DNA from: Antedon mediterranea
Lineage: Eukaryota; Animalia; Echinodermata
Direction: 5' to 3'
Assembly (NCBI RefSeq): GCF_964355755.1
Contig: NC_092674.1
Location: forward strand, 16,182,001-16,246,000
DNA: 64,000 bases
Below, in pieces: positions 1 to 64,000 of this stretch. Both the position numbers and the translations under genes were made by a program. How positions within the stretch are numbered: the first letter of the stretch is position 1; every line of letters starts with the position of its first letter. The notes beneath the pieces were generated by a model, which made no database searches, was not told the origin of the DNA, and was given only the letters and a program-made list of their open reading frames with translations.

Positions 1-791
1 TTAATAGAGGCATTTGATTTTAATTGTTTTACTAGTCTACACACCAGGCTGGACTTATGCCTTCTATAGCTAGTAGTGTAGACCATTAAAGCTGAAAGTG
101 AAACTTATGTATACTAACTATGGGCGTAAATGCGTGTGTCACCTTTGGATAGCCTAAGCTATACTGTATCTAGGCATAAGGTTTAGAAAAGCTACAGACT
201 AGGGACTTACGCATTATGATGGTAGATGAAAGAATACAGTCATTTACGCATGCGTAGCACAGTATACTCGACTCGGTTCCTTTATTTACAGGATTTAATT
301 GTATATGCTCAATTTTACGTTTGGTATTCTAGGCAGAGCAAAGTTTATGACATAATTTTGAAACTTTTCAACAATAAAAAATAAGCGATGAATAATTCAT
401 GTTTATTTAAGTTTTCATTCTTAAGCACTGTCTACACTATCAAAGTTTGTGACAAAAAAATGTGATGTGTCACATAAAGTTTGATAGTGTAGACAGAGCT
501 TTAGTTGTTGTTGAAACAAACGGTGCTGAAACAATGTATTTAAATCAAAAGTGAAAGTTTTAATCTTTTTTACGCTCCTTTTCCCGATTTTTTTTCCTTT
601 ATGGTAGGATAATTTTTTTTTTTCCAGATTTATAGGGGGGGGGGGGGCGTGCGTGCATCCCAATGCATAAAGTTCTTACTGATGATTAGGAGATGACCTT
701 TTGTTTGGATTTGACAATCAGTTATGAAATTCCATTCCTTTTAATTCTTTAGATGAAATGAATGGTTGCCAATATGCACTTTGGCTTTTTT

Positions 792-890
792 TTACCAATA
801 ATAGCATGCATGATTTATTTTGAATACTATGTGGCATGGAGAAGCATTTTTCCCCTACAGTGAATGCTAGATCCAGCATTCAGTCGAAGC
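792..890 (-). pseudogene. Fragment copied from the 3' end of the C1q gene at 11620-12462 (stop codon region plus 3' UTR), with a 21-bp deletion
   Basis: ttaccaataatag...tatgtggcatggagaag|catttttcccctacagtgaatgctagatccagcattca matches ~11585-11705 except for loss of aacacctgtaaagctacagag. Confidence 0.8.
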
Positions 891-954
891 TGATAAACCA
901 CAATGGATGTCGTGAATTTTGTTCAAAATTGAGAAATTTGTGTAAAAAATGGAG

Positions 955-1412
955 AAATATTTTGTCCAGAATAAGGACAAAATCGAAAAAATAGGGAAGT
1001 TGTCCAACATAGAAAAATCCGATTTGTCCAAAATGGGGAAATTCCTGTCCAGAATGGGGAAGTGCTGTGTCCAAAATAAGAAAGCTGTCTAATATAGAGA
1101 AATCCGATTTGTCCAGAATGGGAAAATTTCTGTCCAGAATAGAGAAGTGATGTGTCCAAAATAGAGAAATTGTCCAATATAAAGGGAAATCCGATTCGTC
1201 CAAAATGGGGAAGTGATGTGTCCACAACAGAGAAATTCAGATTTATCCAAAATGGGGAAATTTCTGTCCAGAATAGAGAAGTGCTGTGTCCAAAATAGAG
1301 AAGCTGTCCAATATATTGGGAAATCCGATTTGTCCAAAATTGAGAAATTTTGTCCAGAATAGAGAAATGATGTGTCCAAAATAGAGAAATTCAGATTTGT
1401 CCAAAATGGGAA
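955..1412. repeat. Minisatellite of ~19-22-bp tgtcca(a/g)aat-core units with a higher-order repeat of ~120 bp
   Basis: Recurring tgtccaaaat/tgtccagaat...gaaat units. This explains the three overlapping repetitive ORFs at 880-1463. Confidence 0.9.
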
Positions 1413-2397
1413 CATTTTCTCTAGAATTAGTAGGGGTGTGAAAGATACGGAGGCTCTACCCACCTCGTAAATGTCCCGTGTTTCATGAACTTTCTTATCG
1501 AACTTGAGAAATAAAGTCTCTCATAGACCTGACCTAAACTGATTTACGCATCCAATCTTTCCATTTATTTAGGACCAAAATGTGTAGAATTATGAGAGAC
1601 GGTATCATCCATGTAAAAATCTTCAATTGGGTTTCCTGGACGAGCCTCCAATTTGTAACCCCGGTTCGAAAAGATAATAAAACTAGGATTCCAAATATTT
1701 ATATATTTATTCCGGAGTTTATTCCAATTGAAGTAGTGTTTATTCTGAAACTAAAAGAGAAAATACATACATGTATATAAGATAACTAACATACAAACAA
1801 TACAAAACAATGTGATATGGTATACTCGTGATCTCAAATTAATCCAAAATTGTCTTCATAATCAATAATATCGTAACAAAACATAAATGCTATAGCAATG
1901 GTAATTAAGTGAAAATTCAATATAAAACACGCTAATGCTTCATCACTTTATACATTTATTTACTAAGCCAAACATATTCCTTGGAGTATCTTTAACAATG
2001 CGGTAGCCTTTCATCTAAGCAATTACTTCTAATAATTAATGAAATTTGATGTACACTAAAATAATAACAACTAGATTTAATTCGTCACTATGACGAATTA
2101 TAGGTTATATGCATTGATTTAAATAAAGATAATTGATTGATTTAAGATATTTTGATTGATTGATTTTCTCAGAATCTTTAGTTATTTGTAATATATGATA
2201 GGATCTTGCTAACGCAAATACAATAGCCGGTATCATAATCCGATCAAAGATCCTTCTGCGTATATAATGTCATAAACCACATTTGTGTTTTTATCTAAAT
2301 TTCATTATAAATCATCTGTATAATCTATACACTAAGAAATACAGTACAATTGAACAAACAATACGGATAATAAAAAAATATCTTATTTCGTTTCGTT

Positions 2398-2461
2398 TCC
2401 CAAGGTGAGACTCGAACTCGGTACCTTGAATGCTAAAGACACGAGCAAAGACCACCGAGCC
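2398..2461 (-). other. Degenerate tRNA-like segment carried inside Helentron-like family A
   Basis: Minus strand reads ggctcggtggtc...gagttcgagtctcaccttggg (A-box/B-box-like). Also present in the copies at ~50441 and ~51860. Confidence 0.45.
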
Positions 2462-2906
2462 ATACACAACTGACTAAAAGTTATGGGAAGATTCCTCCGT
2501 GTATTTACTATGCAGTAACCACTTTGGTGCAGATAGATTATTACATACCGCAATGAATTATAATGTTTTACTATGATGACATCATTAAAAATTAAAAAAA
2601 ATGATGCACTGTCAAAGTATATACTTTTAACTTTAATATATGAACTTCATAAGGAAGAAAGTTAATGTTAAGTTTGTTATTTTGGCCTAAGAAAATGTTA
2701 TAATTTGTTTGATTGTCGAAATTAATTTTGTTAAATTTAATATGCCATTAATGATGACTTAATCAACTTTTGTTCTTCTAATTTCATAATAAATCATACA
2801 TATGATACATACACTTCAAGAAAATTAAATAAAAAATAGGTGTTCCCGAGCATTCTAACGATATATATTAATTTTAAAATTTAGCATATTTTCACCATTT
2901 TGTTAA

Positions 2907-3534
2907 AGCCCCATTCCCTACGTTTTTTAGATCTAATTTAAGATCACAAACTATATTTAATGTAAAAATAATACTATATGGTCCTATTGCGATAACTTTT
3001 TTCGTCTTTAAACGGTTAAAAATGTGAAAAATAAATCGATTTTAATAATTATAGCGGCCCGCTATAAATCCCAAAATGCATTGCGCGCGGATTGATATTG
3101 TTGTTTTTCACCTGTAATTCGCCCACTTTTCGATCGATCGCGTGAAGCCAAAACAAATGGAAGACTCCTAACTTTTCAGCGAAAATACCGGGTTTTCCCC
3201 AATTTGTATCAACGGAGTCTGGCAAAAATAGAAAGATAATTAATGCAGCAACTATACAACGTCAGGCTAGGTATATAGCTAGCGTACGATGTTCGTACGT
3301 TACCAATGTTTACCAGCTAGGCCTACAAAACTAAGCCTAGCTAGGCTAGGCCTGAGACCGTCCACGAGAGGTCGATCGCCGCGAGCTACTTAGGTAGTGC
3401 ATTGTTTCTCACTTTTTATCATAATTTACCATAAAACGTACATTTAAGACAAGGAATGACATGGTTTAATGTTTTTAAAGTGATATATATGTATTATTTT
3501 CCAAAAAACGTCCAAAATTGCAGGGAAGGGGTCT
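2907..3534. mobile_element. TTAA-inserting MITE (Kolobok-like AG...CT termini) inserted in element A
   Basis: TTAA at 2903-2906 and 3535-3538. Imperfect TIR agccccattccct / agggaaggggtct. The empty site ttttgTTAActtacacgtg is visible in the paralogue at ~50942. Confidence 0.85.
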
Positions 3535-4098
3535 TTAACTTACACGTGCGTAGCCTGTCACTTTTGACATGCGCGTATAACGCTGTTTCGCATTGAAAAG
3601 TGAATAAAATATGATGATATTATTAAAGAAAGGTTATACAACAGTAATCGGACAAAAACAGTGCGCATTAACATTTGACGCGCAGTGCGCGTGCAAAAAT
3701 CTGCGCACTCATGGCAATTTTTTAAACGCTTAAAATTGCCTGAAACGTACTCTAATTTCATCGAAAATAAATTCTGACAATTTTCAACATTTTAAGCGCG
3801 CGTACGCATGCGTTATATGCACTACGCACGTAATTGTATTGCCATATGATGAAATATGACCTGAAATTTATGAGTACCAAATTTTGTTTAAAAGTGATTC
3901 ATGTTTGTGAAGATATGATTACAAATGTGATTTCGTTAAATCGCGCGTAGACCGCGTAATGTTTGATTGCGCACCCTGAAAACATAACCACATCGATTCC
4001 TGGCCATAAGGAATATACTCTGAAAAATTGACTTAGATAGATGAAACTGATATCAAGATAATTCACTGACAAAATAGTGCTAAGGAGAGAATAAATAA

Positions 4099-7000
4099 AC
4101 TACACATGAAACTCGTCACTTTGACGAGTTAGTTATCCGCTCGACAAACGCCACGTGCACGTCATACGTTAGAATATTGCACCGAAAAATATTAAGGCAT
4201 TATGACCTGAACTGAAGAATATGATATGTTGTTATTTCTGAATTCTGTTATATTGTGTCATATAGTATACACAGTACAATCTGTATACATATCACAAACA
4301 GTGTAAAATAGGTGAAATTACGGGACCGGTATTTTATTGTAATTTTTAACATCTTGACGATTTCAAAATGAAATGCAAAAGTAGAAATTTCAGAATGAAA
4401 TTATCTCAGCAACAACATATTAACGTGTAGAAGAAATTTGAATACGTGAAATATTGATGCGCGCTCTTTTAAATGTAATAAAATATAACGCAAAAGACGA
4501 AAATACGACTTTTTTTATTTAACTGGCCATATGATGACGTCACAACATTCAATTGGCACAATTTTCACATGATTTTGTATCTACAATACAATAGCTTCCT
4601 GAAAACGTTTTAATCGTGATTATCACATTTTATTCTTACGAGCTATAACAGATTAAAATTTACTGTAAAGATGAAATTAATGATCAACGTAATTTAAATT
4701 TTTAGGCATGATGACGTTAAAAAAATAAAAAAAATTTTAATTCATGCAAAAGATAGTTGATTGACCTAGAATATATTAAAATCGGGGTGAAAATGGACAA
4801 CGAATAAGTGGAGATGCACTCTGTTAAATGTGATGAGCTATGACGAAAGAGACAAAAATCCTATATTTTATATTCGCGTGGCCATACGATGACGTCACAA
4901 TGTCCGGTTAGCCATATTAATGCAATAATCCGATATCTACAACTCATCAACTTCCAGAATATGTGATTAAAAAAAAGTTCTCTACGTAGTTTAGAATCTA
5001 TGACTGTTTAAAAATAGGCATAATTTTGACGAATTTTTGAACTTTTTCACCAAAAACTGGCGCAAATTATCTAATTCGACGTGCTCGTATGACGTAATTT
5101 TTAGTTGAAATTTTTTAAAAGTTGGTAACATTACTAGAAAAGGCTGAAAAAACATAAATCACGGGGGAAAAATAAGTTTTTAACGCTACGTGTGCACCGC
5201 GTGCGTAAAAATTTTCGCGCGCATGGGAATTTTTGACATGCTCAAAATGACATGAAACGCATAGAAAGTTGATTAGATGTTGATTTTTCGCATCCTAAAA
5301 TTTTAAACGCGCATGCGCGCGTAACTTTTTGTGAAACATGCACATATTTTTAATCCATAGAAAGTTTGCACTTGATATGAGTTAAATTTTCACAAAGTGT
5401 CAAAACAAAATTATGTTTGGTTTTTAGTCTATGATCAATCATTAAAATTCATAAAATCGCGCGTAAGTCACGTTGCGCAATTCTGACGGCATTCAAAAAT
5501 AGGAGGTGCACAAGTTCACGTAAATGTCGATATGTTGACAAAGTTACGATATGTTCTGTTTACACGTTTTAGAGAAACGCGACGCACAAAAATGACAGAA
5601 AGAAAGAAGTATAATACAGAAAAAACTAGACATGTAACTCGTCACTTTGACGAGTGCGCATGAAAAACGCCACGCGCACATCATACGTTTAAATTTTGCG
5701 CACGAAAAAAGATTATGGCATTATGACCTGAACTGAAGAATGTCATATGTTGTTAGTGCTGAATTCTATCAATTTTGTGTCATATAGTATATACAGTATA
5801 AACAGTATAATCTGTATGCGTATTACATACAGTGTAGAATAGGTGAAATTACGGGACCCCCCATTTATTCCTATTTTTAACATGGCGGCGGTATCAAAAT
5901 GAAACACTAAGATAGCAATTTTGGAAGCAAATGATCTCATCAACAACATATTACCGTGTAGAAGAAATTTGAATACGTCAAATATAGATACGCGCTCTTT
6001 TAAATGTGATGAACTATGACGCAAATTATGAAAATACGACTTTTTATATTCAACTGGCCATATGATGACGTCACAACATCTGATTGGCAAAATGTTCACA
6101 TGAATTCGTATCTACAATCCAATAGCTTCCATAAAACGTTTTGATCATGATTATCACTTTTTATTCTGACGAGCTATAACAGATTGAAATTTACTGTAAA
6201 GATGAAAATAGGTGAACGACGTTATTTACATTTTTAGACATGATGACGTCATAAAAATTAAAATATTTTTAACTCATGCGAAAGATAGTTGATGGACCTA
6301 GACAGTATTAAAATATATGAGGAAATGGAATACTGTACGTATAAGCAATATGCGCTCTATTTAATGTAATGAGCAATAGCGAAACAGTCAAAAATCCAAT
6401 ATTTTACATTCGTGTGGCCATACGATGACGTCATAACATCCGAGGGGTAAAGATTCTGCATGAATTCATATCTACAACATATCTGCTTACATATTAAATT
6501 AAAAAAATTGGGGGTAACGGTTGATCCTGAGGAGCTATAATAGATTCAAAGTAGGCATAATTTTGACAATATTTTGTCACTTTTGCAACTAAAACGCACG
6601 CAAATTGTCTAAATCAACGTGTTCGTATGACGTCATTTTAATTTGAAATGATGTAAATCTTTTTTAAAATGACTAGCAAAGGCTGGAAAATTACAATTCA
6701 AGAGAAAAAAACATGATTTTCGTACTCCGTGCGCACCATACGCGTCAATTCTTTCGCGCGCGGGGGAATTTTTGACATGCTTAAAATGTCATGATCAGCG
6801 TAGAAAGTTGATTATAAATTAATTTTGCGCATCTTGAAACTTCAAATGCGCGTGCGCGCGTAACTTCTTGTAAAACATGCCATTTTTAATCCATAGAAAG
6901 TTTGCCTTTGATATGACTTAAATATTCACCAAATGTCAATACAAAATGACTTTTATTTTTTATCCTATGATCAATCATTGAAATTCATAAAATCGTGCGT

Positions 7001-7277
7001 AAGTCACGTTGCGCAACTCTGACGTCATTCAAAATATGGAGGTGCACAACTTCAGGTAAATGTCCATATAATGACAAAGTTATACAAAAGATATATTCAC
7101 AAGCAATAGGGGATATGCTGCTCACAAAAATCAGGGAAAGAAAGAAGAACAAAGATGATGAAAAAAAAAGATATTTACAATCACATGGGTTATCCTGCAA
7201 CTAAGTTGCGGATAACCAAAAAAATTTGATGAAACAGGACGATTACAAGGAGTTATCCGCTACTAAGCGGATAACTA
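4099..7277 (-). mobile_element. Helentron-like family B element nested in the A-rich tract of element A
   Basis: Begins actacacatgaaactcgtcactttgacgagtt followed by agttatccgc. Ends with palindrome agttatccgctactaagcggataact. Element A sequence resumes immediately after. Confidence 0.7.
5625..7218 (-). mobile_element. Second family-B-related element nested in the A-rich tract of the first
   Basis: Starts actagacatgtaactcgtcactttgacgagt. The interior is colinear with 4140-5620. Ends ggttatcctgcaactaagttgcggataacc. Confidence 0.7.
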
Positions 7278-7819
7278 ATAAATAATAAAGATTTTGACAG
7301 AATCAAGAGGTTATATGCATGATAATGCATATAACCTAATAATATAGGTACACTGTAATTAATACACTGCTATTCAGGTACAACAAACTCGCTAAAACCG
7401 TTTGGGACCTTACTTTAATGTGTATAGGTAGCCTATAATGCATATCATTGGTACATGAGTGTCTTTTACACACTGTACTATCATAAACAAATTGAGAAGT
7501 CACTAGTCTATTGAATCTATCCTATAAAACTTATTAGATATGAAAAGGTAATTAAATACAATTTCTTACCTAAAAGAGCCAGTAGTACGGGCCAGATATA
7601 AAACTTAAAACAGGTTGTTGAGTAATTTTAAGCAGTACGTGTTACACTTTGTATTTCTTGGTCTTATCTGTGCACATCATGGGAATGGAATGTGGGACTG
7701 GGCTTAAGAGGTATATTCAGAGCGTCATTTTGATGATCGAGCATTCTCTACTTCTACGGAGCGCCATTTATGCCTTTATTTACTTCCGAAATAGAAATAG
7801 TACTACAGTGACTGGTCCA

Positions 7820-8150
7820 GTGGACCAAATTTAGCACCAATGGAGTACAGCGATATAAAATAGAAATAAGTCACTAATTTTAATATCTTTTCGTATGTAA
7901 ATACACTGTGCTCAAGTGGACACAATTTGGCACCAGTGAGGAGCACAGTGATATAAAATAGAAATAAGTCACTGAATTTTAAGATTTTTCGTATGTTAAT
8001 ACACTGTGCTCACGTGGACCCAATTTGGCGCGTGCGCCAGTGAGCACATTGATATAAAATAGAAAAAAGTCACTAAATTTTAATGTCTTTTTGTATGTTA
8101 ATACACTGTGCTCAAGTGGACCCAATTTGGCACCAATGGGAGCACAGAGG
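7820..8150. repeat. Tandem repeat, ~110-bp unit, about 3 copies
   Basis: gtggacc(c)aattt(g)gcacca...gatataaaatagaaataagtcact...atacactgtgctca repeated. Confidence 0.85.
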
Positions 8151-8461
8151 GAAATAGTCACATACAAAAACATCGAGAAAAAATACTTCTGGAATTCAAA
8201 AATATTTCAAACTTGGTATATATGTTCAATATCACATATTGCGTTTGTCTAAGATAAATACTTATGAAAGAACCTACAATTCCAACACATTTTTTGGCAC
8301 CAATGGGAGCACAGAGGTAAATAGTCACATACAAAAACATCGAGAAAAAATACTTCTGGAATTCAAAAAATATTTCAAACTTGGTATATATGTTCAATAT
8401 CACATATTGCGTTTGTCTTAAGATAAATACTTATGAAAGAACATACAATTCCAACACATTT
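8127..8461. repeat. Tandem duplication of ~168 bp
   Basis: ggcaccaatgggagcacagagg...acaattccaacacattt occurs twice in direct orientation. Confidence 0.9.
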
Positions 8462-8559
8462 GTTATTCTGCAAGTATAGTAATATTATAGAAATTAAAAA
8501 CAAAACAACTTTCCGATGTAAACTTTCATGCGTTTGTCATTAATATACAGTACGGTATA

Positions 8560-8640
8560 CCGTATATTTCGGTGTATAAGTCGCACTTTTGACACGCAAA
8601 TTTGACCTCTAAATTAAGGGTGCGTCTTATACACCGAACG
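8560..8640 (+). mobile_element. Left end of a Tc1/pogo-like MITE
   Basis: TA|ccgtatatttcggtgtataagtcgcac with internal inverted copy gtgcgtcttatacaccgaa. No right end was found. Confidence 0.45.
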
Positions 8641-9632
8641 TAAATGCCTCACCACACAGAGTGTACATATCGTCACCTCGTTGGCTAGGCCTAGCTACAG
8701 TGTACTAACGTAACGGCAACCTGCTTCTGCCTAGTTTTCAAGGCATTTTAGCGTGATGTTATACTAAATATGATGAAAAGATTTGTTTATTATGGAGCTG
8801 TTTTAGGCGCTCCGATAAAATTTCATTTGTAAACGTTTACGATTGGAATAGTATTTATTTATAGTTATACGCACGATCGCCGACCCCCCAGCGCAAGCCC
8901 TTCTTGGCGGCCACATGTTGTACGGTATTCGACTAGTATATTCTCCAGGTGATTATAACATGGACCTAGCGTACACACTTCTCGGATACATAGATACTAA
9001 TCGAATATGATTGTCCGTGAAAACGTGCGCCCTCTCGAAATGATCGAGCGAGGCTAGCCCACACACGTGCGTGTTACACACACGGTCATGCACTCGATGT
9101 TGCGGGTGCGAAACTCATGAATAACAAGTTAGAAACAACTTGTTGAGGCTGGGCGGGTTGAAAATGATAAAAGATATTCTGGATTTGTGTTTTAATTGTA
9201 TAACTTTTATTATTAAGACTATACACATTGTTAGACCTTAAAAAAATGTTGGTAGGTTTGATTTTGTTATTTTAGTTGAAACATTTTTCTGTTAAAGAAT
9301 TCTTGATAAACAAACTACAAATAGGTAAAAATCTAAAATATTTATAATTAATTCTATTCTTCATTATTTCCACATACACCACCATGCATGTACATGGAGG
9401 ATACATATTTTAATCTAATTTAAAAAAAAGAAAATGATAAGCATACTGTATTATATAAAACTTGGTCATGCAGTCTTTAAATAAATCTGTTAGATTTGGT
9501 CAGGTGTAATAGGTGCTTTTAACAAATAATTTTCTTTGATCTCAAGTTATGCCTAATATTGAGAAGTTTAAGTTTTATCGGTTTAGTTAAACAATATTTT
9601 ACTTCACTAATTCTAGTGTCATGTTGTATGCA

Positions 9633-10484
9633 TTATTCAGTTGCGTGTATTAGAGCTCCTGTGAAACTACATGGATTATTTTCGCCACAGTGAATACCAT
9701 AACCAGCTTCCAAGACAAGTTGTATCATGTCTCCTTTTGCTAGATTTAGGACTACTGTGTTTGTAGATGTCTGTGTAATTGAAAAATCACTTTGCGCAAA
9801 TGTTCCCATAATGTTGTCGCCATTCCACTTAAGCCAAATTGAATGTGTTTTTGCAGTGTTTGAACCAAATGTGAATGTAAAAATATAAACACCAGCAAGT
9901 TTGCAAATGAAAGTATCTGTTGATAAGTCAAAATGATTATTAAGATCTGTTGTGGTATGATCAAAATCAACAAAGCTTTCCTCAGTTTCTCTTGAAGAAA
10001 AGTCACTAGTTCTAGTAACTGTAAAAGCAACCATGTTATTATTGTTTATGACATTTTTACCAGATTCTCCTTTCTTGCCTTTTTCACCACGCTGTCCCCG
10101 TGAACCTTTAGGTCCAATATTACCAACTACACCTCTTGGTCCATTTGAGCCAGGAATACCATCATGTCCCGGTATACCAGGGGTTCCATCAAGACCTGAT
10201 AACCCAGTCTCTCCCTGATGTCCCATTGGACCTCTTTTTCCAGGAGGCCCCTGAATACCAGCATTTCCCTTTTCTCCTTTCTCCCCTCTTATTCCGTCTC
10301 GTCCTGGAATTCCATCTCTACCAGGTATACCTTGTATTCCTGGGTTTCCCGGTACACCTGGGATACCACATTTGACTCCACAGGAAGACATGACATTTAC
10401 TTCCTCTTCTGGTATTTCTACTTGACTGAAAGATCCACTAAGTAGGCTTAATATGAAAAGACACAGTCTTATTGTGTATGTCAT
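9633..10484 (-). CDS. Secreted collagen-C1q domain protein (C1q/CTRP-like), 283 aa, single coding exon
   Basis: Signal peptide, N-terminal cysteines, ~35 Gly-X-Y triplets, and a gC1q domain ([41 protein letters not shown]). Splice acceptor (ttttgtag) at 10502-10503 just upstream of the ATG. Confidence 0.95.
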
Positions 10485-11619
10485 GTTTATCTTGCAATTT
10501 TCTACAAAAGAAAAGACAATTTATTTATAAATAACCAATTTAGGTTATGAATAAAGAAAATGTTTAAAAATGTTGTTTAGATATAAGGCAAGTTAAACAA
10601 CAAAATATACTTTTTTTAGCTGTACTATTTGTATTTATAGTACCCCACAGTTTTGTCTGTTAATATATTAAATGAAATTAAACCGTTCATGGATCTTTCA
10701 ACCATTGACAACACTGATGTAGACTTTAATTTGAATAATAAAAATCATAATTTTAAAGTTCAGTACTGAAATTCTTTTTCGATAACATCATTCAAATTCA
10801 TTCATCATTTCAGCCCTTCAGACCAAGTATTTGTTTCAAACAATCCAGTCAGATAAGAATCATGAGTCTTTTTTAGAATACCAGATACAAAAAATTCTTT
10901 CAATTTAAATTATTCTCTTAATTTTTATTGTGCATCAACAAATCAAAATACATATATGACAAAATGAGAAAAAAATATTAACTCTAATAAATATTTTGTT
11001 AGAACATAGTGCAGAAGTCAAATGAGTACAAATATCTATTATTGTTCTAATAAATCATTATTGCAGATTGTCTTATACTGAGAGCTTAGTTCTTTTTTAT
11101 GCATCAGGAGAATCAAGTACGGTAATAAGTGTTCTATTGAAAACTCTTGTTTTTATATTATGATACTTAAACGAGTCATCTCCTGATTACAGTCTACCAT
11201 CATCCTCTATTTTAATTTGTGACTATGGTGGGATTCAAGTTCAAGTATTGGGTAGGCCTACTATAGTTTACATATGAGTAAACATGATTTTCACGGCAAG
11301 CTTTCTCACACATACTTAATATTCAGTACATTTTCAGATCAGTTTTGGCAAATTTAATACTATACTGATTTATCTTTAAATACTACATTGCTAACATTTT
11401 GCATGCAAATGTATGGTGAGAACATGAATGAAATAAATATTAACTTTTTTGTCTTTTACTTAAATTTAATAAGCCTGTTAAGACCACTTGTGTTATGCAC
11501 TAAAAAATACTTAACACTAAAAATACTTAACTGGTAGTTAAACATAGTGTGATTATATTTTCAGCAGATTATTTTTTTTTTAAATTACCAATAATAGGAT
11601 ACATGATTTATTCTGAATA

Positions 11620-12462
11620 CTATGTGGCATGGAGAAGAACACCTGTAAAGCTACAGAGCATTTTTCCCCTACAGTGAATGCTAGATCCAGCATTCATTCG
11701 AAGCCATATTGTGTCCCCCTTTAACAGATTTAGAACCATTATGTTTGTAGATGTCTGTATAACTGAAAAAACGCTTGTTGAATGCGTGCTCAATATGTTG
11801 GTGCTATTGCGTATAATATTGACAGATGGACTTGTTGTGCTATCTGATGCGAATGAAAAGCTAAAAAGATAGACACCTTGAATGCGACAGGTATACGAGT
11901 CATTCACCATGTCAAAGTCACCGTTTAAATCTGATAATATATGAGTGAAATCAATGCTAATTTCTTTGCTTGCAGACATTTCAGTTGCTCTTGCTACAGT
12001 GAATGCAACTATATTATCTTGTGGTACTTCACCTGCACCTGGCTCACCTTTCAGGCCTGAGTTACCAACTTTCCCAGAACTTCCTTTATAACCTGGTAGA
12101 CCTGGATCACCTATATTGCCAGGATTACCTATGTAGCCATCAGCACCGTTATGACCCTCAATACCTTCAACTCCAGGTTGTCCAGATAAACCAATTGGTC
12201 CCATTTGTCCATCTGGCCCATATAATCCTATATCTCCAGCATTACCGTAATACCCCTTTTGTCCCATATAACCATCAATACCCATGTTTCCATCAATTCC
12301 TACAGGTCCATGGTGCCCTGGTAAACCTGGAATTCCAGGTATTTCACAATCTTCTGAATATCTGATTGATTTATGCAGCGTTTTCTGGGAACCATCTGCA
12401 CCTTCTGCTTTAATTTCAAAGTGCTGCATAGTAACGCACACTAACAACAAAACGTACATCAT
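11620..12462 (-). CDS. Secreted collagen-C1q domain protein (C1q/CTRP-like), 280 aa, single coding exon; paralogue of 9633-10484
   Basis: Signal peptide, ~34 Gly-X-Y triplets, and a gC1q domain (VAFTV, YTCRIQGVYLFSF, VLNLLKGD, SFTGVLL). Acceptor ttttcag lies 5 nt upstream of the ATG. Confidence 0.95.
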   Translation of the reverse strand: MMYVLLLVCVTMQHFEIKAEGADGSQKTLHKSIRYSEDCEIPGIPGLPGHHGPVGIDGNMGIDGYMGQKGYYGNAGDIGLYGPDGQMGPIGLSGQPGVEGIEGHNGADGYIGNPGNIGDPGLPGYKGSSGKVGNSGLKGEPGAGEVPQDNIVAFTVARATEMSASKEISIDFTHILSDLNGDFDMVNDSYTCRIQGVYLFSFSFASDSTTSPSVNIIRNSTNILSTHSTSVFSVIQTSTNIMVLNLLKGDTIWLRMNAGSSIHCRGKMLCSFTGVLLHAT

Positions 12463-14046
12463 GCTGTCTGAAAAATAATTTACAAATCGGGTACAAAAAA
12501 AAATCTGTTTTCTCTTACCATAATCTAATTTTATGCAATGTACTGTAGGGTATTCAATGTGGATTTAGGCTTTGCATGATGCTGAAATCATTTAATCCTA
12601 TTCCACTAAATGAGTGATTACACTATGATTAATAACTTTATAAAAGTTTTTTTTACCTCTTCCAATGAGCATTTCTGTTTAAGAAGAAAAAGTAAAGTTT
12701 TAAAAAAGTCTGTCAACGAAGGTGAACACAAACTTGCTGTGTACTGGAGTTAGAACGATCGAAATATACTGATTGAACATCAAGAAACTCAATAATTCGT
12801 CTCAGAACTACATACTATAGGTGGTGACGTACCACAAACTTTATATCAACTCAAATGTTTAAAACGTACAGAAATTTAATTACCAGTAAATTTTTACTGT
12901 ATACAATTTAGTTAAATTGACACGCTCAGTGAGTCAAATAACACCTTTGTTTTACAAGCCCTGCATATTAATATCTCACTAGTGACCGATTTAAATGATT
13001 TAAGTCAATTGTTTTAAATGCCTCTCTATTTAAAACATGTGTGTACAAAAGAATACATATTGTACTATCCCCCTACTGATAAGAAAACAAAATGAACATA
13101 GGGGAAACTATACAGTGACAAATATTGGAATGTATGATGAATAGAAATGCTAATTGCCTCAGAACCTGAAATCAATGTAACAGTTAATAATATGGTAACA
13201 TCAGATTGAAGTGCTAACAACTGAAAAGTCTCTGCTGAGGGTTAATGACCAAATGTATTTTTAAAAACGATGTATAAAACACATACAGTAGTGTAGGAAT
13301 CAAATTTGCATACAAAAATTTAGTGATAGTTATATTTACAAAGAAAGAATCTATTAAATAGTAAGAAAGAAAGTAAATTGCCACGTTAAATTGAACAAAT
13401 ATCTGCATATCTGTTGAATATGTATAACATGGTAAAAATGACTGCAAACTTACATATCAAAACTGACTGATTTTAAAAAGCTGTTGATATTGCAGGTCCG
13501 AAGCTATTGTGTAGACAACTGTGTATGAACAACTGATTAGGCCTATCAAAGGAAGTTGTCTTCTACAGTATTACATTTGAATATAATAGATATTTGACCT
13601 GAAGGTTTCTAATTATTTCCTTAAAGACTTATAAGGTACATCCCAAGTGGAAAATATTGATGACATGTCACTTAATACTAAAAATTCACTTGAATTATAT
13701 AGACTTGTTATATCGTCATAGTTAATTATAGAAAGCAACTGGCAGTAACAATAACATACTAATTTATTTGTTCAACAACAAACTATTCCACGTTTTTATG
13801 TGGAATGTTAGAGGACACTGTATTGAAGTTATAATTTTACAGCCCATAGCTTTATTAATTTAACATTTCACACTTTTAAGAATCAATTTAAAAAATCAAT
13901 ATTAATGAATATATCGTTACCTGGCATGTTCATTCCTCCACTGTTACCTTTCCTTTATCTCAGCATAAATATATAATATAAAAATTTAATATATAACTCT
14001 GACAGAGTGTTCTAGATGGCATATAATAAATACGGTAAATGCCGAT

Positions 14047-14367
14047 TCAAAATAAGCGGGCCTTCGAGTTGTTAATGAAGGCTTGTCTGACCATATCGAG
14101 AACTTGTTTGAATAACATGTTCGTATTTCTACCATGCTTCGAGAATTTGTCATCTTGGAAGAATAGCTTTTTTGTCATCCGATCATTATCGGATCTAATC
14201 AGATGTGCAGCATAATTTCGTTGCTTGGTTTTGATGAATGTAGATAAATCACATGTCTTACATATATTGTGAATGTCGATGTTGGTGTAATACAGTTTAT
14301 AACATTCATCATCTAAAGTGTTTTTTTGCCGATAACCATTAAGCTCTTTGTTGTTTATGCCATTCAT
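14047..14367 (-). mobile_element. Probable 3' fragment of a non-LTR retrotransposon ORF
   Basis: KQRNYAAHLIRSDNDRMTKKLFF resembles the C-terminal 'GHxxR' region of RTE-like reverse transcriptases. Confidence 0.45.
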
Positions 14368-14489
14368 AATGATTCTTTTCCTTCTCTACTCTTCGTTGAG
14401 TTATTACCTGTGACTTTTTATCCATCCATCCATTTTTCTATTCCTTCTAATTTTATCTAACAATTTTTTTTTCACATGCTTTGTGAGGC

Positions 14490-17000
14490 TGATGAATAAT
14501 GTGCAAATTAGAAATGGCAAATCTAGGTGCTCGTAGCAGCCGACGCGCCCAGCACGAAAGCACTGAGGCGCGAAATTCAAAGAACATCAGACGTTGGCCA
14601 ACAATCACCGGAGTCGCCCCCTGTGCTTGGAGCAGCCGACGCTACCAGCACGAAAGCACTGAGTCGCGAAATTTAACAAATATCGAGAGAATTGTTTTGT
14701 ATATGTAACCAGCTGGACCCGTCCTAACAAATCAGAATGCTTGAAAGGATAGACAAAATTGAAAACAAACAAACTCAACTAGAAACATCAATTGAATTTG
14801 TTAGCAGTATGATATCAGAAATGGACATCAAAATGAAAAATGTCACTACAGAGCTTAAAGGCCTATCATCTACTGTTGAACCTGAAAAATCAAAGTGCTT
14901 ATCGGTACAAAATCAACTGAACAAGCTTGAACGCTATTCAAGGTCTTTTAATTTGCGGTTCGGTGGCTTACCGGAAGAAATCAATGAAAATGCTGTCCAG
15001 AAAATCACAGACCTGATTGAAAATAAGTTATGCATTCCTAATGTTAAAATAGAAAATGCGCACCGGTCCGGTAAGCCACGAGGACCTAACGACAAGCCCA
15101 GGCATATCATCGCCAAGTTCATCTATCGTCCCCAGCGACATCAAGTTCTCTCCAAGTCAAAGTCATCACTAAAAAGCAGTAACATATATGTCATCGAGGA
15201 TCTCTGTGAAGCGGACCTAATTAAAAAACGAAGCCTGAAAGACACAATGGCCATAGCTTATATAGGGGAAAAGGCCATCCTTCAGAAATGGCAACTTGTA
15301 CATAAACGGAAGTTTCCACTCTTAGGCAGCGCAGTCAAGTCAAACCTAACGTTATTGTTTTATAACTATAAACATCACTTATTTAGTAGCTTTTTCTCCA
15401 CATAATAATTTAAAAGATATTTTCTTTTTATCACATTCAGTTAAACGTAGACGAGAGTAGAATCTGATACCATCGTTATTGACTACTATTAGGTACCTGT
15501 TTTTTGTTAAAAAAACTTTTCTCTTGCAGATTAATTAAAAATGCAACACTTTTTAAAAATTTACTCCATTAGAAGTTTGGAATATTTTAATTTACATATT
15601 AAAGGCATATTACCATTTTTTTCTATTTTCCTCATTTATTTTTTATTATATATACATATGTATTTATTACTTGTTGTGTATGGCAATATACTTTTATAAA
15701 TATATTATGTCCCCTGAGACAAAACAAACATATTTTCTAAGAACAATTGCTTATTAAAGATGATTTGTATTGTATGTAGAAACGCCCTCATGAGTGGCAA
15801 TATTAATCTAAACAGATGACTCGCACTTCTCCACTTATATGAAAGAATAACTAAATCACTTGCAAACAAGCACCATACTATTGGTATTTTTTTAGATTTG
15901 TCAAAAGCATTTGACACCATAAATCATAACAAAATTATTTCTAAATTATCGAATTATGGTGTCAGGAGCCTTCCACTACTACTTTTAATAGACTACTTAT
16001 CATTTCGCCAACAATATACATCAATCTCAACTCTTACATGTTACCTGTGGGGTACCACAAGGGTCAATCCTTGGCTCACTACTCTTTTTAATCTACGTTA
16101 ATGATCTTTCAAATATGTTTCAAAATTTTTTCTTATTTGCAGGTGACACAAATGTTATTATTTCTCACAAAAACAAATATAATCTTGTATCTATAATTAA
16201 TAATGAACTTAACAAAGTGTCTCTTTGGTTTAAAGCAAATAAGTTATCACTGAATATTTCAAAAAACTAAATTATATTTATTTTATTATTAATAAAAAAA
16301 GTAACAAACAGCTAACAGATCAATTATATATCAATGGTAACCAAATAAAGAGAACGGAAAACTTAAAATTTCTTGGAGTCACTATTGACTCGGAACTAAA
16401 TTGGAAACCTCACATAACATATTTAACTAAAATAATCTCGAGAAATGTCGGAATATTAAGTAAATTGAAATACATACTCCCTTTAAACATCTTATTTTCC
16501 CTGTATAATACTCTTATTTTACCCTATTTATCATACTGTAATGTTGCATGGGCTACAACTGTAGATACATTTTCCGGATGCTGCCCCTGGACTGGTTCTG
16601 ATAACAGAATCTGTTCGGGAGTACTCCAAAATCTCACACTAAATCACTTTTTTATTCTCTCAATACTTTAAATATATTTGATATAAATCAACTTCAAACA
16701 GCTTTATTCATGTTCCGACTAAATCATAATAAATTACTAACTCAATTTTACTCCTATTTTCAAAATTTTAATCATTCTTACAACACCAGATCTTTAACTG
16801 CACAAAACCTAATATATGAAAAGCATACCATATTACTAATAGAAGAACATCTTTTATTTACAATGGACTGTATATGGAACAACTTACCCCTCAATCTAAA
16901 AGCAATACCCATCATAAATTCATTTAAAACAAAATACAAACAAATACTTATTTCAATTAACTATTTAGAACATTAGTAATTCACAACTGTCATAAGACTG
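14490..17000 (+). mobile_element. Decayed LINE (CR1/L2-group-like) with ORF1 and a frameshifted RT; endonuclease region missing
   Basis: ORF 14737-15405 has a coiled coil plus NLRFGGLPE...AHRSG...PRHIIAKF...YVIEDL (LINE ORF1 type). RT motifs FLDLSKAFDTINH (~15890), GVPQGSILG (~16050) and LFAGDT (~16135) lie in broken frames. Confidence 0.85.
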
Positions 17001-17179
17001 TTTCTTTTTTTGTGCCTTTTTGTTTAATTTTATTTGTCAATTTGACGAAAGAAAGAAGTGTTTTTTTTCTCTCACTTAAATTAAATAATTAAATATGTAT
17101 TTACTTATCTGGAGGACCAAACTTGAAGCCTTGGCTCATGAAATATCTTTCAACTCATTTGTATATTATTTTGTTTTAG

Positions 17180-17330
17180 ATAACCAACTCATTTGGAATC
17201 TCTATGGAATTAGGGTGCTTCTTGGCTGGTGCAATACTCAGTACTCAAGGACACTCATTGGTAGATGAGATACAGCATATCACAGAACCTCTTAAAGACT
17301 TCTTTTCAGCATTGTTTTTTACATCTATTG
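17180..17330 (+). CDS. TMCO3: TMCO3-like cation/H+ antiporter, internal exon (151 bp)
   Basis: ag|...|gt boundaries. Translates ITNSFGISMELGCFLAGAILSTQGHSLVDEIQHITEPLKDFFSALFFTSIG, with CPA2/KefC-type motifs. Confidence 0.9.
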
Positions 17331-17489
17331 GTTAGTCAAACAACTTAGTCTTTTTCAATCATATAGCTGAAATTTAGTGTGAATGAATAAACAATATTGA
17401 TATAATCTGCACCTTGTGATTTCATATTGAAATTAGATTAAATGTAATGAATGACTATATTTTTAAAAGCATAATTGTAATCATTTCAG

Positions 17490-17569
17490 GGTTGCACATT
17501 TTCCCAACATTTGTTTTATATGAATTCAGTATCCTGCTTAGTCTAACCTTCGTTGTGGTTATAACAAAG
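17490..17569 (+). CDS. TMCO3: TMCO3-like exon (80 bp)
   Basis: Phase-compatible with the previous exon. Translates (G)LHIFPTFVLYEFSILLSLTFVVVITK. Confidence 0.9.
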
Positions 17570-17590
17570 GTATGATAACAAATGTGATTC

Positions 17591-18081
17591 AAGTCGGCCC
17601 TAAACCATCTCTGCCCCATAAGTCAACTTGGCCCATGTCAACTTGCCTGCTTTTTGCCTAAATTATTTCCAATTATTCACTTATTTTTATTAAATAGTAA
17701 ATCATCTTTAGAACACATAAATCCAAGAACATCCCCTTGTTTTACAGCAATTTTTCCAAATTGTGATGGTCAATCATCGTTGCAAAAAATAAAACATCTG
17801 AAACCTCTGTAGTGACAATAGACTTCTAAATTGGCCGATTATTGTTGAAAGATTTTTTTTGTTTTAATCTGAAACCTGGTAGTAGACTTATTTTTGAACA
17901 GCTATCCTATGTAAAAAATGTAAATGTATAAAGTATTAGCATTCTTTGTTTAACATATCATATTTATGGCCAAGTTGACTAATAAGTTTCTGGGTGAGTT
18001 CATCTGGGGGCCGAGTTGACCTGAGGCCAATTTGTTGCAAGACGGAGTTGACTTGAGGCCAAGATGGTTTAGGGCCGACTT
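17591..18081. mobile_element. MITE-like element in a TMCO3 intron
   Basis: Inverted ends aagtcggccctaaaccatct / agatggtttagggccgactt, with subterminal gtcaacttggcc repeats. Confidence 0.7.
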
Positions 18082-18806
18082 AAACTTCTTCAGCAATTTC
18101 CATTATAACAATAACTGTATGAAGAAAACAAGAACACTCACTGTAGGCATTACAATTTACTTTATTCTTACTGTATTTTAAATTTTATCTTGAACAAAAT
18201 ACTACCACTTAAATTAGGTAATCCACAATCCAGTTGAACATCTATTGTGATTGACAGGTTTTTAGACAGTGTTGAAATTTGCAATTATAAAAACGTTAAT
18301 TTGATTAAAGAGTATACATACAATAATTATTAGTAACAATTGCTTAGAATAATTTACCATGTATTTAACAATGATAGATATTAGATAAGTCTCAGTCTAT
18401 TTCTTTTTAAATGCTGGTGTCGAATGGCAGTATGAACTAGTTTTAAGAATTATAGTGAATAATTTTAAAGAAACTATCTCTGCAATTACACATATAAACA
18501 TTTAACCGGGTCATTCCTTGTCTTAAATGTATATTCAACAGTATGATAAAATGAGAAAAACAATATACTACCTAAGTAATTTGTGAATCAACATATTTTT
18601 TCACATTTTTTAACTGTTTAAAGACGAAAACAATTATTGCAATAGGCCCATAGTATTTATATTTACATAAAATGCAGTTTGTGTCCTTCAATTAGATGTA
18701 GATTTAGTGTCTTTAAGCTAAACTGGAGTGTAATTCTGATTATGATTTTTGAGCTATTGTATTAAAGACATCTTTTAAAACAGTTTAGGCCTATTTTTTT
18801 TTCTAG

Positions 18807-18956
18807 TGCATGACTGCTGCATTTGTATTGGGATTTCTCCTTCCAACTACAGATTCTAACATTAAGTGGATTGTAGCATCAGGCCTTGCGCAAGTCAGTG
18901 AATTTTCTTTTGTCTTGGGTAGCAGAGCTAGACGCTTAGGAATCCTGTCCAGAGAG
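18807..18956 (+). CDS. TMCO3: TMCO3-like exon (150 bp)
   Basis: Translates [50 protein letters not shown]. The [12 protein letters not shown] motif is present and splice sites are canonical. Confidence 0.92.
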
Positions 18957-18978
18957 GTTAGTTATGCAAGCCAATTAA

Positions 18979-19212
18979 AGATGTATTGTCCCCCAAAAAC
19001 ATGAAAAATGAAGATTAATTAAATTAAACTTTGAAAAGGTTATTTTGTAGTTTTAATCAAGTTAATTTTGCATTAAATTACAGTTTTTTCAGGTAAATAA
19101 TTTTTTTCCAATCTAATTTTTGGTCAAAGTGGATAACTATTATGTGACATTAAAATGGCCTATTCAACAAAAACATTTTCAATAATTATTTTTTCAGGGG
19201 GACAATACATCT
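18979..19212. mobile_element. TTAA-inserting MITE (Kolobok-like)
   Basis: TTAA|agatgtattgtccccc...gggggacaatacatct|TTAA, a perfect TIR. Confidence 0.9.
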
Positions 19213-19367
19213 TTAATAGAAGGGTTTTAAAAAACAGAGAGCTTATAGTTCTTCACATTTAAAATGCTCATATTCATACAAGCTTATATTTAATTTTAGG
19301 AGTAGCACTCCTTCTCTTTCGCTTTTAATTTCCCACGAATACAATGGTACAATGTTTTTTTTCCTAG

Positions 19368-19481
19368 GTATACTTGCTGATACTTGGAATAACTACATTG
19401 AGTCTGTTGTTGGCACCAGTATTGTGGCACTTTTCAACTTACAGGTTTAAACGTTTACCTCGGTCGGTCAATGTACATTAA
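19368..19481 (+). CDS. TMCO3: TMCO3-like terminal coding exon
   Basis: Translates VYLLILGITTLSLLLAPVLWHFSTYRFKRLPRSVNVH*. Acceptor ttcctag, with AATAAA shortly after the stop. Confidence 0.9.
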   Translation, partial: VYLLILGITTLSLLLAPVLWHFSTYRFKRLPRSVNVH

Positions 19482-19888
19482 TACTAATAGCTTGAAATAA
19501 AATTATGTGTGAAGCCTTACAATTTTAGTATGGATTTCACCAAATCTGAACATTTTTCATGTCATTGTGATGAAACAAGAAATAATCTATTATTAAAGCC
19601 TTCATGATTTTCTGGTTCACACTGTTGTGAACCATAGAGTTAGTATATTATATTACTATAATATCTGTATGTGTGAATGACTGATGATGAATGTGCACCT
19701 GGAAAGGACAGTTTGAAATTGCACAAGGATTTTCTTGCGCAATTTGAAATATGTATTTTGAAATTTCAAATTGCTCTAGTATTTTCTGTATTTGATTCTA
19801 AAGCATGATAACCTTACTTATATCCTAAATTTATAAATAATACAAGTAATATGAATCAAGAAATTCACTTGAATTCTTCGCTTTTAAT

Positions 19889-21079
19889 TAGTTATCCGCA
19901 CTTTGGCGGATATAGTTATCCGCACCTTGGCGGATAACTCATTGTGATTGTATTAAATCATCATCAACTTTTTTTTTCTATATTATTCTTCTTTTTTTCC
20001 ACCCTATTTTTGTGCGTCGCGTTTCTCTAAAACGTGTAAACATAACATTTCTTAACTTTGTTTTTACGTGAAGTTGTGCACCTCCTATTTTTTGAAAAAT
20101 GTCAGAGTTGCGCAACGAGCGCGCGATTTTATGAATTTAAATGATTGATCATAGATTAAAATTTAAACATTTAAAAGAGCGCGCATCTCGATTCTATGTA
20201 TCAGAATTTCTTCAATATTTTAATATGTTGTTGCTAAAACAATTATCTTCCGTAACTGTTCTTCATGTTTAATTTTGATGACGTTTTCATATTTGAATTT
20301 GGATACAAGGTGGGTTAAACGGTATGTAGATATATACAATATTATAAGGCACACAATAGACAGAATTTAGCACCCAACATTATTATCAGGTCATAAGTGC
20401 TGTAATCTTTTTCTAGCGTACGTGCATGTGGCGATGTAGGAATAGAAGGATTATGCATCAGTTTGAGATCAAAGCTTCCACCATGCCCACAATGTTACAA
20501 AATAAACACGCAGTTTAATTAAACCTTGTTGGCTATGCTTTCCCGTGCTCTTATCGTGGTGGCATGATTCATATTTTATATTTTTAGCGCTAGCTGCTAT
20601 GGCAACAAACAAACCTTTATGCGAGGAATTTAATATAACTTTTCTGAATTCAAATTAAACAATCTCCGATATTACAAGATTATTAATAAATGTAATTACA
20701 AGATTAAATACAAATTGTTTGTAAATTGTGTTTAAAAAATTATTTTGCCATGTTCGTAATCTGCCGCGATTGATCTACGCTAATGTTTTTATGACCTTAA
20801 AGTAGCATTTTATGACCTGAAGTAGCCCTACATCTGAAACAACTACTTGTTGTCTCAGCCTACATGTAGAATTACAAAATCAGCAAGGATACTATGCCCA
20901 TGCCTTCTAGGCTTACTAGTAAACCCTATGATTTTCCGACATTGATATAGGTCTAGGTAGGCCTATTTAGTAGCTACAATGTGTAATCATATCGTTGTCT
21001 ACTTGTGGGAATAATAATACAGTAATAGACAAGGTACTTTTATGCTTCGTTTGTTCAAAGTGACGAGTTCAAATCTAGT
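19889..21079 (+). mobile_element. Helentron-like family-B-related element, opposite orientation, internally deleted
   Basis: The 5' palindrome agttatccgcaccttggcggataact is doubled. The interior is reverse-complementary to parts of 4200-5600. The 3' end is caaagtgacgagttcaaatCTAGt. Confidence 0.7.
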
Positions 21080-21328
21080 TTGTTATATTGTTATTTTAAT
21101 TGGACGACATTTGGACTTCTACATAATTATTGTTTTTAGGTTAGTAGTATCTGTATTATATTTATCATTTTTGTTTTTCAATTACTGTACCTCAAAATCT
21201 GTACATCAAATTGTCGCAATAAAATTATATCTTATGGCCAGAAACTATCCAATAATTATTTCATTGTTTGATGGTATAGTATAGTATAGTCACCAACATT
21301 TAATTTTAATATATTCAATGTCCAGTCA

Positions 21329-22228
21329 GTGATTTTTTTTTTCGTACATAAGTTGGGGACCCCTCATGAAACGTCACAAAATAAACATGAATAATTCATT
21401 AGTTAAATTTTTTGTTCCGTGTGTACCCAATCGTATAGCAACAAATGATTACAACTGCGATACGATTCTTTCTAGGCCTAGGATTCTAGGTCAATTCATG
21501 TGATTGCCTTCGCGCACTCTTCTTCACACACACACTAACCTATGCAAAATGTGTCGAGGCTAATCGACAGCTAGGCAAGACATTCAACTAAGTAGTAATT
21601 AGACATAGCCCATAGAAAGCTTAGACCCACAAGAAGAATGTGTATAATTTGTGTACTGTAATTTTTTAATTCTGCTATTTTATTATCAAACAATATGCAT
21701 GTACTCAAATGAACTTTAAAAATGCGCGTTACATTATGAACACATGAGATGGAAAGATTAGAACCACGAGAATAAAAAATGTATTTTTGTGTAATGTAAT
21801 TGTTTAATTTTGCTGACTTATTACTCGGACTGTGTCATACCTAACTACACACACGTCACACCCACACAGACTAATAGAATAGACATGGGCTTTAGAGACT
21901 AATAATTAGGCCTAATAGTATTAATAGAAACTATAATTTTAACACGTAATTCTTTAGTAATACATTATATTAAAAACACTATCATAAACTAAAGGCTGAT
22001 TATTTCGACAATCCACACAAAACGCCGCTATTCTTTTATGAAATCGCACGCCGCAATCACAGCGGAGATAGGCCTAGAATCGTATCGCAGTTGTGTCGTG
22101 TAATCACTTCTTGTTGCTATACGCTTGGGTGCACACGGAACAAGAAAATTTAACTGATGAATTATTCATGTTTATTTTGTGACGTTTCATTAAGGGGTCC
22201 CCAACTTATGTACGGAAAAAAAAATCGC
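21329..22228. mobile_element. MULE/Mutator-like MITE
   Basis: TIRs of ~130 bp (g[t/c]gattttttttt-cgtacataagttggggacccc...), G...C termini, and a 9-bp TSD gtccagtca at 21320-21328 and 22229-22237. Confidence 0.88.
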
Positions 22229-22889
22229 GTCCAGTCATCATAAATTGACAAATTAAATGCCCAAGAATATTTTAACATAATAACTTTTGTTCAAACAGTC
22301 TAGGAAAATGTAAATTAATGTTTTTATGCATGAATTACAATTTTACTATATCTGCAGTAATTTTTTAATTAAATAGCATTTTACAGTTCGTAGGTCTATA
22401 GATACTCTTATTTGTTTTCCCAGAATGATGACTTATGATTAATACAATTTTACATGATCTTATTTTATTTTAATTTAATTATTAAAGAACTGTTATTGTT
22501 GTTAATTTGGATAAATAAATGAAACGAAATGTGTATGTTTTTGTTTTTAATCATTTAATACATGCCATTCAACCAAACAAAAGAGTAATAAATAAATAAA
22601 AAAGCAACTACCTGTACATATTCATTTTCTTCAACCAAATTAAGCCTTTAAAGCCATTTTCTGACCACTGGTCAAGGAATTGGCCATATGAATATCCCAT
22701 CAACCACTGATCAGAAAGTGATAATTGTGGTCTCAAATTACTCGCAAAGTATATGTTTATATTTGTTCTAATGTAATAAAAATTATAAAACTGTCAATAA
22801 ACCCCTAATTTTGACCTTTGACATATAGCCGGCACAAGTATTTTTGGCTTGGAGCACACTTTTCATATCTCAGAAATTGTTGGGCGGAT

Positions 22890-23200
22890 ATGGTCATAGT
22901 TGGTGTCAAAATATCTGATACACTTTAATGGACAAGTTTTGCCGAAAATGACCATGAAACTTAGCCATATCAATATCTCAGCAACCACTAGTCAGAAAGT
23001 TATAATGTTAGTCTCAAATTACTTGCAAAACATATATTTATATTTGCTCTAATACAACAGAAATACACAAAATGTTAAAAAACACCTTATTTTGACATTA
23101 ACCTATAGCTGGTACAATCATTTTTGTGTGAAGCACACTTACATTTTAATAACTAGCAAATGTTGTCTTTGCTTAATATCAAAATACACTCATGTTAATA
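22890..23200. repeat. Segment present in inverted orientation at ~25690-26015 (DNA-transposon subterminal-like sequence)
   Basis: tggtcatagttggtgtcaaaa...gcttaatatcaaaat is the reverse complement of 25700-26015. Confidence 0.75.
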
Positions 23201-23266
23201 TCACTCTAATGAACAAGTGCCAAAAGACATATCATGGAAATATTTAGCAACCAGGTCACAAAGTGA

Positions 23267-23505
23267 GTGAGTAGCCGAGTGGTTAAGACAGTGGGACCGT
23301 AATTACGTAGCCATAACATCGGCAGGGGTTCGAGGCTCACTCACTCCATGGTTCTTTAAAGAACCTGTACATGTTTCGAGACGAGTAGGGGGTTACCCCG
23401 GTGTATTAGTACATCACAGCCACTGATCACCAACTGGGCCCTCTGGGAGACCAGTCTTTGACTGAAGAGGTTACCCAGTATAAATATATATTTCAATCAA
23501 TCTAT
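23267..23505 (+). mobile_element. tRNA-derived SINE
   Basis: A-box tagccgagtgg, B-box ggttcgaggc, (tcaa)n tail, and an 8-bp TSD caaagtga at 23259-23266 and 23506-23513. Confidence 0.85.
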
Positions 23506-24769
23506 CAAAGTGATAGTTTTGGTCTCAAAATACTAGGAAGGAATATGTTTTAAAAAAAATAACAAGTTATGAAAAAGTAGAGCCTTTCTTTTCAGGTATC
23601 ACATAAATTGAAACGTGTTGCCCACGATACACCATACGGTAGGCTACTCCAGGCCCGTAAACTAGTTTTTATAGAAGGGTTCGAATTTGAAAGCCTTTCT
23701 TAGACCTACCAATTACGATTAATGTGTATGTGTCTATTAATTTCAAATACACCGGCTCTCTTGATGATGGTTTCCAGTGGAAGAGGTGGCGATTAGGAGG
23801 GAGTTCTCAACCTCAGCCCCCCATCGTGTTCGAATTGAGTAAGGATATTTTGATAATATGGACCTATAGTTGACCAGAAATTAAGTTATGTAAAAATCGT
23901 ATCAAAGTTCCAGCTTGGAGTCAATTGTATAAAACCTTAAAAAGATATTTGAATCTGAAATATACACATTGGTCGCGCCAATTTCAATGGTAGGGGCGGT
24001 TAAGGGTAGGGGTCTTCTGCACCACCTCAGTCCCATCATGGTTGGGGCTGAGGTAAGAAATGGAAACATGAACCTTTTAGTTGGTACAATCGTATCAAAC
24101 TTCTCAATTCTCTAACAATAATGCTGTTGTTTGTACTGTACTGTCTACTTTTAATTTATGGATAGGGAAAGTCACGCCGTCTCCACACACATAGATTTCC
24201 CAAATCATTATGCTATAATACCAAATTTAAACTCTTGCAATATTTCACTATACCCACTTTCTTTCTTGCTTGTGTGTAAAATTATGAAAATCTAAAGATA
24301 AATCAAATAAAACCGTTACTACAGTAGTATGACTATGTTATTATAATCCTAAAGGACATTATTGTTATTATTATTTGTCATCCTCCTTTTTGTTGGATTT
24401 ACAAATAATTTAAGAAGCAAATAAATGAATGAACCATCATACATCAGTGCGCATGTGATTTTAATTAAAACTAGTATCCTAAAGAAAGGATTGTGAATAA
24501 AGATTACTATGCAACTAGGCTAATTTACATATTATTTTTTTTTAATTATTTATTTTTATTTTTTAAATTTTATTCGGTATATTAAAAATACAGCCAATTA
24601 AAAAACGACAGTCAAGGACTGAAATGAATTGCATTATAAATATATAAAAATTAGTTAAAATTGCTATAAAAATAGAAACATCCTATTAAAATTAAATATC
24701 ATACCATGAATTAAGAAAACATACAAAACATTCACTTATTAAATATCAACATGGAACTAAATGACTTAA

Positions 24770-25116
24770 ATATGTATTGTCCCCCTGAAAAAATAATTCT
24801 TAAAAAAATGTTTGTTGAATATTCCATTTTATTGTAACATAATAGTTATCCACTTTGACCAAAAATTAGATCGAAAAAGAATGTATTTACCTGAAAAAAT
24901 TTAAATTTAAAGCAGAAAATGGTCAAATTGGCTGCCAGCCAATGGATTTTTGGTTGAATTTAACCATTTATTTTTTCATTTTATAAGTGAAAACATTATT
25001 TTTTTTATTTATTTTTTCTATGGAAGTGATTAACTTTATTAAAACTACAAAATAACATATTCAAAGTCCGATTTAATTAATCTTCATTTTTCATGTTTTT
25101 GGGGGACAATACATCT
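24770..25116. mobile_element. Longer copy of the TTAA MITE at 18979-19212, inverted
   Basis: TTAA|atatgtattgtccccc...gggggacaatacatct|TTAA. Confidence 0.88.
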
Positions 25117-26004
25117 TTAACAAAAAAAAAGCTAATTTGTATTAAAAAGATTCAATATAACTAAGTTTGTTGCATCAAACAGCTTATTGGAATGGAAGAA
25201 ACATTGGAACATCTGAACAAAACAAACCTAAGTTCTTTAGAATTTAAATTATTAATTTTTAGTTTTAATTAAAATCACATATGAATGAGGTTTAAGGTTT
25301 ACTGTGCAATGTCATAACAAACATGGTAAGCTTCATAATTAGTATTAGTTATAAATTATTATAAGTTAGTGATTTCAACAAAAAGGAGGACGAGTAAATA
25401 AAAAATATCTATAATATAGTCATACTAAGGTGGTTACTTTGATTTGTTTTTATTGTTCAACTATGGTTTAAAAATATGTAACAATATACTGTATAGCATT
25501 TGTCATTCATTTACCAGAGTTTTTTAAAATTGTTAAACAGTCATATAGTTTAGATCTGTAATTATATAACTAAATATTAATAATGATCTTGGTGATGAGA
25601 GATTTATCTGTGATGTTATTCATTAAAATTAATAGAATTACCTACTTAGGACCTCCGATACAAAGTATTCATAGTACCATACTCACACAACAGTCACTGA
25701 TATTTTGATATTAAGCAAGACAATATTCGCTTGTTATTAAAAATGTAAGTGTGCTCCACGCAAAAATGTTTGTACCAGCTATAGGTTAAATGTTAAAATA
25801 AGGTGTTTTTTAACATTTTGTGTATTTCTGTTGTATTAGAGCAAATATAATTATATATATTGCGAGTAATTTGAGACTAAAATTAGTATAACTTTCCGAC
25901 TAGTGGTTGCTGAGATATAGATATGGCCAGTTTCACAGTCATTTTTGGCAAAAGTTGTCCATTAAAGTGAATAGAAATATGTATCTTCTTCTTATTTTGA
26001 CACC

Positions 26005-26341
26005 AACTATGACCATAACTATAAATATAACCATAACTATAACTATGACCATAACTATAACTATGACCATAACTATAACTATGACCATAACTATAACTAT
26101 GACCATAACTATAACTATGACCATAACTATAACTATGACCATAACTATAACTATGACCATAACTATAACTATGACCATAACTATAACTATGACCATAACT
26201 ATAACTATGACCATAACTATAACTATGACCATAACTATAACTATGACCATAACTATAACTATGACCATAACTATAACTATGACCATAACTATAACTATGA
26301 CCATAACTATAACTATGACCATAACTATAACTATGACCATA
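26005..26341. repeat. 18-bp minisatellite (ACTATGACCATAACTATA)n, about 18 copies
   Basis: Directly visible, nearly perfect array. Confidence 0.97.
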
Positions 26342-26852
26342 GTCTGGGCTCCAGACGGAGTTTTTAGTAAAAATATAAATATTTTTGCACATATGGCGTT
26401 TCATACGTGTATTACTTGAGTTTGGATACTCCGTCTGGGGAAACACGCAAAAGTCACGTGGTTTGACACCAAGAATTCTTGGTGCATAGGTTATCCGGTT
26501 GACTAGTTTCAGTTACTGCATGCGATTGGCTACTCACTCGTACACCATTTTAATATTCATATTTCAGAATTTCAAAGACTCAACAACTAAGATGGTACGC
26601 ATGCGCTATGTTACGTTTAGACATTGTGTACTTGGGTACAGGATTTTATATGGATCATTTAATATTACGCGGAGATAATTTGATTTAATTCCCACCCAGA
26701 CCCTGTCCTGTTCTGCGTAGTGGTGTAGCCCTTTGTTGTGTGTGAATCCTGTTGTGTGCCGGTGGTGGTATTATGTAGGCCTACCTTATTGGCGTTTTAT
26801 TTGGCAGGTCATACGTGCGAGTTGAGTAGGACCTACGAAGGAGACCTAGGCC
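26340..26852. mobile_element. Truncated copy of the TAG...CTA element at 26964-27948
   Basis: Starts with the identical tagtctgggctccagacggagtttt and is colinear with 26964-27608. Confidence 0.75.
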
Positions 26853-26856
26853 GGCT

Positions 26857-28355
26857 GCGATTTTTTTTTTCGTACATAAGTTGGGGACCCCCTCATGAAA
26901 CGTCACAAAATATACATGAATAATTCATCAGTTAAATTTTCTTGTTCCGTGTTCACCCCACGTTAGTCTGGGCTCCAGACGGAGTTTTGTCTTAATATTA
27001 GTAAAAATATAAATATTTTTGCACATATGGCGTTTCATACGTGTATTACTTGAGTTTGGATACTCCGTCTGGGGAAACACGCACAAGTCACGTGGTTTGA
27101 CACCAAGAATTCTTGGTGCATACGATTATCCGGTTGACTAGTTTCAGCTGCATGTGATTGGCTACTCACTTGTACACTGTTTTAATATTCATATTTCAGA
27201 ATTTCAAAGACTCAACATCTAAGACGATGCGCATGCGCTATATTACGTTTAGACAATGTGCACTTGGGTACATTGATGACAGTTTCTGAAAGCTAGAAAT
27301 GATTTTATATGCCTAGTAGTCTGGTAAACATTTGATGGGATTTTTCCCAAGAACATGAAAACTCGTCTTGATATGATAGGCTAGCTTCTCCGCAAATCAA
27401 ACATTGAATGGATAATTTATTATGCGGAGATAATTTAATTTATTTCCCACCCAGCCATACCCTGTCCTGTTCTGTGTGGTGGTGTAGCCCTGTTGTGTGC
27501 CGGTGTAGCCCTGTTGTGTGCCGGTCGGTGGTGGTATGTACTTTATTGGCGTTCTATTTGGCAGGTCATACGTACGAGTTGAGTATCCCTACGAAGGAGG
27601 CCTAGGCCAGGACTAAACAATTAATAAACAAAACAACTTGGCTACACGATTTTATATTTCAACAGTTGTTCAGTCTCGATCGTACATTCAGCACTGTACG
27701 TACTCTATCTTTTTCATTTTGAAACAAAATGATCATTGGTTGATTCGAAATCCATATTTACATACCGCCCGCCCCATATAGCCAAATACGGTATGATAAC
27801 CTACGTCATTCTTATCGGATGTTTGCGGTCTCCAAATCGATTTCTATACGTGTTTCACAAGTCTGTATTTTCAGAGAAAAATCGCGGTCGAAATAAAAAC
27901 AAATAAATATAAAAAAAAGACAATAAATACAGACTTGGGGCAAGTCTAACCCCACGTATGTTTCCTAGAGAATTTCGCTACTGACGCATGCGCATTAACG
28001 CGCCGTTTTATAAACCACGCGCACTTGTTTATTTTGCGTAACGGTCGATTACATTTTGATCAACAATAGCAACAAGAGTGATTACACAAGTGCGGTACGA
28101 TTCTAGGCCTATCTCCGCTGTTGTTGCGGCGTGCGATTTCATAGAAGAATAGCGGTGTTTTGTGTGGATTGTCGAAATAATCAGCCTTTAGTTTATGGTG
28201 TTTTTAATATAATTTATTACTAAAGAATACGTGTTAAAATTATAGTTTCTATTAATACTATTAGGCTAAACATTAGTCTCTAAACCCATGTCTATATCTA
28301 GTACACTAGTAGTAGCTGTGTGGGTGTGTGTGACGTGTGTGTGTGTTAGGTATGA
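26857..28355. mobile_element. Second, interrupted copy of the MULE-like MITE
   Basis: TIR gcgatttttttttcgtacataagttgggg at 26857. Homology to the reverse complement of 21835-22120 resumes at ~28065. Confidence 0.7.
26964..27948. mobile_element. Non-autonomous DNA transposon with TAG...CTA ends and a 9-bp TSD (AcademH-like)
   Basis: accccacgt is duplicated at 26955-26963 and 27949-27957. Terminal hairpins gtctgggctccagac and gacttggggcaagtc. Confidence 0.7.
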
Positions 28356-28383
28356 CCAAAGATAGTTACACTATCTTTGGTAT

Positions 28384-29950
28384 TGTAACGAAAATCCGTC
28401 CTCGGGTTCGTTCCCTTTTTGGGGAAAGGTCTGCGGTACCACGAATGAACTAAACACACAAATCAATTACAATCTTTGGAGTAGCCTCCTTTATTCTTCT
28501 CTGATTTCTAATTTATTGGTACAAGTGATTATAATAATTAATCTGATTAGTTCTGTTATTACGCCGGACTGGAAATAGTAGCGTAACCACCGCCCGCACG
28601 TAACCTCCACAGCAACGCACACCAACACAATGGTGTAACCTCCAACTGCACGTAACCACCAACACAATGGTGTAACCTCCAACTGCACGTAACCACCAAC
28701 ACAATGGTGTAACCTCCACAGCAACGTACACCAACACAATGGTGTAACCTCCAACTGCACGTAACCACCAACTATGGTGTAACCTCCAACTGCACGTAAC
28801 CGCCAACTAAGGTGTAACCTCCAACTGCACGTAACCACCAACTAAGGTGTAACCTCCAACTGCACGTAACCACCAACACAATGGTGTAACCTCAAACTGT
28901 ACGTAACCACCAACTAAGGTGTAACCTCCACAGCAACGTACACCAACACAATGGTGTAACCTCCAATACAAAACAGTGAGCGTAGCCTCGGGCTAACCTG
29001 TCACTTTCTCACTGTTAATTTTGTAACAAGAAATCACGAAACAATACACTTACTACTTACTGTTTCTGTAATTCTCTCTTTTATTACTCAACGTTTAGTT
29101 TCCTCATGGACACTTGTTTTCTTTTTAATCTCTCTAATATCTCTGCTCTAAATTATACGTCTGCTCTCTCCTTCCTCTCCTTTTTTAACTCCCAGCTCAT
29201 CTTTTCTTCCACTCCCTGCTCCTCTGCTGCCCTCTATGTTTTCTATCTCCCCCCCCCCCCCCCCAAAAAAATCATTACATCACCCCCCTCCTAAAATGAT
29301 CGGTCCCCGATAATAATCCAAAATAATCACCAAAAACAAACAACATTAGGTCAAACATAGAACATAGCTGGTTATTGTTCGTAACGTGCAGGTCTCCGCC
29401 TTACACGTCTCCTGGGATACCTTTTCTCTGGGGGGGTCTGTGGAGATACAGGCGTATTGCCCCGATCACCGGGCTCCTCTGGGATAGTAAGCAACGGGCC
29501 TTCTTCAGGCGTTTCGGGCTGTTGGAGTTCTTCGTCCATTTCCTCCGGGACTGTTGGCGTCTCGTTACCTCCAGCAAGGGTCTCTTGTGCCACCCGAGCC
29601 AACGGACTCTCGTCTCCGGGGAGGATGTCCCAGCGGGCGATCTCCGTGCCCTCATACGGCTTCAGCCGGTCCACATGCACGACCTTTGGTTTCTTTCTCG
29701 GTCCCTCCTGGATGCGGTACACCACCTCAGATAACTTCTTTATAATCAAGTATGGTCCATGCCACTTACTCTGGAGCTTTGGTGATCTCCCGACAGTTTT
29801 TGCAGAATTATATAACCATACATGTTTCCCTGCTTTGAGATCCTGCTTCTGGGCTTTCTGGTCGTGAGTCGCCTTCTGACGGCGGGCACTGCTCTTAAGC
29901 GTCTCTCTGGCCCTCCCGTGGGCCGCCCGAAGTCTTGTCCTATACGATAC
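28384..29950 (-). mobile_element. Gypsy LTR retrotransposon 3' fragment: integrase C-terminus, PPT and one LTR (28384-29279)
   Basis: ORF with SPKLQSKWHGPY...VVHVDRLKPY (GPY/F module). Polypurine tract at 29283-29292. The LTR is bounded by TGTAA...TTACA. Confidence 0.88.
28580..28966. repeat. 37-39-bp minisatellite inside the LTR
   Basis: ggtgtaacctccaactgcacgtaaccaccaacacaat units, about 10 copies. Confidence 0.93.
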
Positions 29951-30934
29951 GTTTTTTTTTATTAGAGGGCTTAAATGCAAATTAATAAAATATTCAAGGT
30001 ATAGGCAAGTTATTTTGCAATTCTTAACATGGGGCGACATTAAAAATATATAGATACAAATTTGTTTTTGGTATTTAGATTTTTTTGTTTATGGTTGTTT
30101 TCATGGTTTTTTTTCAGTTTTTGTCGGTAATTAGACTGACCCAAAAGTACAGTTCAATAATTATATGATTTGTGGGCCGGAGATTCAAATTCAATACATA
30201 AGTTCGGCACAATTGCTGTACTTTTGCACATAACTTGAAACCGCTGCTGCAAATAAAGATTACCACCGCGCAATGCCGAGAGGGTGAATGTTTTTAATTG
30301 GGTTGAGATTGAGGTGCGAACAGTACCGCCCAATATTATTATGTTGCAAAAAGAAGACAAATGTTAAGTATTACGTGAGTTGACGACTACCATATGCGGT
30401 TGTGGTATCATATGTTCTTCCATACCGCATAGTCAAAATGAGCGAAATAAATATTTCATCAGCGGCACACTAATGATGAATTTGGTGTATGGACTGAACG
30501 TCATCGTTATGCACCATTATTTGGACAAGACTGCTAATTAGTAAAAATGTTATGTAAGTATTTCTCTATCGCCTCTTGATGTTTACCTATGTCTGGCTGG
30601 TTAAGGCAGCTATGGCCAAATTTGTATTATTTTTCTTTTATATTAGATTAAAGATCCATCAAAATAAACCCATTTATTCACCTAGTTAATAAATATTTTG
30701 CATTATTCTGTAAAATCAGGAGTTCGTTAGTTAGCTGGAAAGCGGAATCAAAAGTGTTCCAGTTTATCTTCCTGTAAGAGCATAGAGCCATGCTGTACAG
30801 TATAAAGTAAGGTATTACAGAGTTTATGGAAATAGCATAATGAAATTCAATGTCTAATGCTGTCATGCATTGCTAACATTTACAAAGATTCTGATATCTT
30901 ATATATAAAAGAGAAGTAGTACAGTAGCAGGAAA

Positions 30935-31058
30935 ATGGAAGATGGCAACTTCCGTATACGAGATGCAAGACCGGAGGATTGCGCTGCGATAATGAAGATG
31001 ATTGTGGAATTAGCAGTGTTTGAAAATTCAGAAGATTAAGTAGAAAACAGTACTGAAG
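30935..31058 (+). pseudogene. SAT2: SAT1/SAT2-like GNAT acetyltransferase exon 1 with an in-frame TAA at 31037-31039
   Basis: Translates MEDGNFRIRDARPEDCAAIMKMIVELAVFENSED*VENSTE. The donor after 31058 is phase-compatible with exon 2. TATA-like tatataaaag at ~30902. Confidence 0.8.
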
Positions 31059-32010
31059 GTATACTGCACATTACATTAAAAATGAAATTAAGGAGTAGTG
31101 TAGTATAGGTATATTAAATAGGGTACACTATTGTAACATTACTAAAATAAAGCACAAATTACCCATACATGTCCAGTACGGATTAGTGAGGCTTTCATCC
31201 CAGGACCATTTTGGCCCTGGGCATTTTGACCATATTTAGGAAATCTCAAGCCAGTAGCAACCCTAAACGATTTAACAACCAATAGATTTTAATATACTTT
31301 TTTTCATGAAGAAAACAATAACAAACAATAGGCTATTCTACTGAGATTTACAGTACTTTATTCACTTTACATGCACAGTGATTTTACCGCTGGAACTAAC
31401 CCATGGACAATAATTTGATCACTGGATGAACTGCCATTTTATGACTGCTGGGTCTTACGCACGGACTGGTTAACCAACTTATAGTATGACCCTGCTGTAA
31501 TGTAAACACTATGAAGATCCAATTTAATATCAACGGCGCAGATCCGTTTTTAATAGTGGGTGGAGGACGTATAAAAATGAAATACTTAGTGAGCAAAGCG
31601 AGCACTATTAGGCTGGGGACCGCCAAAGGCCCCCAGAAGCTGGCTCTTTGAATAATTTTTAGATCGTTTTAATCGATTTTGTGATCACATAAAAATCCCG
31701 CCCGGAAGAATATTATTTTGGGTACACACTTTTTAGGCACTGGTCCTGATGCGCCACTGGTTATATTCACTCAAAATCTATTCTTAATAGATACTGAATT
31801 TTCTGAAATTTCATACGATACGTCATGCATGTCAAAGAAGTCTTACTGTCTATTTCATTTCAACAATTTAATCTGCGCCGGTGTTTAATACTATAAGGTT
31901 TGTGCAAAAAAGTGTACATAATTAAAACTCGCACTTGCACACTTGTCTTCTGAAATGTAGCTTTCCTGTGAGATGTTTATTGAACTTGTTAAAACTCTTG
32001 TTTTTTTTAG

Positions 32011-32190
32011 GTCTACAGAAGGATATACTTGAACCAGGAAGCATTGTGTCTTGCATAGTAGCGGAATATAAAAGCCCAGAAGTAGAGACATTTGAAGTAA
32101 TTGGTTACAGTGTTTTCTTCTATACATACAGTACTTGGAAGGGAAAGGTGGTTTATATGGAAGACCTATATATCATGAAAGAGTTCAGAG
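32011..32190 (+). CDS. SAT2: SAT-like exon 2
   Basis: Contains VIGYSVFFYTYSTWKGKVVYMEDLYIMKEFR, the SSAT family signature. Canonical splice sites. Confidence 0.9.
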
Positions 32191-32234
32191 GTAAATGACC
32201 TACTAACTGACCTATGACCTACTTCTAACTGACC

Positions 32235-35200
32235 TTTTTTTTTTTTTTTATCTTATGTGGGTTCATCCCACTTTTATTTCCATACCACTGTTCTCTTTAC
32301 ATATATTTTTCACTATACACTAATACATATCATTATATTTACAATGTTTGTTTAATCATCTGTATACATATACTTATTTAAAGAGTTTTATTCATTTGTT
32401 TACATATTATCACATTGATTACATAGCTTCCTCTTTTTAAACATATTATCTGTAACACATTTTCATTAACAAGCTTATTTTTTTCTTACATAGTTGTTTT
32501 TGATTTTTTCATCTACCACATTTTCATTTAACAATGCATATTCTCTGTTATACTCATTACTTACTATATGTTTACTGTTAACATAATATTGTTCTCATTC
32601 TTTAACCTTAATATTAATATTTTTGTTCTTTAATGTTTACAAAACTTTTATTTCCAGCAGATCTTTTTTTGCATCTATAACTTCTTAAATTTTCATTTAA
32701 CTTTTTTACATTCTTCTCTTATGTGGATTCATTCCACCTTTTTTTTTTTTCTTATTTTGTTTATACATACATTATCATTTAACCACATTGATTACATGGT
32801 TTCCTCTTTTTATACATATTATCTATAACACATTTTCATTAACAAAGCTTATTTTTTTCTTACATAGTTGTTTTTTTTTTTTTTTTCATCTACATGCATA
32901 TTTATTTCATACAATTATAATACGTTTATGTTTAATAAATCCATCCCATGGGTTTGTCCCATTTTATTTTTCTTAGGATTTATCTATGCAAACATATTTT
33001 CATTTAAACAATGCTTATTCTCTGTTATACTAATTACTTACAAACTTTTTACTGTTAACATTATATTTTCCTCATCCTTTAACATTGATTTTTTTTTGAT
33101 CTTTAAATGTTTACAAAATTTATTTCCAACAGATTATCCTTTTTTGCATCTACAGTATAACCCATCAAAGTTTCATTTAACTTTTTTTTTCCTATGTGGG
33201 TTCATTCAATTATTTTTTTTTTTTACTTATTATTTATTCTATTATTTTTTCATACATACATTATCATTTAACAACATTTGTGTTTAATGATCCATTAAAA
33301 AAATTAGAATTTTTTTTTTTTCTTTTTAACCATTTTATCATTTCAAAATTCCACATGCAGTAAGAATGTGCAAATTACATATATACGGTATATACCTATA
33401 ATATGAAAGCTTTGATGAAAACACTTCACCACTTAAACCTAAACCTTCTTATCCTTCATCATTTTTTTTTATCATCAATCTATAAAAAGCTTTTCACATT
33501 TTGTCTTTTTGTTTTCAAATCATCAAGGTATACATATTTACAAAACATACAATATAGTAGCAAGAAAAAAAAAAAAAACAAAAACAAAAACAAAAACAAA
33601 AAAAAACAAAAAACATAATAGATTCATCATTCATGGTATCTCTTTTACATATTTTCTTCCTTAATCTGGTTGAGCATATACAGTATACCTGCAGATTTAC
33701 ATATTTCTTATCTTTTTTTCAGATTTAAACATTTGTAGGAGATTGATTTTTTTTTCTTTTTCCAATAAACTTAATATCTTTACTTTATAAATACAAAATG
33801 CTCCTAAAGTGTATAATTTATTTACGTAATTATTGTCAGTTTCAAATAAAAGTCTTTTGAAAGAAAAAACAGGAATATGTATGCTTACTGCTCTAATTAT
33901 TTCGTTTATCTCTCTCCATAAACATTTTACTGTTATGCACTCTACTAACATATGTTTATCATTCTCAATAACATTGCATGTGTCACAACATGGGGAATTT
34001 ACAAGTCTCCACCTATGTAATCTTTCATTTGTTGGCAATATTCTGTGCAACAATTTAAAATTAAAATGTGCCAGTTTTTTTTCTTTAAGACCAGAAACTT
34101 TCTTAACCCATATTTTTGTCCATGGCATATTACCAAATATGGATTCCCACTTAACCTGTGCCGTAGGTGTAATATATTGAGCATCTATTATGAATCTATA
34201 TAATTGTCTAGACATATTTAAGACCTTATTGTTTGTAATAGGTATATCATTTACATTAATGTCATGTGTTGATTTTAAAATACATTTCCATTCTTTTGGA
34301 ATGGCTTTCAATATACATGAATATTCACTGATCCAATTTTGTGTACATCTTAACCTTCTTTTTATCTCTATCGCAGGCTTAAACACATTATTATTTATTA
34401 CATCATATATTTTTAAAAACCCTGAACTAATCCAGTTACAGTTATATAACGGCTTCTTTTTAATACATATAAACTCATTACCCCATAATGATTGATTAAT
34501 AATGTCATCATAGCTTATTGGTTCCTTATTTAATCTATTATTACAAGCATTAGCTACTGCTATAGACTTAATAACTGAGAGGTAAAATGGTGGTACGGAT
34601 ATATTACACGGAACTTTTGATAAATTTGAGGTTAATGATTTTGGGCCTATCTTTTCTATATAAAATGTAGGTAAATATTTCCATTTGGCATCATCGTTTT
34701 CATACAGTCTCCTGTACCATTTAACTTGGAAAGATATTACCTGAGATCTGAATTCTACCATTTTTAGACCACCTTGACTGTAATTGGCACACATGGTTTT
34801 TCTTTTTATTTTCTCTTTCTTGGTTTCCCAAATGAATTTAAAAATTAATTTATCCACCTCTTTTATTACTTTTTCTGGTACTAGCAAAATGCAGGAATTG
34901 TATATAATTTTTGAGAGCGCTAATGTTTTTACAATAGTAATTCTTCCAAAAAAAGTGAGGTGTCTTTTCTCCCATGTTTTTAGGGTATTTTCTAATGCGT
35001 CTATTTTTTCTTTCCAGTTCTTTTGATAACAATATTCCTTATCATGTCCAACATAGATACCTAATATCCGAATTGGTGTGGATGTCCAAGAAATGTTACC
35101 ATGTGTGTCCTTGCAGTCTCTTAAACTGCCAAGCCAAAAAGCATTTGTTTTATTCTTATTTAATTTTAATCCAGAAACCTCTCCAAACTTTTCAATAATA

Positions 35201-35733
35201 CTTATGCTGTTATCTATACTATTTATATCCTTTAGAAAAAGCACAGTGTCATCTGCTAGCTGTGCAATCTTAATATCTTTAAATATACCATTGCCTGCAG
35301 GAACAATCAGGCCTTTGACCATATCACATGCTCTTATTTTTGTAGCTAGGACTTCAGCTACTAAAATAAACAATAGAGCAGACAAGGGACATCCTTGTCT
35401 AATACCTTGGTGCATTGCAAAACTTTCTGATTGCCAACCATTATTTGTGAATATACAATTTGTATTGTTATACAGTGCTTTTACCCAGTTCACAAATGAA
35501 ATACCAAAATTGAATTTATTTAAGGCTTCTATTAAAAATGATCTATTGACACTGTCAAATGCTTTTTGGAAATCTAAACTTATAAGTATACCTTCAAGCT
35601 GTTCATTTTCCATGTAAGTAATTATGTCCTCTATTAGTCTTATATTGTCACCACCAAAGCGACCTTTTACATACCCTTTTTGGTCATTGTTTATTATATA
35701 CTTTGCAACTCGATGTAATCTTGTTGTAAGAAC
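32235..35733 (-). mobile_element. 5'-truncated L1/Tx1-type LINE in SAT intron 2
   Basis: Poly(A) tail (T-run 32235-32249) and TSD aactgacc(ttt) at 32227 and 35734. Uninterrupted RT ORF and a ~1.45-kb 3' UTR. Confidence 0.93.
33697..35613 (-). CDS. LINE ORF2 portion: reverse transcriptase plus C-terminal CCHC zinc finger
   Basis: Motifs LDFQKAFDSV, GIRQGCPLS, QLADDT and CDTC...HMLVEC. The frame stays open upstream to the truncation point at ~35733. Confidence 0.92.
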   Translation of the reverse strand: MENEQLEGILISLDFQKAFDSVNRSFLIEALNKFNFGISFVNWVKALYNNTNCIFTNNGWQSESFAMHQGIRQGCPLSALLFILVAEVLATKIRACDMVKGLIVPAGNGIFKDIKIAQLADDTVLFLKDINSIDNSISIIEKFGEVSGLKLNKNKTNAFWLGSLRDCKDTHGNISWTSTPIRILGIYVGHDKEYCYQKNWKEKIDALENTLKTWEKRHLTFFGRITIVKTLALSKIIYNSCILLVPEKVIKEVDKLIFKFIWETKKEKIKRKTMCANYSQGGLKMVEFRSQVISFQVKWYRRLYENDDAKWKYLPTFYIEKIGPKSLTSNLSKVPCNISVPPFYLSVIKSIAVANACNNRLNKEPISYDDIINQSLWGNEFICIKKKPLYNCNWISSGFLKIYDVINNNVFKPAIEIKRRLRCTQNWISEYSCILKAIPKEWKCILKSTHDINVNDIPITNNKVLNMSRQLYRFIIDAQYITPTAQVKWESIFGNMPWTKIWVKKVSGLKEKKLAHFNFKLLHRILPTNERLHRWRLVNSPCCDTCNVIENDKHMLVECITVKCLWREINEIIRAVSIHIPVFSFKRLLFETDNNYVNKLYTLGAFCIYKVKILSLLEKEKKINLLQMFKSEKKIRNM

Positions 35734-36005
35734 AACTGACCTTTAATGTACCTGAATGCATCCAAAGATTTTGATTGGTTTCAATCGGTTAAAATTAAGC
35801 TGATGTATTTCTAACTATGTTATTATTATTTTTCACTGCTGAAACTGAACATTCTTAAAAGTTGAAATCCAACCCAAACCAAAAAAAATGGTTTTGATAT
35901 TTAAAAAATTCTTTCTGTTAATATAAACCAAATTTCAATAAAAAGTCAATTAGCATGTCACAAAAAAAGAAAATATAAATGTTATTCTTTACTTAAATTT
36001 TATAG

Positions 36006-36046
36006 GAATAGGTTACGGACGAATTTTGATGAGAAGGGTTGCTGAG
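36006..36046 (+). CDS. SAT2: SAT-like exon 3 (41 bp)
   Basis: Translates (G)IGYGRILMRRVAE and completes the acetyl-CoA motif RGIGYG. Confidence 0.88.
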
Positions 36047-36132
36047 GTAATTATGTCAAAAAATAACTAAAAAACGTGAATAAATGAATATATTTAATAT
36101 AAATAATTTCTAACTCATTATAATTTTTTCAG

Positions 36133-36303
36133 ATTGGTTTAGAGAAAGGTTGCCAGAGAATGCAGTGGGCAGTGCTGGGTTGGAATAAACCAGCAATTAA
36201 TATGTATAAAACAATCAACTCAATAGATTTAACAGCAACTGAGGACTGGCATATGTACACAATGTTTAAGCCTCAATTGTTAACATTTGTGACTAATTCT
36301 TAA
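36133..36303 (+). CDS. SAT2: SAT-like terminal exon
   Basis: Translates IGLEKGCQRMQWAVLGWNKPAINMYKTINSIDLTATEDWHMYTMFKPQLLTFVTNS*. Confidence 0.9.
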   Translation: MGLEKGCQRMQWAVLGWNKPAINMYKTINSIDLTATEDWHMYTMFKPQLLTFVTNS

Positions 36304-38364
36304 TTTTTCTATTTAAACACAATTTTCATTTTAGAAATGTTAGTATAATAATGTAATATTGTAATGCCTTTTCAACATGTTCTGCTTGCTGCTTTCCATG
36401 TGGCTACGTATGATTCGTTTACACCAGACATGTGGCTACGCGCATATCACGTTTTCGTCATGATTAATTTGCCGTATCAGACTGGAGCATGTGTGAAAGA
36501 CCATTCATTAGTCTGGTCAAACTACGGTTTGACCTAGACAAAATTAGAACAGAATTTATTTTTGTTGTGCTTCCTAACAGTAAGACCCATCTGAACAACA
36601 TATGAAAAATGGAGAAAAAGGGAAGATGAAGAAAAATTGCTAATTTGCATATAACTAAAATGGCCGTTTTCTCTCAATTTTACACAAATATCAGTATTAA
36701 AGCATCCGATTTTGGCAAACATATATTTTGCAAGAAAATCATGGAGATGTTTAAAAAATAAATTGTTACACTTTTAAAAATCCAAGATGGTTTAAAATAT
36801 ACTTCAAATATGGCTGCGATTTTTCTTATCCTGTATAAAACACCAAATCAAGTCTTTCACAATTGTCTGTCATAGGTCGTAGTCACGTATAGATTTTGCT
36901 TTTAGAAGCAGTCCTCATGAAACATTCATTTTCAGTATTAATATTGTAAAGTTTTCAAAGTAAAAGTTGGTCCTATTATCACCAATGGGAGTTTACGAAT
37001 TTGCTGTCGCATTTATAAATTCCAAAACAAAAATGAAATACTTAGATTCCACAAATATTATTTAATTTTACTTTATTGATAAAATCAGATTTCTTTCTTC
37101 TTCTAACAATGTTAGACAACTTTAATCATGTTTAATGAAGATTGAATTATCATGTATTTAGAAGATAGGCCTACTGAAAGTTTTTCAGACAAAAAATATT
37201 TATAAAAAACAAATTACCATAGATGTAAATAGATAAAACTCGCGTTATTCACCAAACTAGTTACCAATTAACAATAATTAACTATTAATAAATAAATTAG
37301 TTTGAATCTATGAAACATCCACATATCAATAATGAAATTACTAACTTATTAGGAATAGATGAATTTCTTTAAAGCTCGGGTACAGGCATGAATTTTAAAT
37401 ATAATATCTGGTTAATTGTACATAAATCAAATATTTGTAACAGAAATCAAGACGAAAAACCATGAATAATAATATGGTCAAATACAAAATTTGGCAAAAT
37501 TCTGCCAAAAAAAAAAACAGGAAGACTTTTTTTCAGTAGTTAGGTAGTTAACATAATGTAATAACATGTCTGGTGACTCCCTAGAAGGTGAAAAAAGATG
37601 GTGGATATACGGTGGATAATTTTTGCTATAGCATGAAAATAAAATTCTGAAGTTGAATAAAAATACCAGAAATGTAAAATTCAAGTTATATTACCTATAT
37701 TTATTCATCTGATAACATTTTTTACCACATCGTTTATTTTTCATAGCTTTTTAAAATGCCTCTCTATTTTCAAAATTTGTGTACAAAGGAATAGAGATTT
37801 TACTGTGTAATTTGAACTATCCCCCCACTGATAAGAAAGTGCTTATTTTCAACAAGCTTGTGTAACACAAATAAAATCCCCAAAATTATGAAACATAAGG
37901 GAAACTATAGATCGATAATTATTGGAATGTATAATCAATAGAAATTTTTTGCCCACACCTGGCCTTTAAAATCGTGACAAAACTTAAAATAAATTAAATG
38001 AATTATATATACTAAAATCTTGACAATTATAAAACAACATTACCAAAATACATTGATGAATAATTTAAATGTGCATATAAATATACTGAAATCTTGAAAA
38101 TTAAAATTATCAAACTACATTGATGAATTCATTAAATATTCTACAATCTTGACATAAATAAATTCTTAAATCATTTTAGCACAAACAAAAATATGAATTG
38201 TACAAGAATTAAGATAATTGTATAATAATAAAAATGCTTTTAACTGATATTAGTAAAAAGTTAACAAGTTTAAATTAGATAAAAATATGATTAAAACAAA
38301 ATCAAAACAGAGAGTTATCAATTGCAACTCCCTGATTAGTGATTGAATTCAATAAATAGCCAAA

Positions 38365-39379
38365 TCACAATGTATTAAGTGGAATCTGTAGAGGTGCCGG
38401 TTGACGCACTTTGCACTTAAACATATAAGCAATTGTGTAAAGATACGGATTGACTGAGGAGTTGATGGGTATGATGAATGTCGCTGCCCAAACATATATT
38501 TCATCAGGAATCGTCATCCAACCCGTCTCGGAACCAATTGCCATTACTATAATCGGGGCCCAGCAACAGAAATCAGTGAAAACTATCAGGCCTAGTTTTC
38601 TCGCCATTTTTAACTGTTCTTTTCTCTGCTGTCTTCTGTTGACAGTGGCCCCCGATCTCTTCACTGACAAGAAAATTGTCAGATAACTAAGTACAATTAC
38701 AAAAAAGCCGACGCCATTAAAGGCAACAAAAATGGCAACAGCATACTCCCAACCTGGCCACCGACTTCTGGTTAAAGGTAGTGCAAGGCACACACTTTCC
38801 TTTCCATAATAATTGTCACCAAAATACGATAAGTTTAATTCATTGGCTGTCACTGGAAGAAAACTCAGCACAATCCAGAATAGCCATCCGAAGCTGATAA
38901 TGATTCGACATTTTGTACGATTGAGGCGTTTCGTACTAAATGGATTAACAATGTTAATAGCTCGATCCACACTCAGCAGCATCAGTGTAAACACTGAACA
39001 TTGCCCAGAGAGTGTAGAAATAGCCCCTGCAAAACTGCAAAGAACACTATTTCTCCAAACTCTGGAAACCTTTCCGTATCTTCCTCTGTAATGTATATCC
39101 ACACTCGCAATGATGATCAGATAGACTGCCATCAGCAGGTCAGACACGGCGAGGTTGGTGATAAGTGTAGTTTGGACTTTGTTAATATCATTATCTTTTT
39201 TAAACTTTCGTGAAACGATAACAACAACATTCCCAATGACCGAAGATAACCCGATAATCATCATCAGCACACGGAGAAGTTCATTTTTTAGCAAGTCTTC
39301 ACACGATGCAAATGCATCTGAAGGTTCGCAGACATCGATGGCGCCCACAAGGCAACAGAGACTAGAGTATTCCGAGTAC
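38365..39379 (-). CDS. LRR-containing GPCR (RXFP/GRL101-like): terminal exon encoding the hinge and 7TM domain
   Basis: Hinge SLCC...C.P.DAFASCEDLL, then NLAVSDLLM, SVDR, CLALPL, TDFCCWAPI and PINSSVNPYLY. Acceptor at 39380-39381, phase 2. Confidence 0.95.
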
Positions 39380-39922
39380 CTAAAAGAATCAAATATAGCA
39401 ACATAATAAGTGATAAGTTATTATTTTGTTGTATCTTAAAAGAAAATGTTATTATATTTTGAGAAATTTTTAAAAATACTCAAGAACTAACATTCTTAAG
39501 TTTTGAAATTTGTGCACATTTTTAAGTCACCCACCTGCATTCTTGAAATACCCACATGCAACTAATTCAAGTTTACGTGTCTCCCTTTTATTTTCCAGTC
39601 CCGAACTGCGACTGGATTAACAGAATGCTCCTGTGACTTAAGCACAAATTTAGTGGCGCATTTGTGAATTTCAAAAACATGCAAAATTAAATTTTGAAAA
39701 ACAAGAGAGATCTTTATCGTCGTAAGTTTCCACTATCATCATGTTGATTGTAAACTAGTCCGTGTGGTGGCAGTCTTTCACAGATGGTTTTGGGGATTAG
39801 TAAAATACTTTTATTTCTATTTTTTTTTAAACTAGATTTTTTAATTTATTTTTTTCAACAATTACTTTATTTTTACCAGGGAGTTACTTGGATTGCCCAA
39901 ATTGTGAAAAATCATTACTTAC

Positions 39923-39994
39923 AATTCGTTTAAGCTTATCAATTGTTGAAAGGTCCTATCCCTGTAAACCTGTATCTTGTTGCCTTTTAATTTT
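39923..39994 (-). CDS. LGR LRR exon (72 bp)
   Basis: KLKGNKIQVYRDRTFQQLISLNE. ag/gtaag, phase 2-2. Confidence 0.88.
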
Positions 39995-40522
39995 CTAAAA
40001 AAACAATAAATTCAAACTCAATAAGTTTGTTTTAACACTTCTTAATTCCTTCATTACTTAATATATATGCTGTACTTATTAACATTTCTTATTTTTATAC
40101 TGTACAGAAGGAATAATAAGTTTAGATTTGTGTGTGTGTGTGTGAACAACACAAATAGGTTAATGCTAAACTATCAAACTTTATGTGAAAACCATATGGA
40201 CACAATGATATCATATTACTAGCATATTCAGCACATCACACATTTTGTCCTTGTGTAGATTAGTGTTTAGTTACACATTGCACTGATTATATAAGCATGT
40301 TCTCAGTTGCGAATCCATGATATCCGAAATGTGGAACACTATTGAATTTAGTGGTAAATCACACGCACTAATATTGTTAATAATAATTCAATTGAGGCAG
40401 TCAAATGGGAATGTTCCCCCTGATCCTGATACAAATCAAATCAATTCAGGTCATCATAATTATGTGTTGTGGACATTCAGGAAGGCAATATGCAAATTAT
40501 ATCTTACATAATGTTAACTTAC

Positions 40523-40597
40523 AAAATTAAAAGTGATGAAGCAAAAGAAGAGAATGCCTCAGGATCTATGGTAGTTATAGCGTTGTTATCTAAGTTC
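40523..40597 (-). CDS. LGR LRR exon (75 bp)
   Basis: NLDNNAITTIDPEAFSSFASSLLI. ag/gtaag, phase 2-2. Confidence 0.88.
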
Positions 40598-40662
40598 CTG
40601 TTTAAAGATAAATTAATAGACATTTAATAAATATTTGTTTATTGAAAAATATGTTTTATTTA

Positions 40663-40898
40663 AAAATGTTATGTCCCCTATCAAATCAGACTTTGAATAG
40701 GCCGTTTTGTTATTTTAATAAAGTTATTCACTTCCATAGAATAAAAAAATTTAAACAATATAAAAAGACAAAGTAAATGGTTAAATTCAACAATTTATTT
40801 TTTGCTTAATATATGTATATTTTTTTGGTCAAAGTGAACTTAAATATTTATGTGACAATTAAAAACATTGTTTTTTTAAATATTTGGACAATGTATCT
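40663..40898. mobile_element. Degenerate copy of the TTAA MITE family
   Basis: ttaaaaatgttatgtcccc...ggacaatgtatctttaa. Confidence 0.55.
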
Positions 40899-41923
40899 TT
40901 AAGACTATATTACGATTTAAAATGTTATACTGAGAGTAAAAAGCATTCCTGCTTGAAACTACGGTAGTTATTATACAGTAGAGGTAATGATGAAAGAAAA
41001 GTCTATCTGGAGCTGACTACACCACAGACTCATTCATTCATTCATTCTTTATTTAGCCTTTAAAATCGAAATACATTTAAAACAAGGTAACAAAAACAAG
41101 ACAGGGTGGAAATCTAAGGAGGCAAGGATAAGCAAAAGCAATTAAAATCGCTGTAGCTCGCAGGCTTGCTTATCCATCCTTAGACTAAAAATAAAATAAT
41201 TTATAGTAATTAAAATCATATAATAATATATAATTTGTTTGATTCAGTCTTATGGTAAGATTTCATTCTTTTTAAAGTCACGGAAATATCTTTAAATCAA
41301 TTAATCAATTATAATTAATGTTGTTCATTCGAATTCCATTGACTGACACAGGTGTTTACTCAATGTTTGTTAGGGCAGTCCATGAAATTCAGTATTAACT
41401 GGAATAATTATATATAATAACCATAATTTAGGAAGTATTGAAAAAAATCTCCAAATGATTTCAAACATTGGTACCAGTGTTACAGCAATGTTAGGGCAGT
41501 CCATGACATCCAGTATCAACTGGAATAATTAGAATAGTTCTAAAACCTTAAATGATAAATAATACAAATTAAGTTAGTTGCAAATCATCTATTGATTTAA
41601 TATAAACACTGCATTTACTCCTTTTATTTTTGTTTGTTTTCAGTTTATAAGTTCCATTTACAGCTTTGTTGGCAACAAAAACCACTCCGCTACTAAGTCT
41701 CAAGCTTTACTTGCCCACCCTGTAAATGTTTTGCTTTATCCTAGAGAATAGTAACCCTTTTATAGTACAAAAGTGTTATTTCAGGCAAGTCGACCAGTGG
41801 CTCCAGGTTCATCATCATAAAATAGGCATAATTTTACAAACATTTAATTGAAAGATTACACTATAAAATACATATTGTACAATGTATTGATTTGGGATAA
41901 ATTTGTTAAGATATTATACTCAC

Positions 41924-41995
41924 AGTTCTGTCAATGCTGTCAAACCATTAAATGCATTTGCTGGCAATTTCTTTATTTGGTTATTGTCCAACCTC
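41924..41995 (-). CDS. LGR LRR exon (72 bp)
   Basis: RLDNNQIKKLPANAFNGLTALTE. ag/gtgag, phase 2-2. Confidence 0.9.
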
Positions 41996-42722
41996 CTAAA
42001 ATAAAGAATACACAGTCAAAAGAAATTAAAATATATTTTGTACGATTTTCTTTTCCTATGACTTGTTTTAGATATGGTCCATAATACAGTTGAAACCTCC
42101 TGTGGACACCACTTGTAAATGGACACCTCATAACGGATACTCACATAAAAGTCTGTGTGTCCTTTTTATTCAATATAGTGCATTGGTAAGTACCATTAGG
42201 GAAGAGTGGAATTACTTTCCCTGTTACCATCTTAAATCATCTCAAACATTTCCATAAGAGGACAGGAAAAACATTTTATTTGTATAGATAACTTCTAAAA
42301 ACTGTTTATTTTCTAAAAATAATTTTAAATACTGAAATCTATGTTACTTTACTTTAAAATAGCCTTTATGTTGGAGAATTAGACGCTATACATTATTTGT
42401 TATAGTACAAGATTAAATTCATTCATTCATTCATTTTATTTGGTCCAATATAAAAATACATCAGAAATTCCTCTTATATACACTGCAGAGATAATAACAA
42501 TATACGTACATGCAGAAAACAATCAATATAAAAAATCACTGATAAAATATCAATTCTAATTCTCCGACTGGGCAATTATCACAAAATTTAATGCAATATT
42601 GTGTTTTGTCTGATTGTGAAATCTACTTTTGACTTACTGTATAACAAAATTTAAACATGAACTCATTTTTTATGTAGTAATTCGATCATAATTATAAAGT
42701 ACATATCAATAAAAATACTCAC

Positions 42723-42794
42723 AGCAATGTCAATGCAGTTAAACCAAAAAATGCATTTGCTGGCAATGTGCTTATCTTGAAATCTCTCAACCAC
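42723..42794 (-). CDS. LGR LRR exon (72 bp)
   Basis: WLRDFKISTLPANAFFGLTALTL. ag/gtgag, phase 2-2. Confidence 0.88.
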
Positions 42795-42830
42795 CTTCAA
42801 GATAAAACAATTTAGTATTAACCAAGTAGC

Positions 42831-43520
42831 TACGGTGGCTGATTTCCGCCAAAGAAAAAAATTATTTTATAATAATAACGCCGTGTTAGGGCGTTATAAC
42901 GCCGTAATAGGGCGTTATAACGCCGTAATTAGGACGTTATAACGCCCTAAATATACAATCTGTTCACACGTACATGCCCGTAGTACCTCTCGGTGCATTC
43001 ACAGATTTTAGAAAGTCACGTGGTACATTACTTTTATTATGTGTATGGAGTCGAGTCATGTGCTTAAAAAATGTATAACATTCACAAGGTTTTAAATATC
43101 AAAACAATCAATTTGTTTAAAGGTTTTGTTAAGATAACGCAGTCTTAAAGTTACTGCGAAGATGATTTTAAACAACAAAATGTAAAAACAATGCATTACT
43201 ATAGAGAATCGCTGTACAAAATAAACGCGTAAAGAGCCAGCCAGAGCCGTTAAATTAAATAGATTAAAGCTATTTTTTTGGTTTAAAATCATCAAAAAAT
43301 AATGTTATTATTGTTTTAACAAAAACCTTTAAACAAATTGATTCAATCCATTCAAAGTCGCAACTCTAGGGTGGCTGATTTCCGCTAAAGAATTTTTTTT
43401 TTATATAATAATACGGCGTTATAACGCCCTAATACGGCGTTATAACGCCCTAATTAGGTCGTTATAACGCCGTATTATTATAAAAAAAATAATTTTCTTT
43501 GGCGGAAATCAGCCACCGTA
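42831..43520. mobile_element. MITE with TAC...GTA ends and a 6-bp TSD (IS3EU-like)
   Basis: TIR tacggtggctgatttccgccaaagaaaa, subterminal ggcgttataacgcc palindromes, and agtagc duplicated on both sides. Confidence 0.85.
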
Positions 43521-43521
43521 A

Positions 43522-46500
43522 GTAGCAGACCATGTATTACGAAATAATTTTCATGTTTTGCGATATGTATTACATATTATTATGTCTATTTCGTGAGATC
43601 CCTATAGACAAGTTCTATTTCCTCTGAAATATGATGTAAGAAGCATTTTTGGGTAGAAGCTGGGATCCACTTGATTTAGGATATTTCGACCTCGCTGATT
43701 ACGAATATGGCGGATCCCAAGCGAAATTCGGCCATCTAAGCCCTTAATTTGCATAATTAAAAATGGCGGCCATTTTTTATAATTACCCTATATCTCGAGA
43801 ACCACTAGTCACAGATAATTAATTTTGGTGTCAAAATGTTTTAAATATATGTTTTTATATTCACTTTAATGACACATTTTCTCAAAAAATGGATGCAAGT
43901 CTTATTTCTGACATTTTGACCTTTGACCTTGATTTATCGTATCTCAGTAACCAATAATCGGAGAGACACGAAATAGGGCTCAAATTGTTCAGAAACTATA
44001 CATTCTTATTTATTATAATGAAATGTTTTTACAAAAAATGGCCGATTCTACAACTATTGACCTTTGAACTATTAGTCAAATATAATAATATAATAATAAT
44101 ATAACTTTGAAAATTGTGGTCTTATGAATTTTTTTTTCTTTTTAAATTGTTTAAAACATGTGTGTTTCTATACAGTCTAATGGCACATTTTGTACAAGAA
44201 TGGCCGATAGTATGGTTATTGACCTTTAAACTACAGCATAGGCCTACTGTATACTGAATATAATATAATTGCATAACTATGAAATTATTTATACTCAATA
44301 ATAATTAGTAAAATTATAAAATTCACTGCCATCAAATATGATGTGTTATGATTTATATAGATTTAAAAAAAAATTGAACACGCAAGTTACATTTGTTGAA
44401 ATTTGAAATTACCTGCCATCAATATGATGGAGTATGATTATAGATTTTTAAAAATGTGAACATGTCAGCTACATTTGGAAATTACCTGCCATCAATATGA
44501 TGGATTATGATTATAGATTTAAAAAAGAATTTGAACACATAAGCTACATTTGAAAATTACCTGCCATCAATATGATGGATTATGATTATAGATTTAAAAA
44601 AGGATTTGAACACGTCAGCTACATTTGGAAATTACCTGCCATCAATATGATGGATTATGATTGTATAGTACCTGCCATCAATATGATGGATTATGATTGT
44701 ATAGGTTTGAAAGAAAAGTGAACACGTAAGCTACATTTGGAATGAACATGTTAAGGGCATCAGTTTTGATCATTCATGCAAAGGTTTCCGTCATCTTTAG
44801 CGTTGTTACAGTAGCATATTAAAGCTGTACATGGTAGTTTTGACTTTTTGCACCTACATCTATATGGTTATGCATCGTGTCTTGCATCAACAATAAATCA
44901 TCTCTAACGAAGCAGTAGGAATAGCTCCATTTTTCAGAAGCACTGGTTGAAGTTTACCATTAGATAGCTCCCAACCAAAATATGTTGGTGATGGCAAATG
45001 CTGGATTGGCGATACAGCTTTTTTCAATACGAGTGCTTGGAAGTGTGCTCTTTTTATATGCTGGTGCACTGCATCGCTTGTTGGAGATAATGCCTCTGGT
45101 TTTTTGTTTTTTTTAACATGGCATGCCTAACTTAAAACTGTCGATAAAGGACACCACCAGACAAAGATGAACCAAAACACAGAGACCAATTCGTCGAATT
45201 ATAGAAAGTGGTGAAATACCGCTGCCAAATTGCTGGTCAAACTTGTTGGCATTACAAGATAATAATGCAGATCTGACACGATTTCTATCAGAGGAGTTGA
45301 TTCGTCAAGCTCCTGTAGACAAAGAAATTGTCACAGCTGGTGGATTTATGAAAGAATCAGTTGTTAAATCATCAAAATTGTACACGAATACGTTGTCTCT
45401 GGTCAGACCATGAAGAATAGGACACGAGACTTGTCATGCTGCCAATGTCCGATACGACACAGTTGTAGTTGCTTCTAGGGATACAGACGTACGTACTAGT
45501 GATTCTAGTGTCTCACTACCAAAGCATGGTATCCAAATGGATGATGATAGGGACATCCAAAAAAAGAAAGTATCTATAAAAGACATTTTTCAAGCCTTGC
45601 CCGAGGGTTCTGCAAAAGCACTGATTCCATTCCACACTATTAGTGGATGCGATACTACCTCATATCCAGGGAAGAGTTAAATTATATTAATACATACATA
45701 CAGTAATTTAACTCTTCACTGCTCATATCTAAGTGGTCACTCAAAGGCATCGGCATGGGAAGTATTAAAAAAAGGTATGAACTAATTAAAGACCTGGGAG
45801 AAAACCTATCAGTGACCAAGTTATTATGAAATCGGAAAGATTCATTTGCTACGTTTACGGTGTTGGTCAAGTTAAAAGTACCAATAAAGTTAGGCTTTAA
45901 AAAAAAAAGGCATTACCTCCAACAAGCGATGCAGTGCACCAACATATAAAAAGAGCACACTTCCAAGCACTCGTATGGAAAAAAGCTGTATCGCCAATCC
46001 AGCATTTGCCATCACCAACATATTTTGGTTGGGAGCTATCTAATGGTAAACTTCAACCAGTGCTTCTGAAAAATGAAGCTATTCCTACTGCTTCGTTAGA
46101 GATGATTTATTGTGGATGCAAGACACGATACATAACCAATAAATGTAGGTGCAAGAAGTCAAAACTACCATGTACAGCTTTATGCCGCTGTAACAACGCT
46201 AAAGATGACGGAAACCTTTGCATGAATGATCTTAACTGATGCCCTTAACATGTTCATTCCAAATGTAGCTTACGTACGTGTTCACATTTTCTTTTAAATC
46301 TATACAATCATAATCCATCATATTGATGGCAAGTAATTTTCAAATGTAGCTTACGTGTTCAAATTCTTTTTTAAATCTATAATCATAATCCATCATATTG
46401 ATGGCAGGTACTATACAATCATAATCCATCATATTGATGGCAGGTAATTTCCAAATTTCCAAATGTAGCTGACGTGTTCAAATTCTTTTTTAAATCTATA

Positions 46501-47675
46501 ATCATAATCCATCATATTGATGGCAGGTAATTTTCAAATGTAGCTTACGTGTTCAAATTCTTTTTAAAATCTATAATCATAATCCATCATATTGATGGCA
46601 GGTAATTTCCCAATTTCCAAATGTAGCTGACGTGTTCAAATTCTTTTTTAATTCTATAATCATAATCCATCATATTGATGGCAGGTAATTTTCTAATGTA
46701 GCTTACGTGTTCAAATTCTTATTTAAATCTATAATCATAATCCATCATATTGATGGCAGGTAATTTCCAAATGTAGCTGACATGTTCACATTTTAGAAAA
46801 TCTATAAGCACACTCCATCATATTGATGGCAGGTAATTTCAAATTTCAAATTTCAAAAAATGTAACTTGCGTATTCAAATTCCTTTTTAAATCTATATAA
46901 ATAATAACACATCATATTTGATGGCAGTGAATTTTATAATTTTACTAATTGTTATTGTGTATAAATAATTTCATAGTTATGCAATTATATTATATTTAGT
47001 ATACAGTAGGCCTATGCTGTAGTTAAAAGGTCAATAACCATACTATCGGCCATTCTTGTACAAAATATTCCATTAGACTGGATAGAAACACGTCACATGT
47101 TTTAAACAATTTAAAAAGAAAAAAAAATTCATAAGACCACAATTTTCAAAGTTATATTATTATTATATTATTATATTTGACTAATAGTTCAAAGGTCAAT
47201 AGTTGTAGAATCGGCCAGTTTTTGTAAAAACATTTCATTATAATAAATATGAATGTATAGTTTCTGAACAATTTGAGCCCTATTTCGTGTCTCTCCGATT
47301 ATTGGTTACTGAGATACGATAAATCAAGGTCAAAGGTCAAAATGTCAGAAATACAACTTGCATCAATTTTTTGAGAAAAAGTGTCATTAAAGTGAATATA
47401 AAAACATATATTTAAAACATTTTGACACCAAAATTAATTATCTGTGACTAGTGGTTCTCGAGATATAGGGTAATTATAAAAAATGGCCGCCATTTTTAAT
47501 TATGCAAATTAAGGGCTTAGATGGCCGAATTTCGCTTGGGATCCGCCATATTCGTAATCAGCGAGGTCGAAATATCCTAAATCAAGTGGATCCCAGCTTC
47601 TACCCAAAAATGCTTCTTGATTCGTTTTCTAGGCCGTTTTTTGAGAAATGGAACCTGTCTACTACCTGTATAGAC
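43522..47675 (+). mobile_element. Decayed Academ-like DNA transposon with long inverted arms (~43638-45130 vs ~45890-47618)
   Basis: Ends gtagcagac / gtctactac. Broken XPG/PIN-like motifs HEE*DTRL, VVVASRDTDV and FHTISGCDTTS (45410-45665). The C-terminus HIKRAHFQ...GW...CGCK...CRC..CTALCRC is present on both strands. Internal ~70-bp minisatellites occur in both arms. Confidence 0.8.
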
Positions 47676-48039
47676 TCTACATGCCATTATTCCCAATATG
47701 GACACCCCTCGAAAGGAAAATGGAATAGTCCAGGCGCCGTAGAGGGCCGTACAAACGTCTCTCACGCGCGCATGCATGACATCGTCCTCATATTCCAAGA
47801 TCCACGTGATCACGGCGAGGGGAGGCGGGAGGGATTGCTATACAGGTAGGTATCTCACTCATACATAGACTATACCAACACCACTGTTGGTTTGTGTAAT
47901 CATATACCATCTTGTAAGTGGCCATGTTTTTTTGTTGGTTTTAGTTTGGAACAAAAATTATTACAAAAAGTTTCTAAAATTTAGTTTTATTTGAAAATTC
48001 TAGAAAGTTTGTAGGAATTCAGAGTAAAAAAATACTCAC

Positions 48040-48111
48040 AGTTCTGGCAGTGATGTCAACCCATTAAACGCATTGGCTTCTAGTGTACGTATTTGATTAG
48101 ATTCCACCAAG
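48040..48111 (-). CDS. LGR LRR exon (72 bp)
   Basis: LVESNQIRTLEANAFNGLTSLPE. ag/gtgag, phase 2-2. Confidence 0.88.
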
Positions 48112-50095
48112 CTAGAAATCAAGAAAAGTAAAGTTCAGTAAGAAAAAATTGCAGTATTCAAAACTATATATACTACTATAAACTATAATTTAAAACCATT
48201 AGTTACCATTAAAGATTAGATCTAAGAATTCTAATTCTCCGACTGGGTAATTATCACAAAATTTAATTCAAAATTGTGTTTTGTCTGCTTGCTTGTGAAA
48301 TGTTACTTTTCTTTGTTTTCCACGGGATTACACTGTAGTGATATAGGTGGACAACATTATACATCGCAATTCAGTTATTTTTGTAAACACACATATCCCC
48401 CCCCCCCCCCTGTTTTTAATGGTGGTGGGGGAGGGGGATCCTGTTGTCACCGCTGTAATTCAATAAATGAAACAGGTACTGAAATGGTACTGAATGATGC
48501 TTCATTTTATGAAAACCACATAAAATAATCATGATTATTGAAAGAAAATTAGACATTGGTATAAGAAATGCATTAAAAAAGTAGAAATAACAAAGCAATT
48601 TCAATCAATATGTAAATAATGTTTAGGTAAGTTTTGATTTTTAAAGAATAGGTTTAAGCAGCAAGACAAGAAATATGATATGAACTAACTTTAATTTTAT
48701 AGCCTTGTTTTGTTCACATTCATTTATTCATTCATATTCAATATCATAAGTAAAAAATAGAAATTTTGTTCTCATAGTACACTGTTTAAGCTAAATTATG
48801 TTACAAAATAAAATATAACAGTTTATTATATCTCAACCGTATGTTGTAACAGTAAATAAAAATATAATTATATTTTATTTGTATTACCAACTGAATGGAT
48901 CTTTTAAAGGGTAAATTATGTTTGTTTTTTTTATAGGCATGTTGCAAGTCATGACAAAATATCTTTTATTTTTTAACAGCAAACTGTAGTGATAGTATGC
49001 CTAGTGTCACTTAACCCTGAACGGAATGATAATAATGAAATGGCAAAGATTAAAACTGTGTAGCATTTTTTAATTCATTTTTGCTGTACATACATTGAAC
49101 TAATGAATTATTAATCAAAAGAAATTCATAAGAGTAACTAAAAAAAAAATACCTGTAATCAGTGATTTGCCCGACGTGCAATATCCTTCAAAGTAAGAGA
49201 AATACAAAGTAATTGTTATTATAAAAAATATATATATATATATATTTTTTGATAATTCAAAACAAAATAACTACATAAACAAAATGTAGTAAATCTTACT
49301 TAAAGGATATTTAAATTGTAAAATATTATTTTACAACTGAAAATTTATTTTGATTTATTATATTATCTTACAAAAAATTAAAAAAATTCATAGTGAATTC
49401 ATTAAAAAGAAGTTGTTTATTGTCGTGATGTGGTTTCCCGATTAATCGTACGATCAAAACGGTACTGGGTATGATTAAAAAGAAGTTGTTTATTTTTGGG
49501 GTTGGGTGTGGGGAGTGGTTTAAACTTATAATCACATAATAATATAATTATTATATATTAATTATTTTGTTATAGTTGTCCTACAATGTAAAATACAATT
49601 TCTAATTTAACTTTTTAATTAAAACTAAATTGTAGTACAGTAAATACATTATACTGCATGTAATCCATCTATTGTATACTTTAGTATGTCAAAATATAAT
49701 ATGTTAAAATAAAAATTTGGTAAATATATTTTAATAATTTATTTCCTAAAACAAAATGTTTACACCAAATTCAAATCGTTAGCAACCATAATAAATGTAT
49801 TATCTAATATGTAATACAGATTCAGTTTCAATTGTTATATCTTACAAAATTAAATAGTTCAATCATGGTGTATACATTTAAAAAATGTTGATTTTAAAAT
49901 TATTTGAAATAATTTGATAAATTTAAAAATGTTGATTTTAAAATTCTTTTTCTGTAAATAGTCGTAATGTACACATTAGTCCATTTTTACAATTGAACCT
50001 ACAATGAATGCACTCCATTGTATAAACATTTTAATGTCAAAATATAAAATATATATGTAAATTTTAATTTTAAATCACTACATAAACAAATACTA

Positions 50096-53054
50096 ACTAG
50101 ATTTAATTCGTCACTATGACGAATTATAGGTTATATGCATTGATTTAAATAAAGATAATTGATTTTTAAAAGATATATTGATTGATTGATTTTGTCAGAA
50201 TCTTTAATTATTTATAATATATGATAGGACCTTGCTAACGCGAACACCATAGCCGGTATCACAATCCGATCAAAGATCCATATGCGTATAATGTCATAAA
50301 CCACATTTGTTGTTACATAATAATAAAGACATAAGTTAATTTTTATCTAGATTTCATTATAAATCATGTGTATAATCTATACACTAAGAAATAAATTTGA
50401 ACAAACAATACGGATAATAAAAAAAAAATCTTATTTCGTTTCCCAAGGTGAGACTCGAACTCGGTACCTTGAATGCCATAGACACGAGCACAGACCATTG
50501 AGCCATACACAACTGACTAAAAGTTGGAGAAAAATTCCTCCGTGTATTTACTATGCAGTAACCACTTTGGTGCAGATAGATTATTACATACCGCAATGAA
50601 TTATAATTTTTTACTATGATGACATCTTTAAAAATTGAAAAAAAATGATGCACTGTCAAACTATATACTTTTACCTTTAATATATGAACTTCTTAAGGAA
50701 GAAAGTTAATGTTAAGTTTGTTATTTTGGCCTAAGAAAATGTTATAATTTGTTTGATTGTCGAAATTAATTTTGTTAAATTTAATATGCCATTAATGATG
50801 ACTTAATCAACTTTTGTTCTTCTAATTTCATAATAAATCATACATATGATACATACACTTCAAGAAAATTAAATAAAAAATAGGTGTTCCCGAGCATCCT
50901 AACGATATATATTAACTTTAAAATTTAGCATATTTTCACCATTTTGTTAACTTACACGTGCGTAGCCTGTCACATTTGACGTGCTCGTATAACGCTGTTT
51001 CGCGTTGAAAAGTGAATAAAATATGATAATATTATTAAAGAAAGGTTATACAACAGTAATCGGACAAAAACAGTGCGCATTAACGTTTGACGCGCAGTGC
51101 ACGTGCAAAAATCTGCGCACTCATGGCAATTTTTTAAACGCTTAAAATTGCCTGAAACGTACTCTAATTTCATCGAAAATAAATTCTGACAATTTTCAAC
51201 ATTTTAAGCGCGCGTACGCATGCGTTATATGCGCTACGCACGTAATTGTATTGCCATATGATGAAATATGACCTGAAATTTATGAGTACCAAATTTTGTT
51301 TAATTGTGATTCATGCTTGTGAAGATATGAGTACAAACGTGATTTCGTTAAATCACGCGTAGACCGCGTAATTTTTGATTGCGCATCGTGAAAACATAAC
51401 CACTTCGATTCCTGGCCATAAGGAATATACTCTGAAAAATTGACTTAGATAGATGAAACTTATGCCAAGATAATTCACGGACAAATAGTGCTAAGGAAAG
51501 AATAAATAAATAAACTAGATTTAATTCGTCACTATGACGAATTATAGGTTATATGCATTGATTTAAATAAAGATAATTGATTTTTAAAAGATATATTGAT
51601 TGATTGATTTTCTCAGAATCTTTAATTATTTAAAATATATGATAGGACCTTGCTAACGCGAACACCATAGCCGGTATCACAATCCGATCAAAGACCCATA
51701 TGCGTATAATGTCATAAACCACATTTGTTGTTACATAATAATAAAGACATAAGTTAATTTTTATCTAGATTTCATTATAAATCATGTGTATAATCTATAC
51801 ACTAAGAAATAAATTTTAACAAAAAATACGGATAATAAAAAAAAAATCTTATTTCGTTTCCCAAGGTGAGACTCGATCTCGGTACCTTGAATGCCATAGA
51901 CACGAGCACAGACCACCGAGCTGTACGTACACAACTGACTAAAAGTTGTAGAAAAATTCCTCCGTGTATTTACTATGCAGTAACCACTTTGATGCAAATA
52001 GATTATTACATACCGAAATGAATTATAATTTTTTACTATGATGACATCTTTAAAATGTATACAAATGATGCACTGTCAAACTACATACTTTTAACTTTAA
52101 TATATGAATTTTTTAAGGAAGAAAGTTAATGTTAAGTTTGTTATTTTGGCCTAAGAAAATGTCATAATTTGTTTGATTGTCGAAATTGTTTTTTTTAAAT
52201 TTAATATGCAATTAATGATGACTTAATCAACTTTTGTTCTCTTTATTTGATAATAAATCATACATATGATACATACACTTCAAGAAAATGAAATAAAAAA
52301 TAGGTGTTCCCCTGCATTCTGACGATATATATTAATTTAAAAATTTAGCATATTTTCACCATTTTGTTAACTTATACGTGCGTAGCCAGTCACTTTTGAC
52401 GTGCTCGTATAACGCAATTTCGAGTTGAAACCTGAATCAAATATGATGATATTATTAAAGAAAGATTGTAAAACAGAAATCGGGCAAAAAGAGTGCGCAT
52501 TAACGTTTAGTGCGCGTGCAAAAAGCTGCGCTCTCATGGCAATTTTTTAAACGCTTAAAATTGCCTGAAACGTACTCTAATTTCATCGAAAATAAATTTT
52601 GACAATTTTGAACATTTTAAGCGCGCGTACGCAAGCGTTATATGCGCTACGCACGTAATTTTATTGCCATATGATGAAATATGACCTGAAATTTATGAGT
52701 ACCAAATTTTGTTTAATTGTGATTCATGCTTGTGAAAATATGATTACAAACGTGATTTCGTAAAATCGCGCGTAGACCGCGTAATTTTTGATTACGCATC
52801 GTGAAAATATAACCACATCGATTCCTGGCCATGAGGAATATACTCTGAAAACTTGACTTAGCTAGATTAAACTGATGCCAAGATAATGCACGGACAAAAT
52901 AGTGCTAAGGAAAGAATAAATAAATAAATAAAGATTTTGACAGAATCAAGAGGTTATATGCATATCATGCATATAACCTAATAAATAAATAAAGAAATAA
53001 ATAAAGATTGTGACAGAATCAAGAGGTTATATGCATGATAATGCATATAACCTA
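50096..53054 (-). mobile_element. Helentron-like family A copy, containing a second nested copy
   Basis: Same termini as 2069-7338. The empty site aaatacta|attatttag is seen in sister array units (e.g. ~55910), with no TSD. Confidence 0.82.
51514..52981 (-). mobile_element. Helentron-like family A copy nested in the (aaat)n tract of the previous copy
   Basis: Complete actagattt...atataaccta element. The host's terminal ~60 bp follow at 52995-53054. Confidence 0.82.
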
Positions 53055-53579
53055 ATTATTTAGTAACATTTGTTATAATGATATTTATATTGTGACATTT
53101 ACAATAAAAATTTATTTTGAATTATTTTTATTTTAAAAAAATTAAATTTGTGGATGGGAAAAAAAACTATTGATTTTTAAAGATAATTTTTATAAGATCA
53201 CAAATTGTGAAATTATGTAATAATATTAATCCATTATCATTGCTTAACCAAAAATGTAAAATAATTTTATATTTAATTTCTATATTTAAACCAAATTGGT
53301 AAAAGTAAGCAAACATAAGCAATACACTTGCAAATATTTAAAATCAAAGATAAATTTTGAATTATTATATATTACAGAAAAAATAAAGTTCATTCATGGT
53401 GGATGAACTATGAGACTAGTGATTTTTAAAGATATTTTTATAAGATCACAAATTGTGAAATTATGTAATAATATTAATCCATTATCATTGCTTAACCAAA
53501 AATGTAAAATAATTTTATATTTAATTTCTATATTTAAACCAAATTGGTAATAGTAAGCAAACATAAGCAATACACTTAC

Positions 53580-53651
53580 AGTGTTTCCAATGCTGTCAAA
53601 CCAGCAAATGCATTGGCTTGTAATGTACTTATTTGGTTACCGCTCAAATAC
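53580..53651 (-). CDS. LGR array LRR exon 7 (72 bp)
   Basis: YLSGNQISTLQANAFAGLTALET. ttttaag/gtaagt. Confidence 0.88.
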
Positions 53652-54408
53652 CTTAAAAGTAAAAAGAATGCACAGTATAAATATAATCACAATATCCAAG
53701 CTGTTTTTAAATTATTTTAGTTTTTCTGTCACCTCAAATGTTGAAATGTCTACATTCCTGTACATTATACAGTAGTTATACTGCATGTACTCTATTGTAT
53801 GTACTTTAGTTATGTCAAAATATATTATGTTAAAATAAAAATGTGGTAAATATATTTAAATTCACATTTTTGAATTGTTTTACAACAATAAATAATTCAA
53901 TCATGGTAGATAAATAAAAAAAAATGTTGATTTTAAAATTCTTTTTACTGTAAATAATTAAATTATGGAATCATAATGTACACATTAGTCCATTATTACA
54001 ATTGAACCTACAATGCATGCATTGTATTGTATCAATATTTTATGGAAAAATATACAATATATAGGTAAATTTTAATAGTTTTTATTCTCATAAGACAAAA
54101 TTATTACATAAATAAATATTAATTATTTAGTAACATTCATTATAATGATATTTATATTGCAAATATTTAAAATCAAAGATAAATTTTGAATTATTATATA
54201 TTACAGAAAAAATAAAGTTCATTCATGGTGGATGAACTATGAGACTAGTGATTTTTAAAGATATTTTTATAAGATCACAAATTGTGAAATTATGTAATAA
54301 TATTAATCCATTATCATTGCTTAACCAAAAATGTAAAATAATTTTATATTTAATTTCTATATTTAAACCAAATTGGTAATAGTAAGCAAACATAAGCAAT
54401 ACACTTAC

Positions 54409-54480
54409 AGTGTTTCCAATGCTATCAAACCAGCAAATGCATTGGCTTGTAATGTACTTATTTGGTTACCGCTCAAATAC
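54409..54480 (-). CDS. LGR array LRR exon 6 (72 bp)
   Basis: YLSGNQISTLQANAFAGLIALET. Confidence 0.88.
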
Positions 54481-55237
54481 CTTAAAAGTAAAAAGAATGC
54501 ACAGTATAAATATAATCACAATATCCAAGCTGTTTTTAAATTATTTTAGTTTTTCTGTCACCTCAAATGTTGAAATGTGTACATTCCTGTACATTATACA
54601 GTAGTTATACTGCATGTACTCTATTGTATGTACTTTAGTTATGTCAAAATATATTATGTTAAAATAAAAATGTGGTAAATATATTTAAATTCACATTTTT
54701 GAATTGTTTTACAACAATAAATAATTCAATCATAGTAGATAAATAAAAAAAAATGTTGATTTTAAAATTCTTTTTACTGTAAATAATTAAATTATGGAAT
54801 CATAATGTACACATTAGTCCATTATTACAATTGAACCTACAATGCATGCATTGTATTGTATCAATATTTTATGGAAAAATATACAATATATATGTAAATT
54901 TTAATAGTTTTTATTCTCATAAGACAAAATTATTACATAAATAAATATTAATTATTTAGTAACATTCATTATAATGATATTTATATTGCAAATATTTAAA
55001 ATCAAAGATAAATTTTGAATTATTATATATTACAGAAAAAATAAAGTTCATTCATGGTGGATGAACTATGAGACTAGTGATTTTTAAAGATATTTTTATA
55101 AGATCACAAATTGTGAAATTATGTAAACATTTTAATCCATTATCATTGTTTAACCAACAAAGTAAAATAATTTTATATTTAATTTCTATATTTAAACCAA
55201 ATTGGTAAAAGTAAGCAAACATAAGCAATACACTTAC

Positions 55238-55309
55238 AGTGTTTCCAATGCTGTCAAACCAGCAAATGCATTGGCTGGTAATGTACTTATTTGGTTATAC
55301 CTCAAATTC
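55238..55309 (-). CDS. LGR array LRR exon 5 (72 bp)
   Basis: NLRYNQISTLPANAFAGLTALET. Confidence 0.88.
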
Positions 55310-56422
55310 CTTAAAAGTAAAAAGAATGCACAGTATAAGTAAATCACAATATCCAAGCTGTTTTTAAATTATTTTAGTTTTTCTGTCACCTCAAATGTTG
55401 AAATGTCTACATTCCTGTACATTATTACTCTATATTAGTGATGTCAAAATATGTTATGTTAAAATAAATATGGTAAATATAATTATAAAAATAAAAAATG
55501 ATAGAATATATTCTATTATTAATGTGTAATTGTATTTCTAAATTAAAACCAAATAAATAAACTGATTGAAACAACATAAAATTACTCTAAACCATCAGCT
55601 GTAGTTCAACATTAACAACTGCACCCCCCCCCCCCCTCTGGTCACTATTATCATGGACCTTTAAATTAGCATGAATCTATATAAATTCTTTCTTTCTTTG
55701 GTTGCAGAATATTTGTTGTATCAATAAACTTATGTTAAACCGATTCAATTTCAATTATTATCTTACAAAAATAAATAATTCAATCATGGTGGATACATTT
55801 TAAAAATGTTGATTTTAAAATAATTCTTTTTGCTATACATACAAATATAAAATATATATTTATATTTTAATAATTTTTTTCTCATAAGACAAAATTAATA
55901 CATAAACAAATACTAATTATTTAGTAACATTTGTTATAATAATATTTATATTGTGATATTTACAATAAAAATTTATTTTGAAATATTATTATTTAAAAAA
56001 ATAAAGTTCATTCATGGTGGATGAGAAAAAACTATTAATTACTAAATTATAAATTACATTATTACTCTATTAGTGATGTCAAAATATGTTATGTTAAAAT
56101 AAATGTGGTAAATATAATTATTTTAACAATTTGCAAAGTATAAGTAAATTGCTATATATCCAATCTGTTTTTACATTATTTTGTTGAAATGTCTACATAT
56201 ATATATATTGTGATATTGATTTTAAATTATTATGTATTATTTAAAAAATTAAGTTCAAACTATTGATTTTTAAAGTTATTTATTACAAGATCACAAATTG
56301 TGAAATTATATAATAATATTAATCCATTATCATTGCTTAACCAACAATGTAAAACAATTTGTAATTTAATTCTAAATTAAACCAAATTGGTAAAACTAAG
56401 CAAACATAAGCAATACACTTAC

Positions 56423-56494
56423 AGTGTTTCCAATGCTGTCAAACCAGCAAATGCATTGGCTTGTAATGTACTTATTTGGTTACCGCTCAAATAC
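56423..56494 (-). CDS. LGR array LRR exon 4 (72 bp)
   Basis: YLSGNQISTLQANAFAGLTALET. Confidence 0.88.
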
Positions 56495-57249
56495 CTTAAA
56501 AGTAAAAAGAATGCACAGTATAAATATAATCACAATATCCAAGCTGTTTTTAAATTATTTTAGTTTTTCTGTCACCTCAAATGTTGAAATGTGTACATTC
56601 CTGTACATTATACAGTAGTTATACTGCATGTACTCTATTGTATGTACTTTAGTTATGTCAAAATATATTATGTTAAAATAAAAATGTGGTAAATATATTT
56701 AAATTCACATTTTTGAATTGTTTTACAACAATAAATAATTCAATCATAGTAGATAAATAAAAAAAAATGTTGATTTTAAAATTCTTTTTACTGTAAATAA
56801 TTAAATTATGGAATCATAATGTACACATTAGTCCATTATTACAATTGAACCTACAATGCATGCATTGTATTGTATCAATATTTTATGGAAAAATATACAA
56901 TATATAGGTAAATTTTAATAGTTTTTATTCTCATAAGACAAAATTATTACATAAATAAATATTAATTATTTAGTAACATTCATTATAATGATATTTATAT
57001 TGCAAATATTTAAAATCAAAGATAAATTTTGAATTATTATATATTACAGAAAAAATAAAGTTCATTCATGGTGGATGAACTATGAGACTAGTGATTTTTA
57101 AATATATTTTTATAAGATCACAAATTGTGAAATTATATAATAATATTAATCCATTATCATTGCTTAACCAACAATGTAAAACAATTTGTAATTTAATTCT
57201 AAATTAAACCAAATTGGTAAAACTAAGCAAACATAAGCAATACACTTAC

Positions 57250-57321
57250 AGTGTTTCCAATGCTGTCAAACCAGCAAATGCATTGGCTTGTAATGTACTT
57301 ATTTGGTTACCGTACAAATCC
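57250..57321 (-). CDS. LGR array LRR exon 3 (72 bp)
   Basis: DLYGNQISTLQANAFAGLTALET. Confidence 0.88.
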
Positions 57322-58242
57322 CTTAAAAGTAAAAAGAATGCACAGTATAAGTAAATCACAATATCCAAGCTGTTTTAAAATTATTTTATTTTTTCTGTCA
57401 CCTCAAATGTTGAAATGTGTACATTCCTGTACATTATACAGTAGTTATACTGCATGTACTCTATTGTATGTACTTTAGTTATGTCAAAATATATTATGTT
57501 AAAATAAAAATGTGGTAAATATATTTAAATTCACATTTTTGAATTGTTTTACAACAATAAATAATTCAATCATAGTAGATAAATAAAAAAAAATGTTGAT
57601 TTTAAAATTCTTTTTACTGTAAATAATTAAATTATGGAATCATAATGTACACATTAGTCCATTATTACAATTGAACCTACAATGCATGCATTGTATTGTA
57701 TCAATATTTTATGGAAAAATATACAATATATATGTAAATTTTAATAGTTTTTATTCTCATAAGACAAAATTATTACATAAATAAATATTAATTATTTAGT
57801 AACATTCATTATAATGATATTTATATTGCAAATATTTACAATTAAAGATTAATTTTGAATTATTATATATTACAGAAAAAATAAAGTTCATTCATGGTGG
57901 ATGAACTATAAGACTAGTGATTTTTAAAGATGTTTTTATAAAATCACAAATTGTGAAATTATGTAAACATTTTAATCCATTATCATTGTTTAACCAACAA
58001 AGTAAAATAATTTGTAATTTAATTCTAAATTAAACCAAATTGGTAAATGTAAGCAAACATAAGCAATACACTTACCTTTTTGTTATTATAATATTTATAT
58101 TGTGATATTTACAATAACAATTTATTTTGAAATATTATTATTTAAAAAAATAAAGTTCATTCATGGTGGATAAGCAAAAAACTATTAATTACTAAATTAA
58201 ACCAAATTGGTAAAAGTAAGCAAACATAAGCAATACACTTAC

Positions 58243-58314
58243 AGTGTTTCCAATGCTGTCAAACCAGCAAATGCATTGGCTGGTAATGTACTTATTTGGT
58301 TATACCTCAAATAC
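58243..58314 (-). CDS. LGR array LRR exon 2 (72 bp)
   Basis: YLRYNQISTLPANAFAGLTALET. Confidence 0.88.
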
Positions 58315-59111
58315 CTTAAAAGTAAAAAGAATGCACAGTATAAATATAATCACAATATCCAAGCTGTTTTTAAATTATTTTAGTTTTTCTGTCACCTCAA
58401 ATGTTGAAATGTCTACATTCCTGTACATTATACAGTAGTTATACTGCATGTACTCTATTGTATGTACTTTAGTGATGTCAAAATATACTATGTTAAAATT
58501 AAAAGGTGGTAAATAAATTTTAAAACTTATTTTGTTAAAATAACATTTCTACAACAAATTCAAATTGTTTGTTAGCAACCATATAATAAATGTATTATCT
58601 AATATGTAATACAGATTCACTTTCAATTGTTATATCTTACAAAAATAAATAATTCAATCAATGTGGATAAATTTTAAAAATAATAATGAAATGATAGAAT
58701 ATATTCTATTATTAATGTAAAATAATGTGTAATTGTATTTCTAAATTAAATGTTAAACTGATTAAATTTCAATTATTATCTTACAAAAATAAATAATTCA
58801 ATCATGGTGGATAAATTTTAAAAATGTTGATTTTAAAATAATTCTTTTTGCTATACATACAAATATAAAATATATATTTATATTTTAATAATTTTTTTCT
58901 CATAAGACAAAATTAATACTTAAACAAATACTAATTATTTAGTAACATTTGTTATTATAATATTTATATTGTGATATTTACAATAACAATTTATTTTGAA
59001 ATATTATTATTTAAAAAAATAAAGTTCATTCATGGTGGATAAGCAAAAAACTATTAATTACTAAATTAAACCAAATTGGTAAAAGTAAGCAAACATAAGC
59101 AATACACTTAC

Positions 59112-59183
59112 AGTGTTTCCAATGCTGTCAAACCAGCAAATACATTGGCTGGTAATGTACTTATTTGGTTATACCTCAAATTC
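59112..59183 (-). CDS. LGR array LRR exon 1 (72 bp)
   Basis: NLRYNQISTLPANVFAGLTALET. Confidence 0.88.
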
Positions 59184-60472
59184 CTTAAAAGTAAAAAGAA
59201 TGCACAGTATAAGTAAATCACAATATTCAAGTTGTTTTAAAATTATTTTAGTTTTTCTGTCACCTCAAATATTGAAATGTCTACATTCTTGTACATTATT
59301 ACTCTATTAGTGATGTCAAAATATGTTATGTTAAAATAAATGTGGTAAATATAATTATTTTAATAATTTATTTTTATAAATCAATTGTTTGGTCAACCAT
59401 AATAAATGTATTATCTAATATGTTAAACAGATTCAATTTAAATTGTTATCTTACAAAATAAATAGTTCAATCATGGTGGATAAATTTAAGAATTGTTGCT
59501 TTTTAAATTTGTTTTACTATAAATAATCATGAAATCATAAGGTACATATTAGTCCATTATTACAATTGAACCTACAATGCATGCATTGTATTGTGTCAAC
59601 ATTTTATTGATGTCAAAATAAAAATTATTAAAAGTAAATATTCATCTCAAAACGTATGAATGTATAGTTGTACATGATATTGTTCACTATAGGTTTAATT
59701 ATGTTACTCTGCACCTTATATCTTAATTTGTGTTTTATTTAGGGTTATCCCTTTGTTCTTATAATTATGTGATGCCACTGCCCTTTTTTAACACTCAAAC
59801 AAATAAAGACTTGGTTATACTGATTGGTTTGATAAATGTGTATTTATTGAAGTCTGTGACATTTGTTGAATTTGAATATAATTATCAATTAAAGACAAAA
59901 TTACTACATAAACAAATACTAGTTATTTAGTAACAATGATTTTGATATTTATATCGTGAAATTATACAATAAAGGATTTCGAATTATTATATCCTCCAAA
60001 AAAAAAGTTCACTCATGAACAAGAAAATGAATTGTTTTTAGAGTTATTTTTATAAGTATAAAGATAATAAAATTATATAATAATATTAATCCATTATCAA
60101 TGTGTAAATGTATTTATAAATTAAAAACAAACTGGTTAAAATAACCAAACATGTAAATTTGCCTTTGTTCCACACACAAAAGAATCACAAAAAGCTGGTA
60201 AAAATCACAAAATACAAACAATATAGTATAAACTAGCAAATGTGAAAAATTAAAACATTAAAAATAATACAGAGCACTCTACTCTCATTCAGAATGTACA
60301 CGTCACATTACTTGTTTTAACTACCTTATTTATATATATTCCAAATAGATGATTGACTGATTGGGAGCATGCACATAGCTGACCATGTTATAATTTTTGG
60401 AAAACTAAGGCCTACCTACCAAATACCTACAATCGTTTTAATCATTTTTTTTTTAGTCTATCACATTCTTAC

Positions 60473-60535
60473 GTAAAATGTCGTATACGGATATTGACCA
60501 GATTAATGATGAGCCCGTAAACTGATTGAAACGAC
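60473..60535 (-). CDS. Candidate 63-bp phase 2-2 exon (possibly a divergent first LRR)
   Basis: tttag|...|gtaag, open frame SFQSVYGLIINLVNIRIRHF. Poor match to the LRR consensus. Confidence 0.4.
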
Positions 60536-60729
60536 CTAAATATACTGTAGACCGCCACAAGACCAGTAGTTTCACATTAACAAATTCCACCCACTCCCCC
60601 TCTGTTCAATATTATCATGATCCTACTGTATAAAGCATGGACCTATTATCAAAGAAATATAAATTTTGCTCACAGTATGACATAAATTTAGTTAAATTTC
60701 AATATATCGACAAAAGATGTTCTACTTAC

Positions 60730-60880
60730 AATGTTGTTATTGGATCATACACATTGTACTTAACAAGCTCTGTATGTATATTTGCATTCCATGGATTACA
60801 TCTAGTGTTATTATAACAATCATCCGAGTAACACGTCGGGACATTACATGTGCAAGATGCTGGGCATCCGACTATAGGCC
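60730..60880 (-). CDS. LGR LRR N-terminal cap exon (151 bp, phase 1-2)
   Basis: PIVGCPASCTCNVPTCYSDDCYNNTRCNPWNANIHTELVKYNVYDPITT. CPxxCxC motif and canonical splice sites. Confidence 0.85.
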
Positions 60881-61309
60881 CTAATGATTTTGTAAAAAAA
60901 AAACAAGCAGTAACTAAAAGTACTGTACTTTGTTTCTATCTTACATAGTAGAACACTACGATAATGATGAATAATGATGGTGATAACAATGAGTATTTTA
61001 AAGATGAACATAAATTCTTATAATTCGATACAGGTGAAATAAAATCATATCATATTTAAGTTTCAATATTACACTGTTTAATTTAACGGTATTGTTTATT
61101 TCGTCGTGTTAAACAATGGAATATTATGAAAGGAGAATAAACGACGCCAAAAGTAGTTTAATCTCTTTTTTCTCTAACTGGGTAAACTCTTGAAAATAGA
61201 ACTTATTTTTATATAATTTATAAAACAAAACACTCCCTCTTAGTCAATAGTGTATTGTAATACCGCCTGTTAGTACTGAAGTTTGTATTAAGTGTGAAAT
61301 TGTCCTTAC

Positions 61310-61370
61310 ATTGACAAATAACACTAGCATCCTCATCGTGTCCACAATCGTGTACTCTCATTCCATTACA
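61310..61370 (-). pseudogene. Remnant exon encoding the C-terminus of an SRCR domain
   Basis: CNGMRVHDCGHDEDASVICQ matches SRCR HxCxHxEDAxVxC. It has a gtaag donor in phase 1, but the apparent acceptor reads ttttacaa. Confidence 0.55.
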
Positions 61371-61687
61371 TTGTAAAATTACAATACAAGTTTAAAACAT
61401 TTCTTTATTTACATGCATACTGTTATTAATCCTAGTTGAGTGTTAGTAGCAGCGGCAGTATATTATCAGGGCATCGGCAGCGGTAGTATATTATCAGGGC
61501 ATCGGCAGTAGCAGTAGTAGTAGTAATACACGGTATTCTTGGAGTGAGGGGTAATAATATTCTGCCTTACAAATAAGTAAATAAATAGTTTGCGGAAAAT
61601 GTTTACTAAAGCCAAAAAATGAAATTATTTTAATTAATTGTATTAATTACTGCTATTATTTTTAAATTATAAAGTACGACAAATAGA

Positions 61688-62160
61688 AATCGTATGTGAT
61701 AATAGGCATACAGAATGGAAGAGATGTCCGGCGATTAAAACCAGTCAAATCTTATAAAGTGTGACGTAACAATCGTATGTGATAATACGCATACAGAATA
61801 GAAGTGATGTCCGGCGATTCAAACCAGTCAAATCTTATAAAGTGTGACGTAACAATCGTATGTGATAAATAGGCATACATAATGGAAGAGATGTCCGGCG
61901 ATTAAAACCAGTCAAATCTTATAAAGTGTGACGTAACAATCGTATGTGATAATACGCATACAGAATAGAAGTGATGTCCGGCGATTCAAACCAGTCAAAT
62001 CTAAAGTGTGACGTAACAATCGTATGTGATAATACGCATACAAAATGGAAGCGATGTCCGGTGATCAAAACCTGCCGAATGTTATAAAGTGTGATTGTTA
62101 TAATAAAGTGTGACGCATACAGAATTGAAGTGATGTCCGGCGATTAAAACCAGTCAAAAC
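61688..62160. repeat. ~83-bp minisatellite, 5-6 copies with alternating variants
   Basis: aatcgtatgtgataat...gatgtccggcgatt..aaccagtcaaatcttataaagtgtgacgtaac. Confidence 0.92.
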
Positions 62161-62865
62161 TAATAAAGTTTAGACAAAAATGTTATTAAAAACGATTATT
62201 TTTCCATATCGGGCCTCTCTTTATGGAAATCCAAAAAACACTTAAGCAAGATTTAATTTAGCATATAATGAGTTAGATGTTTGGGAAATATTCTGCAACA
62301 GTAACAATAATGATAAAATGTTATATATTCTGGGAACTACAATAATACTTTAATGTGTTTTGACAAATTTAGGGAAAAGAAATGATCTTAAAACTGTACA
62401 GCTCGCAGAGAACATTGGTGCTGCATTTTTCAGTTGTTGCTCCCCCAACATTGGCACCTTTTTCAAGCTTATTCGCGAATCGTTTCGGTTTGACGTTTGA
62501 CGCGCGTGTAAAATGCTCAGTGGGAACCGGTCTTAAGTGTGTGGATACATCGAAAGATGAACAAAATAGTGCAAAATATTAGTTCTTGAACAAATGGAAA
62601 AAACTCTCGCAATTTTACTATTTGTTCATTAAAAGGTAAACTATTGACAACATTAACTAAAGAATTTGATCACAGTACCGTATATAAAAAATCTAAAATG
62701 TATAGTTCGAAAAAATATTTTCATTTCATTTCAATAAAACATTATAGAACAATGTTGTAAAATAAGGATTAGCCACAAATTCTGAAAAGGTCATCAAATA
62801 TTATAATGCCTTACAATATTATAATATCTATTAAAAATGATAAATATTAAGAGAAGTAATCATAC

Positions 62866-62941
62866 CGGAATTTGAACCAACATCAGCACAACTAGAAAAC
62901 GATAACTCCACCAATATTATTACCACTTTAAAGACAAACAT
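62866..62941 (-). CDS. Candidate first coding (signal peptide) exon of the LGR
   Basis: MFVFKVVIILVELSFSSCADVGSNS-G|gtatga. The phase-1 donor is compatible with the LRR-NT exon. An in-frame upstream ATG lies at 63013. Confidence 0.5.
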
Positions 62942-63215
62942 CTTTTTATGCAATTCAGTACCGTGATGTGCGTAGTAAACTTTATCTCCGAAAGTCATCT
63001 CAACGTTTGACATAATATTGTTTCTTTTAGTATTGTTGCAAAAGAGTTTTAAATAATTAATATAAATCAGTTCACCAGCTGTATTACTTTGCTTAGTGGT
63101 TGATATTAATATTTAATTGTTTTGTTGGAATAAGTAATTACATAGATTGAAGATAAACAGTAATGAATGTGAATTTACTATGTGTACTGTTATTATGAAT
63201 ATAATGTGACTATAT

Positions 63216-63425
63216 CAGGAGTATTAGTTAGACACTGGTAGTGTACTAACCCTTATTTACTTATGTATATAACAGGAGTATTAGTTAGACACTGGTAGTG
63301 TACTAACCCTTATTTACTTATGTATATAACAGGAGTATTAGTTAGACACTGGTAGTGTACTAACCCTTATTTACTTATGTATATAACAGGAGTATTAGTT
63401 AGACACTGGTAGTGTACTAAGCCTT
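63216..63425. repeat. 57-bp tandem repeat, ~3.6 copies
   Basis: caggagtattagttagacactggtagtgtactaacccttatttacttatgtatataa. Confidence 0.93.
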
Positions 63426-63466
63426 ATTATTTTTTTTTTCAATCGAGTTCGAACAATACCATGAAA

Positions 63467-63538
63467 GCCCCAGTGGTCTAATGGTTAGGACATCTGCATA
63501 TCAAGCAGGCGATCCGAGTTCGAGTCTCGGTTGGGGCG
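63467..63538 (+). tRNA. tRNA-like cloverleaf, anticodon ATC (Asp-derived pseudo-tRNA, probably part of a mobile element)
   Basis: Acceptor stem GCCCCAG/TTGGGGC, D stem GTCT/GGAC, anticodon stem TCTGC/GCAGG with loop ATATCAA, T arm CCGAG-TTCGAGT-CTCGG. A T-run follows at 63541. Confidence 0.65.
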
Positions 63539-63590
63539 ACTTTTTCTCATTCTCACAGATTTCCTCATCTTTATCGTTTCAAATTAATTA

Positions 63591-63710
63591 ATTAAATTTC
63601 AGTATATCACCGGGCGGTTTAGAATTAATGTTCATTGCCTGATGTGTGTATATATATAAACACAAGAGGCAAAGAACATTAATTCTAAACCGCCCGCTGA
63701 TATACTGAAA

Positions 63711-63750
<40 letters not shown>

Positions 63751-63817
63751 CTTTCAGTATATCACCGGGCGGTTTAGAATTAATGTTCATTGCCTGATGT
63801 GTTTATATATATACACA
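63591..63817. repeat. Inverted repeat hairpin (63591-63716), (AT)n tract and direct copy (63751-63817): Penelope-like terminal structure
   Basis: tttcagtatatcaccgggcggtttagaattaatgttc occurs forward, reverse, then forward. Confidence 0.8.
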
Positions 63818-63818
63818 C

Positions 63819-63860
63819 TTGCACTGATGAAGGGCTAGTGTTGCCCGAAAGCTCTGCTAA
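63819..63860 (+). ncRNA. Minimal type I hammerhead ribozyme
   Basis: Stem I gca/tgc, core CTGATGA, stem II gggc-tagtgtt-gccc, GAAA, short palindromic stem III (agct), and predicted cleavage after TC at 63854. Confidence 0.78.
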
Positions 63861-64000
63861 CTTTTCTGGCTGTTTACTTTATCGTTTTGATTTAGCTTTT
63901 CGCTTTTTATTTTTGTATCTCCATTGAGATCCAGCCACTGATACCCACAGCATTGTCATTTTTTTCAGTTATTTGCCTTTGGATTTATATATATTTTGAT

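Follow-up and report, generated by a model that had tools for sequence, protein, structure and literature searches.

A single-LRR exon array in a crinoid LRR-GPCR gene with variation concentrated at a few exposed codons

Background

Jawless fish assemble variable LRR receptors somatically; in plants and brown algae, such receptors vary in the germline or by splicing. LGRs count as conserved hormone receptors. An array of seven similar LRR exons ahead of a 7TM exon in the crinoid Antedon mediterranea raises the question of whether a receptor of the LGR type may have become variable in what it binds. We addressed this question in a window of 64,000 nucleotides (the whole stretch of DNA analyzed; contig NC_092674.1, positions 16,182,001 to 16,246,000), for which a sequence-only reading had proposed a variable-specificity receptor on a hormone-receptor scaffold.

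A complete LGR gene with an array of single-LRR exons

The array consists of seven exons of 72 nt on the minus strand, all open, in phase 2-2 and encoding one LRR each, with the intact splice sites that had been claimed for them confirmed in all seven. In gene order, the predicted exons are E1 (59112..59183; motif NLRY, V at codon 14), E2 (58243..58314; YLRY), E3 (57250..57321; DLYG), E4 (56423..56494; YLSG), E5 (55238..55309; NLRY), E6 (54409..54480; YLSG, I at codon 19), and E7 (53580..53651; YLSG), the latter being identical to E4. The four motif types share the same exon ends (...ttttaag / gtaagtgt) in all seven cases. LGR genes, such as those of gonadotropin receptors, ordinarily devote one phase-2 exon to each LRR (PMC11378527).

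The array belongs to a predicted gene that is open over 699-710 aa and encodes a signal peptide, a Cys cap, 12 LRRs, a hinge, and a 7TM; its 16 predicted exons, all on the minus strand, are open with intact splice sites. Exon 1 (60945..61011) holds the ATG and a predicted signal peptide in an open frame with a gtaaga donor (phase 1), and its hydrophobic N-terminus resembles those of the paralog models P0002 and P0046. The predicted exon 2 (60730..60880) encodes a Cys-rich, LRRNT-like N-cap with a CPxxCxC motif. The intron ahead of it has 64 nt, leaving no room for LDLa exons. No LDLa motif was found in the gene model or in the six frames of 59184-64000, and the signal peptide runs directly into the Cys cap. 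Beyond the array lies a 33-nt phase 2-2 mini-exon for half an LRR (49153..49185), which has ag/gt sites and whose peptide recurs in the models P0130 and P0133; the intron sequence ahead of it (about 49220-50070) is homologous to the unit intron but has diverged. The mini-exon is followed by the older LRR exons 8 (48040..48111, predicted), 9 (42723..42794, same peptide in P0130 and P0133), and 10 (41924..41995, the first LRR of public model P0043), and by the predicted LRR exons 11 (40523..40597, of 75 nt) and 12 (39923..39994).

The last exon (38365..39379) encodes a short CC hinge, an intact rhodopsin-type 7TM, and the stop codon, as identified from Pfam, PDB, and motifs. It matches the full Pfam 7tm_1 profile (E=4.5e-32), its best PDB sequence match is RXFP1 (E=4e-48), and it carries the motifs GN, DRA, FTDFCCWAP, and NSSVNP. 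The gene thus has the LRR ectodomain, Cys hinge, and class A 7TM of an LGR. The public A. mediterranea model of the locus, named "GRL101-like", matches the last 410 aa of the predicted gene; it starts at a different exon (42144-42230) and leaves the array out.

The array varies at a few exposed codons

The seven exons differ at 9 segregating sites by 10 changes. None of these is synonymous, and they are the same 10 changes on which the sequence-only reading had based this claim. Seven of them fall in codons 1, 3, and 4, which supports the view that variation is focused on the exposed x positions. Accordingly, nucleotide diversity is 0.246 in exon nucleotides 2-13, against 0.019 in the remaining exon and 0.026/0.021 in the flanks (116+46 nt). 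CpG decay can be ruled out as the cause of this hotspot because most changes there are transversions. Against such a focus, codons 22 and 23, which also lie on the concave side, are invariant in this array, while codon 11 varies between Q and P.

How much this implies about selection depends on how events are counted. Ten non-synonymous versus 0 synonymous changes has P=0.023-0.061 under neutrality, with synonymous change absent at 18-23 sites, and non-synonymous change (10/53) exceeds change in the flanks (10/162; P=0.012). The chance of finding 6 of the 19 segregating sites within any 11-nt window is 0.005. When adjacent changes are merged into one event, the clustering has P=0.007 in the window specified beforehand and P=0.28 if any window is allowed. 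At the level of codon events, 0 of 8 are synonymous (P=0.05-0.11), and clustering among free positions has P=0.08. Taken by itself, the 64-kb window gives borderline evidence of selection and clustering. The comparison of exon with intron divergence is likewise divided: the hotspot exceeds the introns, but the whole exon (5.7%) does not exceed the mean whole intron (~6%). Since whole introns are as diverged as whole exons, conversion may be lowering dS.

Repeat units are recombined mosaics

The units had been described as near-identical, with about 830 bp each. This description had to be abandoned because the array introns measure, in gene order, 797, 921, 755, 1113, 757, and 757 nt, and their divergence varies from pair to pair: 6 of the 15 pairs differ by 1.3-3.2% and the other 9 by 7.6-10.2% with 16-31 gaps. 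The units are mosaics, with 13 of the 36 informative site pairs failing the four-gamete test, in agreement with the proposed diversification by recombination. Two exon-less remnants on the minus strand show that units break and rejoin. One retains the donor site and downstream flank of a lost exon (58019..58075), and the other is a partial copy of a post-exon flank with a dead donor (53080..53332). A 2.2-kb block is repeated at 91% identity (53052-55237 vs 55913-58075), and two introns carry large young insertions. A search of the 64 kb with nhmmer revealed no orphan or inverted LRR exons, nor the non-coding or inverted ones found inside introns in ROCO genes; it returned only the 11 input exons and partial matches of 16-22 nt.

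An expanded crinoid family without LDLa modules

The gene is part of an expanded crinoid clade, to which 21 Antedon models belong; these lie on at least 7 large sequences. A quick tree, built without a verified Lymnaea GRL101 or RXFP row, places 28 rows in this clade (SH-aLRT 98), 22 of them on an Antedon branch and 6 on a separate Anneissia branch. Its sister group is made of LDLa-bearing crinoid receptors (Antedon P0003 and P0004; SH-aLRT 100), to which 7TM identity is 57%. The suggested RXFP/GRL101-type scaffold therefore stands in part: the 7TM groups with GRL101-type receptors, but without an LDLa module the gene fits the standard form of neither RXFP nor GRL101. A conserved hormone receptor it is not, being multi-copy and devoid of LDLa; it belongs to a crinoid offshoot of the GRL101-type receptors that has expanded and lacks LDLa.

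Paralogous LGRs with similar arrays, which the sequence-only reading had proposed to look for, were found, and they differ in LRR number and x residues. In these comparisons, all made at the protein level, the hinge and 7TM are 99.4% identical to those of the close paralogs P0133 and P0130. Relative to the six repeats of these two models with the same backbone, identity is 21% at codons 1, 3, and 4, 88% at the other exposed positions, and 100% at the structural ones; none of the five paralog motifs occurs among the four of the window. A second subfamily, P0137, has its own array of 11 repeats on a different backbone, with a variability of 0.75 at five concave positions versus 0.11 elsewhere (P=1/4368). 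Variability is also biased towards concave positions in P0133 (P=0.0007) and P0005 (P=0.015); the bias is not significant in P0002 and the first three P0001 repeats (P=0.12). In the AlphaFold model of P0133 (pLDDT 84), the LRRs form a solenoid attached to a 7TM, and codons 23-24-1 make up the strand; the model matches the structures of LGR4, TSHR, FSHR, and RXFP1. Many paralog models are truncated, and some, among them P0132 and P0135, are 7TM-only or have altered hinge or loop Cys. Short proteins with the same LRR backbone gave 14 matches at 43-57% identity, with no Antedon array fragment among the best 7996 candidates scored.

Possible explanations of the array

We favor, with modest confidence, the view that the gene belongs to an expanded, GRL101-derived, LDLa-less crinoid family of LRR-GPCRs in which LRR exons have undergone copying and recombination, likely in the germline, and whose members are likely variable-specificity sensors of foreign molecules. 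Unequal crossover would add and remove repeats without frameshift, gene conversion would keep scaffold codons and splice flanks alike, and selection would hold strand-end and loop residues different, such that each gene or allele would show a distinct binding surface on one conserved G-protein-signalling body. It is likely that the family keeps changing what its receptors recognize. Microbial or parasite ligands are our first guess and take up about half of the weight given to a variable receptor. Skipping among the seven exons could yield 120 distinct in-frame products; it is possible, but this explanation does not need it.

The same diversification could serve the perception of cues from the environment or from conspecifics (food, settlement, pheromone, or gamete peptides) instead of defence, which we regard as rather unlikely. 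G-protein output suits sensory cells, and GRL101-like transcripts are reported to be enriched in the sensory tentacles of starfish (PMC6267866) and, in triton snails, to be confined to the tentacles (PMC13403566). However, these are other receptors, the starfish one having six LDLa modules (PMC6267866), and the fast turnover of binding residues on a 99% identical 7TM would better fit an arms race. Less probable still is neutral concerted evolution or relaxed constraint in a recently copied, perhaps silent gene, with a unit amplified by chance and changes surviving where LRRs tolerate them. This would fit the omission of the array from the public model, the young intron insertions, the paralog models that are 7TM-only or have altered Cys (P0132 and P0135), and the few independent events required, perhaps from three old exon types. 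Yet every predicted exon is open with intact splice sites, synonymous change is missing, and 11 other exposed positions, which are also tolerant, remain similar both here and in P0137.

We consider it improbable that the array serves as a store of cassettes from which single cells would express different receptors, whether by regulated exon choice as in Dscam or by somatic rearrangement as in VLRs. In its favor, the symmetric exons all share the same splice sites, the Anneissia isoform models P0141 and P0145 differ by one 24-aa repeat, and LRR exon skipping is noted in LGR RNA-seq (PMC8286064). Against this, the gene is complete in the germline, the array has just seven exons of four types without inverted or orphan LRR exons in the 64 kb, and the identical, strong acceptors give no sign of mutually exclusive splicing. 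An array inflated or scrambled during assembly from two haplotypes or paralogs would account for the recurrent 2.2-kb block. This is very improbable given the many private substitutions and indels of the units in mosaic order, the lack of N in the window, and the similar arrays in models on other sequences.

Under the favored explanation of germline diversification, a family uniting LGR and variable LRR would add a new candidate for the recognition of non-self or of chemicals by echinoderms. It would also be a natural test of the way in which gene conversion and selection build a repertoire exon by exon. The idea is directly testable because the variable codons are few and defined. Public annotation conceals the family, with the array dropped at this locus and many paralog models cut short. 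A bolder and rather doubtful extension is that crinoids made a VLR-like repertoire of dozens of genes out of a hormone-receptor-type GPCR, with single-LRR exons shuffled within and between loci and possibly spliced combinatorially in single cells. If true, this would be modular variable recognition in an invertebrate deuterostome, signalling directly via G proteins.

Comparison with known systems

An insulin-like peptide ligand has been hypothesized for GRL101. The crinoid gene shares with GRL101 (type C2 LGR) the rhodopsin-type 7TM, the short CC hinge, and the LRR ectodomain; it lacks the multiple N-terminal LDLa repeats of GRL101 and the single N-terminal LDLa module of RXFP (type C1 LGR). 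It further differs from both in being multi-copy, with homogenized repeats and variable x residues, whereas each insulin-peptide LGR is reported to have one ortholog per ambulacrarian (PMC8286064).

The closest analogues are the LRR exons of brown-algal ROCO genes and lamprey VLRs. ROCO genes also have one 72-nt exon per LRR, a recombined LRR region on a signalling part that is nearly identical, repeats that vary in number, diversifying selection, and a candidate immune role. Their LRRs are carried by a cytoplasmic GTPase, those of the crinoid, an animal, by a cell-surface GPCR. Intact opposite-strand exons and splice variants are reported for ROCO genes, whereas the window has no inverted exon (PMC3341825, PMC11378527). 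The germline genes of VLRs are incomplete and assembled somatically from hundreds of donor cassettes (PMC12264053), whereas the crinoid gene is complete, with its repeats separated by introns and a 7TM at its end. Being a complete open germline gene without orphan cassettes in the 64 kb, it is not a VLR member. In the LRR register taken from the predicted model of paralog P0133, it nevertheless varies on the concave face, and it shares with lamprey and hagfish VLRs the 24-aa LRR modules, the fixed scaffold, and the variable concave face (PMC3900441).

Array exons and gene model

Scanning for 72-nt stretches bounded by AG and GT(A/G)AG and open in a phase-2 LRR frame recovered the seven array exons on the minus strand, where the sequence-only reading had placed them (53580..59183), and two older LRR exons further down. 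All seven share a 25-nt acceptor and a gtaagtgt donor. Among them, 9 sites segregate with 10 changes, every one non-synonymous, as had been claimed: codon 1 has three states, codon 3 has three sites, codon 4 has two, and codons 11, 14, and 19 have one change each. The claim of near-identical units with introns of about 830 bp did not hold: the introns measure 797, 921, 755, 1113, 757, and 757 nt. Four are largely collinear, their 6 pairs (of 15 in all) being 1.3-3.2% apart; the remaining 9 pairs are 7.6-10.2% apart with 16-31 gaps, in alignments that are rough. Two fragments of the unit, at about 58020-58075 and about 53080-53330, have no exon, and a diverged unit remnant lies at about 49220-50070. 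Each array exon also contains an imperfect 22-nt palindrome at nt 31-52 (e.g., 58263-58284; 20/22 in E2 and E5), which may conceivably have a role in recombination.

Joining the canonical exons gives a predicted model with an open frame of 699 aa: one exon each for the signal peptide and the Cys cap, then the 7 LRRs of the array, 5 older LRR exons, and a single exon for the hinge and 7TM. A symmetric 33-nt mini-exon (49153-49185) would add 11 aa, and the paralog models P0130 and P0133 have a matching peptide. The C-terminal 410 aa are identical to the public model of the locus, P0043 (XP_071950791.1, Antedon mediterranea, 'GRL101-like'). Translation of 42144-42230 gives the first exon of P0043, which leaves out the seven-exon array. 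At its N-terminus, the predicted model is similar to P0002 and P0046, two family models. The 7TM spans the entire Pfam 7tm_1 profile and has RXFP1 as its top PDB sequence match. The LDLa motif is absent from the gene model and from the six-frame translation of 59184-64000.

Apparent focus of variation within the array exons

Averaged over pairs of units, diversity is 0.246 in exon nt 2-13 and 0.019 across the remaining 60 exon nt; the flanks alignable in all seven units give 0.026 (upstream, 116 nt) and 0.021 (downstream, 46 nt). The homogenised zone is centred on the exon, with a sharp peak of kept difference inside. The sequence-only reading had named exon divergence no greater than intron divergence as evidence against itself; for the whole exon this is nearly what we found (5.7% vs about 6%, the mean of 15 whole-intron pairs), and only the hotspot stands out. 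For none of the 10 changes to be synonymous, P=0.023-0.061 according to the transition bias assumed; for 7/10 to fall in the five concave x codons, P=0.016-0.018, structural positions excluded. The changes are not independent, and counting them as 8 codon-level events gives P=0.05-0.11 and P=0.08, respectively. Merging adjacent changes likewise moves the scan statistic from 0.005 to 0.28 (0.007 for a pre-specified window). From the window alone, focused variation is suggested, not proven. The four-gamete test is failed by 13/36 informative site pairs, and therefore the units have exchanged sequence.

The crinoid family

The family gives stronger evidence for focused variation than the window alone. 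It was assembled by 7TM sequence searches and cluster look-ups, which led to a crinoid clade. A quick IQ-TREE analysis of 64 rows (63 chosen from 149 proteins, plus the window gene; SH-aLRT support only) places the window gene within a 28-row crinoid clade (98). This splits into 6 Anneissia rows (90) and 22 Antedon rows (99), two of which, the window gene and P0043, are one gene. The sister group comprises the LDLa-bearing P0003 and P0004 (100). Loss of LDLa can be taken as firm in just three models, those of the window gene, P0002, and P0046, because many of the others are truncated. The Antedon models are spread over 7 sequences of differing size (25-41 Mb), and eight other models have at least 92% 7TM identity. 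The 7TM-only paralog model P0132 (XP_071950792.1; 98.5% identical, one hinge Cys changed) probably neighbours P0043 outside the window, since it lies on a sequence as long as that of P0043 and has the next accession number.

P0133 and P0130 are 99.4% identical to the window gene in the hinge and 7TM, vs 76-77% in the LRRs. Between their six same-backbone repeats and the window's seven, identity is 100% at structural positions, 88% at other exposed positions, and 21% at codons 1/3/4; their five motifs (DLGS, NLYS, DLRG, NLRW, YLNT) are all absent from the window array. The search for paralogs with similar arrays was also successful at the protein level. P0137, whose 7TM is 65% identical, carries 11 canonical repeats built on another backbone; variability in these is 0.75 at concave positions vs 0.11 at the remaining exposed ones (exact P=1/4368). 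Concave bias was also found in P0133 repeats 1-4 (P=0.0007), P0005 (0.015), and the window gene (0.045); it was not significant in P0002 and P0001 repeats 1-3 (0.12). P0001 carries a 3-LRR block twice, and repeated multi-repeat blocks occur in P0130 and P0133; duplication therefore acts above the single-exon level too.

As controls, we took proteins with at least 5 canonical repeats. Among the 149 proteins, 38 qualified: ratios of at least 1.5 occur in six of these (five models from Antedon, one protein without a name), and the remaining 32 range from 0.9 to 1.3. Of 137 further relatives, 14 qualified (ratios 0.8-1.2, none with P<0.05); these controls are not matched for age, since repeats that are old and saturated are unable to give a high ratio. 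The unrelated, unnamed GRL101-like protein P0028 has its own homogenised LRR run, varying mainly at codons 20-23, which hints that such arrays arose elsewhere too.

Predicted structure

Concave LRR positions are generally known to bind ligands. With P0133 as a stand-in for the window protein, the predicted fold (pLDDT 84, pTM 0.72) has LGR4, TSHR, FSHR, and LHCGR as closest matches and shows a strand at codons 23-24-1 of every repeat. Codon 1 therefore closes the concave strand, and codons 3-4 fall in the following loop. Codons 22-23 are invariant in the window array and variable in P0137 and P0133. By analogy with VLR and LGR structures (PMC3900441), the variable codons are putative ligand-binding positions in the window receptor.

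Neighbouring elements

A young 4-kb foldback insertion (43638-47618) sits in the intron that separates LRR exon 8 from LRR exon 9. Its outer arms are 525 nt long at 99%, and it also contains nested inverted tandem arrays of a 75-nt unit and fragments resembling a transposase. In the intron that follows the array, a 1.4-kb element is tandemly duplicated at 94% (50082-52928), with a further copy near the window start, at about 2069-3974. Retroelement remains include a LINE-type reverse transcriptase ORF (33700-35742, minus strand), a broken LINE with an ORF1-like part (14728-16973, plus strand), and an LTR-type integrase C-terminus (29375-30088, minus strand). An 18-nt tandem repeat (26005-26341; 18.7 copies at 98%) is probably non-coding, with several frames open. 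Two tandem single-ORF collagen and C1q-domain genes lie on the minus strand 26 kb downstream of the receptor (9636-10520 and 11623-12564); C1q proteins are often recognition molecules.

Possible mechanism and role

The array is real and part of a family-wide pattern. It combines symmetric exons, mosaic units, recombination, and focused differences, and the paralog models differ in repeat number and residues. Germline unequal crossover would alter repeat number, gene conversion would homogenise the scaffold and splice flanks, selection would maintain differing x codons, and the conserved 7TM would pass the signal via G proteins. The array might also be used through regulated splicing or somatic change: as many as 120 distinct products could arise by exon skipping, and a single repeat separates two isoform models from Anneissia, but the sequence data show no sign of either process at the window gene. 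As for function, a defensive role is our first choice because the binding residues turn over faster than the rest of the gene, with a sensory role as its main rival.

Comparison with known systems

Full-text searches of mainly open-access literature turned up no report of arrays like these in GRL101-like receptors, whether crinoid or not. The sea urchin genome was reportedly found in 2006 to hold many LDLa-less LRR-GPCRs, so the family expansion itself is probably not new. Long-LRR relatives for which no LDLa domain is listed are also present in scallops. GRL101 is defined in PMC4079206 by multiple LDLa modules, and PMC8286064 gives one ortholog per ambulacrarian; the window gene, which descends from the GRL101 type, differs in lacking LDLa. 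Its layout of one phase-2 exon per LRR is that described as normal for gonadotropin receptors (PMC11378527). It has the LRR module and variable face in common with VLRs, but these are described as incomplete genes assembled somatically (PMC12264053), unlike the window gene. The closest working analogue is the Ectocarpus ROCO family, as presented in PMC3341825. LRR-exon diversification is a known process, carried here by a GPCR.
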